From NCBI GenBank assembly GCA_024233305.1, contig JACKPV010000023.1, positions 590,789 through 654,788 on the forward strand: a stretch of 64,000 nucleotides of DNA, given 5' to 3'. Positions within the stretch are counted from its first letter, which is position 1. Every line of letters begins with the position of its first letter. This document shows positions 1-64,000 of the stretch, piece after piece. The translations under genes and the position numbers were made by a program. The notes under the pieces are model-generated. The model ran no database searches, was not told the origin of the DNA, and was given only the letters and a program-made list of their open reading frames with translations. Source of the DNA: Verrucomicrobiales bacterium (GTDB lineage: Bacteria > Verrucomicrobiota > Verrucomicrobiia > Limisphaerales > J093).

Positions 1-704
1 TGCCACAACGAAAACAACTGGCCCGTGGCCACCGGACAGGCCGGCGGCAGGGGCCGTTCATGGGCGGCCAGATGCGGCGGGAGTTGGGCCGCGCGCAGGT
101 GCTTCAAGGCCGCGGGCCCCAGCGCCCGGACCCAGAGTTGCTTGGGATGGGTGGTGTCGGTGTAGAAGTCCTGCCAGTCGCGCTGGCAGCCCCGGGTGGA
201 GCCGAGCCGTTGCCAGCCGGCGGCTTTGTAGCAGGTGCCCCGGAAGCGTTGCGGATCGACGAAGGTCTCGACCGCGAGCACGGGATGGCCGAAGTGCTGC
301 TGCCAGTCCTGGGCCAGACGTTCACAGCTGAGCTTCAACACGCGCGAGGCCAGATTGGGCCAGCGCCCCGGGGCGGCCAGGACCAGGAAGCGCTGGTTTT
401 GGGCCAGCAGATGGCGCCGGGCCGCCACCTCGCGGGCCGACCAATGCAGCCAGCGCTCGCGGGGCTTGAGGTGGAAGGCGGGCGAACAGAAGACCAGCAG
501 GGCCAGCCACTGCCCCTGAAACTCGGCCACATAGCGCAGGGCCTGGCCCACGGCGGTGGCGTTCTTGAGGTAGTGCCTGCGGCGGAGAAGGTCGTCGAAC
601 CGGGGGCGTTCGGATTCCTTGATGAGACGCACCTGGACCCCTTGGAGCAACTCGGGTTCCGGGGGCAGTCCCTGGCTCACCACGTTGGAAAGATGGACCG
701 ACAT
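1..704 (-). CDS. DUF4338-like protein, partial (runs off the left window edge); probable IS accessory gene
   Basis: Absent from the ORF track because there is no stop in the window. My translation of the minus strand from the ATG at 704 gives MSVHLSNVVSQGLPPEPELLQGVQVRLIKESERPRFDDLLRRRHYLKNATAVGQALRYVAEFQGQWLALLVF...HPVLAVETFVDPQRFRGTCYKAAGWQRLGSTRG. This is colinear with, and roughly 40 percent identical by eye to, the ORF at 36301..37212. Confidence 0.6.
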   Translation of the reverse strand, partial: MSVHLSNVVSQGLPPEPELLQGVQVRLIKESERPRFDDLLRRRHYLKNATAVGQALRYVAEFQGQWLALLVFCSPAFHLKPRERWLHWSAREVAARRHLLAQNQRFLVLAAPGRWPNLASRVLKLSCERLAQDWQQHFGHPVLAVETFVDPQRFRGTCYKAAGWQRLGSTRGCQRDWQDFYTDTTHPKQLWVRALGPAALKHLRAAQLPPHLAAHERPLPPACPVATGQLFSLW

Positions 705-715
705 GCCCGGAGTGA

Positions 716-1417
716 AGCAGGGGGAGGAGGGGGTGCCCAGAGAAATCGAACCAAATCTCTCCCTTCAAACCTCTTCCACGACTCCTTGACAACCGCCCTG
801 CTGGAATCGCAGAAGACCTCCTGAACGTATCGCTCGACAAGTCTGCGACCCTGGACGTCTGCCAAGCCAGCTCGCCGGGCTTCCTTTCCACGGTGGTGAC
901 CGCCCACGGCCAACCCATCGGCGTGCTCCACCTCGAACCGAGTCAGGACGACGGCTTCGACGCGTGGGACCGGCAGCTGCTGCGAGCGTTCACGGAGAAC
1001 ATTGCGATTGCCGTTCAGTCGATCAACTGGACCATGCCTCACTCCGCTCCTCCCGATTCGGCCAAGAGGTCCTTTGTACCCTCCTTGGGTGAAGCAGAGG
1101 GCCTTTACGAGTCCATTGTCGGACACCTGCCGGCAGTCATCTGGCGCCAGGATGCCAACCATCGCTTCACGTGGGTGAACGACAGGTTTTGCGGGGCGGA
1201 TGCCATGAGCCGCGAGCAGATCATCGGCAAGACAGACTTCGAGTTGCTTCTCCCGGAGAACGCCGAGCGATCCCGTGCTGGTGATGAGAAGACGATTTCG
1301 CAGGGGGAGTTCGAGGATCTCGAAGGACCATTCGCACGGCCCGGGGCGAGGATGGTTTTGCTTCCCAGCGACGGGCCGTTCGGCATACTCCCGGCACACA
1401 AGTCAGAAGCTGATCGT
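716..1417 (+). pseudogene. Orphan GAF-PAS sensor fragment (no plausible start, no output domain)
   Basis: The frame opens right after the stop at 713..715. It encodes a GAF C-terminus (LDVCQASSPGFLSTVVTAHGQPIGVLHLEPSQDDGFDAWDRQLLRAFTENIAIAVQ) and then a PAS core (LYESIVGHLPAVIWRQDANHRFTWVNDRFCGADAMSREQIIGKTDFELL). It runs in frame into the next gene, which has its own Met and signal peptide. Confidence 0.45.
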
Positions 1418-3526
1418 ATGCAATCCTCAATGTCGTCGTTGTTGTCGTCGGTGGGCCGCTCGACCGGGTGTTTCCGGAGAGCGGCGCTCCCGGTGGTTTT
1501 GGCAGGGGCCTTTTGTGCCGGTCTGCCGCCGCTGCGCGCGGGGCAGATGCTGTTCGATTTCGGGGCGCCGGACTCGCCCACGCAACCGGGTGCCGGGGGG
1601 CCGGTCACCCATTGGAACAACATCACCACCGTGGGGACCGATCCGGTGGGCACCTTGTTCGATCTGGTGGACTCGGAGGGCAACGTCACCACGATGTATC
1701 TCTGGATGCTTGCCCGCTTCAACGGCGCGAACGAGAACGGCACCATCGCCGCGACGCGTTACCCGTCCACGGCCACCCGCGATTCGCTTTACGGGAACAC
1801 CGAGGACTTCAACGGCATGGCCGACATCTACCCCGAGTTCCGCCTGGCCGCCCTGCCCGTGGGCGAGGTGTATGACCTCACCTTTTACGCCTCGCGGACC
1901 GGGGTCACCGACAACCGGGAAACGCGCTACACGATCACCGGCAGCAACGCGACCGTCCTCGATTACGACCCGGCGAACAACGTCGACGAAACCGTCACCG
2001 CCAGCGGCATCGCGGCGGACATGTTCGGGGAAATCACCATCGGGCTCGAACCCGGCCCGAACAACAGCAACGGCAACCACTTCACCTATCTCGGGGCGCT
2101 CGAGGTGAAGCTCGTTTCGACCGGTCAGACCTGGTTGTTCGACTTCGGCTCGGGCAATTCGCCGACCGAGGCGGTCGAACCGGAACCGGAGGTTTACTGG
2201 AACAACCTGCCCACCGCCATCGGCATCGATCCCGCCGGCGTGTTGCCGGACCTGGTCACCACCGACGGGTCCGCCACCGGCGCCGCGCTCGAAATGGTGG
2301 CGCGCTTCAACGGCGCGAACACCAGCGGCAGCACGGCGGCCACGGTCTACCCAACGAGCGCGACCCGGGATTCGTTGTTTGGGAACACCGAGACGTTCAG
2401 CGGGCTGGACAACGTGCTGCCGGTCTTCAAGCTGACCGGACTGGATCCGCGCACCAGCTATGATTTCACGTTCTACGGTTCCCGCACCGGCGTGAGCGAC
2501 GTCCGCGAAACCCGGTTTACGGTGAGCGGCTCGAACGCGGCGGTGGGCGACCTCGACGCCGCCAACAACGTGGATGCCACGGTCGCGGTGAGCGGCGTCA
2601 AACCTGCCGCGACGGGGGAGGTCACGATCAGCATCACCCCCGGTCCGAACAACAACAACGGCAACCATTTCACCTACCTCGGGGTGATGCAGGTGGACTG
2701 GACCCCGCCATTCACGCCGCGGATTCTCGTGGACCTGGGCGCCACCGGCACCCCGACCGATGCCACAGCGGGCGTGACCGAGATCTGGAACAACCTCACC
2801 CAGTCCGTGGCCGGCACCGGCGACGGCGTGCTCGAACGCTTGCTGACCGTGGACGGCACGGCGACCTCGATCAACTGGGAGATGATCTCCCGCTTCAACG
2901 GCGCCAACGAGAACGGCACCCAGGATCCGGCGCCCTATCCCATCAGCGCCACGCGCGATTCAATGTACGGCAACACCGAGGTGTGGAGCGGTCTCGAGAA
3001 CATCTTCCCGGCCTTCAAGTTGACCGGGTTGACCCCCGGCGTCCCTTACGACCTGGTGCTCTATGCCTCGCGCATGGGCGTCAGCGACAACCGCGAAACG
3101 CAATTCACGATCACCGGCGCCACGGAGACCGTCGAGTTTCTGAACGTCGCCGTGAACGTGGACCAGACGGTGTCGGTCACCGGCCTTGAGCCGAATGCGG
3201 CGGGCGAAATCTCGATTGCGCTCGCGCCCGGGCCCAACAACGACAACGGCAATCACTTCACCTATCTGGGCGTTCTGCAGCTGGACTGGGAACAGGCGCC
3301 CCCCGCCGGGCCCGCGACCTTGTCGGGGGCGCAGCTCACTGATGGTGGGTTCACCTTCACCCTCAGCGGCACCATCGGGGCAACCTATCAGGTTCAGGGC
3401 TCCGCCACGCTGGCCGCCGACTCGTGGAACGACGTGCAGAGCGTCACGCTGGCGAGTGAGTCACAGCCGGTGGCGATCGACCAGGCCGGGGCGTGGCAGT
3501 TCTATCGGGCGGTGGCCGCGCCATGA
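1418..3526 (+). CDS. Secreted protein with three tandem ~190-aa repeat modules and a C-terminal FYR-ending module
   Basis: Met at 1418 (alternative 1430) is followed by a signal-like segment, RRAALPVVLAGAFCAGLPPLRAGQ. Three repeats each run from (W/M)LFDFG..WNN..RFNGAN..ATRDS(L/M)(Y/F)GNTE..SRTGV(S/T)D.RET..PGPNN.NGNHFTYLG. The protein ends in AWQFYRAVAAP. Confidence 0.75.
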   Translation: MQSSMSSLLSSVGRSTGCFRRAALPVVLAGAFCAGLPPLRAGQMLFDFGAPDSPTQPGAGGPVTHWNNITTVGTDPVGTLFDLVDSEGNVTTMYLWMLARFNGANENGTIAATRYPSTATRDSLYGNTEDFNGMADIYPEFRLAALPVGEVYDLTFYASRTGVTDNRETRYTITGSNATVLDYDPANNVDETVTASGIAADMFGEITIGLEPGPNNSNGNHFTYLGALEVKLVSTGQTWLFDFGSGNSPTEAVEPEPEVYWNNLPTAIGIDPAGVLPDLVTTDGSATGAALEMVARFNGANTSGSTAATVYPTSATRDSLFGNTETFSGLDNVLPVFKLTGLDPRTSYDFTFYGSRTGVSDVRETRFTVSGSNAAVGDLDAANNVDATVAVSGVKPAATGEVTISITPGPNNNNGNHFTYLGVMQVDWTPPFTPRILVDLGATGTPTDATAGVTEIWNNLTQSVAGTGDGVLERLLTVDGTATSINWEMISRFNGANENGTQDPAPYPISATRDSMYGNTEVWSGLENIFPAFKLTGLTPGVPYDLVLYASRMGVSDNRETQFTITGATETVEFLNVAVNVDQTVSVTGLEPNAAGEISIALAPGPNNDNGNHFTYLGVLQLDWEQAPPAGPATLSGAQLTDGGFTFTLSGTIGATYQVQGSATLAADSWNDVQSVTLASESQPVAIDQAGAWQFYRAVAAP

Positions 3527-5652
3527 GGCCGATCCTCGGCGGGGAGGGACCGAACGCGCGAGCCGGTTCCGGCTGCGATGTTCCCACCGGGCCCCGTTCG
3601 AGCCGCGCCCGATCCCAACTCAGGGCGCTGCCGGCGGTGATCGCGGGCGGCGCCCTGTGGGCTTCAGGCGGGGTGGCCCAGGAGGCGACGCGGTTCGAGT
3701 CCGAGATCCTGGCGTTCGAGCGGGCCGACCTGGCCAACCCGCCGCCAGCATCGTCGGCGGTTTTCACCGGGTCCTCGAGCATCCGCGGTTGGCCCGGTCT
3801 GGCGGGCGCCTTTCCCCCGTACGCCGTCCTGAATCGTGGCTTCGGCGGTTCGGAGATGAGCGATCTGCTTTACTACTTCGACCGGGTGGTGGCGGTCTAT
3901 CAACCCGCCTTTGTCATCGTGTACGAGGGGGACAACGATCTGGCGGGTGGCAAGTCCGTCGAGCAGGTCATCGCCGATTATCGGACGTTCCGCGACCGGG
4001 CCCAGGCAGTGTTGCCGGGAACGGGGGTGGGTTTCCTTGCGGTGAAGCCGAGCCCGAGCCGGGAGGCTTATCTGGACGCGCAGCGGGCCGTGAATGCCGC
4101 CCTTGCCGCCATGGCCGACGAGGATCCGGGAGTCGAGTTCATCGACGTTTTCACCCCGATGCTCGACGCCGATGGCCGGCCCCGCGCCGGGTTGTTCCAG
4201 TCCGACATGCTGCACATGAACGCGACCGGCTACGCCATCTGGACGGCGCTGGTGGCGCCCGTGCTCGATACCTGGATGGGCAAAGGCACGGATGATCCCG
4301 ACCCGGTAAGCTTCACGCGCGAACCGCAGGACCAAACCGTCGAGGAATTTCACGCCGTGACTTTCGAGGCGGGCGTGCGAGGCACGCCACCCGTGGCGCT
4401 GCAATGGCTGCGCGATGGTCAACCGGTCGCGGGTGCGCGGTTGGTACGCCTCACCCTCGACCCGGTGTCGCGCGAGGACGACGGCGCCGCGTTCGCGCTC
4501 ACGGCCAGCAATCGGGTCTCGACGCAGACCAGCGCCACCGCCGTGCTCCGCGTGGTTCCCGACGTCACGCCGCCGGTTCCGCTTTCGGTTGCCAGTCCCG
4601 ACGGCCGGGACTTCACGGTGACGTTCAGCGAACGGGTGGATGCCGAAACGGCCCGTCAGGCGGGCGCCTATCGGCTGAACGGCGGGGCGGCGATGGTCAC
4701 GTCGGCGGTCGTCGGCGACGATGGTGATTCGGTGGTCCTCTCGGTGAAGCCGTCGGTGCAGGGTGTCTTCACGCTGACGTTCGACGGCGTGACCGACCGC
4801 GCGGGCAACCCCGTGGCATCCGGGACCACCCTCACCGGCGAGGTGATGGACCCGGCACGGCAACCCTGGTTGTTTGATTTCGGCGCGACGGCCCGCCCGA
4901 CCCGGCCGGGGCCGGCGCCGGATGATCCGACGTTTGTGTGGAACAACGTCACCGATGCCATCGCCACGATGCCCGGGGGCCGCTTGCTCGAAATCGTGAA
5001 CCGGGTGGGCCGGCCAACGGATGCCAGCCTGATCATTCTCCGTCGGTTCAATGGCGCGAATCAGGACGGCGCCAGCACCGGCAGCCCGTTCCCGGGGAAC
5101 GCGGCGGGGGATTCCCTCTTCGGCAACACCGAACCGTTCGGCGGCCTGAGCAACGTGTTTCCCGCCTTTCGCCTCAGCCGCCTGGATCCGGCCCTGGCCT
5201 ACGATTTTCACTTCTTTGCCTCCCGTCTCGGCGTCGGCGACAACCACGAAACCCGCTACTCGGTCATCGGGGCGATTACCGCGACGGCCGTCCTGGACGC
5301 GGCGAACAACTCCGCCAGCACCGCCACGGTGCGCGGCATGCGTCCCACCGCTGCCGGTGAGGTGGTCGTCACCCTGGGGCCGTCGCCGGCCAACGACAGC
5401 GCCAGTCATTTCACCTATCTCGGCGCGCTGCAAGTGACGCCTCGTGAGCCGGAATGGCGCCTGGCGCTCCCCCGGATCGAGGCCGGTGAACTGCGGCTCG
5501 AGTGGGAGGGCGGCGGGGTGCTCCATTGGGCGCCGACCATTCGGGGCCCATGGACGCCGCTGCTGCCGGCGGTGGCATCTCCCGTGGTCGAACCGTTGGC
5601 GCCGGCGCCGGCCCGTTTCTACCGGTTGCAGGATTCCGACACCCTCCCATGA
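3523..5652 (+). CDS. SGNH/GDSL-type esterase fused to Ig-like domains, one copy of the repeat module and an FYR-ending C-terminus
   Basis: The ATG at 3523 overlaps the upstream stop (ATGA). The SGNH blocks are FTGSSSIRGW, NRGFGGSE, IVYEGDNDL and SDMLHMNATGY. The repeat module appears later (WLFDFGATARP..RFNGANQDG..HFTYLGALQV). The C-terminus is ARFYRLQDSDTLP. Confidence 0.8.
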   Translation: MRPILGGEGPNARAGSGCDVPTGPRSSRARSQLRALPAVIAGGALWASGGVAQEATRFESEILAFERADLANPPPASSAVFTGSSSIRGWPGLAGAFPPYAVLNRGFGGSEMSDLLYYFDRVVAVYQPAFVIVYEGDNDLAGGKSVEQVIADYRTFRDRAQAVLPGTGVGFLAVKPSPSREAYLDAQRAVNAALAAMADEDPGVEFIDVFTPMLDADGRPRAGLFQSDMLHMNATGYAIWTALVAPVLDTWMGKGTDDPDPVSFTREPQDQTVEEFHAVTFEAGVRGTPPVALQWLRDGQPVAGARLVRLTLDPVSREDDGAAFALTASNRVSTQTSATAVLRVVPDVTPPVPLSVASPDGRDFTVTFSERVDAETARQAGAYRLNGGAAMVTSAVVGDDGDSVVLSVKPSVQGVFTLTFDGVTDRAGNPVASGTTLTGEVMDPARQPWLFDFGATARPTRPGPAPDDPTFVWNNVTDAIATMPGGRLLEIVNRVGRPTDASLIILRRFNGANQDGASTGSPFPGNAAGDSLFGNTEPFGGLSNVFPAFRLSRLDPALAYDFHFFASRLGVGDNHETRYSVIGAITATAVLDAANNSASTATVRGMRPTAAGEVVVTLGPSPANDSASHFTYLGALQVTPREPEWRLALPRIEAGELRLEWEGGGVLHWAPTIRGPWTPLLPAVASPVVEPLAPAPARFYRLQDSDTLP

Positions 5653-6953
5653 AGCGCCCTTCGCCAGCATTTGGGTCGCGGTCCGTTTTGCCGCTGCTGG
5701 TCGCGACCACGATCGTGGCCGGAGAACCCGTGCCGGTGACGCCGTGGAAAACCATCCCTCTGGACCCGGAATACAGCGGCGCCTGGGTGGTCGCCGGAGA
5801 CCTGACGGGCGATGGCGCCGTCGAAATCGTGAGCGCCCGCAACGTCGATCAGAACGACGTGCATTACACCAGTGCGGTCGTGGCCCAGCGGTTGGACGGT
5901 GGCGTGCTCTGGCGGTGGGGCGATCCCACCATTGGCCGGCGCCAGTTGCACCATGACGTGCCCTGCCAGATCTACGATTGGGACGGCGACGGGCGAAACG
6001 AAGTGGTGCTCGCCACCCGGGGGTGGCTGGTCGAACTCGACGGCGCCACCGGCCACGAACGCCGCCGCCTGCCGCTGCCTGCCGCTGCCACCGATTGTCT
6101 CGTGTTCGCCAATCTGAACGGCGGCCCCCGCGCGACGGACGTGCTCGTCAAGACCCGCTATACGCGCATCTGGGCGCTGAATCGCGAGGGCCGCGAGTTG
6201 TGGTCCGTCGAGAACCCCGGCGGCTTTCGCACCGCGCACCAACCGGTGCCCGTCGATCTTGATGGCGACGGTCGCGACGAGGTGATGGCGGGTTATGCGA
6301 TGCTGAATGCCGACGGTTCCGTGCGCTGGGTGTATCAGGCCCGGCAGTTCGATCAGGGGCGGGGACACTGCGACTGCTTCCGGCAGGTTCGTGGCGGCCC
6401 AACGCCCGGCGACCTGCGATTTGTCATGACCTTCTGCGGCGCCAACGGCATCGCCATGCTCGATGGGAACGGGCGGACCCTCTGGGAGGTCACCGGTCAG
6501 CACTTCGAGTCGGTGGATGTCGGACCGGTGCTGGCCGGGGAGCCCGGTCGGCAGATCGCCGTGGACATCGATCATCAGCCGTGGGGGCAGGGACCGGTTT
6601 GGGTGCTGGATGAAGCGGGCACGGTGCGGACCCGGATCATGACCGACTATGCGCGCCACCACGCCCTGATCGACTGGACCGGCGACGGCGTGGCGGAAAT
6701 CCTCGTGGCCCAGCCCCGCACGCTTTACGACGGGCGGGGAAACGCGGTGGCCCTGCTGGTGATGGATCGCGCGGACGATGCCGAAGGCGAGGAGCGGCTG
6801 GCCCTGACGGGCGATTTCACCGGCGACGGCGTGCCGGATGTGCTGCTGACCACCCGCGCCATGTCGCACGTGTTCATCTATCGCAACGAGCACGGCCTGC
6901 GCCCCGACCCGCCCGCCGCTTTCGGCACCGGGGTGAACTTCAGCCTGTATTGA
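5649..6953 (+). CDS. FG-GAP/VCBS-type beta-propeller protein, secreted
   Basis: The ATG at 5649 overlaps the upstream stop. There is a signal-like N-terminus (MKRPSPAFGSRSVLPLLVATTIVAG). Calcium-type repeats recur (DLTGDGAVEIV, DWDGDGRNEVV, VDLDGDGRDEVM, DWTGDGVAEIL, DFTGDGVPDVL). Confidence 0.75.
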   Translation: MKRPSPAFGSRSVLPLLVATTIVAGEPVPVTPWKTIPLDPEYSGAWVVAGDLTGDGAVEIVSARNVDQNDVHYTSAVVAQRLDGGVLWRWGDPTIGRRQLHHDVPCQIYDWDGDGRNEVVLATRGWLVELDGATGHERRRLPLPAAATDCLVFANLNGGPRATDVLVKTRYTRIWALNREGRELWSVENPGGFRTAHQPVPVDLDGDGRDEVMAGYAMLNADGSVRWVYQARQFDQGRGHCDCFRQVRGGPTPGDLRFVMTFCGANGIAMLDGNGRTLWEVTGQHFESVDVGPVLAGEPGRQIAVDIDHQPWGQGPVWVLDEAGTVRTRIMTDYARHHALIDWTGDGVAEILVAQPRTLYDGRGNAVALLVMDRADDAEGEERLALTGDFTGDGVPDVLLTTRAMSHVFIYRNEHGLRPDPPAAFGTGVNFSLY

Positions 6954-7069
6954 GTCGGGGGAGATTGGCGGAGCGCGTCGCGCCGGCAATGGGTGTTCCG
7001 GGAAGCGCCCGCGGCGTCGCGGCGTGCATCGCGCTTGACCCCCGCGCGGAGACTTGTCAGAGAAGCGGC

Positions 7070-8338
7070 ATGCAAAAACACGTTGCCGCCCTGCCGCTCC
7101 TCGTCCTTGCCGGCGGATGGTCGCTGCTTGCCGGCCAGCCGCACTTTGACCGGTTTCGTGTGACCAATGAGTTCTGGGGTGAAGGCGCCGACTTTGCGGA
7201 CTTCAACCGCGATGGCCACAAGGATGTGGTTTATGGCCCGCTGTGGTTCGAGGGGCCGGATTTCAAGACGCGTCACGAGCTTGCCCCCGCCGGGCAGACC
7301 TTCACCCGGAAGGGTTCGGACGGCGCGGACGAAATGGTGCCCGGTTATGAAGGCGCCCTCGGCAGCCGGAACGCCTACTCGAACTGCTTCTTCTGTTTCA
7401 CCGACGATTTCAATCACGACACCTGGCCGGACGTCCTGATCATCGGGTTGCCGGGCGAACCGTGCTTCTGGTACGAGAATCCGAAGAACCAGCCGGGTCA
7501 CTGGCGGGCCCACCCCGCGATCCAGGTGCCCGACAACGAATCGCCGGACTATCTGGACGTCACCGGCGACGGTCGGCCCGAGGTCATCTGCTGCTCGGGG
7601 GGGTGTCTGGGCTACGCCCACCCCGACCCCGCCAATCCCGTGGCGCCATGGACCTTCATCCCGGTCAGCGCGAAAGGCTCGTATCACAAGTACTCCCACG
7701 GCCTGGGCGCGGGCGACATCGATGGCGATGGCCGGCTGGACCTGATCGAATCGAACGGCTGGTATCAGCAACCCGCCTCCCTCGATGGCAACCCGCTGTG
7801 GAAATGGCATCCGTTCGTCTTCTGTCCGCCCACCGACCAGGGCATTGCCGTGGGCGGGGCGCAGATGTTCGCTTACGACGTGAACGGTGACGGGCTCAAC
7901 GATGTCATCACCAGCATCGCCTGCCACGGCTACGGTCTGGCCTGGTATGAGCAGGTGCGGGACGGCGACCGCATTGACTTCAAACGGCGGCTGTTCGTGA
8001 ACAAGACCCCCGCGGAGAATCCGTATGGCGTTTCGTTCTCGCAGCCGCATGCGCTCGACCTGGCGGACATCGACGGGGACGGCCTCAAGGACCTGATCAC
8101 CGGCAAACGTTTCTGGGCGCACGGACCGCAGGGCGACGTCGAACCGAACGCGCCCGCCGTGCTCTACTGGTTCAAGCTGACCCGCGGGCCGAACGGCGCG
8201 GAATTCGTGCCGCACCGGGTGGACAGCGACTCGGGGGTGGGCACCCAGGTCAAGGCGGCGGATCTGAACGGCGACGGGCGGGCCGACATCGTGGTGGGCA
8301 ACAAGAAGGGGTTGCACGTGTTCGTCCAGCGTCCGTGA
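7070..8338 (+). CDS. FG-GAP/VCBS repeat protein, secreted
   Basis: The N-terminus MQKHVAALPLLVLAGGWSLLAG looks like a signal peptide. Repeats include DFNRDGHKDVV, DVTGDGRPEVI, GDIDGDGRLDLI, YDVNGDGLNDVI, ADIDGDGLKDLI and ADLNGDGRADIV. Confidence 0.8.
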   Translation: MQKHVAALPLLVLAGGWSLLAGQPHFDRFRVTNEFWGEGADFADFNRDGHKDVVYGPLWFEGPDFKTRHELAPAGQTFTRKGSDGADEMVPGYEGALGSRNAYSNCFFCFTDDFNHDTWPDVLIIGLPGEPCFWYENPKNQPGHWRAHPAIQVPDNESPDYLDVTGDGRPEVICCSGGCLGYAHPDPANPVAPWTFIPVSAKGSYHKYSHGLGAGDIDGDGRLDLIESNGWYQQPASLDGNPLWKWHPFVFCPPTDQGIAVGGAQMFAYDVNGDGLNDVITSIACHGYGLAWYEQVRDGDRIDFKRRLFVNKTPAENPYGVSFSQPHALDLADIDGDGLKDLITGKRFWAHGPQGDVEPNAPAVLYWFKLTRGPNGAEFVPHRVDSDSGVGTQVKAADLNGDGRADIVVGNKKGLHVFVQRP

Positions 8339-8406
8339 TGCCGGCGGGTGTCCCGGGCCCGCTGCCGCCGGGCGTCGCCGGCTTGGATCGGCGCCGAACC
8401 GGGCGT

Positions 8407-8757
8407 ATGCTGGGCGGCGTGCGACCATTGGATTTGCAGGTCATCGGCAGCGAACTCGCCATCAAGTGGGCGGATGGTTCGGAGGATTACCTTACCCTGG
8501 AAGCACTGCGAAGGGCCTGCCCCTGCGCGGCGTGCCAGGGCGAGGTCGACGTGATGGGCCATTTGCACCGGGGACCACCGCCGAAGCTGACCCCGAACTC
8601 GTATCAGCTCGTGCGGCTGGCTCCGGTGGGCGCGTATGGGTTGCAGCCGGTCTGGGGAGACGGTCACAACACGGGCCTGTTCACGTTCGACAATCTCCGA
8701 CGGCTGGCCCGGGCCCGGGATGCCTCGGCTTCCGGCCAGGACGTGTCGCAGGCTTGA
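8407..8757 (+). CDS. DUF971-family small protein
   Basis: LAIKWADGSEDYLTLEALRRACPCAACQGE...YGLQPVWGDGHNTGLFTFDNLRRLA matches the DUF971 (gamma-butyrobetaine hydroxylase N-terminal-like) pattern as I remember it. The start was chosen at the internal Met of ORF 8335..8757. Confidence 0.65.
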   Translation: MLGGVRPLDLQVIGSELAIKWADGSEDYLTLEALRRACPCAACQGEVDVMGHLHRGPPPKLTPNSYQLVRLAPVGAYGLQPVWGDGHNTGLFTFDNLRRLARARDASASGQDVSQA

Positions 8758-8803
8758 CACCCGGAGGCTTCGCTCCAGACTCTGAAACATATTTTGAGGG
8801 GAT

Positions 8804-8890
8804 ATGGATTACATCTACCTGATTCTGATGGTGGCAGCCTATTTTGCGCTGCTGAAGTGGGTGCTTCCGCGGTTGGGTTTCCGGACGTGA
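8804..8890 (+). CDS. Candidate 28-aa hydrophobic micropeptide
   Basis: Too short for the ORF track. The ATG at 8804 is preceded by GAGGGG at 8796..8801, in a locally AT-richer patch. The peptide is MDYIYLILMVAAYFALLKWVLPRLGFRT, a single predicted TM helix with a basic tail. Confidence 0.3.
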   Translation: MDYIYLILMVAAYFALLKWVLPRLGFRT

Positions 8891-9127
8891 ATGTCCGACA
8901 GTTGCTCGGTCGAGCAACATCGACGTCAGGAGAAGCGACGTGGTGAGCCACCGCCGCCCGAGGGCCCGCCCGACCGCGAGCAGGAGGTTCGGAAACAGCC
9001 GCCCGCCTGATCCGCGCGGAACCCGGACGGCTGGCCGGGAATGGCGGGGCGCGGTTGGCGGGGCGTCGGCGCAGGTCCGGCCCGGTGGAGGGCGCCGGGA
9101 GGCGGCGAATCGGCAATTTGAGGGATC

Positions 9128-9895
9128 ATGAAAATCATTGGGTGCCAGTGGGACGTTGCCTGGGAGGACAAACCCGCGAACTTCGACCGGATCCGGGCGC
9201 TGCTCCGGCAAAGCCCCCCGCCTGCGGGCTCCCTGGTCGTGTTGCCGGAGATGTTCGCCACCGGGTTTACGATGGACCTGTCCGTTACCCGGGAGGCGCT
9301 CCATGCGCCGACCGAGGAGTTCCTGGAAAGCGTCGCCCGGGAATTCGAGTGCCTGGTGATGGGCGGGGTGGTTCGTGGCGGTCGCGGTGGGATCACCGAG
9401 AACCAGGCGGTCGTGAGCGATCCTCGCGGTCGCATCCTGGCGCGCTTCGCCAAGCTGCATGCCTTCAGTCCGGCGGGCGAGGAACGGCAGATCCAACCCG
9501 GTCGGGACATCACGCTGTTCGAATGGGGCGGATTCCTGGTCTGCCCGTTCATCTGCTACGACCTGCGCTTCCCCGAGGCCTTCCGCCAGGCGGCCGCCCG
9601 CGGGGCGACTCTCTTCGTGGTGCTGGCCAACTGGCCCGCCGTCCGCGTCGCCCATTGGATCACCCTGCTCCAGGCGCGGGCCATCGAGAACCAGGCGTAT
9701 GTCGTCGGTGTGAACCGCTGCGGCGCCGATCCTGCCGTCGATTACCCGGGGCGGAGCCTCATCATCGATCCCCGCGGGGAGATCCTGGCGGATGGCGGTC
9801 CCGAAGAGGCGGTTGTGGCCGCCGAACTGGACCCGAAGGTTGTCGAGGACTGGCGCGAGGCGTTCCCTGCCCTGCGCGACGCCCACCTGTTCTGA
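9128..9895 (+). CDS. Carbon-nitrogen hydrolase (nitrilase superfamily) protein
   Basis: The Glu-Lys-Cys triad context is present: VVLPEMFATGF, ARFAKLHAF and LVCPFICYDLRFPE. LLQARAIENQAYVVGVNRCG follows. Confidence 0.85.
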   Translation: MKIIGCQWDVAWEDKPANFDRIRALLRQSPPPAGSLVVLPEMFATGFTMDLSVTREALHAPTEEFLESVAREFECLVMGGVVRGGRGGITENQAVVSDPRGRILARFAKLHAFSPAGEERQIQPGRDITLFEWGGFLVCPFICYDLRFPEAFRQAAARGATLFVVLANWPAVRVAHWITLLQARAIENQAYVVGVNRCGADPAVDYPGRSLIIDPRGEILADGGPEEAVVAAELDPKVVEDWREAFPALRDAHLF

Positions 9896-9949
9896 GCGCG
9901 TTTCGCGCGATGGCGCGGCACGGACGATGCACCGGGCCGCGCCCGAGCT

Positions 9950-11416
9950 TCAATCGAGTTCCGGGAAAACGCCGCGCAGGTCGAGCGGATCCTCCATCTC
10001 CCGCTGCAGTGCCCGGAAGCGGGTCCAAAGGCGTTTCATGATCGCGGCGCTGCCGGGTTGTTCCGCCAGGTCCTTCATCTCCTGCGGGTCCTTTTCGAGA
10101 TCGAACAGCAGTGCTTTCGGGACCTTCGGATACAACAACAGCTTGTAACCGTCGCAGGTGATCGAACGCTGGAGATTGAGATACGCGCCGTAGACGGCAT
10201 CGTAGGCCGACGTGCCGGCTGCGCCGCGCAGCAAGGGCAGCAGGCTGTGGAACTGGATGTAATCCCGGCGGCCGCGGCCGGCCAGTTCGATTGCGGTCGG
10301 CATGACGTCCTGCAGGTAGACCGGCGCATCGATGCGGCGCCCGGCCGGGACGCCCGGCCCCACGGCGATGAGCGGCACCCGGACGCTGTGGTCGAAGAGA
10401 TTCTGTTTTCCGATCAGTCCGTGATGCCCGACCGCGAGCCCGTGATCGGCGGTGAAGAAGATCCAGGTGTTGTCCGCTTTCCCTGATTGCTCGAGCGCCT
10501 TGAGTATGCGCCCGATCTGCGCGTCCATGTGCGTGATGATCGCGTAGTATTCCTGCCGGTGGACCTTCACCGCGTATTCTGTCCGCGGGAACGGAGCGAG
10601 CCGTTCGTCGCGCAGCCCCGTGCCGCATCCGATGGCTTCCTTCCAGGGATACTCGGGCAGGAAATTCACCGGGACGGCGATACGTTCGAGGGGATACATC
10701 TCGACGTATTCACGGGGGGACTGCCGGGGATCGTGGGGGGCATTGAAAGCGATGTACATGAAGAAGGGCGCGGTGCGCTGCGCGGCGGTGGCCAGGTAAT
10801 CCGTGGCGTCATCGCCCACGACCTCGCTCCAATGGCGCCCGCCTTCCCAGTAGCCTCCAAACTGCGGATCCCACGGACGCCACGAATCCGGCTCCCCGGG
10901 CTTGGGCCGGTCGTAGCCTTGGGGCGTGTCCTTCGGCATGCCGGGGCGCTCGTGGCGGGCCACGTCGAAGACCTTCGCGACGTCGGTTTTCACGTGCCAT
11001 TTGCCGGTGAAGTAGGTGTCGTAGCCCGCCGACCTCATTTCGAGGCCCCACAGCCGGCCGGCTTCGCGCTCGGGTTCGAGGTTCTTGTCCAGGGCCTGCA
11101 CGGGCCACAGAAACCGCCCCGTGTTGAGCATGGTACGACTCGGGATGCATACCGCGCCACTCCACGCGCCCATGTTGTAGGCGTGACTGAAGGTCGTTCC
11201 CGCCGCCACCAACCGGTCGAGGTTCGGCGTGCGCACCTCGAGATTGCGCCGTGCCCGGATCGTGTCGAAGCACTGGTCATCCGCAAAGAGGAACAGGATG
11301 TTCGGCTTGGCCGGCTGGGCTTCGAGGGCGGCGCCCCCGGTCAGCAGGAGCATTCCTGCGAGACGGCCCATTTGCCGCCACCAAGAAGGGGGAAGCAGGA
11401 AGGAGGGTTTTTTCAT
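9950..11416 (-). CDS. Formylglycine-dependent sulfatase (arylsulfatase A family)
   Basis: The internal Met at 11416 gives MKKPSFLL plus a signal peptide, then NILFLFADDQ and the sulfatase signature CIPSRTMLNTGR (C-x-P-x-R). Confidence 0.9.
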   Translation of the reverse strand: MKKPSFLLPPSWWRQMGRLAGMLLLTGGAALEAQPAKPNILFLFADDQCFDTIRARRNLEVRTPNLDRLVAAGTTFSHAYNMGAWSGAVCIPSRTMLNTGRFLWPVQALDKNLEPEREAGRLWGLEMRSAGYDTYFTGKWHVKTDVAKVFDVARHERPGMPKDTPQGYDRPKPGEPDSWRPWDPQFGGYWEGGRHWSEVVGDDATDYLATAAQRTAPFFMYIAFNAPHDPRQSPREYVEMYPLERIAVPVNFLPEYPWKEAIGCGTGLRDERLAPFPRTEYAVKVHRQEYYAIITHMDAQIGRILKALEQSGKADNTWIFFTADHGLAVGHHGLIGKQNLFDHSVRVPLIAVGPGVPAGRRIDAPVYLQDVMPTAIELAGRGRRDYIQFHSLLPLLRGAAGTSAYDAVYGAYLNLQRSITCDGYKLLLYPKVPKALLFDLEKDPQEMKDLAEQPGSAAIMKRLWTRFRALQREMEDPLDLRGVFPELD

Positions 11417-11442
11417 GCGAAAACAAGGTTGGCTGCCGGCGT

Positions 11443-13188
11443 TTACTCGGGGTCGGACAGGCGGCGGATCGAAACGAAGAACGCCCCACGGGAGCGCCCC
11501 TCCGCCGCATTCGTGAACCAGGTCTGCAACCGGCCCGGGCCGGCCCGCAGGTTCAATGTCAACGTGACGCTCGTCGCGCCCTCGGGAATGGCGGTTTCCG
11601 CCTCGACCTCGTCGACCTGGACCCGTGCCCGGTCGGCCTGGATCGGGAAGGCGGCCTCGCGCGGTTGCTGGCGCAGGGTGAACTCGTACCGTCCCGGACG
11701 CGTCACCAGCACGACCCAGTAACCGTTCGCCCACGGCGCGGCCCGGATCATCCCCTGATGCCACGGCACCTGGTCGCTGTGCCAGTCGTGGCAGGTGAGA
11801 TCGACCGGATCCGCGGCTTCCGCCCCGAGCGCGAGGTGCCCGTAATCATCGAACGAGGGTTCAAGGGTCGCCCACCAAGCTTCGTAGGCTTCACGCAAGC
11901 GGGTCACGACCTCCGGATGCTCCGCCGCGACGTCCCGTTGTTGCCCGGGGTCGTCCGGCAGATCGTAAAGCTCCTTCCCGTCGATCAGCCGCCAACGGTC
12001 CGTCATGGCCGCGCTTCGCACCCACTTGGGCGGAATCTCCTGCCGCTGGACGTGCGCGAACAAGGTGCGCTCCGGCCAGTCCGCCGGGTTTCCCCGCAGG
12101 AGAGGCGCCAGGCTCACGCCGTCCAGGGCAACGCGCGCGGGAATCTCGAGCCCGCAAAGTTCGGCCAGCGTCGGCAGCACGTCGAAATGCGCCGCCAACC
12201 GGTGCTCGTCGCGTCCCCCCCCGATGCCTCCCGCCGGCCAGCGCACGAAGAACGGCACGCGGTGTCCGCCGTCGTACTGGGATCCCTTCTGCCCGCGCAT
12301 GCCGGCGTTGAAGCCGCTCCACGACCCGGTCTCATTGCGGCGTGGCGCGGCGCCCTCCGCCGTGCCGTTGTCGGTCATGAAGATCAGGATCGTGTTCTGT
12401 TCGAGTTCGAGTTGGCGGAGCCAGGCGCGCAGTCGGCCCACGTTCTCGTCGAGGTTTTCGATCATGCCGTAGAAGTTCGCCATCGTCGGCGCCACCCCGG
12501 CCTCGCGATATCGCCGGCTGTATTCGTCCGCCACGTTGTAGGGACCGTGGGCCACGTTGGTCGGCAGGTAGACGAAGAACGGGCGGTCCCGGTTGGTCTC
12601 GATGAAGGCCTGCGCCGCCTCGAAGAAAACGTCGGTACAATAGCCTTGCTGCCGTTCCGTCCGGCCATTGTGGAAATAGGTGTCGTCGAAGTAGTCGTTC
12701 CCCCAGAAGTCCGGCGTCTGCGTGATCCCGCCTCCTCCGAGCACGAGGGTCTCGTCAAACCCCCGGTCCTGCGGGCGCATCGGGTAGTTGTCTCCCAGGT
12801 GCCATTTGCCAAAAACCGCCGTGCGATAACCCGCCCGCCGGAACACATCCCCCATCGTGACCTCTCCGGAGAACAACAACGACCGGCCCATGATCGTGTG
12901 CCAGCAACCGGTCCGGGTCGAGTAACGCCCGGTCATCAGCGCCGAACGCGTCGGGGAACACGTCGGATCGACGTGGAAATTCGTGAGCCGGACGCTCTCG
13001 CCGTGAAGGGTGTCCAGGTGGGGCGTCCGGATCACCCCGTTGCCGTGGCAACGCAGGTCGCCGTAGCCCTGGTCGTCGCTCATGATCAGGACGACATTCG
13101 GACGGTCGGCCGCCAATGCCTCCGGCACGGACGGGAGCACGACGAGGGCGGCGCTCAGGAGGTTGTTAAGGAGTTTGATCCGTTTCAT
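11443..13188 (-). CDS. Formylglycine-dependent sulfatase
   Basis: The internal Met at 13188 gives MKRIKLLNNLLSAALVVLPSVPEALA, then NVVLIMSDDQGYGD and CSPTRSALMTGR (C-x-P-x-R). Confidence 0.9.
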   Translation of the reverse strand: MKRIKLLNNLLSAALVVLPSVPEALAADRPNVVLIMSDDQGYGDLRCHGNGVIRTPHLDTLHGESVRLTNFHVDPTCSPTRSALMTGRYSTRTGCWHTIMGRSLLFSGEVTMGDVFRRAGYRTAVFGKWHLGDNYPMRPQDRGFDETLVLGGGGITQTPDFWGNDYFDDTYFHNGRTERQQGYCTDVFFEAAQAFIETNRDRPFFVYLPTNVAHGPYNVADEYSRRYREAGVAPTMANFYGMIENLDENVGRLRAWLRQLELEQNTILIFMTDNGTAEGAAPRRNETGSWSGFNAGMRGQKGSQYDGGHRVPFFVRWPAGGIGGGRDEHRLAAHFDVLPTLAELCGLEIPARVALDGVSLAPLLRGNPADWPERTLFAHVQRQEIPPKWVRSAAMTDRWRLIDGKELYDLPDDPGQQRDVAAEHPEVVTRLREAYEAWWATLEPSFDDYGHLALGAEAADPVDLTCHDWHSDQVPWHQGMIRAAPWANGYWVVLVTRPGRYEFTLRQQPREAAFPIQADRARVQVDEVEAETAIPEGATSVTLTLNLRAGPGRLQTWFTNAAEGRSRGAFFVSIRRLSDPE

Positions 13189-13394
13189 GGTGCGGGCTTG
13201 TGTCAGGCTGCGGCGCGAGTCTACCCCGGCCCGGCGGCCGGGGGAACCTCGAAGTGTCCCGAATCCCCCGACGTCGGGTTTGGGAGTCCCGAACGGCTTT
13301 GCCGGCAGCGGGCGGGTCGCGCGACATCGGAGACAGGGATCCGGGGCGAAGTTCCGCTTACGTCCGGCCTGAGTCCGCGGTAAAGATAGCGGGC

Positions 13395-15527
13395 GTGAAA
13401 GCCATCCTCCGCCGGTTACGATCCGGTTCTGCGGGGCCCGTTCCTGGCATCCCGTTAGCGTTCCTCCTTTCAAGCTGTCTGCTGGCGGTGGTTGCCGGCG
13501 AGCGCACCCAGCGTTTTGCCGCCACGTCACCGGGAGAGGCTGCCCAATGGCGGGAGGCGACGCGGGAGGCCCTGTTCCGCCTGATGATGGGCGGTCGCCG
13601 GCCGGCCGCTGTGCCGCTGGATCCGGTGTTGCTGCGGCATGAGCCGGCGGGGGCCGACGGCATCCGGCTCGAAGAACTCTCGATCCAGACCCTGCCGGAC
13701 CGGCGCGTGCATCTCTGGCTGGCACTGCCGTCGGAGGCCCGCGGGCGGGTGGGAGCGGTGCTGGCGCTCCACGGCCACGGCGGGACCGGGGAACAGGTGG
13801 TGCGCGGACAGGGCTTGTATTGGTACGGTCGCGCGCTGGCCCGCCTGGGCTACGTGGTGATCGCGCCGGACATCGGACAGCACATTTTGCAGCACGCGGA
13901 CTGGAGCCTGATGGGCGAACGAACCTGGGACGCCCTCCGCTGTCTGGATTATCTCGAAACCCGGCCGGAGGTGGACGCCGACCGCCTGGCGGTGGCGGGG
14001 CTTTCGTTGGGCGGGGAAACCACGATGTATGTCGCCGCGCTGGATGAACGCATCAAGGCCGCTTGCAGCAGCGGTTGGCTGACGACCGTGGCGAACATGA
14101 AGAACGGTCACTGCCCTTGCTGGGACTTCCCCGGCCTGGAAGCGCACTTTGATTTCGCCGACATCTTCGCGTGCGTGGCGCCGCGGCCGTTGGTGATGGA
14201 GATCGGCGAATTGGAACGGGCGCCCGGCGGGTTTCCGGTCGGGATCGCCCGCGGGGCATTTGCCGAAATTCGGCGGGCCTATGCGGTGAGCGGGGTCGGC
14301 AGCAACGCGGAACTGGTCGTCCATCCGTCCGGGCATGTCTTCAACGGGGTCCGGTTCTGGGAGATCCTGGGCGATGGGTTGGGCCGGCCGGAGCGGAGGG
14401 AGGAGGGTGATCCGAAATCCGAGAGTGCCGAAGTCCGGTTTCTCGCGGATGCCGCCCGGCGTCTGCTGGAAGGGTGCCAGGTTCCCGGTGTGGGTGGGCA
14501 TCCGTTCTACACCCCCGACGGCAAGGGCAATTACCGCGCGCTATGGACGCGGGATTTCACCTACATGGTCGAGAACGCCGGCGACCTCATCCCTGAGGCG
14601 GACGTCGAAGCCTGCATTCAGGCCCTCGTGGCCGGCATCCGGGAGGATGGCGCCGCGCCGGATCGCGTGCGTCCGGAAGGCGTGGCGGTTTACACGGCCG
14701 GGGGCGAAGGGCATCCTATTGGCGAACCGAACATCGACAACGCGCAGTTCCTCGCCATCGCCGTGGACACACACTTGCGACGCGTCGACCCGTTCGGCCG
14801 CCTGGCGCTCTTCCGGGCTTGGTCCGGACCGCTGGATCGCGCGATGGACTACATCCCGCGCGGTGGGAGCGGGCTGGTCTACAATGATCCGGCGAAGCCC
14901 CATTCACCATACGGGTTCACGGATACCATCGGGAAGACGGGCGAACTGCTGTTCGAGTCGTTGCTGTATTGGACAGCCTGCCAACGACTGGCGGATTGGC
15001 ATGAAGCCTTGGGCGGGCCGCGGGCGGGCGAGTATCGTCGGCGGGCGGCCCTGATCGAATCGAACCTGGCAACGCTCTGGGACGACGACGCGGGGGCGTT
15101 CGTGGCGGCGACGGAGGATTGCCGGCAACTCGACATCTGGGGCAACGCCTTCGCGGTCTGGCTGGACTTCCCGCTGGGCGACCGGCGCGAGCGGGTGATC
15201 GACTTCCTCGTCTCGCAGCGGGAACGATTCCTCTGGCGCGGCCAGGTGCGGCATTTGCTGGCGGGCGAACACTGGGAACGGTTGCTGGTGCCCATCGCGC
15301 CGGAGCGCTATCAAAACGGGGCCTACTGGGCGACCGCCTCCGGCTGGATGATGTGGGCCCTCGCGCAACGGGACGAGCACCTCGCGCGCGACCTTTGGGA
15401 CGAGTTGATTCAGGACTTCCGCGAACGCGGGATCTTCGAGTGCATCAACGAAGGCTACACGCAGCTCGACAGCTATGTGGTGAGCGCGACCAATCCCCTG
15501 GCGGCCGCGCGACGCCTCGGGTTTTGA
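13395..15527 (+). CDS. Two-domain hydrolase: alpha/beta-hydrolase (esterase-like) N-terminus fused to an (alpha/alpha)6-barrel glycoside-hydrolase-like C-terminus
   Basis: The N-terminal half has LALHGHGGTGE and the nucleophile elbow AGLSLGG. The C-terminal half has ALWTRDFTYMVEN, NIDNAQFLAI and YQNGAYWATASGWMMWAL. The GTG start at 13395 is a guess (signal-like LAFLLSSCLLAVVAG). The stop TGA at 15525..15527 lies inside the MITE target duplication. Confidence 0.7.
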   Translation: MKAILRRLRSGSAGPVPGIPLAFLLSSCLLAVVAGERTQRFAATSPGEAAQWREATREALFRLMMGGRRPAAVPLDPVLLRHEPAGADGIRLEELSIQTLPDRRVHLWLALPSEARGRVGAVLALHGHGGTGEQVVRGQGLYWYGRALARLGYVVIAPDIGQHILQHADWSLMGERTWDALRCLDYLETRPEVDADRLAVAGLSLGGETTMYVAALDERIKAACSSGWLTTVANMKNGHCPCWDFPGLEAHFDFADIFACVAPRPLVMEIGELERAPGGFPVGIARGAFAEIRRAYAVSGVGSNAELVVHPSGHVFNGVRFWEILGDGLGRPERREEGDPKSESAEVRFLADAARRLLEGCQVPGVGGHPFYTPDGKGNYRALWTRDFTYMVENAGDLIPEADVEACIQALVAGIREDGAAPDRVRPEGVAVYTAGGEGHPIGEPNIDNAQFLAIAVDTHLRRVDPFGRLALFRAWSGPLDRAMDYIPRGGSGLVYNDPAKPHSPYGFTDTIGKTGELLFESLLYWTACQRLADWHEALGGPRAGEYRRRAALIESNLATLWDDDAGAFVAATEDCRQLDIWGNAFAVWLDFPLGDRRERVIDFLVSQRERFLWRGQVRHLLAGEHWERLLVPIAPERYQNGAYWATASGWMMWALAQRDEHLARDLWDELIQDFRERGIFECINEGYTQLDSYVVSATNPLAAARRLGF

Positions 15528-15615
15528 GGTGCGCATCTCAGCTCTTTCGGAGCGCGGAATTCATTCCGCAGCAAGGTTGACTCCCGGCGGGGTCTGCGGA
15601 GTGAATTCCGCGCTC

Positions 15616-17571
15616 GTGCGCCTGTGAGGGCGTCCATATTGCGAGGTGAAAGTCCTCGTCAGGCGGTTCATTCACCCGCCTGTGACCGAAGGCTACTGCG
15701 TCGTGGCAACACGGGGTGGAGAGCTGCCGGAGGTGAACCATCGGTCCGTAACGAAGCGAAGTGAGACAACGAAGCCATGTGAACCCGATTCGGCCACGCC
15801 GAGCGGCGAGCCTGCGAGCGCTGTGCGAAGCCCAGGCCATGACCCAAGTGGGAGGACTTCCCTCGGTCGGCACCAGGCGACCGGGTCTTCTGGCTGGCGG
15901 TCCCGGCAGAGGAAGAGTGGATGGAGACAAATGCCCGGACTGGCGCGGTGGGGTGGTTGGGGACGGAACGATGGGAAGCATGGGCGAAGGAAGCAGGGAG
16001 ACCCGTCGGGGAACAGAACGGTGTTCATGGCCGCAAGGTCCGAAGAGCCGCCCGGCGGGAGTCAGAGCGTCCATAGTAGCGAGGAAGCGGGGTAACGCCC
16101 GGGGAGCGAAGGGGCGCAGGGAAGTGGAGACGGAACGACCATGACGAACGACGAACGCCAAGAACGACCGGCGATAGTGTCTGGGGCAACCCAGGCTAAA
16201 CAAGCCGGAGAGGTCCGCGCCCCTGGGTGGTGGATCCAACGTTCGGTATGGACGGACCGGATGCTAACGCGGCTCGCCCAAAGCGGGTCGACAACGGTAT
16301 GGTTCGGACTCTGGGACAAAGTCTGCGCGCTGCGGAACCTGCAGGCCGCTTTCCACGCGGTATGGCGGAACCGGGGTGCTCCCGGAGTGGATGGACAAAC
16401 GGTGCAACAGTTCGACCAACAGGGGACGAGCGAATTGGCCCGCCTGGGGGAAGAATTGCGCACCGGGAGCTACCGCCGCCAACCGGCGCGGCGCGTCTGG
16501 ATCGGGAAAATGGGCACGACCGAGAAGCGACCGCTGGGCATCCCGGCGGTGCGGGACCGGACCGTGGAAGCGGCCTTGCGCAATGTTCTGGAGCCGATCT
16601 TGGAGCGGGACTTTGCCGAGTGCAGCTATGGGTTTCGACCGGGACGTGGCTGTCGGGAAGCGGTGGGAAGGGTGGAAGAGTGGATGAGCCAAGGCTACGT
16701 CTGGTGCGTGGACGCGGACCTCAAGAGCTACTTTGACACCATTCCGCATGAGGGACTGATGGCGTTGGTCAAACAGCGAGTGGTGGATGGCAGGGTCCTG
16801 GCGCTGGTGGAACAATGCCTGAAGGCCGGCGTGCTGGAAACGCTCAAGGGCTGGCAGCCGACCGAACGCGGGACCCCGCAGGGGGCCGTGATCAGTCCGC
16901 TCCTGGCGAACCTGTATCTCAACCCGTTGGACCAGGAGATGGAACGGCGGGGCTGGGCGATGGTGCGCTATGCGGATGATTTGGTGGTGCTGTGCCGGAG
17001 CCGGGAAGCGGCCGAGACGGTGCTGGACTATCTGCGGGAGTGGACCACGGGAGCGGGGCTGACCCTGCACCCGACCAAGACCCGGATAGTGAACGCCACC
17101 GACGAGGGATTCGATTTCCTGGGCTGGCACTTCCGCGGGGGGAAGAAATGGCCGCGGAAGAAGAGCCGCAAGAAGCTGCCGGAGCGGTTGCGACCGCTGA
17201 CGCGACGGACCCACGGGCGAAGCCTGGGGGAAATCATCGCGAAAGTGAACCCGATCCTGCGGGGTTGGCTCGGCTACTTCCGGGACAGTTACCCGACGGG
17301 CCTGAGTGGCCCGGATGGGTGGCTGCGCCGCCGCTTGCGGGCGCTGCTGCGCAAGCGGGAGAAGCGGCCCGGACACGGGCTGAGTGAAGCCGACAGCCGA
17401 CGCTGGCCGAACCGCTGGTTTGCGGCGCAGGGCTTGTTTAGTCTGGAACATGGCTCGCGCGCTTACAGTTAGTCTCGCCGAGACCCCACTGACCGGAGAG
17501 CCGTATGCGGGAAATCCGCCCGTACGGTTCGGAGGGAGGGGTGGCGCTAATCCCGTCATCCCTACCCCTAT
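15616..17571 (+). mobile_element. Group II intron, copy 1 (1956 nt, IIC-like)
   Basis: The 5' end is GTGCGCC and the 3' end is CCCCTAT. Domain V is GAGCCGTATGCGGGAAATCCGCCCGTACGGTTC at 17498..17530 (AGC triad, GAAA loop, bulge), followed by a domain VI-like helix. The ORF sits in domain IV. Confidence 0.9.
16141..17472 (+). CDS. Group II intron reverse transcriptase/maturase (no endonuclease domain)
   Basis: RT motifs present: RRVWIGKMGTTEKRPLGIP, GFRPGRGCREA, DADLKSYFDTIPH, GTPQGAVISPLLANLYL and VRYADDLVVLC (YADD). The maturase X motif is ILRGWLGYFR. The protein is 443 aa and ends shortly after the X domain. Confidence 0.92.
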   Translation: MTNDERQERPAIVSGATQAKQAGEVRAPGWWIQRSVWTDRMLTRLAQSGSTTVWFGLWDKVCALRNLQAAFHAVWRNRGAPGVDGQTVQQFDQQGTSELARLGEELRTGSYRRQPARRVWIGKMGTTEKRPLGIPAVRDRTVEAALRNVLEPILERDFAECSYGFRPGRGCREAVGRVEEWMSQGYVWCVDADLKSYFDTIPHEGLMALVKQRVVDGRVLALVEQCLKAGVLETLKGWQPTERGTPQGAVISPLLANLYLNPLDQEMERRGWAMVRYADDLVVLCRSREAAETVLDYLREWTTGAGLTLHPTKTRIVNATDEGFDFLGWHFRGGKKWPRKKSRKKLPERLRPLTRRTHGRSLGEIIAKVNPILRGWLGYFRDSYPTGLSGPDGWLRRRLRALLRKREKRPGHGLSEADSRRWPNRWFAAQGLFSLEHGSRAYS

Positions 17572-17655
17572 CAACTCTTCGGGCCGCACGGAGTCGGAAA
17601 ACACTGAGATGCGCACGGTTTTGAGGTCGGTCGAACTGCGGGCTTGCTTCCTGTG

Positions 17656-20022
17656 TCAGCTCCACCGGGCGCGTTGCGCCGGCAGCCAGCGTTCCAAGAG
17701 GTCCTGGCAGTTGATCGCCTTCTCCCGGAGATCCGCGGGCACGTAGAAGTATTGATTCGAGGCCTCGAAGCCGAGGCGTGAGTCGCGGGTTTGCAGGGCG
17801 TGGAGCCGGACCGCGTCGGCCAGTTCTGCGCGAAGCACGGTTTCGAGTTCGTCCAGCAGCGGAGTCGCGACCGCCTTCGATTCCACGCCAGCCAGGGCGT
17901 TGCGGGCCACCACGAACCGCGCCTGGTGGCCTGTGCTTCGGAAGTGAATTCCCGCCGCTTCCATCACCCGCAGTTCGGCTTCGACGGTGGCCCGCTGCCC
18001 GGAGGTCAGACGTTCCGCCAGGCGCTCGACCTCGGCGCGCAGTCGTTCGCCGGCCTGCGTGAGTCCCTCGGCGACCTTCCTGAACTGCCCGATGAAAACG
18101 TCCGCGGGATACACCTGCCGCCAGGCATCGAGGTCGTCGTACGGGAAACCGACCATCGAAGCGCGGTAACCGGTCGGGCGTTCCCAGAGGAGGTTGGCCG
18201 GGCCGTATTGCATCGGGGCGTTGTAGACCAGGCCGCCGTGGTAGGGGAACTCGCTGAAGGCCTCGCTGCAACGGTTCCAGGCCGCCACCACGGACGGCGC
18301 CACAGCGGGACCGAAGCGACGTTCCGCCACCGCGCGCATCGCCGGTTCCACGGGGTCCGCAGCGGCGTTCGGCGCCTGGGACGCGATTTCGGCGACGACT
18401 TCCAGATTGGGGGATGGGTAGCCGCCGAGGGTCCAACCCAGCATCAAACCGTCCACCCCCTCGGCTTGCAGGTTGGCGGCGTGCCGGGCCACGTTGCGAA
18501 CGGCCGGGATGTAGGGCACGGACGAGAGTTCCCAGGTGTTGCCTGCCTGGATCTTGGCGATGACGCGCAGGCCGCGTTCGCGGGCCACCGCCCAGTGACG
18601 TCGGGCGCGCGGTCCCGGGCCGACCGTTGAAATCGAGTATTCGCCCACCGTGGTCCCTATGCCGCCGCGGTTGATGGGGATGCTCCACTCACTGACGCTC
18701 ATCAGGGAGGCTTCGGACGGCAACTGCCGGATGGCCTCGGGCGCCCAATCGTCCCGCCAGCCCCAGTCCCACGCGATCAACCGCGAGCGTCCCTCCGCCC
18801 GGCGGATGCCGTCGACGATGCAATGGTTGACCTCCGCGATCACGGTGGCGGGCGGGCGCGAGGCGCAACGCGGGCAGTTGGCGCCGGCATGGTGGGACCA
18901 GCAGTTGGTCAGGTTCTCCGAAGCCGTGATGGTAAAGAACCCGGCGAGGTCGGGCACGGCGCGGACGATGGATGCCACCGCATCGCGCAAGTAATCGCGC
19001 ACCGCGGGCACGCTCGTGCACAGCGTCGCGTGGTCCCCCTCGGTCACGCCCCGCAACTCGGGGTGGTCAGCGAAGAAGGCCAGCGGCATGGCGCGGGGTT
19101 CGTTCAGGTAGAGCCAGATGCCCATGCCGTGACGACCGGCGCGTTCGACGAGACGGGCCAGGTTGATGAGCCGTTTCTCGCGTTCCCGGCTCAGCTCGGG
19201 ATTCCAGGGAAAGCGGGCCAGTTGATAGAGCACCCCCTGCAACCACACACCGTCGACGCCCGACGCGGCGAGCCGGGCCAGGAAACCGTCAGGAAAAGGA
19301 TCCGCCTGCGGGTCCAGCAACGGATCACCGTAAAGGGCGAAGTAGGAATAGCAGTAGCGCGGACTCAGCTTCGAAACCGGCCGGGCGGTGGCTGCCGGTT
19401 CCGGTGGCGCACTCAACTGCCGCACGAAGTCGAACAAGGGTTCCGCGGGTTCCTGGTCGACAGCAAAAGTGGCCCGCACCTGCCGGGCGATGGTGGCTTC
19501 ACGCTCGCGGGTGGCGTCGTCGGAAGGTTGGTATCGCACCGGGGCGCAGGCCGGCTTCAGGTTGCCGAGCTTGATATACAGGAAGTCGTCCTCGCGCAGC
19601 GCAAAGGCCAGCTGGTCGGACGTCCACCCGAGCAGGGCCAGCAACTGGTCGTACGGCAGGAGTTGCCAGTTGCGGCGGATGATCGTGATGGCGCTGCGTC
19701 GTTCCTGATCGACGCTGACCGGCGCCGGCGCGCGCAACCCCATGGCTCCGCCGAGGTCGCGGATCGCCTGCGGCGTGGCGCCGACCACCGTGGCCAGCCG
19801 TTCCAGCGGGACGAGATCCCAGTTGCGCCACACGAAGGCGTGGAGGCGCGAAGGGAAATGGGGCAGGGCGACGGGCGCCGGCGCCGAACCGACCGGCAGA
19901 TCGCCGATGGCCAGGGACGCTTGGGGGGCATTGGTGGCGGCGGGAAGATTCGGGCCATCCAGCAGGAACGCGCCGGTGGCGAGACCGGTCGTCTGGAGAA
20001 AACGACGTCGAGAAGGGTGCAT
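17656..20022 (-). CDS. Tat-signal secreted TIM-barrel glycoside-hydrolase-like protein (family unassigned)
   Basis: The internal Met at 20022 gives MHPSRRRFLQTTGLATGAFLL (twin-arginine motif). The body has alternating beta/alpha-like segments (GVDGVWLQGV, GMGIWLYLNEP, FFTITASENLTNCW, LIAWDWGW, VIAKIQAGNTWE, GLMLGWTLGGYPSPN). The fold call was made by eye only. Confidence 0.65.
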   Translation of the reverse strand: MHPSRRRFLQTTGLATGAFLLDGPNLPAATNAPQASLAIGDLPVGSAPAPVALPHFPSRLHAFVWRNWDLVPLERLATVVGATPQAIRDLGGAMGLRAPAPVSVDQERRSAITIIRRNWQLLPYDQLLALLGWTSDQLAFALREDDFLYIKLGNLKPACAPVRYQPSDDATREREATIARQVRATFAVDQEPAEPLFDFVRQLSAPPEPAATARPVSKLSPRYCYSYFALYGDPLLDPQADPFPDGFLARLAASGVDGVWLQGVLYQLARFPWNPELSREREKRLINLARLVERAGRHGMGIWLYLNEPRAMPLAFFADHPELRGVTEGDHATLCTSVPAVRDYLRDAVASIVRAVPDLAGFFTITASENLTNCWSHHAGANCPRCASRPPATVIAEVNHCIVDGIRRAEGRSRLIAWDWGWRDDWAPEAIRQLPSEASLMSVSEWSIPINRGGIGTTVGEYSISTVGPGPRARRHWAVARERGLRVIAKIQAGNTWELSSVPYIPAVRNVARHAANLQAEGVDGLMLGWTLGGYPSPNLEVVAEIASQAPNAAADPVEPAMRAVAERRFGPAVAPSVVAAWNRCSEAFSEFPYHGGLVYNAPMQYGPANLLWERPTGYRASMVGFPYDDLDAWRQVYPADVFIGQFRKVAEGLTQAGERLRAEVERLAERLTSGQRATVEAELRVMEAAGIHFRSTGHQARFVVARNALAGVESKAVATPLLDELETVLRAELADAVRLHALQTRDSRLGFEASNQYFYVPADLREKAINCQDLLERWLPAQRARWS

Positions 20023-20106
20023 GACCACCGAGCTTCCACGGGCGCGGCGCCGCGTCAAGTTCGGGCAGCCGGTGGACGCACGGCGGCGCGCATCCCGGCT
20101 TCTTCG

Positions 20107-22062
20107 ATAGGGGTAGGGATGACGGGATTAGCGCCACCCCTCCCTCCGAACCGTACGGGCGGATTTCCCGCATACGGCTCTCCGGTCAGTGGGGTCTCGG
20201 CGAGACTAACTGTAAGCGCGCGAGCCATGTTCCAGACTAAACAAGCCCTGCGCCGCAAACCAGCGGTTCGGCCAGCGTCGGCTGTCGGCTTCACTCAGCC
20301 CGTGTCCGGGCCGCTTCTCCCGCTTGCGCAGCAGCGCCCGCAAGCGGCGGCGCAGCCACCCATCCGGGCCACTCAGGCCCGTCGGGTAACTGTCCCGGAA
20401 GTAGCCGAGCCAACCCCGCAGGATCGGGTTCACTTTCGCGATGATTTCCCCCAGGCTTCGCCCGTTGGTCCGTCGCGTCAGCGGTCGCAACCGCTCCTGC
20501 AGCTTCTTGCGGCTCTTCTTCCGCGGCCATTTCTTCCCCCCGCGGAAGTGCCAGCCCAGGAAATCGAATCCCTCGTCGGTGGCGTTCACTATCCGGGTCT
20601 TGGTCGGGTGCAGGGTCAGCCCCGCTCCCGTGGTCCACTCCCGCAGATAGTCCAGCACCGTCTCGGCCGCTTCCCGGCTCCGGCACAGCACCACCAAATC
20701 ATCCGCATAGCGCACCATCGCCCAGCCCCGCCGTTCCATCTCCTGGTCCAACGGGTTGAGATACAGGTTCGCCAGGAGCGGACTGATCACGGCCCCCTGC
20801 GGGGTCCCGCGTTCGGTCGGCTGCCAGCCCTTGAGCGTTTCCAGCACGCCGGCCTTCAGGCATTGTTCCACCAGCGCCAGGACCCTGCCATCCACCACTC
20901 GCTGTTTGACCAACGCCATCAGTCCCTCATGCGGAATGGTGTCAAAGTAGCTCTTGAGGTCCGCGTCCACGCACCAGACGTAGCCTTGGCTCATCCACTC
21001 TTCCACCCTTCCCACCGCTTCCCGACAGCCACGTCCCGGTCGAAACCCATAGCTGCACTCGGCAAAGTCCCGCTCCAAGATCGGCTCCAGAACATTGCGC
21101 AAGGCCGCTTCCACGGTCCGGTCCCGCACCGCCGGGATGCCCAGCGGTCGCTTCTCGGTCGTGCCCATTTTCCCGATCCAGACGCGCCGCGCCGGTTGGC
21201 GGCGGTAGCTCCCGGTGCGCAATTCTTCCCCCAGGCGGGCCAATTCGCTCGTCCCCTGTTGGTCGAACTGTTGCACCGTTTGTCCATCCACTCCGGGAGC
21301 ACCCCGGTTCCGCCATACCGCGTGGAAAGCGGCCTGCAGGTTCCGCAGCGCGCAGACTTTGTCCCAGAGTCCGAACCATACCGTTGTCGACCCGCTTTGG
21401 GCGAGCCGCGTTAGCATCCGGTCCGTCCATACCGAACGTTGGATCCACCACCCAGGGGCGCGGACCTCTCCGGCTTGTTTAGCCTGGGTTGCCCCAGACA
21501 CTATCGCCGGTCGTTCTTGGCGTTCGTCGTTCGTCATGGTCGTTCCGTCTCCACTTCCCTGCGCCCCTTCGCTCCCCGGGCGTTACCCCGCTTCCTCGCT
21601 ACTATGGACGCTCTGACTCCCGCCGGGCGGCTCTTCGGACCTTGCGGCCATGAACACCGTTCTGTTCCCCGACGGGTCTCCCTGCTTCCTTCGCCCATGC
21701 TTCCCATCGTTCCGTCCCCAACCACCCCACCGCGCCAGTCCGGGCATTTGTCTCCATCCACTCTTCCTCTGCCGGGACCGCCAGCCAGAAGACCCGGTCG
21801 CCTGGTGCCGACCGAGGGAAGTCCTCCCACTTGGGTCATGGCCTGGGCTTCGCACAGCGCTCGCAGGCTCGCCGCTCGGCGTGGCCGAATCGGGTTCACA
21901 TGGCTTCGTTGTCTCACTTCGCTTCGTTACGGACCGATGGTTCACCTCCGGCAGCTCTCCACCCCGTGTTGCCACGACGCAGTAGCCTTCGGTCACAGGC
22001 GGGTGAATGAACCGCCTGACGAGGACTTTCACCTCGCAATATGGACGCCCTCACAGGCGCAC
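20107..22062 (-). mobile_element. Group II intron, copy 2 (1956 nt) in a decayed MITE
   Basis: Same ends and length as copy 1, on the minus strand. The 5' flank hairpin arm is CTGCGGAATGAATTCCGCGCTC. A degenerate terminus GCGCGCATCCCGG at 20086..20098 matches the MITE end at 10 of 13 positions. Confidence 0.9.
20206..21537 (-). CDS. Group II intron reverse transcriptase/maturase
   Basis: 443 aa. It matches the copy-4 RT except H to N in RRTNGRS. Relative to copy 1 it also has Q for P in KKLQERL. Confidence 0.92.
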   Translation of the reverse strand: MTNDERQERPAIVSGATQAKQAGEVRAPGWWIQRSVWTDRMLTRLAQSGSTTVWFGLWDKVCALRNLQAAFHAVWRNRGAPGVDGQTVQQFDQQGTSELARLGEELRTGSYRRQPARRVWIGKMGTTEKRPLGIPAVRDRTVEAALRNVLEPILERDFAECSYGFRPGRGCREAVGRVEEWMSQGYVWCVDADLKSYFDTIPHEGLMALVKQRVVDGRVLALVEQCLKAGVLETLKGWQPTERGTPQGAVISPLLANLYLNPLDQEMERRGWAMVRYADDLVVLCRSREAAETVLDYLREWTTGAGLTLHPTKTRIVNATDEGFDFLGWHFRGGKKWPRKKSRKKLQERLRPLTRRTNGRSLGEIIAKVNPILRGWLGYFRDSYPTGLSGPDGWLRRRLRALLRKREKRPGHGLSEADSRRWPNRWFAAQGLFSLEHGSRAYS

Positions 22063-22173
22063 GAGCGCGGAATTCATTCCGCAGCAAGCTTGACGGCCGG
22101 TGGGGCCAGCGGAATGAACCCCGTGCACCATTTCCCCAGCCGCCTCGGACTTGTGAAAAGCTGCGCCGTGACC

Positions 22174-22213
22174 ATTCAGTAGCTCGTAGCCGCCGACGTG
22201 TAATCGGCGCATG
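22174..22213 (+). repeat. REP-like palindromic unit, copy A
   Basis: ATTCAGTAGCTCGTAGCCGCCGACGTGTAATCGGCGCATG. Near-identical units occur at 61956..61995 (+) and 62093..62145 (-). The core hairpin is GCCGAC-N5-(G/A)TCGGC. Confidence 0.6.
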
Positions 22214-22598
22214 CTTTAGCCGTAACCATGCAGTAGGATCCACCACGGATGGGCACCTCGCGCGGGTCGCGGTGACGTCCGGTGCCTTGAACACACTCGG
22301 GCTGTCGACTTCTCGCTTCCCGCACCGCGAGCACGGCCTCCCTCACCAACCCAAGGCCCGAGGGCAGGCATGTGACAATATCAAGAACTGACCCCTTTGC
22401 AGTGATAACCCACGTTTCTGTGGGCGCCGGAGAGGGTGTGGAAACCGGCCTGAAGACTCCCGTCAGCGGATGACGTGCGAGCGAAGACTCACGAAAACGA
22501 CTGCAAATATTTCGCCCGAAGAAAGGGTTGACAGGTTTTTGGCAGCGCGAGCGGAGAGCTTGCCGGTCAGTCCGTGCACGCGGTATCATCCCGCCTCA

Positions 22599-23162
22599 AT
22601 GAGCGAGGTAACCCGGCTGCTGGATGCCGTGGAACGTGGCGAATCCCAGGCCGCGGAGGAATTGCTGCCGCTCGTATACGGGGAACTGCGCCGCCTGGCA
22701 GCGGTTCGCATGGCTGCCGAGAAGCCCGGCCAGACCCTGCAGGCGACTGCCCTGGTCCACGAAGCGTGGCTGCGGCTTGCCGGCAATGATCACCAACAGT
22801 GGCGCGGGCGAACTCACTTCTTCAGGGCTGCCGCCGAAGCCATGCGGCGGATTCTCATTGATCGCGCGCGGAGTAAGGCAGCCGCCAAACGCGGTGATGC
22901 GGTGCCGCTCGAGGAACTCCACGAAAGCCGCCTCGTGATGCGGGCACCAGAATCGGAGGCCCTCGCCGTGAATGAAGCCTTGGATGAACTCTCCGACACC
23001 GATCCCGTCGCCGCCCAGGTGGTCAAACTGCGCTACTTCGCCGGCATGACGGTCCCGGAGATTGCGCAGGTGCTCGGGGTCTCGGAGCGGACCGTGCATC
23101 GCAATTGGGCGTACGCCCGGTCCTGGTTGAAGGGGGCGATTCGTGACGGCGAAACGGTCTGA
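22599..23162 (+). CDS. ECF-type sigma-70 family factor, TIGR02999-like (the kinase-associated ECF group)
   Basis: The N-terminus MSEVTRLLDAVERGESQAAEELLPLVYGELRRLAAVRMAAEKPGQTLQATALVHEAWLRL is the characteristic start of this family. The region 4 HTH is MTVPEIAQVLGVSERTVHRNWAYARSWL. A Ser/Thr kinase lies immediately downstream. Confidence 0.85.
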   Translation: MSEVTRLLDAVERGESQAAEELLPLVYGELRRLAAVRMAAEKPGQTLQATALVHEAWLRLAGNDHQQWRGRTHFFRAAAEAMRRILIDRARSKAAAKRGDAVPLEELHESRLVMRAPESEALAVNEALDELSDTDPVAAQVVKLRYFAGMTVPEIAQVLGVSERTVHRNWAYARSWLKGAIRDGETV

Positions 23163-23273
23163 GGGCGCTTCGCGATTTGAGGCGCCGGGAGCGCCCCGGA
23201 CAGAATTTTGAAATTCCGTGTCAGGGTTTGGCCCCGGATTACGCCATTCCCTCATGAACGGACCGTGTCAGCG

Positions 23274-24406
23274 ATGAACGCCGAAGCCAAAGCCAGCGAT
23301 TGTCCCGAGCGCGACATCTTCTTCGAAGCCATCGAAAAGGCATCGGAGGAAGAGCGCGCGGCGTACGTCGAGGTGGCCTGCGGCGAGGATGCGGCCCTGC
23401 GTCGGCGCGTCGAGGTCCTGCTGACCGACCATTCCGAGGACGACGAGTTCATGCGGACCCCGGTCGCGGAGATTGTGGCCCTGGATACACCCAACGCGGC
23501 AACACTGGAACAACCCGGCACCCTGATCGGCCGCTACCGGCTACTGGAACCACTCGGCGAAGGCGGGTTCGGCGTGGTCCATCTGGCGGACCAACAGGAG
23601 CCGATCCGCCGCCAGGTCGCCCTGAAGATCATCAAGCTGGGCATGGACACCCGGCAGGTCATCGCCCGCTTCGAGGCCGAGCGGCAGGCCCTGGCGATGA
23701 TGGACCATCCCAACATCGCCAAGGTGCTCGATGCCGGGGTCACGGAGACTGGACGTCCCTACTTCGTCATGGAACGGGTCCGGGGCATTCCGATCACGCG
23801 GTTCTGCGAGGAAAACCGACTCTCGATCGAGGGACGCCTCGAACTCCTCATCCCCGTCTGCCACGCCATCCAGCATGCCCACCAGAAGGTGATCATTCAC
23901 CGGGACATCAAGCCCTCGAACGTCCTGGTCACGGGCAGTCCCGATGGTTCGGGCCACCCGATGGTGATCGACTTCGGAGTCGCCAAGGCCATCGAGGAAC
24001 CGCTTACCGACAAGCCGCTCCACACCAGCCTGCTCCAGATGATCGGCACGCCGGCTTACATGAGCCCCGAGCAGGCCGAGCGGGGACCGGGCGGCGTCAG
24101 CGATGTGGACACCCGCAGCGACGTCTATTCGCTGGGCATCCTGCTTTATGAACTCCTCACCGGCACCACGCCTTTTCCCGAGGAACGGCTGCGAGAAGCC
24201 GGGTTCGCCGAGATTCAACGGATCCTCAGCCAGGAGGAACCGCAGCAGCCGTCCGCCCGCCTTGCGGAAATCCAGGGGAGCACACGCGCCCCCGCGTGTC
24301 CCCGACCGGCGCCCCCGCCGGTTGGCTCTGGAAAGGGGGCTGGGGCCGGAAGTGAAAACGGATTCGACGGGGGCGTCGAATCCTGCACGCGAGGGCGCGT
24401 GCGCTC
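23274..24406 (+). CDS. Ser/Thr protein kinase, exon 1 (interrupted by group II intron copy 3)
   Basis: Hanks kinase motifs present: GEGGFGVVHLA, VALKIIK, IIHRDIKPSNVLV, DFGVAKA, GTPAYMSPEQ and DVYSLGILLYELLTG. The ORF-track tail beyond 24406 reads into the intron. Confidence 0.85.
24278..24406 (+). repeat. 129-nt hairpin cluster inside the kinase ORF, immediately 5' of intron copy 3
   Basis: Four local hairpins with C4 or G-rich tetraloops: 24282..24299 (ACACGCG-CCCC-CGCGTGT), 24305..24322 (ACCGGCG-CCCC-CGCCGGT), 24360..24383 (GGATTCGACG-GGGG-CGTCGAATCC) and 24385..24402 (GCACGCG-AGGG-CGCGTGC). The outer 21 nt are also mutually complementary, with 2 mismatches. Confidence 0.7.
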
Positions 24407-26362
24407 GTGCGCCTGTGAGGGCGTCCATATTGCGAGGTGAAAGTCCTCGTCAGGCGGTTCATTCACCCGCCTGTGACCGAAGGCTACTGCGTCGTGGCAA
24501 CACGGGGTGGAGAGCTGCCGGAGGTGAACCATCGGTCCGTAACGAAGCGAAGTGAGACAACGAAGCCATGTGAACCCGATTCGGCCACGCCGAGCGGCGA
24601 GCCTGCGAGCGCTGTGCGAAGCCCAGGCCATGACCCAAGTGGGAGGACTTCCCTCGGTCGGCACCAGGCGACCGGGTCTTCTGGCTGGCGGTCCCGGCAG
24701 AGGAAGAGTGGATGGAGACAAATGCCCGGACTGGCGCGGTGGGGTGGTTGGGGACGGAACGATGGGAAGCATGGGCGAAGGAAGCAGGGAGACCCGTCGG
24801 GGAACAGAACGGTGTTCATGGCCGCAAGGTCCGAAGAGCCGCCCGGCGGGAGTCAGAGCGTCCATAGTAGCGAGGAAGCGGGGTAACGCCCGGGGAGCGA
24901 AGGGGCGCAGGGAAGTGGAGACGGAACGACCATGACGAACGACGAACGCCAAGAACGACCGGCGATAGTGTCTGGGGCAACCCAGGCTAAACAAGCCGGA
25001 GAGGTCCGCGCCCCTGGGTGGTGGATCCAACGTTCGGTATGGACGGACCGGATGCTAACGCGGCTCGCCCAAAGCGGGCCGACAACGGTATGGTTCGGAC
25101 TCTGGGACAAAGTCTGCGCGCTGCGGAACCTGCAGGCCGCTTTCCACGCGGTATGGCGGAACCGGGGTGCTCCCGGAGTGGATGGACAAACGGTGCAACA
25201 GTTCGACCAACAGGGGACGAGCGAATTGGCCCGCCTGGGGGAAGAATTGCGCACCGGGAGCTACCGCCGCCAACCGGCGCGGCGCGTCTGGATCGGGAAA
25301 ATGGGCACGACCGAGAAGCGACCGCTGGGCATCCCGGCGGTGCGGGACCGGACCGTGGAAGCGGCCTTGCGCAATGTTCTGGAGCCGATCTTGGAGCGGG
25401 ACTTTGCCGAGTGCAGCTATGGGTTTCGACCGGGACGTGGCTGTCGGGAAGCGGTGGGAAGGGTGGAAGAGTGGATGAGCCAAGGCTACGTCTGGTGCGT
25501 GGACGCGGACCTCAAGAGCTACTTTGACACCATTCCGCATGAGGGACTGATGGCGTTGGTCAAACAGCGAGTGGTGGATGGCAGGGTCCTGGCGCTGGTG
25601 GAACAATGCCTGAAGGCCGGCGTGCTGGAAACGCTCAAGGGCTGGCAGCCGACCGAACGCGGGACCCCGCAGGGGGCCGTGATCAGTCCGCTCCTGGCGA
25701 ACCTGTATCTCAACCCGTTGGACCAGGAGATGGAACGGCGGGGCTGGGCGATGGTGCGCTATGCGGATGATTTGGTGGTGCTGTGCCGGAGCCGGGAAGC
25801 GGCCGAGACGGTGCTGGACTATCTGCGGGAGTGGACCACGGGAGCGGGGCTGACCCTGCACCCGACCAAGACCCGGATAGTGAACGCCACCGACGAGGGA
25901 TTCGATTTCCTGGGCTGGCACTTCCGCGGGGGGAAGAAATGGCCGCGGAAGAAGAGCCGCAAGAAGCTGCAGGAGCGGTTGCGACCGCTGACGCGACGGA
26001 CCCACGGGCGAAGCCTGGGGGAAATCATCGCGAAAGTGAACCCGATCCTGCGGGGTTGGCTCGGCTACTTCCGGGACAGTTACCCGACGGGCCTGAGTGG
26101 CCCGGATGGGTGGCTGCGCCGCCGCTTGCGGGCGCTGCTGCGCAAGCGGGAGAAGCGGCCCGGACACGGGCTGAGTGAAGCCGACAGCCGACGCTGGCCG
26201 AACCGCTGGTTTGCGGCGCAGGGCTTGTTTAGTCTGGAACATGGCTCGCGCGCTTACAGTTAGTCTCGCCGAGACCCCACTGACCGGAGAGCCGTATGCG
26301 GGAAATCCGCCCGTACGGTTCGGAGGGAGGGGTGGCGCTAATCCCGTCATCCCTACCCCTAT
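24407..26362 (+). mobile_element. Group II intron, copy 3 (1956 nt), inside the kinase ORF in sense orientation
   Basis: Same GTGCGCC...CCCCTAT ends and length as the other copies, anchored by conserved internal ORF offsets. Confidence 0.9.
24932..26263 (+). CDS. Group II intron reverse transcriptase/maturase
   Basis: 443 aa. It matches the copy-4 RT except S to P in LAQSGPTTVW. Confidence 0.92.
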   Translation: MTNDERQERPAIVSGATQAKQAGEVRAPGWWIQRSVWTDRMLTRLAQSGPTTVWFGLWDKVCALRNLQAAFHAVWRNRGAPGVDGQTVQQFDQQGTSELARLGEELRTGSYRRQPARRVWIGKMGTTEKRPLGIPAVRDRTVEAALRNVLEPILERDFAECSYGFRPGRGCREAVGRVEEWMSQGYVWCVDADLKSYFDTIPHEGLMALVKQRVVDGRVLALVEQCLKAGVLETLKGWQPTERGTPQGAVISPLLANLYLNPLDQEMERRGWAMVRYADDLVVLCRSREAAETVLDYLREWTTGAGLTLHPTKTRIVNATDEGFDFLGWHFRGGKKWPRKKSRKKLQERLRPLTRRTHGRSLGEIIAKVNPILRGWLGYFRDSYPTGLSGPDGWLRRRLRALLRKREKRPGHGLSEADSRRWPNRWFAAQGLFSLEHGSRAYS

Positions 26363-28136
26363 CCCGGAGGATGTCACGCTCGGTTTCAAGGTTCCCACCG
26401 ACCTCGACTGGATCGTGCTCAAGGCCATCGACAAGGACCGCAACCGCCGCTACGTCACCCCCAACGAACTGGCCGATGACCTCAGGCGTTTCCTCAAGAA
26501 CGAGCCCATCCTCGCCCGTCCTATCAGCCAGACCGCCAGAGTGTGGCGCTGGTGCCGACGTCACACGGCGGTCGCAGCCCTGACTGCCGGCTTGGTCCTG
26601 GCGCTGATCGCCGGCTTTGGCGGTACTCTCTGGCAGTTGCAGCGGGCGGAACAAAATGCTGCCGAGAACCTCCGCCAAGTCGCCCGGTTGAACGTCCTCA
26701 CCGGCGTCAACCTCCTGCAGGAAGGCGACTCCTTCAAGAGCCTGCTCTGGTTCGCCGAAGCCCTGGCGCTGAAGGCCGGGCCGCCCGAACGCGACGTCGT
26801 GGATCGGCTCCGCATCGCTTCCATCATCGCGCAAGGGCCGCGACTCGCCGCCGTCATCACCCACGACGGCCAACCCGTTGCCGACGCCGCCTTTCATTCC
26901 ACGAAGGATCAACTCGCCACCGTGGGACGCGACCGTCGCCTGCGCCTCTGGGACCTTGCCACCGTCGAGACAGTGTTCCTGACCGAACCCTTTGCCGAAC
27001 GTCCTTCCGAGGTCCTCTTCTCACCCGACGGCGAAGTGATCCTGGTGGGCAGCTCCGAGTTCAACCAGGTGCGCATGATCTCCGCGTTGGATGGCAAGCC
27101 GCTGAGCAACACCATCCCTCACTTTGCCGGCGGGGCGAACAACCGCCCGCTGCCACCACGCTTCGATGCTTTAGGTGAACGCCTTCTCACCCAAAGCGCA
27201 CCGAAAACACTTCGAGTCTGGGCTGTGCGCGACGGCTCCCCGCTCGGCCCGTCGATCCCGCTCGGCGCCCCGGTCGCGTGGACGGGCTTCAGCGAACATG
27301 GCACGCAAGTTCGGACGGTCACTCAGGACGGGAAGGCGACGACTTGGGATTGGCGAAGTGGAAGCCGGATATCGAACCCAGAACCCCGAACGCTGAATAT
27401 CGAAGGCGAGCCCAACTTCGACGTTGGACGTTCAGTGTTCGACATTCGAAGTTCGACTTCAGTCCGCAGCCCCGACGGCTCCCGCTACGCCACCCTTGCC
27501 GCCGATCACCGCGTGCGTGTCTGGGACTCGGGAACCGACGAACCGCTCACACCTCCCATCGACCATTTCACGGCGTCCGGCCCCGTCGGTTTCAGCGCCA
27601 ATGGCCGGTTCTTCTTCACGATGCACCCGGCCCATGCGGTGTACGTTTGGGAACTTCCGGAGAATACCGAACCGCCAGTCCTGCTCCGGCCCGAGGCCCC
27701 GAACACTCTGGCGGAGACTGGCCGGGACGGTTCGGTCATTGTGACCCGTGATCCGGGCAGCCCGATTCGCGTGCGGGCCCTGTCGGGTACCCAGGAAGTG
27801 TCCCTCCATCCCGCCAGCCTGAAGGAAGTTCCCGTGCAGGCATGGTTCGATGACACCGGCCAGTTCATCATCCTCGAATACCCGAACCAGCGTGCTCAGG
27901 TCTGGGATGCCACCTCCGGTCTGCCTGTCACTCCCGTGTTCCGGAGCCGCTACGCCACCAATGAAGCCGCCTACCGGACGATCCAGTTTCCTGATTTCCC
28001 ATCTGACACTCGCCACTCGCCGCCGCAGGCCCTGGCCGAACTCCTCTCCGGCAGCCGCCTCGACGGCACCGGCGGTTGGAAGCCGCTCGAACTGGGCGAC
28101 ATCCTCGCGCGCTGGAATGCTGTCAATCGCGAATAG
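26363..28136 (+). CDS. Ser/Thr protein kinase, exon 2 (juxtamembrane segment, TM helix, WD40-like beta-propeller)
   Basis: It resumes with PEDVTLGFKVPTDLDWIVLKAIDKDRNRRYVTPNELADDLRRFL, the typical post-catalytic segment of PVC kinases. It continues with the TM helix AVAALTAGLVLALIAGFGGTLW and WD-like repeats (RLRLWDLAT, TLRVWAV, HRVRVWDSGT, AVYVWEL, RAQVWDATS). Confidence 0.85.
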
Positions 28137-28174
28137 CTCCCTACTTCGAACTCAGTTCAACCCATCCCGTGACC

Positions 28175-30439
28175 ATGAAGACTCGAAACACTGACCCGAC
28201 CCGCTCCGCTTTCTTAACCTCCGCCTCCTTGGCCCTGCTGATTGGGCTGACCAGGATGGCTGCTCCAATGGCTCACGCCCAGGACTTGGACCTCCGGGTG
28301 GTCGGAGGATACGACACCGGCGGCGCAGTTTATGATGTGGTCATGGCAGGCAACCATGCCTACGTGGCCACCAGTTCAGGGCTGCAGGTGATCGACATGA
28401 GCGAACCGAGCGATCCACGGCAGGAGGGAATCTGCAGCACAATCGGTCATGCTTGGGGCGTCGTGATCTCCGGCAGTTACGCCTTTGTTGCCTGCCTGGA
28501 AGGTGGCTTGCAGGTGGTCGACATCAGCAACCCCGCCATCCCCCAGAGGGTGGGGGGCTACATTACCGGCGGCTTCTCCAGGAGCGTGGCAGTCTCCGGC
28601 AACCATGCGTTCGTGGCGGTTGAAGATTCAGATCTGCAGGTGCTCGATATCAGTGACCCCTTAAATCCGCAGAGAGTCGGCGGCTACGGCGTTTCTTCGG
28701 GCGCAATCGCAGTGTCCGGAAACCATGCATACGTGCTGACAGTTGGTTCTGAACTGCAGGTGCTCGACATCAGCAACCCCGCAAATCCACGCCGGGTGAG
28801 CATCATGGGCGGTGTGGAGGGATCTCTCGCGATTCAGGGCGAACATGCTTACGTCGCCGGTTCTTTACAGGATGGCGAGGGAATGCACGCAGGTCTGAAG
28901 GTCATTGACATCAGCGCCCCGGCCAATCCGCATGAGGTGGGCCGGTACAATGCCTCTGGCTATGATGTGCATGATGTGTTCGTTTCCGGCAATCATGCAT
29001 ACCTGACGGAAAACGCGGCCAACCCTGCAAGCCGCCTGATTGTGGTTGACGTCAGTGACTCAGGCAACCCGCGACAGGTGGGCAGTTACGACACAGACTT
29101 CGGCTTTTACGGCGCGGACGTTGCTGTATCCGGGAATTATGCCTATGTGGCAAGTGGTCGTGAGCAGTCCAGTCATCAGGTCATCGATATCAGCGATCCG
29201 ACCAGCCCGCGAGGAGTAGGCAGCTATCAAACATCCACCTCGCTCGATTTGGCGGTCGCCGGTGACCATGCCTACGTGACAACTTGGTCTGGTCTCCAAG
29301 TGTTCGACATCAGCCATCCCGCCAGTCCGCAGCCGGTGGGTGCTTATGACACGAGTTCGGACACTCACGAGTGGTTTACGCGTCGCGTGGCAGTCTCGGG
29401 CAACTACGCCTGCGTGGCCGAAACGTGGTGGGACCAGGGTCAAAGCTACACAGACCAACAAGGCCGCCTTGAGGTAATTGACGTGAAGGACCCGGCAAAC
29501 CCACGGCGGGTGGGTGGCTACGACACGAGCGGGGGTGCCCGTGCCGTGGCGATGTCGGGCAGCCATGCGTACGTAGCGGAGACTTGGTATGATCAGGAGG
29601 CGCAGACATCCAAAGGCCTGGTCGAGGTCATCGACCTCAGCGACCCGGCAAACCTACGCCTTGTCAGCCGTTACGAGACGAAAGGAGCAGCCAACGACGT
29701 TACGGTTGCGGGAACCTACGCCTACGTTGCCGGCGGGCGTTTTGACGAGACCGCGGGCCATCACCAAGATGGTTTGACGATTCTTGACATCAGCAATCCG
29801 GCCAATCTCCAGCGGGTGGGCAGCTACGACCTCGCCGGTCTTGCCATCGGCGTGACTGTTTCCGGGGAACATGCCTACACAACCGACATTTGGGAGGGCC
29901 TGCGAGTGCTCGACGTTAGCGACCCCACCAACCCGTCGCTAGTGGGCGGATCGCAGGCCCCGGTTGGCTACGTGGGCTACCCCGCGATCTCCGGTGAAAT
30001 CGTCTTCGTGGGGGCGCCGAATGTTCTGGCGTTCGATATCAGTGACCCGGCCAATCCCCGGCAATCGGGAATCTCGGACCTCATCGGCCCAGTCTGGGGG
30101 GACTCTGATGAGCGGCGGCACGATGGGCATGTGGCGGTTTCTGGCGGCTATGCCTACGTGGCGGGGATTACTGCCGGTCTCAAAGTAATCGAAATCAGTC
30201 CAGCCACCGAACTCCGCATCGGCCCGGCAATGATGGAGGCGGATGGGAGCATTCGGCTGCCGGTCAACGGGAAGTGCGGCCAGCGTGTCCGACTGCAGCG
30301 GAGCGACAACTTGGTCGATTGGGAGGACTGGCAGACCATGATCCTGGGTGGCGACGGCTGCGGCCTCATCGACACCACCACCGCCACGCCAGCCCGCTTC
30401 TACCGCGCGGTCAACGACATCACCCCGGCAGCCGATTAG
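28175..30439 (+). CDS. LVIVD-repeat beta-propeller protein, secreted, with an FYR-ending C-terminal module
   Basis: About 14 repeats of G(N/S/D)(H/Y)A(Y/F)VA....L(Q/K)V(I/L/F/V)D(I/V/M)S.P..P. The signal-like N-terminus is MKTRNTDPTRSAFLTSASLALLIGLTRMAAPMAHA. The C-terminus is ARFYRAVNDITPAAD. Confidence 0.8.
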   Translation: MKTRNTDPTRSAFLTSASLALLIGLTRMAAPMAHAQDLDLRVVGGYDTGGAVYDVVMAGNHAYVATSSGLQVIDMSEPSDPRQEGICSTIGHAWGVVISGSYAFVACLEGGLQVVDISNPAIPQRVGGYITGGFSRSVAVSGNHAFVAVEDSDLQVLDISDPLNPQRVGGYGVSSGAIAVSGNHAYVLTVGSELQVLDISNPANPRRVSIMGGVEGSLAIQGEHAYVAGSLQDGEGMHAGLKVIDISAPANPHEVGRYNASGYDVHDVFVSGNHAYLTENAANPASRLIVVDVSDSGNPRQVGSYDTDFGFYGADVAVSGNYAYVASGREQSSHQVIDISDPTSPRGVGSYQTSTSLDLAVAGDHAYVTTWSGLQVFDISHPASPQPVGAYDTSSDTHEWFTRRVAVSGNYACVAETWWDQGQSYTDQQGRLEVIDVKDPANPRRVGGYDTSGGARAVAMSGSHAYVAETWYDQEAQTSKGLVEVIDLSDPANLRLVSRYETKGAANDVTVAGTYAYVAGGRFDETAGHHQDGLTILDISNPANLQRVGSYDLAGLAIGVTVSGEHAYTTDIWEGLRVLDVSDPTNPSLVGGSQAPVGYVGYPAISGEIVFVGAPNVLAFDISDPANPRQSGISDLIGPVWGDSDERRHDGHVAVSGGYAYVAGITAGLKVIEISPATELRIGPAMMEADGSIRLPVNGKCGQRVRLQRSDNLVDWEDWQTMILGGDGCGLIDTTTATPARFYRAVNDITPAAD

Positions 30440-30619
30440 GACCATGAACCGTGCAACTCTCCATGGTTCGCGCGAGCGACTTGCTTTGAGCTTCGGTCTC
30501 TTGGAGGGGCGATTTCCACGAGCTCCATGCTTTCTGCGAAGACTGGAGGAATGTCAGGGGCTCGCGGGAGCTCGCCCCTCCATGGGCGTCAAGCGACGTT
30601 CCACCATGACAGCAGCCGA

Positions 30620-30940
30620 CTATGGAGAACTCAAGCGCATGTATTCGCCAGGGCCGATCGCATCAACGGCCGCTTGGATGACGTCGATCATCGTCCGGAG
30701 CAGCGGCCAGGAGTTGAACGGCAGTTCGATGATGGCCAGACGGCGTCCCGAGAGGTTCTGCTGGTATCGGAGGCTTTGGTCGGCGGTGATGAGAACGTCG
30801 CAAACACCCTCCGCGCTCTGGACGAGCAGGCCGTTCTTCCGGCCCTTCCATCCCAGCGCATCCACCGTCAACACCTTGACTCCTTTGAGATCGCGGCCGA
30901 GGGGAGACGGGCAGCACTCGTCCAGCAGCACTCTTCTCAT
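30620..30940 (-). CDS. DUF5615-like (PIN-like/Mut7-C type) putative toxin
   Basis: MRRVLLDECCPSPLGRDLKGVKVLTVDALGWKGRKNGLLVQSAEGVCDVLITADQSLRYQQNL. The start overlaps the stop of the upstream DUF433 gene (ATGA at 30937..30940). Confidence 0.6.
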   Translation of the reverse strand: MRRVLLDECCPSPLGRDLKGVKVLTVDALGWKGRKNGLLVQSAEGVCDVLITADQSLRYQQNLSGRRLAIIELPFNSWPLLRTMIDVIQAAVDAIGPGEYMRLSSP

Positions 30941-31173
30941 GCCGCTTGGGCCAGGGTCCGGAGGGCGTGGCGCAGCACCACCTCGGCCTGTTGACGGGAA
31001 ACCGTTGGAAACCACTCAAGGAACTGGTCCAAGGTGGCGCCGTCGGCCAGATTGCTCCAGAACGCTTGCAGCGGTACGCGGGTCCCGGCGAAGACCGGCT
31101 TCCCGCCCAGCACCTCGGGGTCAACCGAGACCGGCAGCGCTTTCAGATCCTCTGGGTCGAGAACGATCCGCAT
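30937..31173 (-). CDS. DUF433-family putative antitoxin
   Basis: VDPEVLGGKPVFAGTRVPLQAFWSNLADGATLDQFLEWFPTVSRQQAEVVL matches the DUF433 pattern. The protein is 78 aa and is translationally coupled to the downstream DUF5615-like gene. Confidence 0.65.
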   Translation of the reverse strand: MRIVLDPEDLKALPVSVDPEVLGGKPVFAGTRVPLQAFWSNLADGATLDQFLEWFPTVSRQQAEVVLRHALRTLAQAA

Positions 31174-31188
31174 GAACCCACTGTAACG

Positions 31189-32034
31189 ATGCGTCCGGCC
31201 AAAGGCAATCACGCGAAATCCGCCTTCACTCTCGTCGAGTTGCTGGTGGTGATCGCGATCATCGCGATTCTGGCCGGGTTGCTTCTGCCGGCGTTGGGCG
31301 CCGCCAAGGGGCGGTCCCGATCCGTCGCCTGCCAGAGCAACCTGCGCCAGCTTCAGTTGGGGTGGCTGTCCTATGCGGGCGATAACGGCGGCGAGATGGT
31401 TCCCAACGAGGAGGGCCGGCCGTTCGGATTCTGGGAGGGCGTCCGGTACTCCTGGGTCCTCGGCAACGCCCAACGCGACGCGACGCCGGATAACATCGAG
31501 CGCGGCACGCTTTTCCCGCACGTGGGCGGCCCCGGCCCCTACCACTGTCCCAGCGACCGCTCGACGGTGACGGACCAGCCGTCCGGGGCACGCCTGCGCA
31601 GCTACAGTCTGAACGGCGAGCTGAACTACTGGATCATCGCAGACACCCAGTACGGCCTCCCGATTCTCCAGGCGTTTCACAACGAATCTCAATTGCGACG
31701 GCCATCGAAGACCTACGGCTTCCTCGACGTGACGGCGGAGACGATCGACTCAGGGATCTTCGGCCTGCCCGGACCGGCAGCCAGGACGGAGGAGGAACTG
31801 CGTCGCAACCTGATCGAGCTGGATCGCAACCGCTGGCTCCATCTGCCCGCCTACCGGCATGGCGGTGGGGCAAACCTGAGTTTTCTGGACGGCCACGTGG
31901 AGCACCACAAGTGGGAGTACCAAGACCGCGTAGCAGTCTCACCTCAAGGCAATCGTCCGCTGAACACGGCGGACCTGGAGGACATGCGCTGGCTGGTCCA
32001 ACGCGGCGCCTCCTGGCAGCGGGTGTTTCCCTGA
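31189..32034 (+). CDS. Prepilin-type N-terminal cleavage/methylation domain protein, DUF1559 (H-X9-DG) family
   Basis: AFTLVELLVVIAIIAILAGLLLPAL occurs at the N-terminus, and HGGGANLSFLDGHVEHHKW near the C-terminus. Confidence 0.85.
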   Translation: MRPAKGNHAKSAFTLVELLVVIAIIAILAGLLLPALGAAKGRSRSVACQSNLRQLQLGWLSYAGDNGGEMVPNEEGRPFGFWEGVRYSWVLGNAQRDATPDNIERGTLFPHVGGPGPYHCPSDRSTVTDQPSGARLRSYSLNGELNYWIIADTQYGLPILQAFHNESQLRRPSKTYGFLDVTAETIDSGIFGLPGPAARTEEELRRNLIELDRNRWLHLPAYRHGGGANLSFLDGHVEHHKWEYQDRVAVSPQGNRPLNTADLEDMRWLVQRGASWQRVFP

Positions 32035-32075
32035 AGTGGCAGGGCCGTCCCGCGTGTGCGTCCTCCAAAAGGGAC

Positions 32076-33500
32076 TCAGCCAAGCAAGCGCAACAGCTGC
32101 TCCCGATCCCTCCGCCACGTCTTCGCCGTCATCCCCTGCAGAATCTCCCGAGCCTCCTCGATGGCCGACTTCCGGCTGCCTTCGCCCAGCATCTTGGGCA
32201 TCGCCGCCAGGATCGCCTGCCGGAAATCCTCCCGGCCCGGTCGGAAGTAGTGCTTCAGCACCACCGCGACGGTGCGGTGACCCGTGACGCGCTGGACGAG
32301 TTCCAACGGCACACCCGCCGCCAACGCCAGCGTGATCCACGTCACCCGGAACGAGTGGAAGTCGTGCACGGAGACCTTCCGCTGGCCGTTCTGCCGGGAC
32401 GACTGGAGTTCGTCGGTGTTGAGTGCCCGGCGCTTTCCGCGCACCACCGGGCAGCCGATCTCCCGCTCAATCTCGTTCAGGTAGCCCGACACCGAGCCCC
32501 GGCTGCAGCCGGTTTCCCGCATCACCTCTTTCAGTCCCTTCCCGTTTGCGTAGGCCGTGAACACCGACCGCATCTTCTCCGCCCTGGGCGATTCCTCGAG
32601 CCCGTCCAGATACTCCAGGCCCCGGCACCGGACTTCCTCCGGCGACACCTCCGGCAACGCCTTCGGAGCGTGTGCCCACCGCAGCGCCTTCGCCAGGACC
32701 TGCTTCACCCGCCACGTGATCCCGTCCGGGTTGTTGGCGTACATCTCCGCCTGCTTCGGAAAGCAGTAGGGCGATTTCCCCTTGCGGGTCCGTTCCAGTT
32801 CCTCCTTCAGCAGGGGGAAGATCGGGATGTCCACCTTCTGGCCCGTCTTCGCCGTCTTCACCGTGATGAACCCGTGCTCCAGATCGACATCCTGCCACTT
32901 GAGTTCACAGCAGTCGCCACGGCGCATCGCGGTGCACATCCCGGTGGTGATGATCGGCCGGATGAAGTCGTCCTGGGCGCAGGCTTCCGTGATCGCCTTC
33001 AGCTCTTCCACCGTGAACGGCTCCCGGTTGATGGTCTGGGTCGCCTTGGTCACCAAGCCGTGGAACGGGTTGCTGCCGTCGCTCAGGTGCGGGTGGAGAT
33101 GCTTGAAGGTGGCCCGGAGCAGCTTCAGCGTGTCGTTCCAGGTCTTGGGCGAAACGCCTCGGGCGCTCTCGCTGTCCATGAAGGCTCTGGCGGTTTCCTC
33201 CTTCACTTCGATGAACTCCCGCGCTCTGGGCTGTTTCTCGGCCACGAAGGCGGCGAATCGTTCCAGCCTCACTCGGCACTGGCCGGCGTACCGCTCCTCC
33301 GGTTCCTTCCGCCGGGGCAGGGCCGCCCACAACTTCGGCAGATCAGCCAGGGCCGGGTAGGTCACCTTCTTGCCGGTCCTGATCTCGGCGAGTTTGATCA
33401 GGGCTTTCTCACCGGTTCGGTCTTCGGTCAGCTTCCTGAGCTGCTTGGCGTAGGCCTCCTGGGCTCGTAAAGGGGTCGGTTCTTGATATTGTAATATCAA
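32076..33500 (-). CDS. Tyrosine-type site-specific recombinase (phage integrase family)
   Basis: The catalytic-region motifs are TGMCTAMRRGDCCELKW, VHDFHSFRVTWITLALAAGVPLELVQRVTGHRTVAVVLKHYF (R...HxxR...Y). Confidence 0.85.
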   Translation of the reverse strand: MILQYQEPTPLRAQEAYAKQLRKLTEDRTGEKALIKLAEIRTGKKVTYPALADLPKLWAALPRRKEPEERYAGQCRVRLERFAAFVAEKQPRAREFIEVKEETARAFMDSESARGVSPKTWNDTLKLLRATFKHLHPHLSDGSNPFHGLVTKATQTINREPFTVEELKAITEACAQDDFIRPIITTGMCTAMRRGDCCELKWQDVDLEHGFITVKTAKTGQKVDIPIFPLLKEELERTRKGKSPYCFPKQAEMYANNPDGITWRVKQVLAKALRWAHAPKALPEVSPEEVRCRGLEYLDGLEESPRAEKMRSVFTAYANGKGLKEVMRETGCSRGSVSGYLNEIEREIGCPVVRGKRRALNTDELQSSRQNGQRKVSVHDFHSFRVTWITLALAAGVPLELVQRVTGHRTVAVVLKHYFRPGREDFRQAILAAMPKMLGEGSRKSAIEEAREILQGMTAKTWRRDREQLLRLLG

Positions 33501-33836
33501 CCTTCCCGTCTCGCGCGGCCCCGCGGCAGGGCAAAGTCACGCGTTCGTCGTCAGGACGTCAGGAGGATGATCGGCGAACGTCGTTTCTACCAGCCTGGCT
33601 TCGCCGTCGATGGCGGTGATCGTACCGGCTCAGAAGAGATCGGGCTGGATTTGCCGAGGAATCGGGAAGACGCCGATGATGCCCCACGGATTCGGCGCGA
33701 CGAAATGAAATTGCTGAGTTGTCCCGAGGAAGAAGTGCAGGTCGGTCGCGATGAACTGATCCACGTATTTCACTGAAAGTGTTGGGTAGGTTTTGACGGT
33801 GATGAGAACGCGTTCTTTCCCCATGCAGACCCCTTG

Positions 33837-34733
33837 CTACAAGTTGACCGCCATGAATTCCTTTCCGTATTGTCTTTCCAGCGCCTCCGCCACGCAGTGC
33901 CGGTGACACTGGCTCGGCAGCTTCTCGAAGCACGTTAATGCCACCCGCTCACCGGTTGCTATCCAGGCGTAGATCCTCGCCAGCGCCGCCGTCTGCTTCG
34001 GTAGGCTCTCGCGTTCATACCGGGCGAAGAGGGCGTCATAATCCGACTGGGTCTTCAGCTCGCGCCGTTGGCCCGAAGGGATCCCCAATTCCGGCACATG
34101 CTCATAGCGGATGCCCACGCCGCCGCACGACTCGGCCAGCGTGTTCTTGGAAAACCCGTACTTGTGGCTGAACGCATTCCGGCGCACGTCACACAGGAGC
34201 GTTACGCCGTCCTGGAGCAGCCTGTTCAGGTAGCCCTCCAGGGCGCGACCCTCGTAGCCGATAGTGACGAGACCCGGCCGGGGAGGATCGGGACGTGCCG
34301 CTTCCACCGCCGTCAGGGCCGGACCGTCCTCGGCGAGGACCCTCGTTGCCATCTCGCTGCGCGTGGCGAAATACGGATGTCTCCGATAGGCCTCGGCCAC
34401 CAGTGCTTCCCCGCGCCACTGCGAGTGGGTCTTCGCAAACTGGTGCATGCGCAGCCGTTCCGGCCTGTCAACCATCGCCGCTGCGCGGCCCGTCGGCGTC
34501 AGCTTCCACAGACGTTCTTCGTCTGCCAGCATGCCCTGTTCGATCAGCCGACGCTTGTCTGCGTACGAGGTGAAGGAAAATCCGCCGAACCGGTAGGGGA
34601 CGAACTCGTAGGAAGGCGATTCCTCGACGTCCTGGCAGTAAAGGAACAGCAGCTTCTGGAAATCCAGGCCGCAGACCTCGCCGCCCAGCGCGTCGACGAG
34701 CGCGAGCAGGCGTCTCTGGCGCGCGAAAAGCAT
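33837..34733 (-). CDS. DUF488-domain protein with an extra ~150-aa N-terminal domain
   Basis: The C-terminal half matches the DUF488 pattern as I remember it: LVTIGYEGRALEGYLNRLLQDGVTLLCDVRRNAFSHKYGFSKNTLAESCGGVGIRYEHVPELGIP...ALTCFEKLPSQCHRHCVAEAL. The N-terminal FQKLLFLYCQ...YEFVPYRFGGFSFTSY is weakly reminiscent of DUF4065/Panacea-type domains. Confidence 0.65.
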   Translation of the reverse strand: MLFARQRRLLALVDALGGEVCGLDFQKLLFLYCQDVEESPSYEFVPYRFGGFSFTSYADKRRLIEQGMLADEERLWKLTPTGRAAAMVDRPERLRMHQFAKTHSQWRGEALVAEAYRRHPYFATRSEMATRVLAEDGPALTAVEAARPDPPRPGLVTIGYEGRALEGYLNRLLQDGVTLLCDVRRNAFSHKYGFSKNTLAESCGGVGIRYEHVPELGIPSGQRRELKTQSDYDALFARYERESLPKQTAALARIYAWIATGERVALTCFEKLPSQCHRHCVAEALERQYGKEFMAVNL

Positions 34734-35313
34734 GGGCTACGGTAACGGCTGGTGATTCAGACTTCAATCTCCCCGCTCCTCAACCGCGGCTACTGGAGCT
34801 TGCGAGCGGCGACGAGTCTCTGGTTTTGGAGAGCAGACAAACAAGGTGACAGTTTCGTCGTCGGGGCGGCGGCTGCGATTCGGACTGGGCTCCGGGCAGG
34901 AGGGAGCGCTAATCCGGCGCGAGCAACGGGATCACACAAAGGGACCGCAAGACCATTCAACGGTGGGGAGGAGCGCTGCGCAGCCGCAATGGCGAGGAGT
35001 TGATCCGGGTGCTGGAAGGTCGCCAGGCGAGCCGGAAGTTCAGCGCCCAAATCCAGGCCTATGCGCGTGTGCGGTGGCCGGAGTTGGCGCGAGTGGATCT
35101 CTATGAGATCGGGAAACGGCTGCGGAAGGAGATTGCGTCGGTGTTTGGGGTGAAGCGCTCGCAGGAGACGCTGCGGCCCTTGATGGGCGGGTTGAAGCGG
35201 GGGGGGCGAGGGGACGGTGGCGCCGGAGGTGTCATATCGGACCGGGTTGGACACGCGCCGCGCCACGGCCAGAGGGCTCGGTGTGAAGGATTGTGGGGCG
35301 GGTCGTCCGATCT

Positions 35314-35712
35314 CTACCAGAGAGTCCTGGCATGCGGGTAGTTGCTGATCAACTGATCCTTCGAGATGATCGTTGCGTTTTCCTCTCTGGCTGTCGCGAC
35401 GATGATTTGGTCCGCCGGATCGTCGTGAAAAGGCTGGGGGAGAATGGTCGATCGGTAAGCAATCGCCGGGGTGAGAGGGACCAGGCGGAGTTTCGGCATT
35501 CGCAGGGCCTCCGACATCCACTCCTCCGGGTCACAGGAAATGCCGATGCGTTTCTTCTCAAGCAGTTTGCAGAACTCCCACGCCGAAATGGCAGATAACA
35601 GGAGCTCTGAGTCGCCTTCCGCGTTCTCCATGGCTGCGCGGGCCTTGCGCGACAGCTTCTTTGGCGACATGTTCCACCAAACCCAGGCATGAGTATCAAG
35701 GAGGTACTTCAT
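35314..35712 (-). CDS. PIN-domain toxin (VapC-like)
   Basis: MKYLLDTHAWVWW...ELLLSAISAWEF...FHDDPADQIIVATAREENATIISKD carries the acidic PIN residues. The start overlaps the antitoxin stop (35709..35712). Confidence 0.85.
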   Translation of the reverse strand: MKYLLDTHAWVWWNMSPKKLSRKARAAMENAEGDSELLLSAISAWEFCKLLEKKRIGISCDPEEWMSEALRMPKLRLVPLTPAIAYRSTILPQPFHDDPADQIIVATAREENATIISKDQLISNYPHARTLW

Positions 35713-35936
35713 CGGCACACGTTCCACACCGTCTCCCCAAGAGGGCTGACAATGTCTTCCTCGAACACGAGGGCTGCCGCAAGGTGGCCCGGAGTTGGTG
35801 TGGTTTCGGTGTAAGGGACGACTTCCACGAGCGGTCGGCCCCGCTTCGTCACGACGACCCGTTCCTTGCGCGCCGCAACGTCACCGAGCACCTGCAAAGC
35901 GTGGGCCTTGAAGTCCGTGATGGCCATTGTCTTCAT
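35709..35936 (-). CDS. Phd/YefM-type antitoxin
   Basis: MKTMAITDFKAHALQVLGDVAARKERVVVTKRGRPLVEVVPY is a typical Phd/YefM N-terminus. It is translationally coupled to the PIN gene. Confidence 0.8.
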   Translation of the reverse strand: MKTMAITDFKAHALQVLGDVAARKERVVVTKRGRPLVEVVPYTETTPTPGHLAAALVFEEDIVSPLGETVWNVCR

Positions 35937-36300
35937 ACGAGAGATCTACAGTCGAACGCCGGCAGGGTAGTCATTTCAAGTGGTCATGTCAAACGACGGG
36001 TCGCTCTGGAGAAAAGAGAGGCCGGTCCTGAAGGCGGACACTGGTCTGCTCAGCGGTCATCCCCTGCGCTTGTGCCGGTCCTGGGGCAACAGGCTCGACG
36101 CCTTCGTCCACGCTTCCCTGGGCAGCCTTTCAGCCAGCCGCTTCAGCCTCATCGTGGGCTCCTGCGGCAGTCTGTGGCGTGCGCATCTCAGTTTTTTCAC
36201 AGCGAGGGAGAAATGGTGGTGTGAACGAAGCGCCACCGGCTGAAAAATAGTGTCATTTTAGACGGGACTCTGATCCTCCCCTTCGCCATAGTCCGCGGGC

Positions 36301-37212
36301 GTGACGGAGTGCGAAGTGATTCAAGGCCGGCGGATGGGCCCCGGGGATCTGACCCAGGTCAAGGACCTCCTGGCCCGGCATCCGGACTGGAGCCGATACC
36401 GTTTGAGCCGGGAACTGGCGCAGTTGTGGGCGTGGCGCAGCGCGGCGGGCCAACTCAAGGACATGGCCGCCCGGAGCCTGCTGCTCAAGCTCGAGCAGCG
36501 CGGCTGGATCACCCTGCCACCCTGCCGCTGGGCCTCGCCCAACCGGATGCGCCACAAACGCCCGCCCTCCCTGCCAGCGTCGTTCCATCCGGAGCCGCTA
36601 CCGGGCCCCTTGTCGGCGCTGCGACCGCTCAAGCTCAGCGAAGTCAGTGCCGGACCGGCGACCGAGCGGGCCCTGTTTGAAGGGTTGCTGCACCGCTATC
36701 ACTATCTGAGCCACCGCAGCCCGGTAGGGGAGAACCTCCAGTATTTGGTGCGGGAACGGGCCGGGCGACCGGTGGCCTGCCTGCTCTTTGGCGCGGCGGC
36801 TTGGCAGTGCGCCGATCGCGACCGCCACATCGGCTGGGATCGCGCCACGCGGGCGGCCCAGCTTCCTCTGATCGCCAACAACACGCGCTTCCTGATCCTG
36901 CCTTGGATTGGCGTGCCGGGACTCGCCAGCCATCTCCTGGCCCGCGTCAGCCGCCGGGTCCGGGCCGACTGGCAGCGCAAGTACGGGCACCCGGTTTATC
37001 TGCTGGAGACCTTTGTCGAGACCGGGCGTTTCGCCGGCACCTGTTATCGCGCGGCCAACTGGCAACGCGTTGGTCAGACCAAAGGTCGTAGCCGGCAGGA
37101 CTCCCCGGAGGGCGGAGCGCTGCAGGTCCCTCGCAAAGACGTCTATCTCTACCCGCTGATTCCCCGCTACGCCGAACGCTTGCGGGCAGTCCCCAACCCC
37201 ACCCATCCATGA
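36301..37212 (+). CDS. DUF4338-domain protein (IS accessory ORF)
   Basis: YHYLSHRSPVGENLQYLVRERAGRPVACLLFGAAAWQCADRDRHIGW...FLILPWIGVPGLASHLL...GHPVYLLETFVETGRFAGTCYRAANWQRVGQTKGR. The stop overlaps the transposase start (ATGA at 37209). Confidence 0.75.
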   Translation: MTECEVIQGRRMGPGDLTQVKDLLARHPDWSRYRLSRELAQLWAWRSAAGQLKDMAARSLLLKLEQRGWITLPPCRWASPNRMRHKRPPSLPASFHPEPLPGPLSALRPLKLSEVSAGPATERALFEGLLHRYHYLSHRSPVGENLQYLVRERAGRPVACLLFGAAAWQCADRDRHIGWDRATRAAQLPLIANNTRFLILPWIGVPGLASHLLARVSRRVRADWQRKYGHPVYLLETFVETGRFAGTCYRAANWQRVGQTKGRSRQDSPEGGALQVPRKDVYLYPLIPRYAERLRAVPNPTHP

Positions 37213-37836
37213 GCCCAGAAATCCCCCCCTCCGTTCCTCGCCGCTCCCGCCGACCCCACGTTAAAGTCCGCCGCGAGCAGCGCCGCCAAGCCCAAGAACA
37301 ACAACCCCTCACCGAGGAGATCCTGACGGCGGGCCAGGCGGCGGCGCAAGCCGCTGCCACCCTCTCCCAAGTGTGCCTCACCGAGGCCGAAGTGGCCGCC
37401 TGGCGCCAGGACCTGGAAAAGCGACTGGCCAGCCTCCAGGAGCACCCCGAACAGAACCTGGGCTTCATCGAGGAGCAACTCGCCCTGGCCAGCCGGGAAT
37501 CCATCCGCCTGCTGGCCGAGCGGGCCGCCCAGGCCAAGGCCAACGCCACCCCTTGCCAGTGCCTCACCTGCCAGCAACCCCTGCGGCGGCAGCGCTATCT
37601 GGCCCGCACCATCGAGTCGCGCTTCGGCCCCTTGCGGGTGTTCCGCAACTACGGCTGGTGCCCCAAGTGCGACGCGTGGCAGTTCCCGGCCGATCCCGCC
37701 TTGGCATTGAGTCGCCATGCCCCCGCTTCCCCCTATGTCCAGGAGATGGCCGCGCTGCTGGTAAGCAAAATGCCCCCCGAGCAGGCCGTGCCGGTGGCCC
37801 AACGCATGGGACTCCAACTCTCCCGCTGCACCCTCG
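37209..37836 (+). pseudogene. ISKra4-family transposase, N-terminal fragment (split by the IS21-like insertion)
   Basis: It carries the Zn-finger-like CQCLTCQQPLRRQRYLARTIESRFGPLRVFRNYGWCPKCDAWQFPAD. The reading frame continues exactly at 41709 once 37837..41708 is removed. Confidence 0.75.
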
Positions 37837-37949
37837 TGCGTAGCGACAATTAAAACTTTCCAGTGACGATTATCGGATTGGCGGTGGTTTGGGGATGATG
37901 AGGCGGCGGCCCCGCCCGAGGCCAGAAGGCCTCGGGGGGGCTGCCGCGA

Positions 37950-38460
37950 ATGATCACCAAACAACATTACCGAAAACTGATGAGCGAGTATCAAGAGACT
38001 GGAAACGTGAGCGTGAGCGCCATGAAGGCGGGGATGAGCCGGCCGACGGCGCAGAAGTATCTGAAGGCGGGTCAACCGCCGCAGGAACTTCAAGGGAAGC
38101 ACACTTGGCGGACGCGGGAGGATCCTTTGGAGGAGATCTGGCCGCAGGCTTTGGTGATGCTTGAGGAGAGCCCGGATCTGGAGGCGAAGGCTCTCTTCGA
38201 ATACCTGGGGGAACGGTCGCCGTGGGCGGTGCAGGAGAAGCAACTGCGGACCTTTCAGCGGCGGGTCAAGGTGTGGCGTCTGCAACATGGGCCGGACAAG
38301 GAGGTCTTTTTTCCTCAGGACTGGGAAGCCGGACGGGCGATCCAGTTGGACTGGACCAATGCGAACGAGCTGGCGGTGACTATCAGCGGGCAGCCATACG
38401 AGCACCAGCTTTGCCACTGCGTGTTGCCCCATTCCAACTGGGACTGGGCCACCCGGTGTT
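37950..38460 (+). pseudogene. istA: IS21-family transposase IstA, N-terminal fragment
   Basis: The HTH N-terminus is MITKQHYRKLMSEYQETGNVSVSAMKAGMSRPTAQKYLK. It is intact to ...HSNWDWATRC and then runs into the IS3-like left end. Confidence 0.75.
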
Positions 38461-38520
38461 TGGATCTCCCCCGATTTCGTGGACAGGGAGGGCGCAGTCA
38501 GCGAAGAAAGACCGACTGAC

Positions 38521-38853
38521 ATGCCCAAAACCAGACCTGCCTACACCGAAGAGTTCCGCCAGCAGGCGGTCCAACTGCTCCTGGACAGCGGTCGCCCCCT
38601 GGACCGGGTGGCCGCCGAACTGGGCGTCTCCGCCAACTCCCTCCGTTCCTGGCGGGACCGTTCCCTGGGCCGGGGGCGTGGAGCGCAGGCCCCTTCGACG
38701 CAGTCGAAGGGCCGGAGCGCAACGCCCCCGGCCCACGCCGCCGAGCAGATCCGCCAGCTCCACCGCGAGGTCCAATACCTCCGCCGCCAGCGCGACATCC
38801 TAAAAAAAGCCATGAGCATACTGGCCGGGGAACCGCAGGGCAGTATGCACTGA
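38521..38853 (+). CDS. IS3-family OrfA (HTH + leucine-zipper-like)
   Basis: MPKTRPAYTEEFRQQAVQLLLDSGRPLDRVAAELGVSANSLRSWR...QLHREVQYLRRQRDILKKA. Confidence 0.85.
   Translation: MPKTRPAYTEEFRQQAVQLLLDSGRPLDRVAAELGVSANSLRSWRDRSLGRGRGAQAPSTQSKGRSATPPAHAAEQIRQLHREVQYLRRQRDILKKAMSILAGEPQGSMH
38802..38808 (+). promoter_or_regulatory. A7 slippery run, candidate programmed -1 frameshift site for the OrfAB fusion
   Basis: AAAAAAA followed by G lies within orfA. The -1 frame is open from here (KKSHEHTGRGTAGQYALIDQLRSHFPL) into orfB, as is usual for the IS3 family. Confidence 0.55.
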
Positions 38854-38861
38854 TCGATCAA

Positions 38862-39728
38862 TTGCGGTCCCACTTTCCCCTCACCGAGCTCTGTGATGCC
38901 CTCGCCGTTTCCCGCTCCGGTTACCACGCCTCCCGCCGCCGCCAGCCCGGGCCCCGCGCCCGCCAGCAGGTGGTCCTGCTCCAGGCCATTGAGAAGGTCC
39001 GCGCCCATCGCCATGCCCGCTGTTACGGCAGTCCCCGGATGACTCATCAACTCCGTCGCCAGGGCCATCAGGTCTCCGAGAACCGTGTCGCCCGCCTCAT
39101 GCGCGCCAACCACCTGCGCGCCCGGCCCCGGCGTCCCTACCGACCCAAGACCACCCAGCCCGACCACGCTGCCTGTCCCTCCCCCAACCTCCTGGCCAGC
39201 GCGCCCGCCCCTACCGCCCCAGGCCAGCAACTGGTCAGCGACATCACCTACATTCCCACCGCCGAGGGCTGGCTCTACCTGGCCCTGGTCGTGGATCGTT
39301 TCAGCCGCAGCGTCTTTGGCTGGCACTTGGCCGACTCCCTTCACGCGGACCTGGTTTGCCACGCCCTGGACCACGCCCACCGCACCGGCCTGATCGGCCC
39401 CCAAGCGATCTTCCACTCCGATCGGGGCTGCCAATACACCGCCGCCCTCCTGCGCGGCCAACTCGCCCGCCTGGGCCTGCGCCAGAGCATGAGCGCCCGA
39501 GGGCATTGCTATGACAACGCCATGGCCGAAAGCGTCTTTGCCGCTCTCAAGGCCGAGGCCCTGCCCCCCGAGCAGCCCTTCGCCTCCCGGGCCCTGGCCC
39601 GCAGCGCCCTCTTCGACTACCTCGAAACCTTCTACAACCGCCAGCGCCTGCACAGTTCGCTCGGCTACCGGCCACCCCGAGAATTCCTGGATCTCTACTT
39701 CCAAACCCACCCTCTTGCACTACACTGA
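38862..39728 (+). CDS. IS3-family OrfB (DDE integrase core)
   Basis: VSDITYIPTAEGWLYLALVVDRFSRSVFGW, IFHSDRGCQYTA and HCYDNAMAESVFAALKAE give the D, D, E context. It is probably expressed as OrfAB by a frameshift at 38802..38808. Confidence 0.88.
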   Translation: MRSHFPLTELCDALAVSRSGYHASRRRQPGPRARQQVVLLQAIEKVRAHRHARCYGSPRMTHQLRRQGHQVSENRVARLMRANHLRARPRRPYRPKTTQPDHAACPSPNLLASAPAPTAPGQQLVSDITYIPTAEGWLYLALVVDRFSRSVFGWHLADSLHADLVCHALDHAHRTGLIGPQAIFHSDRGCQYTAALLRGQLARLGLRQSMSARGHCYDNAMAESVFAALKAEALPPEQPFASRALARSALFDYLETFYNRQRLHSSLGYRPPREFLDLYFQTHPLALH

Positions 39729-39781
39729 ACTCAACAAAACCCTGCGCCCCGCCTGTCCACTTTTTCGGGGGAAGACCAGTT

Positions 39782-40770
39782 TGTCGGAGTCGCTGCTGTC
39801 CTGCCGCCAGGGGCTCCAGGAAGCGCTGCAGCGCTTGGGCAAGGTGCCGCGGGAACTGCGGGTGGACAACAGCAGCGCGGCGACACACCGCGTCGGTGGC
39901 GGCGGGACGGGGCGTGAGTTCAATGAGCAGTTCGCCTCGCTCTGCGCCCATTACGGGCTGGTGCCGCGCACCATCGGGATCGACCGTCCCAACGAGAACG
40001 GGGATGTCGAGTCGAGCAACGGACATCTGAAGCGGCGCTTGCGGCAGCACTTGCTCTTGCGCGGCAGCCGGGACTTCGAGTCGGAAACGGCCTACGAGCG
40101 ATTCCTGGAGCAGGTGTTGGAGCGTGGCAATCGAAGCCGGCAGGAGAAGGTGGCCGCCGAGTTGGCGGTGATGAAGCCGCTGCCGCCGACGCGGTTGAGC
40201 GAGTATGACGAACTGACCTGCACCGTTGGGATGGCCAGCACGATTCGGGTCAAGAAGGTGGGCTACTCGGTGCCGGCGCGCTTGATTGGCCAAGAGCTCA
40301 AAGTGGAGGTGTACGAGCGCGAGCTCAGGCTCTACAGCGGGCGGGAGTTGTTGCTGGTTCTACCGCGCCAGGGTGGAGATCGGGGTGTGGTGCTCGATTA
40401 CCGCCACGTAATTGACCATCTGTTGCGCAAGCCCGGGGCCTTCGAGCGGTATCGCTATCGGGAGCAGTTGTTTCCCAGCCGGTCGTTTCGGCAAGCGCAC
40501 GATCACCTGGTCGGCAAACACGGTCAGCGTGGTGGCGCGGTCGAGTATTTGCGGTTGCTGAAGTTGGCCAGTGAGGTGGGCGAGAGCGACATCGAAGTGA
40601 TGCTGGCCGATTATCTGACCCCGCCTTATCCGGCCTGGAGTGTTCAGGAACTACGACGCCTCTTGCAGCCCGAGTCCCGGCCGGTGATCGAGCTGATCGA
40701 ACTGCAGCCGGAGTGCCATTCGTATGACGCGCTGTTGAGTCCAGAAACGGAGGTGGCCCATGCCGGCTGA
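39782..40770 (+). pseudogene. istA: IS21-family transposase IstA, C-terminal fragment
   Basis: It resumes with SESLLSCRQGLQEALQRLGKVPRELRVDNSSAATH...PNENGDVESSNGHLKRRL, the DDE region of IstA. Confidence 0.75.
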
Positions 40771-41608
40771 AGGACTGACGGTGCTCTTGCGCGCCTTCCG
40801 CCTGCCGACCATGGCGGCGATTTGGTCGGAGAGTGTCATCCGCGCTGAGCGGGAAGACTGGGGCTACCAACGGTTGCTGCAGCATCTGTGCGAGAGCGAG
40901 GCCCAGGATCGGCGTGAGCGCAAGGTGCAACGGTTGCTCCACGAATCCGGACTGCCGGAGGGCAAGACCCTGGGCAACCTGGAGGAGAAGTTGCTGCCGG
41001 TGAAGATCCGACGGTTGCTGCCGACGCTCCTGGAGGGCCGGTTTGTCGACCGCGGGGAAAACCTGCTGGTCTTTGGTTTGCCCGGGCGTGGCAAGACGCA
41101 CTTCTTGGCGGCGGTGGGCCGCGAGTTGGTTTTGCGTCATCGTTACCCGGTCCTGTTCACCCCGACGTTCAAGCTGGTGCAACGGTTGCTGGCCGCGAAG
41201 CAGGAACTGCGTTTGGAGAGCGAGCTCAAACGGCTGGATCGCTTTGCCGCCGTGATTTTGGACGATATCGGCTACGTGCAGCAGGATCGGCAGGAGATGG
41301 AGGTTCTCTTCACCTTCCTGGCGGAGCGCTATGAGCGGCGCAGCGTGCTGATCAGCAGCAATTTGGTCTTCTCCAAATGGGACCAGATTTTCAAGGACCC
41401 GATGACGACGATGGCGGCGATCGACCGTTTGGTGCATCACGCCACGATCCTGGAGTTCAACAACGAGAGCGTACGCGGGCAGCAGGCGCGCGGTCGGCAG
41501 AAGGGCCAGGCCGACGCACCCGAAGGCCCCTTCGGCTCCACTCCGTCTTTGGCGCCTGACGGCGCCAAAGACTCCGTTCCGCCGAAGGGGCCTTCCCCCC
41601 AAGACTAA
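40760..41608 (+). CDS. istB: IS21-family helper ATPase IstB
   Basis: Walker A is GLPGRGKTH and Walker B is AVILDDIGY. ISSNLVFSKW...DRLVHHATILEF is also present. Confidence 0.88.
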   Translation: MPAEGLTVLLRAFRLPTMAAIWSESVIRAEREDWGYQRLLQHLCESEAQDRRERKVQRLLHESGLPEGKTLGNLEEKLLPVKIRRLLPTLLEGRFVDRGENLLVFGLPGRGKTHFLAAVGRELVLRHRYPVLFTPTFKLVQRLLAAKQELRLESELKRLDRFAAVILDDIGYVQQDRQEMEVLFTFLAERYERRSVLISSNLVFSKWDQIFKDPMTTMAAIDRLVHHATILEFNNESVRGQQARGRQKGQADAPEGPFGSTPSLAPDGAKDSVPPKGPSPQD

Positions 41609-41708
41609 CCCTGGAGAACAGGTGAGGAGAGGAGGATTTCATCCCTGAGCCACTGGCAAAAAATAGTTGTCGCCGGTGCAAAGGAATAATTGTCGTTGAC
41701 CACCCTCG

Positions 41709-42676
41709 ACCGGGAGGCGCATCGCCAGGGCCTGCGGGCCCAGAGCTTGCGGGCCGCCCACTTGAGCCAACTCGACACCTCGGAGCAACTCCAAGGCTTG
41801 GTGGCCGGCCGCGAGGGGCCGCCTTCCCAGCCCTTCACCCTGGTCATTGAAATTGACGCGTGGAACATCCGCGAACGCGACCACTGGGGACAGACCGAGG
41901 CGTTGCGCGCCCAGGGCGAGAAACTCTCCCGCTGGCACTGGGTTTACGTGGGCACTGTCTTCCGTCTCGATCATCGCGCCCAAACCGCCGGGGGCCGACC
42001 GCTCATCAGCCAGCGGGCCTATGCCGTCACCCGCGGCGGCGTCGAGGCGCTGATCCGGCAGATCTACTACGAAGCCTTACGCCTCGGGATGGGGCAGGCC
42101 CAGGAGGTGCTGGTCATCGCCGACGGGGCCCTCTGGATTTGGAAGGCGGTGGCGGATCGTTTTCCCGATGCCCGCCAACGGCTCGACCTCTATCACGGCG
42201 AGGAACATCTCTGGGCTGTCGCTCGCGAGCTTTACGGCCAGGGCACGCCTGAAGCCCGGGCCTGGGTTGTCCCGCTGCTTGAACAGCTCCGCCGCGACGA
42301 GAGCCCCGCACTCATCCGGAGCCTGAAGGAACTCCAGCCCCGCCTGACCGAAAGCCTGCAGGAAAAGGTGCAGCAGCAAATCGACTACTTCGACAACAAC
42401 GCCCACCGCCTCCAATACCGGGACATCCTCCGCGCCCGCAAGGCCGTGAAGGAAGGAAATGCCACGGCCGCCCAGATCCGCAAAGCCAACGAACCCTTGG
42501 GCTCAGGCGCCATCGAATCGACCTGCCGCCAGTATCAGTGTCGTTTCAAACGCACCGGCCAGTTCTGGTCCACCGCCGGTGACGAGGCCCTGATGGGCTT
42601 GGAGACCTTCTGGCGCAACGGTCGCTGGCACGAGCTCTTCCCCCACGCCGAACTCACCTCCCCTCACCTCAACTAA
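41709..42676 (+). pseudogene. ISKra4-family transposase, C-terminal fragment
   Basis: DREAHRQGLRAQ...IEIDAWNIRERDHWGQ...VLVIADGALWIWKAVADRFPDARQRLDLYHGEEHLW...FWSTAGDEALMGLETFWRNGRW is the DDE region typical of ISKra4-type transposases. Confidence 0.75.
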
Positions 42677-43015
42677 ACACCCCACACCCTGGACCGCATC
42701 CCCTCCCGCCAAAAACCTGAGATGCGCACGTCTGTGGCCGGCGGTCTGGTGGTTGAAGAATCTGACAGATTAGAAGTTGATGACACGGCTTCCATGGCGT
42801 TCTCTTCCGAGGATTCCTCCAAAACCCCTTCTTCCTTCTTCGGGATACGCTTCTCGGGCGGCGCGCCGATCCTCATGTTCCAAAGAGTCGCGACAAAAGT
42901 GAAAGTGCGCATCTCAGTGTTTTCCGACTCCGTGCGGCCCGAAGAGTCGGAGCGCGGAATTCATTCCGCAGACCCCGCCGGGAGTCAACCTTGCTGCGGA
43001 GTGAATTCCGCGCTC

Positions 43016-44971
43016 GTGCGCCTGTGAGGGCGTCCATATTGCGAGGTGAAAGTCCTCGTCAGGCGGTTCATTCACCCGCCTGTGACCGAAGGCTACTGCG
43101 TCGTGGCAACACGGGGTGGAGAGCTGCCGGAGGTGAACCATCGGTCCGTAACGAAGCGAAGTGAGACAACGAAGCCATGTGAACCCGATTCGGCCACGCC
43201 GAGCGGCGAGCCTGCGAGCGCTGTGCGAAGCCCAGGCCATGACCCAAGTGGGAGGACTTCCCTCGGTCGGCACCAGGCGACCGGGTCTTCTGGCTGGCGG
43301 TCCCGGCAGAGGAAGAGTGGATGGAGACAAATGCCCGGACTGGCGCGGTGGGGTGGTTGGGGACGGAACGATGGGAAGCATGGGCGAAGGAAGCAGGGAG
43401 ACCCGTCGGGGAACAGAACGGTGTTCATGGCCGCAAGGTCCGAAGAGCCGCCCGGCGGGAGTCAGAGCGTCCATAGTAGCGAGGAAGCGGGGTAACGCCC
43501 GGGGAGCGAAGGGGCGCAGGGAAGTGGAGACGGAACGACCATGACGAACGACGAACGCCAAGAACGACCGGCGATAGTGTCTGGGGCAACCCAGGCTAAA
43601 CAAGCCGGAGAGGTCCGCGCCCCTGGGTGGTGGATCCAACGTTCGGTATGGACGGACCGGATGCTAACACGGCTCGCCCAAAGCGGGTCGACAACGGTAT
43701 GGTTCGGACTCTGGGACAAAGTCTGCGCGCTGCGGAACCTGCAGGCCGCTTTCCACGCGGTATGGCGGAACCGGGGTGCTCCCGGAGTGGATGGACAAAC
43801 GGTGCAACAGTTCGACCAACAGGGGACGAGCGAATTGGCCCGCCTGGGGGAAGAATTGCGCACCGGGAGCTACCGCCGCCAACCGGCGCGGCGCGTCTGG
43901 ATCGGGAAAATGGGCACGACCGAGAAGCGACCGCTGGGCATCCCGGCGGTGCGGGACCGGACCGTGGAAGCGGCCTTGCGCAATGTTCTGGAGCCGATCT
44001 TGGAGCGGGACTTTGCCGAGTGCAGCTATGGGTTTCGACCGGGACGTGGCTGTCGGGAAGCGGTGGGAAGGGTGGAAGAGTGGATGAGCCAAGGCTACGT
44101 CTGGTGCGTGGACGCGGACCTCAAGAGCTACTTTGACACCATTCCGCATGAGGGACTGATGGCGTTGGTCAAACAGCGAGTGGTGGATGGCAGGGTCCTG
44201 GCGCTGGTGGAACAATGCCTGAAGGCCGGCGTGCTGGAAACGCTCAAGGGCTGGCAGCCGACCGAACGCGGGACCCCGCAGGGGGCCGTGATCAGTCCGC
44301 TCCTGGCGAACCTGTATCTCAACCCGTTGGACCAGGAGATGGAACGGCGGGGCTGGGCGATGGTGCGCTATGCGGATGATTTGGTGGTGCTGTGCCGGAG
44401 CCGGGAAGCGGCCGAGACGGTGCTGGACTATCTGCGGGAGTGGACCACGGGAGCGGGGCTGACCCTGCACCCGACCAAGACCCGGATAGTGAACGCCACC
44501 GACGAGGGATTCGATTTCCTGGGCTGGCACTTCCGCGGGGGGAAGAAATGGCCGCGGAAGAAGAGCCGCAAGAAGCTGCAGGAGCGGTTGCGACCGCTGA
44601 CGCGACGGACCCACGGGCGAAGCCTGGGGGAAATCATCGCGAAAGTGAACCCGATCCTGCGGGGTTGGCTCGGCTACTTCCGGGACAGTTACCCGACGGG
44701 CCTGAGTGGCCCGGATGGGTGGCTGCGCCGCCGCTTGCGGGCGCTGCTGCGCAAGCGGGAGAAGCGGCCCGGACACGGGCTGAGTGAAGCCGACAGCCGA
44801 CGCTGGCCGAACCGCTGGTTTGCGGCGCAGGGCTTGTTTAGTCTGGAACATGGCTCGCGCGCTTACAGTTAGTCTCGCCGAGACCCCACTGACCGGAGAG
44901 CCGTATGCGGGAAATCCGCCCGTACGGTTCGGAGGGAGGGGTGGCGCTAATCCCGTCATCCCTACCCCTAT
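43016..44971 (+). mobile_element. Group II intron, copy 4 (1956 nt)
   Basis: Same ends and length as the other copies. It is inserted after the hairpin at 42950..43015. Confidence 0.9.
43541..44872 (+). CDS. Group II intron reverse transcriptase/maturase
   Basis: 443 aa. This is the apparent consensus of the four copies. It has one synonymous difference near 43670 (ACA versus ACG). Confidence 0.92.
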   Translation: MTNDERQERPAIVSGATQAKQAGEVRAPGWWIQRSVWTDRMLTRLAQSGSTTVWFGLWDKVCALRNLQAAFHAVWRNRGAPGVDGQTVQQFDQQGTSELARLGEELRTGSYRRQPARRVWIGKMGTTEKRPLGIPAVRDRTVEAALRNVLEPILERDFAECSYGFRPGRGCREAVGRVEEWMSQGYVWCVDADLKSYFDTIPHEGLMALVKQRVVDGRVLALVEQCLKAGVLETLKGWQPTERGTPQGAVISPLLANLYLNPLDQEMERRGWAMVRYADDLVVLCRSREAAETVLDYLREWTTGAGLTLHPTKTRIVNATDEGFDFLGWHFRGGKKWPRKKSRKKLQERLRPLTRRTHGRSLGEIIAKVNPILRGWLGYFRDSYPTGLSGPDGWLRRRLRALLRKREKRPGHGLSEADSRRWPNRWFAAQGLFSLEHGSRAYS

Positions 44972-45098
44972 CGAAAAAGCTGAGATGCGCACAAAGTGAA
45001 ACAGCGGTCTTGGTTTTTTGGCGTGGGGCACATAAGCTCTGGTCATTGAACCCGAGGACAGCGCCCGGCGCGTCTGACCGATTGAAAGCACATATTCC

Positions 45099-46103
45099 AT
45101 GAAGCAACGACCCCTTGGCAGTTCCGGATTGAACGGTTCCGTGGTGGCGCTCGGCGCGTGGGTCCTGGGCGGCGGACGGTTTTGGGGCACGGATCCCGAT
45201 GACCGCGAGTCGATCCGCGTCGTGCAGACGGCGCTGGATCTGGGCATCAACCTCATCGACACGGCGCCTGCCTATGGTTGGGGCCGGAGCGAGCGCATCG
45301 TTGGCCAAGCCCTGCGCGGCCGGCGCGACCAGGCCATCGTGGCCACCAAATGCGGTTTGTGGGCCGACGACGAGCGCGGTTCGTTCTTCGCCGAACTGGA
45401 TGGGCGGCGGGTACATCGCAGCCTGCGGCCGGACACGATTCGGATCGAGATCGAGCGCAGCCTCGGCAACCTCGGCATCGACTGCATCGACCTCTACCAG
45501 ATCCACTGGCCGTCGGCGCCGCCGGAGCAGACGGCGATTGCGGACACGATGGCCTGCCTGCTCGGACTGCGCGATCAGGGCAAGGTCCGGTTCCTCGGGG
45601 TCTGCAACGTCTCCCTCGCCGAGCTGCAGGAGTATCAGCGGTGCGGGGCGATCGTGAGCGACCAGTTCCGGTATTCCATGCTGCACCGGCAACCGGAGAC
45701 CGACATCCTGCCCGCCTGCGCGGAAAGCGGCCTGGCGACGCTCACTTACATGTCGCTGGAGCAGGGGTTGCTCACCGGCAAAGTGGGTTTGGAACGGGAG
45801 TTCAAGCCGGACGAATTCCGCTCGAACGAGGCCTGGAACCCGTGGTTCACCCGCGCCAACCGCCGTCGGGTGCTCGACCTGCTGGCCGGTTGGCGGGAAC
45901 TGACGGACAAATACGACTGCACGCTGGCCCAGTTGGCGCTCGCCTGGACGCTCGCGCAGAAGGGAGTCACGCACGTGCTGGCCGGCGCCCGGACCGAGAC
46001 GCAATTGCGCGAGAATGCCGAGGCCGGAAACCTGGCCATCGAAGCCGCGGATCTCGATCGCATGCGCGGCGATATTCTCCGACTGGGGGAACCCGACGCC
46101 TGA
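45099..46103 (+). CDS. Aldo/keto reductase family oxidoreductase
   Basis: MKQRPLGSSGLNGSVVALGAWVLGG...LDLGINLIDTAPAYGWGRSERIVGQAL...ATKCG...IDLYQIHWP. Confidence 0.88.
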   Translation: MKQRPLGSSGLNGSVVALGAWVLGGGRFWGTDPDDRESIRVVQTALDLGINLIDTAPAYGWGRSERIVGQALRGRRDQAIVATKCGLWADDERGSFFAELDGRRVHRSLRPDTIRIEIERSLGNLGIDCIDLYQIHWPSAPPEQTAIADTMACLLGLRDQGKVRFLGVCNVSLAELQEYQRCGAIVSDQFRYSMLHRQPETDILPACAESGLATLTYMSLEQGLLTGKVGLEREFKPDEFRSNEAWNPWFTRANRRRVLDLLAGWRELTDKYDCTLAQLALAWTLAQKGVTHVLAGARTETQLRENAEAGNLAIEAADLDRMRGDILRLGEPDA

Positions 46104-46164
46104 CCCACGGCATCGACGGGACGCAAGCTGGACCGCAAAACGAACGCCCACTCTCTGCAATCGC

Positions 46165-49100
46165 ATGAAAACACTTCTGTTGCTCGGCCTCGGCCTGGGA
46201 TTCGCGACCGGCCACGCGGGGAGCTTCGACATCCCGGCCTGGGCCTTCGATCGCGGCAACGTCCGGGTGTTTACGGACCAATGGGCCGACGCCGGCCCGA
46301 TGGTTGCCTACGGGGGGCGGTCGCCCATCGTTGTCGAATACGACCTTGAACTGCCGGTCGGCGGTCGCTATGGGCTGTCCGTTCAGTATGCGGCGGGCAC
46401 GCCCCGACCGGTGGAACTGCGCATTGACGGTCGTCCGCAAGGAACCGTCTGTCGGACCAGCACCGGATCGTGGAACACGAGCGGCGCCGTCTGGGAAGAG
46501 GCAATCGGGTTCGAACTGGCTGCCGGGAAGCACTGCCTGCGCCTCGAACGGGGCGAGGCCTTTCCGCACGTGGTCGCCCTGCGACTGACTTCGCCGGCGA
46601 TTCCGGAAGGCTATCGGCCCCATCGGCCGGGCGCGCGCGCCCTGCCGGCGAATGCTGGCGAGGACGGGGCAACCGGGTTCGTAAAGGTGCCCAACCCAGC
46701 GGCGCTGCGCCGGGCCATCGAAGACCTGATCGCGTCGTATGGCGCCCGCTATGCCGGAGGGGCGTCCTTTCTCGAGCGTTTGGCGGCAATCGAAGCCGCC
46801 CTCGAGTCGGACGAACCGGCCCGGAAGTCCCGGGCGTCCGCCGGGCTTGAAACGCTCGAGCGGGAGGCGTTGCTGGCCAATCCGCTGCTCGATTTCGCTC
46901 GTTTGCTGTTACTTCAACGCGGATTCTCGAACCCGGCCGACGCGCGCCGGGCGATGGGGCAATCGCTGGGGGTCGGTTCGTTGAACGCGCATACCAGCGA
47001 CGACACCCCGCGGCAGGGTCGGTGGGATGACCGTCTCGTTGTCCTGTCCAACCTGCGCGGCGAGCCAAGGCGGGAAACCCTCTACGAACCGCCGGACCGG
47101 AACACGCTCCTCGATCCGGTGCTCGATTTCGATGGCGACCGGTTGCTGTTCGCGATGAACGGTCGGGAGGAGCGAAACTGGCGCCTTTGGGAACTGGGTG
47201 TTGACGATCGCGGGTTGCGGCAGGTAACGCCGGATGATGGCGCGGACGTGGCGCATTTCGATCCCTGCTACCTGTCCAACGGGCGCATCATCTTCGCCTC
47301 GACGGCGGTCTACCAGGGGTTGCCGTGCGAGTTTGGGGCGCAGGCGATGACCTGTCTCTATCTGCTCGATCCGCGGACGCAGGGCATCCGCCAGCTGACC
47401 TTCGAGCAGGACAGCGACTGGTGCCCCACCATGCTGCCGAATGGGCGCGTGCTTTATCTGCGCTGGGAATACACGGATCAGTCGCACTCGAACTCGCGGA
47501 TCCTGTTTCACATGAACCCGGATGGCACGGATCAGCGCGAGTTCCGGGGGAGCGGCTCGTGGTTTCCCGGTTCCTTCTTCTATGCGAAGCCGCTGCCCGG
47601 CGACAGCCACCGGGTGATCGGCATCGCCACCGGCCACCATGGCACGCCGCGCTCGGGGCGGTTGTTGATCCTCGATCCGCGGGAAGGACGGCGGGACGGG
47701 GAGGGGATTGTGCAGGAGATCACGGGCTACGGGGAGGTGGTTGAGCCCGTCGTGCGTGATCGCCTGGTGGACGGGGTTTGGCCTCAGTTCCTGATGCCGT
47801 GGCCGCTGAGCGCGAAATACCACCTGGTCGCGGCGAAGCTCGAACCCGGCGGCCTGTGGGGCATTTATCTGGCGGACGTGTTCGACAATCTCACGCTGAT
47901 TTCCGAATACGAGGGGAGCGCCCTGCTCTGGCCCATCCCGCTGCGCCAAACCGCGCCACCACCGGTGATTCCTGACCGGGTGGATCCCACGCGCGACGAC
48001 GCGACGGTGTTCATCACCGACGTGCATGCCGGCCCGGGGTTGAAGGGGGTTCCGCGCGGCACGGTGAAGGCCCTGCGGATCATCGAATACTATTTCTCGC
48101 ACCGGGGTTTTGGCGGGCTTTACGGCACGCTTGGTATCGATGGCCCGTGGGATGTCAAACGCATCCTGGGCACCGTTCCCGTTGAACCCGACGGTTCGGC
48201 GTTTTTCACCATCCCGGCCAATTCGCCGCTGTCGCTGCAACCCGTGGACGAACAGGGCCAGGCGCTGCAACTCATGCGCAGTTGGTTCGTCGGGATGCCG
48301 GGCGAGGCGGTTTCCTGTGCCGGCTGCCACGAGACCCAGGATGCCGTGTCGCCCGGCCGGTTGACGATTGCCGCCCGACGTCCGCCGACGCCCATCGAAC
48401 CCTGGTACGGCCCGGCCCGAGGGTTCAGCTTCATCCGGGAAGTCCAGCCGGTGCTGGACAAATACTGTGTCGCCTGTCACGAGGACGCCCGCGAGGGCGA
48501 TCAGCGGGAGATCGCCGGCGCAAGCAAGCCGCCGAGCCTGAAAGGCGGTCAGTGGCTGGAGGACTGGTCCAGCCAACTCGCCGGGCGTTGGGTGGGCGGC
48601 GGCAACTTCACCGAGTCCTATTACCAACTTCAGCGGTACGTTCGCCGGCCTGGTATTGAAGGGGACCGGCGGATGTTCCCGCCGCTGGAGTATCACTTCA
48701 GCACGACGGAACTCGGCCAGTTGCTCGCCAAGGGACATCACGGCGTGACGCTGGATCGGGAAGCCCACGAGCGGTTGGCCGCTTGGGTGGATCTGAACGC
48801 GCCCTTCCACGGGACCTGGGGGGAGATTCCGCCGTTCAACGGGGACTCGGACGATGCCCGGCGCCTGGCGCAGGTGCATGCGCGGGCCATGGAATTGCGC
48901 CGGCGCTACGTCCCGATGGGGCCGCATCCGGACTATGAGATTGTGCCCGAGCAACCGGCTTACGATACGACGCCGGTGAGGTTTGAGGGTCCGGAAAGTT
49001 CTCTGGAGGTGCGGAAAACGACTTCCCAAGGGACGGTTGCGCGCGGGCCGGAGGCGACCGGATGGCCATTCGACGCGGCGACCGCGGCCGTCCGTCAGCA

Positions 49101-50013
49101 AGCGGCCGCCGATCCGGGGCCCATGCGGCGTGAACTCGACCTGGGCGACGGGGTGACGCTCGAACTCGTGCGGATTCCCGGCGGGACATTCGTGATGGGC
49201 TCGACGGCAGGGCATCCGGATGAGGCGCCGCCGGGCGTGACCACCGTGCGCCCGTTCTGGATGGCCCGGTTCGAGACCACCAATCGGCAGTTCCGACAGT
49301 TCCAACCCGAACACGACAGCCGGACCGAGGATCGGCATGGGTATCAGTTCGGTCGGCTCGGCTATGACCTGAACGGTCCCGAACAACCGGTGGTCCGGGT
49401 CTCCTGGTCCGACGCGGTGGCCTTCTGTGACTGGCTCGGCAAACGGACGGGCATTCGAGTGGCGCTGCCGACCGAGGCCGAGTGGGAATGGGCCTGTCGC
49501 GCCGGCACGGCGACGCCGTTCTGGTTCGGTGGGCTGGAGGCGGACTATTCCGCCTGCGCCAACGTGGGCGACCGGATGCTGGCGGAGTTCGCCGCCGACA
49601 CGGCCCTGGACAACTACACGGCCGCCCGGCCGATGGAGAATCCGAATCGCTACGATGACTGGATTCCCCGTGACGATCGCTTCTCCGACGGTGGCTTTGT
49701 GACGGAGACCGTCGGGCGATATCGGGCGAACGCGTGGGGTTTGCGCGACATGCACGGCAATGTCTGGGAATGGACCCGGTCCGCCTACGCGCCCTATCCG
49801 TATCGTGACGACCGCCGAAACGAGGCACGGCATGCCGGGCGGCGCGTCGTGCGCGGCGGGTCCTGGTATGATCGTCCGGAGCGGTGCACGGCGAGCCGCC
49901 GGCTGGCCTATCCGCCTTGGCAGGCGGTGTTCAACGTGGGTTTCCGCGTCGTGATCCCGGACGATTCGGAGGCCATGAACCTCGCGTCCAACGACGGCGC
50001 ATCGGAACCGTGA
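46165..50013 (+). CDS. Large secreted multidomain protein: N-terminal beta-sandwich-like region, TolB/PD40-like propeller region, two CXXCH motifs, C-terminal formylglycine-generating-enzyme (FGE/SUMF1) domain
   Basis: The signal peptide is MKTLLLLGLGLGFATGHA. CXXCH motifs lie at 48316..48330 (CAGCH) and 48466..48480 (VQPVLDKYCVACH, PSCyt-like). The FGE domain shows GGTFVMGS, PVVRVSWSDAVAFCDWL, LPTEAEWEWACRAG, MHGNVWEWT, RVVRGGSW and GFRVV. Confidence 0.8.
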   Translation: MKTLLLLGLGLGFATGHAGSFDIPAWAFDRGNVRVFTDQWADAGPMVAYGGRSPIVVEYDLELPVGGRYGLSVQYAAGTPRPVELRIDGRPQGTVCRTSTGSWNTSGAVWEEAIGFELAAGKHCLRLERGEAFPHVVALRLTSPAIPEGYRPHRPGARALPANAGEDGATGFVKVPNPAALRRAIEDLIASYGARYAGGASFLERLAAIEAALESDEPARKSRASAGLETLEREALLANPLLDFARLLLLQRGFSNPADARRAMGQSLGVGSLNAHTSDDTPRQGRWDDRLVVLSNLRGEPRRETLYEPPDRNTLLDPVLDFDGDRLLFAMNGREERNWRLWELGVDDRGLRQVTPDDGADVAHFDPCYLSNGRIIFASTAVYQGLPCEFGAQAMTCLYLLDPRTQGIRQLTFEQDSDWCPTMLPNGRVLYLRWEYTDQSHSNSRILFHMNPDGTDQREFRGSGSWFPGSFFYAKPLPGDSHRVIGIATGHHGTPRSGRLLILDPREGRRDGEGIVQEITGYGEVVEPVVRDRLVDGVWPQFLMPWPLSAKYHLVAAKLEPGGLWGIYLADVFDNLTLISEYEGSALLWPIPLRQTAPPPVIPDRVDPTRDDATVFITDVHAGPGLKGVPRGTVKALRIIEYYFSHRGFGGLYGTLGIDGPWDVKRILGTVPVEPDGSAFFTIPANSPLSLQPVDEQGQALQLMRSWFVGMPGEAVSCAGCHETQDAVSPGRLTIAARRPPTPIEPWYGPARGFSFIREVQPVLDKYCVACHEDAREGDQREIAGASKPPSLKGGQWLEDWSSQLAGRWVGGGNFTESYYQLQRYVRRPGIEGDRRMFPPLEYHFSTTELGQLLAKGHHGVTLDREAHERLAAWVDLNAPFHGTWGEIPPFNGDSDDARRLAQVHARAMELRRRYVPMGPHPDYEIVPEQPAYDTTPVRFEGPESSLEVRKTTSQGTVARGPEATGWPFDAATAAVRQQAAADPGPMRRELDLGDGVTLELVRIPGGTFVMGSTAGHPDEAPPGVTTVRPFWMARFETTNRQFRQFQPEHDSRTEDRHGYQFGRLGYDLNGPEQPVVRVSWSDAVAFCDWLGKRTGIRVALPTEAEWEWACRAGTATPFWFGGLEADYSACANVGDRMLAEFAADTALDNYTAARPMENPNRYDDWIPRDDRFSDGGFVTETVGRYRANAWGLRDMHGNVWEWTRSAYAPYPYRDDRRNEARHAGRRVVRGGSWYDRPERCTASRRLAYPPWQAVFNVGFRVVIPDDSEAMNLASNDGASEP

Positions 50014-50545
50014 CCGCCCCGTCGCGGGTCACGAACGAACGTGCTCGCAGGCCACTTCTTGGCGGTTGAGGTTGTTGCATTCTCCCCCTTGATCGCGACC
50101 CTCTCCTTACCCGGCGCCAGATCGATTCCTTACCCGTTACCGGATTGCGAACCGGTCACCATATCTCCAATGGCCGCCAGCTCCACCGGAAGGTCCTCGA
50201 TCCTGCTACGAGCGTGTTACCTTGTTACCGAGAAGCGCCTGCAAGCGGGTTGATACACCCAGCGCAATGGCCATGGAGCGAGGAGCACCCGCTGCCATGC
50301 CAAGGCCGCTCAAGCGGGGTTGAATCGCGGGCCGCCTGCACGGGTTTCCTTCTCTTCGAGGGTAGGAACGAGGTGGGCGTTTCCGTGCGGCAGCGATTTG
50401 CGGTGTTCGCCCGCGCAGGTCCCCTCAAGACAGCGCCCAGCAGCGCGGCAAGAAACCGCGCCGGGGAAGGAGCGCGATCAGGAGGCTCGCGTGCGAGGGC
50501 GGCGGCTCGTTGCGGCTCAGCCTGGCGGTGGCCTCCGGGGACGCG

Positions 50546-51688
50546 TCAGAGCCGCAGCCCTCGGGCAATGATGTTGCGCTGGATTTCCGAGGTGCCGGAG
50601 TAGAGCGTGCTGCCGATGGCATCTCGGAGTTCCCGCTCCAGCCCCACCTCGGCCATGTAGCCCGTGGCCCCGTGGATCTGAACAGCGTCGAGGCTGGAGG
50701 CGATGAACGCCTCCGAAACGTGGAGTTTGGTCATCGCAGCGTCCAGGTCTGCGGAACGGTTTTGGGAAAGCAACCAGGCGACTCGATAGATCATCAGCCG
50801 GGAGGTATCGAGGCGGAGCTTCATGTCGACCAGCCGGTTGGCGACGGACTGGAATTTTCCGATGGGCTGACCGAACTGCCTGCGGGTCCGGGCATGTTCC
50901 AGGCAGCGCTCAAGCTGGCGCTGCATCGTTCCCAGGCAGGCGGCCAGGATGCATGACCGTTCCCATGCCATCGAACAATTGAACACCTCGGCGCCACGCC
51001 CTTCACGGCCAAGCAGGGCGGTGGCGGGGATTGCGCAGTCGTCGAAGGCGAGTTCGGCCATCGGGGAGGTTCGGAGCCCCATCTTGTCCATCTTCTGCCC
51101 GACCTGCAATCCGGCGGTCCCCTTGTCGATGACGAAGGCGCAGATCCCCATCGTTCCCAGGCCGGGATCCAGGGTGGCGTAGACCGTGAAGACGTCCGCC
51201 ACCGGGGCGTTGGTCACCCAGGTCTTGGCGCCGCTGAGGATGTAGCCGTCATCCGACTTCCTTGCCCGGGTGCGCATGGAAAACACGTCGGACCCGGCAT
51301 CGGGCTCGCTGGCGCCGTTGGCCCCGATCAACGAGCCGTCACACAAGCCGGGGAGGTACCGCCGCTTCTGTTCCTCGGAGCCGTACCGCAGCAGCGGTAT
51401 GGAGTTGGTCCAAAGGTGGGCGTTGATTGAGAAGAGCAATCCCTGATCGAGACCGCCATAGCCCAGTCCCTCCATGACCGCGGCGGTGCTGATGGCATCC
51501 AGCCCGCTGCCACCGTAATCCTCGGGCACGGGGAGCCCCTGCACGCCGAAGTCGGCACACTTGCGCCACAGCTCGCGGGAAAAACTGGCGGCGGCATCGC
51601 GCTCCCGGATCCCCTGCTGCATCCCGCGGGCAAATTCAATGGCCGCCTTCTGCAGTTCCCGTTGGTCGGTCGTCAGTTCGAAGTCCAT
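50546..51688 (-). CDS. Acyl-CoA dehydrogenase family flavoprotein
   Basis: MDFELTTDQRELQKAAIEFA..., GANGASEPDAGSD, WVTNAPVADVF and a C-terminus of IHGATGYM...RDAIGSTLYSGTSEIQRNIIAR. Confidence 0.88.
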   Translation of the reverse strand: MDFELTTDQRELQKAAIEFARGMQQGIRERDAAASFSRELWRKCADFGVQGLPVPEDYGGSGLDAISTAAVMEGLGYGGLDQGLLFSINAHLWTNSIPLLRYGSEEQKRRYLPGLCDGSLIGANGASEPDAGSDVFSMRTRARKSDDGYILSGAKTWVTNAPVADVFTVYATLDPGLGTMGICAFVIDKGTAGLQVGQKMDKMGLRTSPMAELAFDDCAIPATALLGREGRGAEVFNCSMAWERSCILAACLGTMQRQLERCLEHARTRRQFGQPIGKFQSVANRLVDMKLRLDTSRLMIYRVAWLLSQNRSADLDAAMTKLHVSEAFIASSLDAVQIHGATGYMAEVGLERELRDAIGSTLYSGTSEIQRNIIARGLRL

Positions 51689-51788
51689 GGTCTTGTTGGC
51701 AGCGTGTTTCTTGATCCCGGCAGGCCGGCCACCGGACGTCCGGAATCCGGCTGGTCAGGTTTCACCGGTCCTCCAGTAGGCGGTTGAT

Positions 51789-53870
51789 TCATGCGGTTGA
51801 GTCGGATTGAAGCTGGTCGTCCAGAATCTCGGCCACATCCCGGACGTTGGTTGTCACATCCCTTGCCGCCAGCCCTTCGGTCATCATCACCAAGCAAAAC
51901 GGGCAGGACACCGCGAGCGTGTCTGCGCCGGCGGCTTCGATTTCTGCCAGGCGCTCGCGGCCGGCCCGGCGTTCCGGGGCTTCATCAAACCACATTCGCC
52001 CGCCGCCAGCGCCGCAGCAGGCCGTGTTTCTTCCCTTGCGCGGCAACTCCGTGAACGGCGCGCCCTGGCGGGCGGCCCGCAGCAGCCTCCGTGGCTCGTC
52101 CACCCCCCCGCCAACCCGGGCCAAGTAGCACGGATCATGGTAGGTCAACGGCGCCGCTGCGTTCCCTCCGTCCGGCCCTTTGACGGCCAGCCTTCCCGAG
52201 GTCAGCAGATCATCCAGGAACTCGGTGTGGTGGACGACGTCGAGCCGGGCTCCCATCTGGGCATAATCCTGCCGCAGGCTGTTCACACAATGCGGGCAGT
52301 GGGCCACGATGCGTTTTCCACCCGCACCGATGCCGTGCTTTCGGAAGCTCTCCAGATTGCGGCCCGCGAGTTCCTGGAACAGGAGTTCGTCCCCCATGCG
52401 ACGGGCCGACTCGCCGGTGCATTGTTCCCGGTTCCCGAGAACCGCGAAGTTGACCCCGGCGGCGCGCATGAGCCGGACCAGACTCCTTGCCACCTTCTGG
52501 ATCCGACGGTCGTAAGCGGCGGCACACCCAACCCAGTAGACGAGCTCACAATCCGGATTCTCCTCAATCGTGGGAACCTCCAGTCCCGCCGCCCAAGCCA
52601 TCCGTTCGCCGGAGGACATGCCCCACGGGTTGCCGGCACGCAGGGTTTTCTGCAGCGCCTGCGCCGGCGTGCCACGCAACCCGGAGGCGGTGACGGTCGC
52701 GCGACGCAGGTCCAGCAGGAACCCGACCGGGTTCACCGCCAGCGGACACACCTCCGCGCATGCGGAGCAGGTCGTGCACGCCCACAGCGCGGGGGACCCC
52801 ACTACCTCGCCTGCCAGGTCCCGACCCTCGTCCGAGGTTCCCTCCCCCGGGTGGCCGGGAGATCTCGCGAGAACCGTCCGATCCATCTCGGCGCGGAGAC
52901 CAAGCACCACTTCGCGGGGTGACAACGGCTGCCCCGCCTCATGGGCCGGACAAGCCTGGTCGCATCGCCCACAGGCCACACAGGCATCCAGCGCCATCAA
53001 CTGCCCGCGGGAAAACTGCTCGATCCGGGTCACCCCGAGTTCGCCCGTGGCTTCAACCTCCTCGATCGAAACCGGACGGAGATTCCCCAGCCGGACGGGC
53101 CCGCCCGCCAGCCGAAGCGTCCCGGCGATGGCATGCAGGAGGCGGCTGTAGGGAAATAGACCGATCAAGCCAAGGGCGAGCACCGCGTGGATCCACCAGG
53201 CAATCTGATGCGCGGTCGCCGCGCCCGCCGCGGTGAGACCCGCGGCCGCGAAACCGTGCGCCAGGGGTGCTCCGACAAACGAAAGCCACGGCAGCGGGGT
53301 TTGCTCCCGCAGAATGCGAAGGCCCTCGAGCAGATAGCCGGTCACCGAAATCGAGGCGAGCAGCCCGAGCACCAACCAGTCGCCTGGCGCGTTTGGCGAG
53401 GTCCTTGGCTGACGCCACCGGCGGTGCGCGAAGAAGGCGCACCCGGCCAGAACCGCCAGGCCCGCGAAGTCGAGGACGGGTTCATAAATGGCGTAGTACA
53501 GCCCTTTGTGGAAGACGGGGCCTCCCCCAGCGGGCGTCCAGAGCGCGGCGAGCCAGTGTTCAACGCCGATCAACGTGGTGCCGAGGAGCAGGAGGCAGAA
53601 CCCGCCGAAGAGCAGCAGGTGGGCGGCGTGGGCGCTGGTCCGCCCCCGGTTGCGACGCTGCAGAAGCGCCAGGCGCCAGAGGTTTCTCCCGATGGTTCTC
53701 CAAGGGGGCAGCCCGGATTCCGGGCGGCCCCGAAGCCAGAGCCGGACGCGGCGGATCACGGCCTGGGCGAGCACTGCAACGACGAGGCAGGAGAGCCCGT
53801 AGAACAGGAGCCGGGCTTCGGCTGACACATTGCCGAAGATCTCGCGGCTGAGCCCGGGGAGCGAGGCCAT
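51789..53870 (-). CDS. Membrane-bound Fe-S oxidoreductase (multi-TM N-terminus, two 4Fe-4S motifs, two CCG-type cysteine-rich domains), ETF-associated type
   Basis: The N-terminal half is hydrophobic. The cluster motifs are CVACGRCDQACP and CTTCSACAEVCP. The CCG-like motifs are YWVGCAAAYD, VAHCPHC, YHDPCYLAR and CCGAGGG. Confidence 0.8.
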   Translation of the reverse strand: MASLPGLSREIFGNVSAEARLLFYGLSCLVVAVLAQAVIRRVRLWLRGRPESGLPPWRTIGRNLWRLALLQRRNRGRTSAHAAHLLLFGGFCLLLLGTTLIGVEHWLAALWTPAGGGPVFHKGLYYAIYEPVLDFAGLAVLAGCAFFAHRRWRQPRTSPNAPGDWLVLGLLASISVTGYLLEGLRILREQTPLPWLSFVGAPLAHGFAAAGLTAAGAATAHQIAWWIHAVLALGLIGLFPYSRLLHAIAGTLRLAGGPVRLGNLRPVSIEEVEATGELGVTRIEQFSRGQLMALDACVACGRCDQACPAHEAGQPLSPREVVLGLRAEMDRTVLARSPGHPGEGTSDEGRDLAGEVVGSPALWACTTCSACAEVCPLAVNPVGFLLDLRRATVTASGLRGTPAQALQKTLRAGNPWGMSSGERMAWAAGLEVPTIEENPDCELVYWVGCAAAYDRRIQKVARSLVRLMRAAGVNFAVLGNREQCTGESARRMGDELLFQELAGRNLESFRKHGIGAGGKRIVAHCPHCVNSLRQDYAQMGARLDVVHHTEFLDDLLTSGRLAVKGPDGGNAAAPLTYHDPCYLARVGGGVDEPRRLLRAARQGAPFTELPRKGRNTACCGAGGGRMWFDEAPERRAGRERLAEIEAAGADTLAVSCPFCLVMMTEGLAARDVTTNVRDVAEILDDQLQSDSTA

Positions 53871-53876
53871 CGTCGT

Positions 53877-54857
53877 TCAGCGGGCGAGCGCCCGGACGAG
53901 CTGGGGCACGATTTCGCGCAGGTCACCCACCAGTCCATAATTGGCCAGCGAGAAGATCGGGGCATCGGGATCCGTGTTGACCGCTACGATGACCCGCGAG
54001 TTCTTCATCCCGGCGAGGTGCTGCACGGAGCCGGAGATGCCGAGCGCGACGTAGAGTTCAGGGCTCACCACCTTGCCGGTTTGCCCGACCTGCCATTCGT
54101 TCGGCGCAATGCCGGCATCGACCAACGCGCGCGTGCAGCCGGCGGCTCCCTGCAAGGCGTCGGCCAAGCCGCCGACGAACGCCTGAAACTCCTCGCTGGA
54201 GCGGAGGGGACGCCCCCCGGAGACCACCACGCGCGCCTCGCCGAGTTCGGGACGGTTCGTGGACCGCGATTCCAGGCCCACGAATTCGGTCCGGTCCGGC
54301 AGGGCGTCCGCGTTCAACGGCCAGTCCAAACAGCATGTGGCTTCGGATTCCGGCAGAGGCTTGGCCGACGGGAAGGCCGCGGCCCGAACGGTGATGATCT
54401 GCGGCGTCCCGTGCAGGACGAAACTGGCCATGGCGGCTCCGGCATGGATCGGCCGCTGCAACTCGACCCGCTCCGCCTCCGCCGCAGCACAAGCGGTAAC
54501 ATCCCCCCCCATCGCCGCGTCGACCACAGCCGCCACCCGCGGCAGAATGTCCCGCGAGAAGGTGGACGCAGCGGCCACCAGCTCCCGCACACCCTGTGCG
54601 CGGATGATGTCCGCAATCACGGCGGCGTAGCGTTCGGCCGTCGGTCGGGCCAGCAGCGAATGATCAGCAACCACCACGTCGCCGAAGCGCCGCGCGTCGT
54701 CTCTGACCGCGGCCAGCTCGCGGCCAAGGAGGAGTATGACCGGCTTGCTTCCCGAACGTGAGGCCAGGTCGCGGGCCACGGTCAACGCGCAAAGCGTACC
54801 GCGCCGCAAGGTCTTTCCGTCGTGTTCCGCCAGAACCAGCGTTTCCATTCGATCCAT
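53877..54857 (-). CDS. etfA: Electron transfer flavoprotein, alpha subunit
   Basis: PELYVALGISGSVQHLAGMKNSRVIVAVNTDPDAPIF is the FAD-binding signature region. Confidence 0.88.
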   Translation of the reverse strand: MDRMETLVLAEHDGKTLRRGTLCALTVARDLASRSGSKPVILLLGRELAAVRDDARRFGDVVVADHSLLARPTAERYAAVIADIIRAQGVRELVAAASTFSRDILPRVAAVVDAAMGGDVTACAAAEAERVELQRPIHAGAAMASFVLHGTPQIITVRAAAFPSAKPLPESEATCCLDWPLNADALPDRTEFVGLESRSTNRPELGEARVVVSGGRPLRSSEEFQAFVGGLADALQGAAGCTRALVDAGIAPNEWQVGQTGKVVSPELYVALGISGSVQHLAGMKNSRVIVAVNTDPDAPIFSLANYGLVGDLREIVPQLVRALAR

Positions 54858-54865
54858 TCCGGAAT

Positions 54866-55621
54866 TCAGATGACTTTCGCCTCGGAACGCAACCGATGGA
54901 GCAACTCATCCGTGTCAGCCACCCGCACGCACTCGCGGGCCATGGTCGACTGCTCCATCCGGAGCTGGACGACTCGGCTTCGCGGTTGGATCCCCAGGTC
55001 GGCCACCGGCAGCGTCTCAATCGGCTTCCGCCGCGCCCGCATGATCGCCGGCAGAGAGGCGTAGCGCGGCTCGTTCAATCGGAGGTCGGCGGTGATCACC
55101 GCCGGCAAACAAAGGCGCAGCGTCTCCAGGCCGTGGTCGGTTTCCCGCACCACTTGCACCCGGCCGTCCTCCAGAAACGTGATCACCGAGGCGAAGGTGG
55201 CCTGCGGCCAGTCGAGGAGACCAGCGAGCATGGGCCCGGCCTGCCCGGCATCGCTGTCCACCGCCTGCTTGCCGGCCAGAACCATCGCGGGCCCCTCCCG
55301 CCGCACGACCCCGGCCAGGATCTTGGCCACGCTCAGGGAATCCAACGACGCCTCGCAGGCCACCCGCAGACCGCGATCCGCCCCCATCGCCAGAGCCGTC
55401 CGGAGCTCCGCTTCGACCTCGGAATCCCCGATGCACACCGCCAGAACCTCCCCGCCGTCCGGGTGGCTGTCGCGGATTCGCAAGGCTTCCTCCAGGGCAA
55501 TGGCATCGAAGGGGTTGATCATGAACGCCCGTCCGTCATCCTCAATGCCGGTGCCATCCGGTCGGACGCGAACCGGCTCGTCCGCAGACGGGACGCGCTT
55601 GATCGGGACCAGCAACTTCAC
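54866..55621 (-). CDS. etfB: Electron transfer flavoprotein, beta subunit
   Basis: MKLLVPIKRVP...MINPFDAIALEEALRI...LAGKQAVDSDAGQAGPMLAGLLDWPQ. Confidence 0.88.
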   Translation of the reverse strand: MKLLVPIKRVPSADEPVRVRPDGTGIEDDGRAFMINPFDAIALEEALRIRDSHPDGGEVLAVCIGDSEVEAELRTALAMGADRGLRVACEASLDSLSVAKILAGVVRREGPAMVLAGKQAVDSDAGQAGPMLAGLLDWPQATFASVITFLEDGRVQVVRETDHGLETLRLCLPAVITADLRLNEPRYASLPAIMRARRKPIETLPVADLGIQPRSRVVQLRMEQSTMARECVRVADTDELLHRLRSEAKVI

Positions 55622-57201
55622 GCAGCCTCCGGCGCGGGGGTTTGCAGTCGTTGCTGGAGTTGCTGGAAGTCCACCTTGCCCGTGGAGGTCTGCGGCAGCG
55701 AGGGCAGGGAGGTGAAGCGGTCCGGCACCATGTAGAGGGGCAGTCTCGCAGCGCAGAAGGTCTTCATCTCGACCATTGAAAGCACCCGCTCATCGTGGGT
55801 TGAGAGGAAGGCATGCAGCAGCAGACCGTCCTCCCGGGCGTGGGCAATGACCGCCGCCTCTTTGACCGCCGGGTGCCGGTAGAGGGCGGCTTCAATCTCG
55901 CCCAGTTCGATCCGGTAGCCCCGCTTCTTGATCATCCGGTCGCGGCGGCCGATGAAGCGGTACCCTCCCTCGGGCAATTCCGTCACCAGGTCGCCGGTGC
56001 GGTACCAACGCCGCCCCTCCCGTTCGAGGAAGACCGCCGTCGTCTGGGTGGGCAGGTTCCAGTAACCTTGCAGCACACTGGGGCCGGCAATGCAAAGCTC
56101 ACCCGCCGTCCCCGGAGCAACCGGCTCGCCCGCCTCGTCCACCACCAGGGGGGCGCAGTGCGCGCAAGGCCGGCCGATGGGCATCGGCTCCACCTGCTCG
56201 GACGGAATCCGGGCCGGAATCTCGTGGTAGGTGCAGACGTTCGTCTCCGTCGGGCCATAGAGGTTGAAGAACCGCGGGCCGGGCCACAGGTCCCGCAGGG
56301 CCTTGAGGTGCTTGATGGGAAAGACCTCCCCGGCGAAAAGTACCGTTCGCAGCGCCCCGTAGTCGTGGGCTTCAAGGCCGCCGAACTGGGCCATCATGGC
56401 CAGGATGGACGGCGCCGAATACCAGCTGGTCAGGCGTTTCTCGGCAATCCAGGCCGCCAGCGCGCCCGGCTCCTTCCCAAGCTTCTCATCCACGATGACG
56501 AGCGTCGCTCCGTGGCTCAACGGCAGATAGATGTCCAGGATCGAAAGGTCGAAGTGGAAGGGTGCGTGCGAAGAAAACCGGTCGGACGGGCAGGGATCGA
56601 AGGTGGCCGCGCACCACGCGACAAACGATCGCGCATTCCCGTGACTCAACACCACGCCTTTCGGCCGTCCCGTCGACCCCGACGTGTAGAGGACGTACGC
56701 GAGGGAGTCGTCGGACACGGCGGCACTCGGATAGGCTCCAGCCTCCTCGTCTCCGTCCAAGTGCTCGAGGCAGAGCTCCAATGGCCGTCCCGCGCCTGTT
56801 CCTGAGAGCAGAATCATCGGCGGCTCGGAGCCGGCCGGCTCGAAGCCCTCGCGCACCGCCGCCGCATAGCGATCCTGGGTGAGGATGAGCGCGACGCCAC
56901 AGTCCCGGAAGATCAAGGTGTTCCGCTCCGCCGGCGCGGTCGGATCGACCGGCACATAAGCGGCCCCAGCCTTCATGATGCCGAGGAAGGACGCGACGGC
57001 ATCCGCTGATTTGGTCAACCAGACTCCCACCCGGTCCCCGCGCTGGATGCCGCGAGCGCGCAACCGGTCGCGCACCCGGTTCGACAGCCCGGCCAGCTGG
57101 GCGTAGGTGATTGTCTCACCGTTGGATTCTTCGATCGCTATCCGGTCGGGGAACCGCCGTGCGGCGTCGTCGAAGAGTGAATGTAGGGAAATTGAACTCA
57201 T
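55618..57201 (-). CDS. Adenylate-forming enzyme (amino-acid adenylation / DltA-like carrier-protein ligase)
   Basis: Adenylation core motifs present: LAYVLYTSGSTGRPKGVVLSH, NLYGPTE, YRTGDLV and GRRDRMIKKRGYRIELGEIE. It is stand-alone at about 527 aa. The stop overlaps the etfB start. Confidence 0.85.
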   Translation of the reverse strand: MSSISLHSLFDDAARRFPDRIAIEESNGETITYAQLAGLSNRVRDRLRARGIQRGDRVGVWLTKSADAVASFLGIMKAGAAYVPVDPTAPAERNTLIFRDCGVALILTQDRYAAAVREGFEPAGSEPPMILLSGTGAGRPLELCLEHLDGDEEAGAYPSAAVSDDSLAYVLYTSGSTGRPKGVVLSHGNARSFVAWCAATFDPCPSDRFSSHAPFHFDLSILDIYLPLSHGATLVIVDEKLGKEPGALAAWIAEKRLTSWYSAPSILAMMAQFGGLEAHDYGALRTVLFAGEVFPIKHLKALRDLWPGPRFFNLYGPTETNVCTYHEIPARIPSEQVEPMPIGRPCAHCAPLVVDEAGEPVAPGTAGELCIAGPSVLQGYWNLPTQTTAVFLEREGRRWYRTGDLVTELPEGGYRFIGRRDRMIKKRGYRIELGEIEAALYRHPAVKEAAVIAHAREDGLLLHAFLSTHDERVLSMVEMKTFCAARLPLYMVPDRFTSLPSLPQTSTGKVDFQQLQQRLQTPAPEAA

Positions 57202-57273
57202 TGATCTTGGAGGGCCGGGGGTGGTGCGGTTGAGGGGAACCCGGACGGGAACTCGCAACGCCGGCCGGCGCCA

Positions 57274-57534
57274 CTACTGGGGCCCGAGTTTCGAGAGCAC
57301 GAGTGCCGTGATGTCCGACAGGGTGTTCAGATTCTCGACCCTGGCCTCGTGCGCTTCGATGGTGATGGAGAAGTGGGACTCAAGGAAGGCCACGAGCTTG
57401 AGGGTAGAGATCGAGTCGAGGATGCCCGTCGTGGCCAGTTCCGTGGTATCCGTCAGGGAGGCCGGGGCCTCGCCGGGCAGAAACTCGTTCAGGATGTGGG
57501 TCTTGATCGCAGATTTGATGTTCGCTTCGTTCAT
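57274..57534 (-). CDS. Acyl/peptidyl carrier protein
   Basis: 86 aa, with the phosphopantetheine attachment context ATTGILDSISTLKLVAFLE. The start overlaps the stop of the MBOAT gene (57531..57534). Confidence 0.8.
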   Translation of the reverse strand: MNEANIKSAIKTHILNEFLPGEAPASLTDTTELATTGILDSISTLKLVAFLESHFSITIEAHEARVENLNTLSDITALVLSKLGPQ

Positions 57535-60236
57535 AAGGTCTGATCCGTCAATTGGGGTGAGATCTCCGCGTCCGCGTTGCTTGCCGCCGTTTCCGATGCG
57601 TCCCCGGCGCCCGCAAGCGCCGTCCGAAGCGCCGCGAAGAGGGCGTCCGCCAGCAGTCGATGTCCCTTTGCATTGGTGTGCTCGTCCCAGGGGGCGATCA
57701 CCAGTGGTTCGTCGGCGGGGACGCCGGCAAAACAACCTGAGAGATCAATGACCTCGAGCCCGGCGCTCCGCGCCAGCCCGAGCATTCGCTCGCGGACCGG
57801 AGCCTCCGCGTGTTCCGCCTGGTTGGGCCCCGGCCGGTAGACAACCAACGGCCGGACCCCGTGCCGGGCGCACTCACCCGCGAGCCGTTGAAAGACCCAG
57901 GTGAAAACGACGGGCAGCTGGGAACGAAGCCGGCGCTCAATTAGCGCCTGCGGCATCGTTCCCTTCACCCCCGCCTCCCGGAACAACTCCCGCAGGAAGG
58001 GCGCGTACGCATCCGGCATCGACAGGTCCTCGCGCAGGCAGCGCGCGAGATGTCCCAGTGCAAACTGCTCGTCCAGCGCGAAGACCACGAAGAGCGCAAC
58101 GTCGGGTTGGAGCGCGAACCCGTCGACTTCGAGTCGGAGCAGGCGCTGCACCTGGCTATAGCCACCCACCGAGAGGTTCAACATCTCATAGCGGTCATGA
58201 GGCAGGCCGGAAGCGGCGTCATTCAACCGGTCTTCCACTTGGTTCTCGAAGGTCTCGTCGTCGCGCACCCCGACACCGAAGGTGTGCGAAGCGCCCAGGA
58301 CCACCGTGCGATGGCTCCCCGGAGGCTTCTCCCGGAGATAATCCCGATCCCGCATTCCAAACGGATTGGTCGAAACCGTCTCACCCGCCGCCGTGACCGA
58401 CACGGAAGGCAGGACCTCCCGCCACAAGATATCCGATCGTTTGCGGTGAAGCCGTTTCTCACCGTCGTCCCAGCCATCCGGAGCCGCGGGCAATCCCCAA
58501 CGCGCATCCCCGGCGACCTGCACATCAAGCTCCTCGTAGTACCCACGACGTTGGTGGTCCAAATCCCGGGCGTTCAGGCGGTGGCCCTGCAGCGAGTCCA
58601 GCACGCGCGCCATGCGGGTTCCGCTGGAAGAGCCTGCGCGCGGCAGCGCGAACAAAACGATGGCGGTCAAACTGACGCTCGCGGCTACCCGCCAGAACGG
58701 GAAGGTGCCCGCGGCCGCCCGCGGCCGGCCTTCCGACGTCTCCCGCCGGGTCTGGCCCCAGCGAATGCCCGCCAGCGCCAGTGCCACCAACCCGGCGATG
58801 ACAACGAAAACCTCGAACAGCGTTGCTCCTGCGAGGGCATCGGCGACGACCAGCAATTCCTCCATGGAGCGGCACGACCAGATGTTCCACAACAGACAGA
58901 TCGCGCAGAAAGTCGCCACCGTCTTGATGCCGGTGTTGATCTGCTCGCGAAGCGCCGGCCGGGAGCCGGGCAGCCTTCGGCCCCGGCTGGAAGTGGCCTC
59001 CATCAGCGCGTTGATCAACACCAGAATGGCGAGCACCGCCCAAAAGGTCACGTCCTGCCAGGTTAGCAGAAGGGCGCCTCGAATCCAGAACCACTGCCAT
59101 GAGTGCAGCGCCCACGTCGCGACAAACGTCAACACAGTGGCCAGCGACATCGCCCGAACTGTCCCCCACCGGCGCATCGCGAAAAAGGCCGGGTAGAAGA
59201 ACAACTTCATGACGAAGTCCTTCCAGTAGATGTTGATGCGCCGCCAGAAGTCGGTGAAAGAGGCCGAAAGCAGATACAGATGGTGCGTTTCCGGCAGGTG
59301 GAAGCCGAACATGTGCAACAGCCCGACGATAAGATGAAACTCGCCGGAAATCCGGAGGTAAAGGAGGTAGGTGCCCAGCAGGAACCCAACAGCGTCCAGC
59401 GATGACGCCAGCATTGAGACGTCCAGGGGGGCGAACTGATAAACCAGCCGGTGGAGCAGCAGGTGAATAATCCCCCGGAGCATCCACTGAAGCCCGCGTT
59501 GATAGCCGGTCAGGCGCGGCTCGCTTCCGCAAGTGGCGCAGAACGTCTTGTAATCGACCAGCGGAAACAAGGGGAAACAAACATTCGGCAGCATGAAGAA
59601 ATAGGCGAGGCTCCGGGGCAGGCTGAAGGGCGCCGTGCGATGGTGCAGATCGTAGAGGTAGACCATCAACCGGAACACGAACATCGACCCCAGAATCGGC
59701 CATATGGCCGCAATCTCCGGAAACCAAGCGCCGTTGGCCCGGATGACCGCCAGTCCAATGCCGCAGAGCACGAGCAGACCAACTCGCACCCCGAGCCTTA
59801 CCCGGAGATGACAGACGCCGATCAGCACCAACCCGACACTCACAAGCACCAGCCCGGGCAGCATGCGGTACGCGATCTCGTACACCGGCAACTCTCCCTG
59901 TACAAGCGATCGCAGGGCGCCGATCCCCAGCCCCCCGGGCGCGGTCACCGTGACCAGGATGGAAAGGGCGGCAAAGAAGCCAAGACACCAGCGCGCGGGC
60001 AGGAAGTGGTGGCCGATGAAGCCGATGAACGCGATCTGCATGACCCGTCCGAAGACAGGCGTTTCAAGCTTCCATACCCTGACCACCAGAACGATCAGGG
60101 CAAACTGCGCGACCACGGCTGCGAAGTGAAGCCAGCCCCCGCCCTGAGCACGCTGACCGCTTCCCACTTCGGCGGAAGCAGGCAGGCGATGGGCTGAGCG
60201 GCTGTTTGACGAGTCCATTAACGTCTGCAATGTCAA
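57531..60236 (-). CDS. MBOAT-family membrane O-acyltransferase (DltB/AlgI-like) fused to a C-terminal SGNH-like (DltD/AlgX-like) domain
   Basis: The multi-TM N-terminal half has FFMLPNVCFPLFPLVDYKTF and FTDFWRRINIYWKDFVMKLFFYP (MBOAT core). The C-terminal soluble domain has VVLGASHTFGVG and APWDEHTNAKGHRLLA (SGNH blocks I and V). Confidence 0.8.
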   Translation of the reverse strand: MTLQTLMDSSNSRSAHRLPASAEVGSGQRAQGGGWLHFAAVVAQFALIVLVVRVWKLETPVFGRVMQIAFIGFIGHHFLPARWCLGFFAALSILVTVTAPGGLGIGALRSLVQGELPVYEIAYRMLPGLVLVSVGLVLIGVCHLRVRLGVRVGLLVLCGIGLAVIRANGAWFPEIAAIWPILGSMFVFRLMVYLYDLHHRTAPFSLPRSLAYFFMLPNVCFPLFPLVDYKTFCATCGSEPRLTGYQRGLQWMLRGIIHLLLHRLVYQFAPLDVSMLASSLDAVGFLLGTYLLYLRISGEFHLIVGLLHMFGFHLPETHHLYLLSASFTDFWRRINIYWKDFVMKLFFYPAFFAMRRWGTVRAMSLATVLTFVATWALHSWQWFWIRGALLLTWQDVTFWAVLAILVLINALMEATSSRGRRLPGSRPALREQINTGIKTVATFCAICLLWNIWSCRSMEELLVVADALAGATLFEVFVVIAGLVALALAGIRWGQTRRETSEGRPRAAAGTFPFWRVAASVSLTAIVLFALPRAGSSSGTRMARVLDSLQGHRLNARDLDHQRRGYYEELDVQVAGDARWGLPAAPDGWDDGEKRLHRKRSDILWREVLPSVSVTAAGETVSTNPFGMRDRDYLREKPPGSHRTVVLGASHTFGVGVRDDETFENQVEDRLNDAASGLPHDRYEMLNLSVGGYSQVQRLLRLEVDGFALQPDVALFVVFALDEQFALGHLARCLREDLSMPDAYAPFLRELFREAGVKGTMPQALIERRLRSQLPVVFTWVFQRLAGECARHGVRPLVVYRPGPNQAEHAEAPVRERMLGLARSAGLEVIDLSGCFAGVPADEPLVIAPWDEHTNAKGHRLLADALFAALRTALAGAGDASETAASNADAEISPQLTDQTL

Positions 60237-60759
60237 CTAGGCTGATTTGGTAATTCATGCCAACTACTCTGTCAACAGGCTTGTCCGGGAAAGACCAGGA
60301 TACCCGCAGGTCCCAGCAAGATTTGGCCGAAAAGACGCAAATAATTGGCTGATAATACGATAAGATGTTGGGTTGGTGTGATGCCTGCTTCGTTCTGGGG
60401 GACTCGTTAGGCAGTTCGGGTCGATTTCGTCCACCGGGATGACCGACACCGCGGAAGACCCGCCATCAGGCGCCATCGTTTTCAGTTTTGATGAAAAGAC
60501 AGCCGATCCGGTAGCCGACGCAGAAGGTGTTCAGGACGTATTGCCAGGGTCGTCCGTGATCCTGCTGCCCGCCGCACCGATGTCGCGCACGGAAAGGAGC
60601 GGTCGGGTTGCCGGCAAGAACCGGGAGGGCGAGGGATGGAAGGTTCAGGGCGGGCGCAATGGCGCGCAGGACGCCCTTCATGCCGCTGGTCTACGCGGCA
60701 AGTCGTCCGAGGCCTGGGGCACGCAGTCGCTGTCCGGGCATCGAAGAAGGGGCCGTCAG

Positions 60760-61776
60760 TCAAAACAGCTTCCCCTGCGCCCCGGCTTCCCGGCCAAGTC
60801 CCAGTGTGCGGTAGCTCAGTTCGTTCGCCACCCGGCCTTGCGGCGTGCGTTTCAAATAGCCCTGCATGATCAGGTACGGCTCGTAGACCTCCTCGAGCGT
60901 GTCGGGCTCCTCGCCAACGGCCACCGCCAGCGACGCCACGCCGACCGGGCCGCCGCCGAACTTGACGATGATCGCCTCGAGGATCCGCTTGTCCATTTCG
61001 TCGAGCCCCTCGCGGTCGATCTCGAGCATGGCCAGCGCGCGGTCGGCCAGTTCCGCGGTGATCCGGCCATCCCCCCGCACCTGGGCGTAGTCGCGGACGC
61101 GGCGGAGGAGGTTGTTGGCGATGCGCGGGGTGCCCCGGCTGCGGCGGGCGATGTCGAGCGCGCCGTCGCTGGCGATCTCGACGCCCAGCAACCGGGCGGA
61201 ACGCACGACAATGTGCCGCAATTGCTCCGCCTCGTAGTAGTCCACCCGTTCGCGCAACGGAAAACGCGTGAGCAAAGGCGCGGTCAGGAGCCCGCTGCGT
61301 GTGGTGGCGCCGACGAGCGTGAACCGGGGCAGGTTCAAGCGGACACTGCGCGCGTTGGGGCCCTGGTCGATGATGATGTCCAGCTTGAAGTCCTCCATTG
61401 CGGGATAGAGGTACTCCTCAATGGTCTTTTGCAGCCGGTGGATTTCATCGATGAAGAGCACATCGCCCTCCTCGAGGTTGGTGAGGAGTCCGGCGAGGTC
61501 GCCCGCCTTCTCGATGGTGGGCCCGCTGGTGGATTTCAGGCTGGCCCCCATCGCCTTGGCGATGATGTTGGCGAGGGTGGTTTTGCCGAGTCCCGGGGGA
61601 CCGCTCAGGAGGAGGTGATCGAGGGCTTCACCCCGTTGCCGGGCGGCCTGCACCGCGATTTCGAGCCGTTCCTTGACCCGCTCCTGCCCGACGAAATCGG
61701 AGAACATCGCCGGCCGGAGCGTCAACTCCAGCGCGGCGTCAGGCTTGTTCAATCCGGACAACGGCCGCTCAGACAT
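60760..61776 (-). CDS. ruvB: Holliday junction branch-migration helicase RuvB
   Basis: [43 protein letters not shown] and [16 protein letters not shown]. Confidence 0.95.
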
Positions 61777-61875
61777 CGCCCGGCAGCATCCGGAACCGCC
61801 CCTTGACCGACAAGGCTAATCGCGATCCTCGCATCCCCCGGCGGCCGACTCGCCTTCCGGGCTTTCGCCCCTCCC

Positions 61876-61924
61876 AATCCCCATCCCCATCCCCATCCTA
61901 ATCCTAATCCTAATCCTAATCCCC
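61876..61924. repeat. Hexanucleotide array, 8 units (AATCCC/CATCCC x2/CATCCT/AATCCT x3/AATCCC)
   Basis: Read directly: AATCCCCATCCCCATCCCCATCCTAATCCTAATCCTAATCCTAATCCC. Confidence 0.9.
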
Positions 61925-61955
61925 TGCGTCAACTCTGCGATCCTGAGCCGTAGCG

Positions 61956-61995
61956 ATTCAGTAACTTGTAGCCGCCGACGTGCAGTCGGCGCATG
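61956..61995 (+). repeat. REP-like palindromic unit, copy B
   Basis: ATTCAGTAACTTGTAGCCGCCGACGTGCAGTCGGCGCATG. Similarity to copy C extends left to about 61942 (CCTGAGCCGTAGCG). Confidence 0.65.
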
Positions 61996-62092
61996 ATTCC
62001 GCTGGGATAGAGCCGCCTGCCGCCGAGGGCGACGATTCACCCAAAGGGGACTGCTGATCGGAATCGGCGAGCCCGCGTAAGCGCTTGGATTT

Positions 62093-62145
62093 CAGCGCCG
62101 ACTACACGTCGGCGGCTCCCCCGTGTTGAATCGATACGGCTGAGG
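62093..62145 (-). repeat. REP-like palindromic unit, copy C (inverted)
   Basis: The reverse complement reads CCTCAGCCGTATCGATTCAACACGGGGGAGCCGCCGACGTGTAGTCGGCGCTG, which is colinear with copy B. Confidence 0.65.
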
Positions 62146-62246
62146 AACCTGTGGCCGCCAGGGCGCGCATGATGAGCATCGCTTCGATGCGGGCAGGATC
62201 GATCGGGTTGAATGCGCACCGCCGGCTGCACGCGGGGGGCTTGCAT

Positions 62247-62324
62247 GGGGGATTGGGATCGGAATCGAGGTTAGGATTGGGATTACGATTAGGATTGCGA
62301 TTACGATTACGATTACGATTACGA
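62247..62324. repeat. Hexanucleotide array, 13 units (NNGATT type, ending in 4x ACGATT), inverted relative to 61876..61924
   Basis: Read directly: GGGATTGGGATCGGAATCGAGGTTAGGATTGGGATTACGATTAGGATTGCGATTACGATTACGATTACGATTACGAG. Confidence 0.9.
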
Positions 62325-62414
62325 GAAGGAGGGGCAGGGGCTTCGGTGCGGGCGGGGATGCCTTCCGTTCGGCCTTGAACCGCGGCCGGCGAGGCTCAAT
62401 GGTGCGGCCATCTG

Positions 62415-63755
62415 ATGCAACGACTCCGTGCTTCACACCTGCAGGCCCTCGGCGCTCCGGTCAAGGGCGGCGCCCAGCAGATCGAGGACTGGCTTCGATC
62501 CCTCCTGCAGAGCGGAACGATCCGCCTGGACTGCGGGCTGGTGGAACTGCGCGGCAGCCAGCCCGTGGCGACCACGCTCGGCGACCTGAAACGCGCCTGC
62601 GGCGTGGCGATGGAAACGGTCAAACAGGGCCTGCGCGCGCTCGAACTCGACCACTGGGTGCTGCTGGTGGACGGCGTGCACACGCGCCTGCTCGGTCCGC
62701 CACGCTTTCGCGTCAGTGTTACCAAGGAGAACATTGCCGGCAGCGTGGGCCGCGCGATTGTCATCGCCCCGATGGACGGGCTCAGTCCGCTCGAGAGCAT
62801 CGACTACGATCAACTCCGTCGCGCCGAGGAAATCGTCAGTCGCAAGCGCGTGCTCGCCGTCGAGAAGGTGGCGTTGCACTGGAACACCCGGCTGCGATTG
62901 GCGAGCGGCGACGAGGTGGACCTGCCGGCGGGCAGCCGGGTTACGCTCGCGGCCGGCAGTCAGGTGCGTACGGAAGGCCGGCTCGGGCGGGTGGAGCGGG
63001 ACCTGGAAGTGACCGCGCCCGGCGGCCGGGAGATCCGGCTGTCGCGGGCGGGAGCGGTCGTCCTCGACAAGGGCGGGCCACTCGGATTGCGGACCGGCGC
63101 CCGTCTGCATCTGGAACGGAGCAACATCGTGCGGCTGGCCGACGGCCGAACCGGGCTGCTTGAGGTGAGTTCCCACGCCGAACCGGGCCACACCGGCGAG
63201 GTCAACTGGGACGACGACAGCCACTGGCTGGCCCGTTTCACAGACGGGGTGCCGTTGGTGTTATTGCGCCGGGTGGTGTTCGCCGAATTCGAAGGGGTGG
63301 TGAACGACCAGTGTGTGGGGGTTGGGGGGCAGGGGTCGGCGGCATGGCGGGTGGCGCTGGGGGTGCACGACTGTTTTCTTGACGGTTCGATTCCGTTCCG
63401 GGCGGGGCAATGTCCGTTGCGCCGGTCGCCCGAGTTCCTGATGCGGTTTCTGAATGAACTCGACGAGACGGGTTCGCTCCGCGAGGCGATGGCGGCGCGA
63501 TTCGGGTTCGCGGCCGAGGCGGCCGACGTGCGCCTGTCGCCGGCGCGGTTCGCCGGTCCGAGTTTGCGCGGGCTCCTGCGCCAGGTCGCCACCGATCCGG
63601 CCCTGAACTCGGAGCTGCTCGCCATTGGCAGTCGCGCCGCGTGCTGGACCCAGGTCGGCGCCTATTACCGCAAGGGCGAGGCGTGGCCGTGGGAGGTGAC
63701 GCGGGAGGCCTACTTCACGTTCGTCGACATGAGTTACCGGCAGCAGGCGCTTTGA
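62415..63755 (+). CDS. Hypothetical protein (446 aa), no family recognised
   Basis: A long ORF whose codon usage resembles that of its neighbours. The competing ORFs on both strands look like frame shadows. I saw no motif I can name. Confidence 0.5.
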   Translation: MQRLRASHLQALGAPVKGGAQQIEDWLRSLLQSGTIRLDCGLVELRGSQPVATTLGDLKRACGVAMETVKQGLRALELDHWVLLVDGVHTRLLGPPRFRVSVTKENIAGSVGRAIVIAPMDGLSPLESIDYDQLRRAEEIVSRKRVLAVEKVALHWNTRLRLASGDEVDLPAGSRVTLAAGSQVRTEGRLGRVERDLEVTAPGGREIRLSRAGAVVLDKGGPLGLRTGARLHLERSNIVRLADGRTGLLEVSSHAEPGHTGEVNWDDDSHWLARFTDGVPLVLLRRVVFAEFEGVVNDQCVGVGGQGSAAWRVALGVHDCFLDGSIPFRAGQCPLRRSPEFLMRFLNELDETGSLREAMAARFGFAAEAADVRLSPARFAGPSLRGLLRQVATDPALNSELLAIGSRAACWTQVGAYYRKGEAWPWEVTREAYFTFVDMSYRQQAL

Positions 63756-63935
63756 CCGCGGGAGGAATCGCGATGGCCCGCGCGCCGCGGCCGGTGCGGC
63801 GGTTGCCGCCCCCGGGCGTGCAGCCTGTGGGCGTTCGTTTGCCCGCCGGTTCTGCCGCCTAGCTAGTTAGCATTCTGCCGTCTACTCCAAAGAGTTCTTG
63901 CTTCGGGGCCCGGCTCATCTTACGAGAGTCGCCGC

Positions 63936-64000
63936 ATGAAAGTATCATTCTACGGACACGTCCGGCAGTACAACAACATCAAGGCCGAGATCGACGCGAA
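63936..64000 (+). CDS. DegT/DnrJ/EryC1/StrS-type aminotransferase, N-terminal 21 codons only (runs off the right edge)
   Basis: MKVSFYGHVRQYNNIKAEIDA resembles the conserved N-terminus of this family (..F.D...qy..ik.eid.a). Confidence 0.45.
   Translation, partial: MKVSFYGHVRQYNNIKAEIDA

Follow-up and report, generated by a model that had tools for sequence, protein, structure and literature searches.

Three nested insertion sequences with intact target duplications in a Verrucomicrobiales genome

Introduction

Three insertion sequences occupy positions 36170..42738 of a 64,000-nucleotide stretch of Verrucomicrobiales DNA (which we refer to as the window, meaning the whole stretch analysed): an IS3-family element lies inside an IS21-family element, which lies inside an ISKra4-like element, all on the same strand. 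The question raised by this locus is whether the nest records three separate transpositions, and in which order they took place. The original prediction, made from the sequence alone, described three elements with intact target duplications whose removal in silico would repair the genes they had broken, and from this it derived an order of events. The outermost layer belongs near the ISKra4 group, which corresponds to p-MULT 4 of the prokaryotic Mutator-like transposons (Guerillot et al. 2014, PMC3942029). Members of the group duplicate 8 or 9 bp of target DNA and have terminal repeats of 18-39 bp with a conserved terminal cytosine, a few carry extra genes (one of them a group II intron RT), and part of the group inserts 13-17 bp upstream of sigma-A promoters (PMC3942029). 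A search of the literature on nested insertion sequences in bacteria found nothing citable.

Results

Inverted repeats and direct repeats were found for all three elements, as had been predicted, and the boundaries, repeats, duplications, frame restoration and collinearity with intact relatives were each observed directly (Table 1). In-silico excision gave an uninterrupted 499-aa IstA (junction peptide ..WATRCLSESLLSCRQG..) and an uninterrupted 531-aa outer transposase (junction peptide ..LSRCTLDREAHRQG..), exactly the peptides claimed beforehand; both restored junctions align gap-free to intact relatives, and both restored elements match, from end to end, intact relatives found in other genomes and metagenomes. 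An artefact, in which a metagenome contig was mis-joined at repeats, would be favoured by the source being a MAG, by the presence of the IS3 element in multiple copies and by visible chimerism at IS3 ends in other public contigs. A mis-join, however, would not yield exact, family-typical duplications of 3, 6 and 9 bp, nor would it restore two reading frames without a gap, and the junctions recur in independent records: two NCBI records contain the junction between the outer and IS21 elements, and another public run (L171) contains the right IS3/istA junction. Since they recur, the nest is not a chimera of a single assembly, and we regard a mis-joined contig as highly improbable.

Table 1. Positions of the nested elements, their genes and repeats, and of two related MITE copies in the window.
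Feature	Position	Strand	Evidence or remark
Outer ISKra4-like element, 6551 bp (2679 bp restored)	36179..42729	+	
Left 9-bp target duplication GTCTGTGGC of outer element	36170..36178		identical to 42730..42738
Right 9-bp target duplication GTCTGTGGC of outer element	42730..42738		
Left terminal inverted repeat GTGCGCATCTCAGTTTTTTC of outer element	36179..36198	+	
Right terminal inverted repeat of outer element	42710..42729	-	
DruA/DUF4338-like gene of outer element, 303 aa, intact	36301..37212	+	PF14236
Outer transposase, 5' part, codons 1-209 plus 1 nt	37209..37836	+	tblastn residues 1-211
Outer transposase, 3' part, to stop codon	41709..42676	+	
IS21-family element, 3866 bp (2545 bp minus IS3)	37837..41702	+	relatives, terminal motifs
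Left CCCTCG target duplication of IS21 element	37831..37836		
Right CCCTCG target duplication of IS21 element	41703..41708		
istA, 5' part, codons 1-170 plus 1 nt	37950..38460	+	
istA, 3' part, to stop codon	39782..40770	+	
istB, intact, 282-aa AAA+ helper ATPase	40760..41608	+	NF038214, PF01695
IS3-family element, intact, 1318 bp	38461..39778	+	ends, duplications, profile score
Left GTT target duplication of IS3 element	38458..38460		
Right GTT target duplication of IS3 element	39779..39781		
IS3 orfA	38521..38853	+	
132-bp MITE with intron	42905..44992	+	9-bp duplication AAAGTGAAA; intron 43016..44971
Second copy of the same MITE with intron	15529..17616	-	9-bp duplication GGTTTTGAG; intron 15616..17571 (+)

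The outer element and its 9-bp duplication were reproduced with the ends first proposed for them. At the local base composition, 9 bp would match by chance with a probability of ~9e-6, and the terminal repeat (GTGCGCATCTCAG) is identical between ends at 13/13 positions, and at 18/20 overall, ending ...GCGCAC. The same 13-mer also ends the intact relatives L001, L002 and L045, with L003 differing at one base. Once restored, the element aligns over 1..2679 with L001, an intact relative of 2697 bp which has the same 13-bp termini and a 9-bp duplication of its own (the duplication of L003 is also 9 bp), and the restored 531-aa transposase keeps 210 of the 212 columns that are >=95% conserved in 114 full-length homologues, which is within the range of intact controls. 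NF033572 was by far the best profile for this protein (E 1.2e-55), at 189.3 bits against a curated cut-off of 205, with ISLre2 next at 57 bits; the most fitting label for the element is ISKra4-like, since its score lies below that curated cut-off. It resembles the ISKra4 group in its best profile, in the 9-bp duplication and in repeats of ~20 bp ending in C, and differs in the score (189 vs 205 bits), in a conserved, coupled DUF4338/GNAT first gene, and in giving no sign of the promoter targeting that some members show: no sigma-70-type promoter was found near either end of the one insertion scanned, with a consensus that may not fit Verrucomicrobiota. No convincing host ORF is split at the site, which was checked after removing the IS and the neighbouring MITE, and we therefore treat the insertion site as intergenic. 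The site adjoins a PIN/Phd toxin-antitoxin pair.

The first gene of the outer element encodes a protein with an N-terminal wHTH-like domain and a GNAT fold (PF14236, E 1.8e-34), identical to NCBI MCP5516651.1. Its AlphaFold model has a pLDDT of 77 and the top Foldseek matches are all acetyltransferases, in agreement with published work in which DUF4338 is read as GNAT. The stop codon overlaps the transposase ATG by 4 nt (ATGA), and the pairing of the two genes is kept in every closer relative sampled. Neither this gene nor the MITE-borne group II introns described below had been mentioned in the original prediction.

For the IS21-family element the left end stood as first placed, and the right end moved by two bases from 41700: all of the intact relatives inspected (13/13) end ...GTTGACCA (...GACCA), which puts the end at 41702 and makes the duplication 6 bp, CCCTCG. 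An 8-bp repeat, CACCCTCG, does flank the element, beginning at 37829, as originally reported, yet as a duplication it was rejected, the extra CA being the element's own conserved terminus; either length gives the same excision product. Among relatives with a readable duplication it is 6 bp in five, 7 bp in one and 5 bp in one; in most short-read metagenome or Logan contigs it is unreadable, their flanks being chimeric at repeats. The restored IstA has the length of 66 intact homologues, scores 194.8 bits with NF033546 (cut-off 160), retains 240/244 conserved columns (within the range of intact controls) and has a junction peptide identical to that of L074, L076, L077 and L078. IstB, identical to MCP5516657.1, scores 228 bits with NF038214 (cut-off 200) and E 8e-56 with PF01695. 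Intact metagenomic copies (L074 at 91.4%, L090 at 81.8%, and others) align with the restored element along positions 1..2543. The assignment of the element to IS21 thus holds on profiles, with istA followed by istB, TG...CA ends, two GCGACAATTA-like subterminal repeats per end, a length of ~2.5 kb and a duplication inside the 4-8 bp used here for the family; the copy differs from the family in its inactivation by IS3 within istA and in a 74-nt palindrome (41522..41595) that codes for a C-terminal tail on IstB.

The inner IS3-family element agreed with the prediction in its coordinates, in the GTT duplication and in splitting istA. A 3-bp duplication would arise by chance at ~0.02 and is weak evidence taken alone; removing one GTT copy together with the element restores istA gap-free. 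The ends read TGG...CCA, with 20 of the 27 outermost positions matching between them, and the orfB frame, which extends to 39728, lies in the -1 frame relative to orfA. The sequence CTA AAA AAA G is present in the orfA frame at 38800..38809 (an A7 run at 38802..38808, then G), and a fused OrfAB is predicted to be made by -1 frameshifting on this slippery run. With the frameshift modelled, OrfAB matches NF033516 in one stretch (residues 11-389) spanning the shift and scores 378.7 bits (cut-off 160). The profile, the -1 frameshift layout, the imperfect TG...CA repeats and a duplication inside the 3-5 bp used here for the family place the element in IS3, and it is like IS3, IS911 and IS150 in its frameshift on an A-rich run, its rve-type DDE core and its 1.3 kb length, differing in being a new sequence and in a 70-nt imperfect palindrome (38666..38735) in the linker region of orfA. 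The element is multicopy, occurring on 22 contigs as 99.8-100% identical copies. Ten contigs from other public runs include eight complete copies (99.8-100%), in which similarity begins <=3 bp from 38461; in nearly all of these eight it stops <=4 bp from 39778.

Two further features of the window share the termini of the outer element. Each is a MITE of 132 bp once its intron is removed, with 13-bp termini identical to those of the outer element, and each has been invaded by the same 1956-nt group II intron. The MITE is short and non-coding, with 9-bp duplications in both copies, and on these features it appears to be derived from the outer element. The intron RNA matches RF00029 at 57.6 bits (threshold 40), with four matches in the window; the intron ORF carries RVT_1 and GIIM (RT-maturase), and the boundaries GTGCG...TAT fit GUGYG...AY. 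The original prediction held that the window contains a single transposase gene matching the MITEs and that this gene is dead; on terminus and tblastn evidence this was correct. The MITE is a near-perfect palindrome, invaded by the intron on either strand.

We next to these observations set the order of insertion, for which outer, then IS21, then IS3 is the most parsimonious reading. In a first step, a 2679-bp two-gene ISKra4-like element (Mutator-type DDE) would have entered intergenic DNA with a 9-bp duplication; a 2545-bp IS21-family element (istA and istB) would then have entered codon 210 of the outer transposase gene with a 6-bp duplication; and a 1318-bp IS3-family element would finally have entered istA at codon 171, which lies in the catalytic core, with a 3-bp duplication. 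The nesting does support this order, and the claim that it fixes the order was slightly overstated: the order is parsimonious rather than proven, because an element that is defective but has kept intact ends can be mobilised in trans. We infer that the insertions were probably recent, since neither broken gene (istA or the outer transposase) shows decay. The outer and IS21 elements would be unable to make their own transposase and would be immobile unless complemented in trans, and the IS3 element would still be autonomous.

Such mobilisation raises an alternative history, in which the nest formed elsewhere and the 6.5-kb composite, or the IS21 and IS3 unit, was then moved by a transposase supplied in trans, so that physical nesting would not mirror temporal order at the locus. 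The ends of all three elements are intact, and the MITEs with outer termini show trans-mobilisation by such a transposase in the same genome. The DruA-like protein and the 214-aa truncated transposase fragment, which reads into the IS21 end and is annotated as MCP5516652.1, have two NCBI accessions each, the fragment being followed in both cases by IS3 OrfA and OrfB at the same accession spacing, and the second set could come from a duplicate of the entire nest elsewhere in the genome, which would imply movement of the composite once nested. This second set, however, is without IstB, which fits a sister assembly breaking inside the multicopy IS3; IstB has a single accession, with no other NCBI member in its 90% cluster. 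No intact transposase >=90% identical to the restored outer one is present in a collection of 5.8 billion proteins (best 85%); the exact restored IstA and the exact restored transposase are both absent, and no near-identical intact version of either turned up. The contig index was searched for the exact sequences of IstB, the DruA-like protein, the intron RT and P0121 and gave no match, and the best match in a scan of the genome collection was 77%. We consider movement of a ready-made composite unlikely, and the nest is best explained by three independent transpositions, one upon another, an explanation in which we have high confidence.

Discussion

The nest is a well-preserved case of a known phenomenon, an ordinary outcome of transposition and not a new system, and it changes nothing known about how transposition works. 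Its value is as a clean, datable record of transposons inserting into transposons, and as a good teaching example. It also shows live elements in a Verrucomicrobiales lineage: the IS3 element, whose multiple copies are identical, and the group II intron, with four copies in 64 kb, the IS21-like and ISKra4-like copies being dead. The reconstruction is useful for annotation too, as PGAP labels the fragments "hypothetical protein", "transposase" and "ATP-binding protein".

The only wider lead is the DUF4338/GNAT gene in the ISKra4-like clade. We tentatively suggest that the outer element may stand for an abundant and apparently undescribed clade of ISKra4-like elements with two genes, in which translational coupling links a wHTH-GNAT gene to the transposase gene, a possibility we rate well short of probable. 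A literature search for a link between DUF4338 and transposases, or between DruA and ISKra4, returned only the GNAT assignment and the general description of ISKra4. Were such a clade real, the GNAT protein would be a transposition accessory or regulator, and a transposon-borne sister lineage would exist for the domain that marks Druantia type I defence. The protein is like the type I DruA in its PF14236 domain and GNAT fold. Membership of Druantia was nevertheless rejected: the PADLOC DruA profile gave 13.5 bits (E 0.007), and the gene sits inside an insertion sequence, where its neighbours are the transposase gene and the element ends, without DruB-E.

Boundaries and family assignment of the nested elements

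We read the region 35900..43000, listed its open-reading frames and verified by script the coordinates of a predicted nest of three insertion sequences, in which an IS3-like element lies in the istA gene of an IS21-like element, itself inserted in the transposase gene of an outer ISKra4-like element. The script reproduced the IS3-like and outer elements with their predicted coordinates, ends and flanking duplications (Table): GTGCGCATCTCAG is exact at both ends of the outer element, where 18/20 positions match, whilst 20 of the first 27 positions match between the IS3-like termini. At the window's base composition (65% G+C), flanks of 3, 6 and 9 bp would match by chance with a probability of ~0.02, ~4e-4 and ~9e-6, respectively.

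For the IS21-like element, the predicted left end (37837) held and an 8-bp repeat, CACCCTCG, does surround the element, but the right end had been placed at 41700, which yields no inverted-repeat alignment, whereas an end at 41702 aligns TGCGTAGCGACAATTA with TGGTCAACGACAATTA. A metagenome scan for this element returned 80 loci, most encoding an IstA of 499 aa whose match, with up to 94% identity, covers residues 1-499. The IS21 element restored by removing the IS3 insertion aligned end to end with one of these loci (L074, 91.4%) and with many others, the terminus ...TTGTCGTTGACCA was present in 13/13 inspected copies, and duplications with both flanks readable were 6 bp (n = 5), 7 bp (n = 1) or 5 bp (n = 1). 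Because of the relatives' conserved terminus and their commonest duplication length, we dropped the 8-bp duplication and corrected the element to end at 41702 with a 6-bp duplication; the CA originally counted in the duplication belongs to the end of the element itself and recurs in the left flank only by coincidence. Two GCGACAATTA-like motifs occur at each IS21 end, in line with expectation for IS21-type ends.

Each of the three elements adds a new member to a known family. The IS3 OrfAB, fused by a modelled −1 slip on CTA AAA AAA G at 38800, matched NF033516 in one continuous stretch spanning the frameshift (378.7 bits, cut-off 160); the restored IstA matched NF033546 (194.8 bits, cut-off 160) and also carries rve and Mu-transposase C-terminal domains, and IstB matched NF038214 (228 bits, cut-off 200). 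The restored outer transposase passed Pfam UPF0236, and since its match to the ISKra4 model NF033572 was strong (E 1.2e-55) but under the cut-off (189.3 bits, cut-off 205), "ISKra4-like" is the accurate label. The features given for prokaryotic Mutator-like elements (PMC3942029) fit both its 9-bp duplication and its terminal repeats, which are ~20 bp long and end in C.

Coordinates of the nested elements and of further features in the window
Feature	Position	Strand	Size	Details
Outer ISKra4-like element	36179..42729		6551 bp	flanks GTCTGTGGC on both sides
IS21-like element (corrected)	37837..41702			duplication CCCTCG
IS3-like element	38461..39778		1318 bp	TGG start, CCA end, GTT on either flank
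ORF1 of outer element, DruA-like	36301..37212		303 aa	Pfam DruA/DUF4338, E 1.8e-34
Second DUF4338/DruA-like ORF	1..704	−		Pfam E 2.2e-17
MITE unit	42905..44992			9-bp duplication
MITE unit	15529..17616			orientation opposite to the 42905..44992 unit; 9-bp duplication
Further group II intron copy	20088..22129	−		decayed MITE-like context, right arm 17/21
Further group II intron copy	24401..26363	+		preceded by another short hairpin (GCACGCG...CGCGTGC), then the shared GCTC
Imperfect palindrome	41522..41595		~70 nt	encodes IstB C-terminal tail
Imperfect palindrome	38666..38735		~70 nt	encodes IS3 OrfA linker
PIN-domain toxin and Phd/YefM antitoxin pair	35314..35936	−		~240 bp left of outer element

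In-silico excision restores the interrupted genes

Removal of the IS3 element with one GTT, and of the IS21 element with one duplication copy, gave exactly the peptides foreseen in the original prediction. The restored IS21 element (2543 bp, or 2545 bp with the corrected end) encodes an IstA of 499 aa in an unbroken frame (..HSNWDWATRCLSESLLSCRQG..) and an IstB of 282 aa, and the restored outer element (2679 bp) a transposase of 531 aa, likewise unbroken (..LSRCTLDREAHRQG..); istA is interrupted in codon 171, and the outer transposase gene in codon 210. The transposase retains 210/212 columns conserved at ≥95% among 114 full-length homologues, of which intact control proteins miss 0–8, and IstA retains 240/244 (controls miss 0–15), with a junction peptide identical in four of its relatives (L074, L076, L077 and L078).

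A one-genome-per-species scan for the outer element returned intact relatives, mostly in Verrucomicrobiota. For example, L001 (77% protein identity) contains a 2697-bp element that shares the 13-bp termini of the outer element but has a separate 9-bp duplication (CTTGAGCTG); the restored element aligns with it over bases 1-2679; the duplication of L003 is GCCCTGATG. The IS21 insertion-site region is gapless against L001, L002 and L003, and the more distant L154 shows one gap, ~38 bp downstream of the junction. The protein search found >3000 transposase homologues, full-length ones being 526-534 aa and the best 85% identical.

Other copies of the nest and its elements

Nest proteins were looked up as exact sequences in the protein collection. 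The DruA-like protein, product of the first gene of the outer element, has 100%-identical counterparts at NCBI, annotated "MAG: Verrucomicrobiales bacterium". One accession set (locus-tag prefix H7A45) comprises MCP5516651 (DruA-like) and, in the same series, 52 (a 214-aa N-terminal transposase fragment that retains the CxxC...CxxC region and whose last residues are encoded by the IS21 end), 54 and 55 (IS3 OrfA and OrfB) and 57 (IstB). A second set (MCP5524876, 77, 79 and 80) holds the same first four proteins at equal accession spacing, and exact look-up found no second IstB beside it. Most simply, this set is the same locus again, from a sister assembly that stops within the multicopy IS3 element, though the nest may instead occur twice in the genome.

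Neither restored protein, IstA or transposase, has an exact match in the protein collection, and the IstB 90% cluster held no further NCBI member, so for both dead elements an intact sibling is nowhere visible, subject to MAG incompleteness. In contrast, NCBI lists at least four accessions each for IS3 OrfA and OrfB, along with near-identical variants, and among other public runs 22 contigs carry the 288-aa OrfB. The IS3 element was complete at 99.8–100% identity in 8/10 contigs read; in these eight, similarity begins ≤3 bp from 38461 and nearly always ends ≤4 bp from 39778, and one (L171) has the IS3/istA right junction found in the window. An assembly error is therefore very unlikely, as it would have to account for three exact duplications, two frames restored without gaps and junctions that occur independently elsewhere.

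There are signs of further self-nesting among relatives: in a sister MAG, the N-terminus of an IS3 protein (MCP5528015.1) consists of residues read from an IS3 right end, and one contig (L162/L163) carries a DruA-like gene, a truncated transposase, a second DruA-like gene and a full transposase in that order.

Order of events

Three successive insertions account best for the structure: the outer element would have inserted first, the IS21 element second, into the outer element, and the IS3 element last, into the IS21 element; each duplication length is typical of its family. Since the broken genes are undecayed and the IS3 copies identical, the events look recent. The original prediction held this order to be fixed; we regard it as parsimonious but not proven, because a transposase acting in trans can move an element that keeps its ends, as happened to the MITEs (short elements with outer-element termini), and the order may then differ from the nesting, although the apparent absence of intact siblings of the outer and IS21 elements speaks against this. 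Nested insertion sequences are a familiar outcome of transposition into neutral targets, and the successive insertions here form an unusually tidy, if unsurprising, example.

A conserved DUF4338 gene in the outer element

The outer element has two genes, of which the first (ORF1) was not described in the original prediction; it shares its last 4 nt (ATGA) with the start of the transposase gene. In an AlphaFold model (pLDDT 77) a winged-helix-like domain at the N-terminus precedes a C-terminal GNAT fold, and every top PDB match is an acetyltransferase, which fits the GNAT assignment of DUF4338 in the literature (PMC10853773). With only 13.5 bits on the PADLOC DruA profile and no Druantia neighbours, ORF1 is not a DruA of the defence system. 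The two genes, overlapping by the same 4 nt, were present in all closer relatives sampled (L001, L002, L003, L017, L038, L045 and L154-L165) and missing in more distant ones (≤51% identity); the paired families have thousands of members. Our literature search found no description of DUF4338 paired with an ISKra4-like transposase, and PMC3942029 states only that four ISKra4 elements have some extra genes, unspecified. The conserved DUF4338/GNAT gene of this ISKra4-like clade is the most interesting by-product of the analysis, outside the finding as first given. The second DruA-like ORF of the window shares 40% identity with residues 121-302 of ORF1, is without the N-terminal wHTH and crosses the left window edge.

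MITEs and group II introns

The GTGCGCATCTCAG termini occur six times in the window, in the outer element and in two 2088-bp units. Each unit contains a 132-bp MITE (a 43-nt arm, a near-perfect palindrome of ~66 nt and a 21-nt arm; fold energy −82 kcal/mol), and both are more complex than originally implied, being split by the same 1956-nt group II intron (Rfam RF00029, 57.6 bits; a reverse transcriptase ORF with RVT_1 and GIIM; boundaries GTGCG...TAT). The MITEs are opposed, but both introns lie on the + strand, so the intron inserted next to GCGCTC, just past the 3' base of the hairpin, in opposite strands of the two MITEs. Two further copies in the window are 99–99.9% identical to the MITE intron. 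This intron-in-MITE arrangement is a lesser by-product, also beyond the initial finding. No other ISKra4-like transposase gene was found in the 64-kb window, so the statement that its MITE-matching transposase is dead was correct.

Neighbourhood and palindromes

Two imperfect palindromes in coding DNA (Table) may have originated as a hairpin insert, a terminator or a regulatory structure. The nest and one MITE have accumulated between the PIN/Phd pair and an aldo/keto reductase gene (45099).

Follow-up and report, generated by a model that had tools for sequence, protein, structure and literature searches.

The 64,000-nt stretch of DNA analysed here (the window) carries ruvB and a divergently oriented gene for a conserved hypothetical protein. 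The spacer between them holds facing hexamer arrays and further inverted repeats, which raises the question of what this structure is and whether it serves either neighbour. A sequence-only reading had described it as a non-coding super-palindrome. All features of that reading were present, with coordinates within 2-3 nt, and the non-coding nature of the region was borne out. The super-palindrome is real, but it had been drawn too short, as paired flanks carry it to 61824-62367. It is thus a nested palindrome of ~540 bp, which occupies the entire lineage-specific part of the spacer. RuvB and the hypothetical protein of the window are labelled 'Verrucomicrobiales bacterium' in databases, and the host belongs to the PVC superphylum. 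The hypothetical protein of 446 aa gave no Pfam or NCBIfam match. The features of the locus are as follows.

60760-61776, minus strand: ruvB
61777-61823, minus strand: 47-nt block upstream of ruvB, starting GCGATTAGCCTTGTCG, kept in the relatives with 98% and 91% RuvB identity; outside the element
61824-61869, no strand: left outer flank with GCATCCCC (61831-61838) and the start of GCCCCTCC (61867-61874), from inverted repeats and folding; lineage-specific
61868-61894, minus (ruvB-sense) strand: canonical G-quadruplex motif GGGGATGGGGATGGGGATTGGGAGGGG in the left array, from a regex scan
61870-61924, minus strand: left hexamer array, read as CCCATC/CTAATC units on the plus strand and as NNGATT/NNGATG on the minus strand
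61941-61992, plus strand: REP-like unit 1 (…GTAG CCGCCGAC GTGCA GTCGGCGC), from inverted-repeat and copy searches
61993-62094, no strand: 102-nt spacer between the REP-like units
62095-62146, minus strand: REP-like unit 2, inverted
62220-62241, minus strand: degenerate REP-like hairpin, third within the palindrome and fourth in the window (inverted repeat I9, 22 nt, 82% complementary to unit 1)
62249-62326, plus strand: right hexamer array, 12 NNGATT-type units (three imperfect) and a terminal degenerate ACGAGA; TRF score 87 (62249-62320)
62327-62367, no strand: right outer flank with GGAGGGGC (62328-62335) and GGGGATGC (62354-62361), from inverted repeats and folding
62368-62414, plus strand: 47-nt block upstream of the hypothetical gene, TTCGGCCTTGAAC…, aligned with loci L325 and L328; outside the element
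62415-63755, plus strand: conserved hypothetical gene, 446 aa

The segment 61826-62366 folded as a single nested hairpin (RNA, -265.8 kcal/mol, z = -5.55; DNA, z = -5.30), and none of 100 shuffled sequences folded as well. In its outer stem, GCCCCTCC pairs with GGAGGGGC and GCATCCCC with GGGGATGC. Relatives with 98%, 91%, and 80% protein identity showed no homology to the element in the sequence adjoining ruvB or the hypothetical gene. Homology with the 98%-RuvB relative ends at ~61823 and homology with the hypothetical-gene relatives (~80% identity; L325, L328) begins at ~62365-62368; both breakpoints fall just outside the outermost stem pairs. The conserved block at 61777-61823 is likely the ruvB promoter region. 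The 91%-RuvB relatives have different neighbours and no arrays. An empty site was not found in the 98%-RuvB relative, whose contigs run out 41-97 nt upstream of ruvB; past its breakpoint, the next 50 nt matched nowhere in the window. No target-site duplication was visible at 61824 or 62367, and there was no further copy of the element within the 64-kb window.

Folds of this strength (z = -5.5 for RNA and -5.3 for DNA) would fit an element that acts in place as a structure. It could be a long RNA stem that undergoes processing, by RNase III for instance, or shields transcript ends. Alternatively, a cruciform or G-quadruplex in the DNA could modulate the two divergent promoters or make replication pause. 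Such a role is in line with the analogy to rRNA intervening sequences, whose stems RNase III cuts, with the G-quadruplex motif on the ruvB-sense strand (only 10 canonical motifs were found in 64 kb by the regex scan), and with the position of the element against both promoter-proximal blocks. However, the two genes diverge and no obvious transcript crosses both arms, a scan of 61600-62600 for sigma-70 promoters and intrinsic terminators detected neither, and the sequence that relatives carry beside the same genes is not homologous to the element. The arms are not intrinsic terminators since no T-runs follow them. Rfam searches of the window found no rRNA and matched only group II introns; with gathering and permissive thresholds, the region and eight PVC loci gave only meaningless sub-threshold matches to miRNA hairpins and snoRNAs. 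Moreover, complementarity of the variable bases between the arms was near chance (0.587 observed vs 0.587 permuted; 0.581 vs 0.555). A weak excess was confined to compact hairpins aligned in their natural register, with 44% Watson-Crick pairs vs 32% expected. Since the variable bases are barely complementary, strong selection for a perfect stem is argued against. We consider it distinctly unlikely that the element works in place as a structure.

Within the window, the arrays are confined to this locus: searching (GATTNN)x4 with up to two mismatches returned 10 matches in 64 kb, all within the two arrays, against a shuffle expectation of 0.00. On the minus strand the left array reads GGGATT (AGGATT)x3 AGGATG (GGGATG)x2 GGGATT GGGAGG, and TRF assigned periods of 6, 12, and 18 to 61868-61924. 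The suspicion that the arrays are slippage-prone gained support from blocks of identical units, (AGGATT)4, (GGGATG)3, and (ACGATT)4. The suggestion that they act as a length-variable spacer did not hold in this species, because an independent assembly has both arrays at identical length and a second MAG has an identical left array. The only difference between the element and the independent assembly (L002) was a SNP at 61882 in the left array. With heterogeneous units and unchanged lengths in these assemblies, the arrays do not qualify as a contingency microsatellite. Elsewhere, unit number differs between closely related cassettes (7 in L248 vs 5 in L250).

Arrays of this kind recur in other genomes. 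A (GATTNN)x5 scan of one genome per species yielded at least 120 loci, and among the matches listed, which did not include the host genome of the window, 57 were from PVC genomes as judged from record titles. Heterogeneous A-N-GATT arrays outside the window lay in PVC-labelled MAGs in 55 of 69 cases among the matches listed. We define here a class, the hexamer-armed cassette, with the layout (NTAATC)m - centre - (GATTAN)n, in which GATTA is kept and the base N differs between units of one array. Across PVC arrays, 79% of units have A at position 5, and position 6 is C, G, A, or T in 38, 28, 27, and 8%. The within-array minority fraction at position 5 is 0.08; at position 6, the base N, it is 0.33, compared with 0.13 in non-PVC and 0.11 in viral arrays. 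Homogeneous arrays made up 11/67 in PVC and 37/68 in non-PVC genomes. Paired arrays were ordered '-,+' in 20 cases vs '+,-' in 4, with loops mostly of 13-17 nt. The arrays occur at many unrelated loci, also within operons, and long unpaired ones exist too (for example L044).

By these sequence features, the window arrays look like a member of this class, which spans Verrucomicrobiota, Akkermansia, Kiritimatiellia, Lentisphaerae, and Planctomycetota. They have the class order, left minus and right plus. Their units are a G-rich variant (GGGATT, GGGATG, GCGATT) in which GATT is kept and the main variation lies at the base two before it (A/G in the window, A in the class). In the left array the last base also varies (GATG for GATT), and the base next to GATT varies only in the right array (C/G). 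They also show the A[CAG]GAG array end of the class next to a purine-rich flank (GATT-ACGAG-AAGGAGGGG), with a C-rich flank mirrored on the opposite side; the right-hand sequence in the window is GATTACGAGAAGGAGGGGC and the left-hand one GCCCCTCCC. The 13-mer that closes the right array, GATTACGAGAAGG, recurs unchanged at the array ends of two other cassettes (L269, L279). The class-typical outer repeat GGGCGCAT…ATGCGCCC has at best a weak echo in GCATCCCC…GGGGATGC of the window.

GATTAN arrays are also frequent on viral contigs, but these are a different phenomenon and were set aside: they are mostly homogeneous, on AT-rich contigs (median 33% GC) that include many giant-virus MAGs, and the viral contigs with such arrays showed neither a '-,+' bias nor a four-helix-bundle gene. 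How common GATTAN microsatellites are there, together with the identical-unit blocks and the 12- and 18-nt higher-order periods, could be taken to mean that the window holds two ordinary microsatellites that arose by independent slippage and face each other by chance beside an unrelated REP doublet. We disfavour this as highly improbable. The units are heterogeneous, unlike those of most non-PVC and viral arrays, paired arrays show the 20 vs 4 orientation bias, mirrored non-repeat flanks prolong the palindrome, and the arrays are tied to one gene family, as described below.

All-against-all BLAST of the ORFs at 59 array loci found no recurrent neighbour family, whether transposase, recombinase, or regulator. 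The same comparison brought PF05635 genes to light. At three loci (L011, L062, L049), arrays directly flank a PF05635 gene. The family is TIGR02436 (PF05635, S23p), with PDB 2GSC as the closest solved structure. When 80 metagenome loci were picked by protein homology alone, arrays of at least three units stood beside the gene on both sides in 44 and on at least one side in 61 (76%), whereas only 1 of 590 control windows had one. Period 6 was the sole enriched period (26/71 loci on each side vs 0/388 controls). Arm units of the types GATTAN, AGTAAG, AGCAAG, and CGAGTA accompany the bundle proteins. The cargo gene has ~135 codons. Its stop codon is often supplied by the first GAT-TAA/TAG of the right array, and in one cassette subset its start typically lies a few nt past the left array. 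None of the 20 protein-chosen cassettes checked for location lay in rRNA.

Decayed copies accompany the intact ones. In an Akkermansia muciniphila MAG (L051), the arrays are 138 nt apart and enclose only MNHRFDHEKLEVYQ, the family N-terminus (first 14 codons), inside a 19-nt outer inverted repeat. On the contig of L049, compact ORF-less copies lie ~2 kb from the intact cassette. Near-identical cassettes, some ~95% identical, were found in different phyla. With terminal inverted repeats, ORF-less copies that are far commoner than complete ones, a remnant of the 5' end of the gene (L051), and near-identical copies across phyla, the cassettes resemble MITEs, which are non-autonomous deletion derivatives of elements that carry a gene. 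They differ in that the cargo is not a recognisable transposase and a consistent target-site duplication was not found; mobility of the PVC cassettes is putative.

In the window copy, tblastn and blastx with 86 family members revealed no bundle gene or remnant in the 323-nt centre or in the whole 64 kb. It can therefore be classed only as an ORF-less form, and its descent from a gene-carrying cassette would rest on the arms. The order of events may also have been the reverse: GATTA-hexamer hairpins could be a general PVC intergenic repeat, comparable to REPs or to the short tandem repeats of cyanobacteria, into whose loops cargos such as the bundle gene or a REP doublet were inserted later, so that the window copy never had a gene. 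This would agree with the much greater abundance of ORF-less pairs (a gene was present in 3 of ~59 array-chosen genome loci among the matches listed), with the occurrence of S23p genes in rRNA hairpin loops, with long unpaired arrays such as L044, and with a window centre built from an independently dispersed REP family. However, the gene is integrated with the arrays at both its start codon and its stop codon, the truncated gene of L051 points to decay from a gene-carrying form, and array flanking of 76% of the subfamily genes is hard to obtain by random insertion into existing hairpins. An origin with the arrays first seems rather unlikely to us.

The centre of the window copy holds REP-like sequences. 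REP, BIME, and REPIN elements have been described (Nunvar 2010; Bertels and Rainey 2011; Ton-Hoang 2012). The claim that the inner units are REP-like gained support: each has GTAG followed by a GC-rich hairpin, they are dispersed over 3-4 places, and one short-read MAG assembly is interrupted within them. The inverted pair (61941-61992 and 62095-62146, 52 nt) is 81% complementary. A third copy of the hairpin core GCCGCCGACGTGCAGTCGGCGC lies at 22189-22210 (within 22174-22213), with 0 expected; together with the degenerate fourth, this gives the copy number for the 64-kb window only. A MAG contig (L001) diverges from the window at ~62066 and carries a variant REP-like unit at its end. The inner units thus share with REPs the GTAG and imperfect GC-rich hairpin, the inverted doublet, the dispersal, and the disruption of short-read assemblies; they differ in the 3-4 copies seen in the 64-kb window, and the hexamer arrays themselves are not REPs.

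Since GATTA is kept and N is free and poorly complementary between the arms, the hexamers may be recognised by a protein. A specific form of this idea is that they are a dyad-symmetric platform of iteron, centromere, or operator type for a putative protein acting on ruvB, its neighbour, or both. The 6-nt phase with an uncompensated free base suits such a platform, as does the head-to-head arrangement, which is also seen in short repeats bound by ribbon-helix-helix proteins. Iteron- or centromere-like arrays had been proposed from the sequence, but no rep/par or regulator gene is near, the arrays are flanked by ruvB and the hypothetical gene, and no family recurs beside the 59 array loci. In addition, the setting is chromosomal, such arrays are found at many unrelated loci and within operons, and relatives' sequence beside the orthologous genes is not homologous to the arrays. 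We regard such a platform as very unlikely. Control specific to either gene was likewise rejected, given that arrays of this kind are spread over many unrelated intergenic sites and that gene-adjacent sequence in relatives is not homologous to the element. The bundle protein as a basic nucleic-acid binder was unsupported as well: the associated proteins are mildly acidic (median pI 5.9), which gives no support to array binding by them.

Several known systems resemble the cassettes in part. Intervening sequences of 23S rRNA that carry an S23p ORF occur in Coxiella, Leptospira, and the Xanthomonas group. In Coxiella, the ORF occupies the loop of a stem that is formed by 28-bp terminal inverted repeats and cut by RNase III, tandem GACAGAT heptamers that vary in number by strain adjoin it, and the intervening sequences are seen as selfish or formerly mobile, with an unknown mechanism of spread (PMC4990558). 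The PVC cassettes likewise place a PF05635/TIGR02436 gene in the loop of a terminal-inverted-repeat stem with short tandem repeats beside the ORF, and the inverted ends of the window copy form a nested stem (z = -5.5). They differ in lying between protein-coding genes, with no rRNA in the window, and in having long hexamer arrays as arms instead of a unique stem of 28 bp; the window copy lacks any ORF. Cyanobacterial STRR heptamers are lineage-specific short-unit tandem arrays of no known function, scattered in intergenic DNA (Mazel 1990). The PVC arrays are also lineage-specific, short-unit, and intergenic, but they consist of hexamers, face each other as oriented inverted pairs, and are linked to a single gene family. 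Protein-bound short repeats include the omega-repressor heptads of pSM19035, the 6-bp repeats of pB171 parC, and the AAACGG subterminal hexamers of maize Ac. These share with the PVC arrays phased 6-7-bp motifs in direct and inverted orientation, with the motif kept and the spacer base free. The PVC arrays have no plasmid or partition context, the bundle proteins associated with them are acidic, and a partner protein is hypothetical. A search of the open-access literature on hexanucleotide repeats in Verrucomicrobia and Akkermansia, on the repeat strings, and on TIGR02436/PF05635 found the arrays undescribed, which does not amount to proof of novelty.

The reading we prefer, at about even confidence, is that 61824-62367 is an inserted, gene-less member of the PVC hexamer-armed palindromic cassettes. 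Its arms are inverted arrays of the 5-nt GATTA (here partly GATTG/GATG) every 6 nt with one variable base between, and they may lengthen and shorten by slipped-strand mispairing. Together with the short GC-rich outer inverted repeats, the arms would close a long interrupted stem round a central cargo. In intact relatives, this cargo is the S23p/four-helix-bundle gene, the ORF of the RNase III-excised 23S rRNA intervening sequences. In the window copy the gene may have been lost or never been there, and a REP doublet and a degenerate third unit take up the centre. The element lies precisely between the conserved 47-nt promoter-proximal blocks of the two divergent genes. Since no obvious transcript runs over both arms, an inert or selfish insertion is most likely at this locus, rather than a regulator, and the element is probably inert at the ruvB site. 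Candidate mechanisms for the cassettes are a stem processed in the manner of RNase III, by analogy with the rRNA intervening sequences, or a putative GATTA-binding protein.

A wider proposal is more tentative, and we offer it as a possibility only. S23p genes and GATTA-hexamer arms may together form unrecognised, widespread mobile cassettes of PVC bacteria, some gene-carrying and many MITE-like and gene-less, with the 23S intervening sequences as the special case that landed in rRNA. The arms would then be recognition or processing sites for the bundle protein or a host nuclease, driving excision, expression, or spread.

At ruvB, the element explains the breaks in short-read assemblies and a spacer that differs from that of close relatives. 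Annotation pipelines should treat such arrays as parts of repeat elements and not call spurious ORFs through them. The S23p/four-helix-bundle family is related to the Avd proteins of diversity-generating retroelements. To our knowledge, no function has been assigned to it since the first descriptions of rRNA intervening sequences in the early 1990s, and we know of no explanation for the origin and spread of these sequences. The finding that three quarters of one subfamily lie between oriented hexamer arrays outside rRNA, along with decayed and gene-less derivatives, offers a concrete and testable system. Since cassettes are present in the cultivable Akkermansia muciniphila, the role of the protein, the cutting or binding of the arms, and mobility can be addressed there.

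The element lies in the 638-bp spacer between the divergent ruvB and hypothetical genes. The features of the window that bear on it are as follows.

60760-61776, minus strand, ruvB
61777-61823 and 62368-62414, conserved 47-nt blocks before the start codons of ruvB and the hypothetical gene
61870-61924, C-rich (left) hexamer array
61941-61992 and 62095-62146, 52-nt inverted pair between the arrays, 81% complementary
62220-62241, degenerate copy of the REP-like hairpin
62249-62326, G-rich (right) hexamer array
62415-63755, plus strand, hypothetical gene, 446 codons
22189-22210, further copy of the hairpin core of the inverted pair

In the orientation of its neighbouring gene, each array is a run of NNGATT repeats, to which TRF assigned a period of 6 with higher orders of 12 and 18 nt. 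A four-unit GATT pattern (≤2 mismatches) matched 10 times in the 64-kb window, and 10/10 matches were inside the two arrays (expected, 0.00). The inverted hexamer arrays around an inverted REP-like pair, described in the sequence-only reading, were confirmed as real by repeat, pattern and inverted-repeat analysis. The palindrome was present as described there but is larger, since extra outer stems pair: GCCCCTCC pairs with GGAGGGGC beyond the arrays and, still further out, GCATCCCC pairs with GGGGATGC. The region 61826-62366 folds into a single nested hairpin (RNA, -265.8 kcal/mol, z = -5.55; DNA, z = -5.30), and 0/100 shuffles equalled the native fold. The REP doublet is nested in the centre of the element; this centre comprises 323 nt and contains REP-like units that also occur elsewhere. 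A third such unit (22174-22213) has a group II intron as a neighbour: the 5' end of the intron's minus-strand copy is ~90 nt away. The four ~1.98-kb intron copies, at 15594-17572 (+), 20106-22084 (-), 24401-26363 (+) and 42994-44972 (+), are mutually 99.8-99.9% identical with an RF00029 match (Rfam) at each 3' end, which suggests that the intron has retrohomed recently in this genome. A canonical G-quadruplex motif, GGGGATGGGGATGGGGATTGGGAGGGG, arises from G-rich units within the left array on the minus (ruvB-sense) strand at 61868-61894; only 10 such motifs are present in the window.

RuvB and the hypothetical protein are listed under 'Verrucomicrobiales bacterium' in database sources. An independent ENA assembly of the same species (L002) covers the whole spacer, and its 711 bp are identical to the window except for one SNP at 61882 within the left array. 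Both arrays have the same lengths in the two assemblies, which does not support the suggestion of a length-variable spacer in this species. In the same-species NCBI MAG contig L001 the left array and REP unit 1 are unaltered; the contig then switches to a different REP-family copy and terminates, in the manner typical of assemblies broken by a repeat. Three contigs from a relative whose RuvB is 98% identical extend only 41-97 nt upstream of ruvB. Their homology to the window ends at ~61823, and the 50 nt beyond this point matched nowhere in the window. Relatives with 91% RuvB identity have different neighbours and lack the arrays. For the hypothetical gene, upstream homology with relatives at ~80% identity is limited to the ~47 nt that immediately precede the start codon (beginning TTTGGCCTTGAAC), and the upstream genes of these relatives are quite different. 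The homology limits on both sides therefore define the element as 61824 to ~62367, and it coincides exactly with the segment of the spacer that is lineage-specific and is bounded by the two conserved, promoter-proximal 47-nt blocks. As judged from sequence comparison, these boundaries would be the footprint of an insertion or replacement and not an ancient regulatory region. Each 47-nt block opens with GCCTTG(TCG/AAC), possibly the -35 region of both divergent genes; if so, the leaders of ruvB and the hypothetical gene would be very short.

The 446-aa hypothetical protein (62415-63755; relatives L325-L329) is kept across Verrucomicrobiota at ≤80% identity and had no match in Pfam or NCBIfam; one source labels a homologue as 'predicted RecA/RadA family phage recombinase'. 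The aminotransferase gene downstream is conserved, and upstream the relatives carry variously toxin-antitoxin-like genes or an MmeI-type restriction-modification gene.

A one-genome-per-species collection was scanned for five GATT units at 6-nt spacing, which yielded at least 120 loci. According to record titles, 57 among these at least 120 listed loci were from Verrucomicrobiota (including Akkermansia), Kiritimatiellia, Lentisphaerae, Planctomycetota or Chlamydiales; these PVC phyla make up about one twentieth of species. Among the matches listed, the non-PVC arrays were mostly homogeneous microsatellites, many within ORFs, and homogeneous arrays accounted for 37/68 of non-PVC but 11/67 of PVC arrays. 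The PVC unit in this set is A-N-G-A-T-T: 79% of units have A at the first position, which is near-constant inside an array, whereas the second (C 38, G 28, A 27, T 8%) is mixed inside arrays, the minority fraction being 0.33 at the second position and 0.08 at the first. The listed PVC arrays were mostly paired and inverted, (NTAATC)m - loop - (GATTAN)n, with 20 '-,+' pairs against 4 in the opposite arrangement and loops mostly of 13-17 nt. Outward, these arrays give way to A[CAG]GAG and purine-rich sequence, with the mirror image at the opposite end. The window element agrees with them in arrangement, ends and host group; its units form a G-rich variant, as suits the 65% GC genome. An unpaired C-rich hexamer array of ~22 units in a high-GC Verrucomicrobia MAG (L044, 3385-3520 and 3700-3770), of the form (CCCACT)n(CCCAAT)n and with CTCCGC-type repeats after it, shows that G/C-rich variants similar to the window's units occur elsewhere. 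In L083, L086, L105 and L127, GATTAC arrays run straight into (ACGAGC)n arrays. The GATTAN arrays of viral contigs were rejected as the same phenomenon, because they were mostly homogeneous, on AT-rich contigs (median 33% GC) and not '-,+'.

All-against-all ORF comparison of 59 array loci revealed no recurrent transposase or regulator beside the arrays, but exposed a small gene directly between two arrays in L011 and L062, with a third copy elsewhere on L049. It belongs to PF05635 ('23S rRNA-intervening sequence protein') and TIGR02436 ('four helix bundle protein'), and the closest solved structure is 2GSC from Xanthomonas. For an array-independent test, 80 metagenome loci were fetched solely by alignment of these three proteins. 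An array was present on at least one side of the gene in 61/80 loci and on both sides in 44/80 (≥3 TAATC upstream and ≥3 GATTA downstream, each within ~150 nt); the opposite arrangement was found in 7/80, and control windows elsewhere in the same loci contained an array in only 1/590. Only period 6 was enriched beside the gene (26/71 loci on each side versus 0/388 controls). An iteron or centromere, as the sequence-only reading had considered, is not borne out, since no rep or par gene lies nearby and the 59 array loci share no recurrent regulator. A simple microsatellite is disfavoured: the PVC arrays are heterogeneous, paired '-,+' and tied to one gene family.

The gene often terminates in the first GAT-TAA/TAG of the right array, and in a subset of cassettes, notably a clade upstream of coaBC, it starts 1-7 nt past the left array. 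In that clade the cassette is retained between the same two genes. Close relatives differ in unit number (7 in L248 versus 5 in L250). In L011 (4178-4640), L245-L253, L255 and L257, all from one Verrucomicrobiota clade, the cassette is the whole gap from the upstream gene (…PPEF*) to coaBC, the coaBC start codon directly follows or overlaps the last array unit, and AGGA within the array occupies the position expected of a ribosome-binding site. Many cassettes have an extra outer inverted repeat, GGGCGCAT…ATGCGCCC. Other four-helix-bundle subfamilies have inverted hexamer flanks of CTTACT/AGTAAG, CTTGCT/AGCAAG or TACTCG/CGAGTA; inverted AGCAAG/CTTGCT or AGTAAG/CTTACT arrays flank the genes of L284, L293, L306, L311 and L318. 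Together with the GATTAC-to-(ACGAGC)n transitions, these flanks suggest a general A-N-G-A-x-x unit, the last bases of which would vary by subfamily.

Decayed and gene-less copies were also found.

L051 750-1005, decayed four-helix-bundle cassette, Akkermansia muciniphila MAG
L036 4508-4662 and 4704-4846; L103 2760-3000; L120 868-1022; L059 64-204, compact ORF-less hairpins of one subfamily

A gap of 138 nt separates the L051 arrays, which are framed by a 19-nt outer inverted repeat (95% complementary) and enclose an ORF opening with MNHRFDHEKLEVYQ, the conserved N-terminus of the family. Just the first 14 codons of the gene are kept and the remainder of the ORF is unrelated, so that L051 is a cassette with an internal deletion. 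Compact array pairs with 13-17-nt loops have no ORF, and one is located ~2 kb from the intact cassette of L049. The listed compact subfamily has a common loop, CTGGTGGAGAAYGG, and an outer stem, GAATGGCGCTAAGTTAAG…CTTAACTTAGCGCCATTC; the non-array parts of the copy in an Akkermansia MAG and of that in a Lake Mendota Kiritimatiellia MAG are ~95% identical. Other copies carry mirrored base changes, and direct repeats (GGGCGTCCCGCCC or GGCCCGGTCCC) flank the copies. No Rfam family was matched by these hairpins, which may represent either a mobile element or a structured RNA. The Akkermansia divergent spacer that holds the L036 hairpins contains more palindromes at 4120-4420, built from other short repeats (GTGATCA heptamers and TCGAAA/TCGATT hexamers), so nested repeat-armed palindromes seem a general feature of these genomes.

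No remnant of the four-helix-bundle gene that would tie the window copy to the gene-carrying forms was found in the 323-nt centre or elsewhere in the 64-kb window; the copy would fit the gene-less end of the decay series. On the minus strand, directly after the right array, AATCCCCC-ATG forms a junction identical to that of cassette L248, perhaps a small echo of a gene-carrying cassette, to which we give little weight.

Among described systems, the 23S rRNA intervening sequence comes closest. The Coxiella example has its S23p ORF in a loop closed by a 28-bp terminal-inverted-repeat stem cut by RNase III, tandem GACAGAT heptamers beside the ORF vary in number by strain, and the element is seen as selfish with an unknown way of spreading (PMC4990558). 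By analogy, the PVC arms would pair in a read-through transcript and then be processed. None of 20 protein-ascertained loci checked was in an rRNA gene. Arm complementarity at the variable base was 0.587 versus 0.587 by chance, and 0.581 versus 0.555; for compact hairpins aligned in their natural register, Watson-Crick pairs at this base were 44% versus 32% expected. Since this is hardly above chance, selection seems to act on GATTA at the 6-nt phase and not on a perfect stem, which would suit a motif-reading protein. The obvious candidate reader, the bundle protein, is mildly acidic (median pI 5.9), and no other recurring partner gene was present among the 59 array loci. The low complementarity and the acidic protein temper the transcript-pairing analogy. 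In the window element, no promoter-like or terminator-like sites were found and the flanking genes diverge; a transcript across both arms is therefore unlikely.

S23p-bearing intervening sequences, the kind to which the cassettes are assigned, are already known; the hexamer-armed class itself had no description in the searchable literature, which excludes most subscription journals. From these comparisons, the window element fits best as a gene-less representative of the hexamer-armed palindromic cassettes, a class that extends across PVC bacteria and is linked to the S23p / four-helix-bundle gene. We consider this copy to be probably inert in situ, with cruciform formation and the G-quadruplex motif on the ruvB-sense strand as possible side effects.
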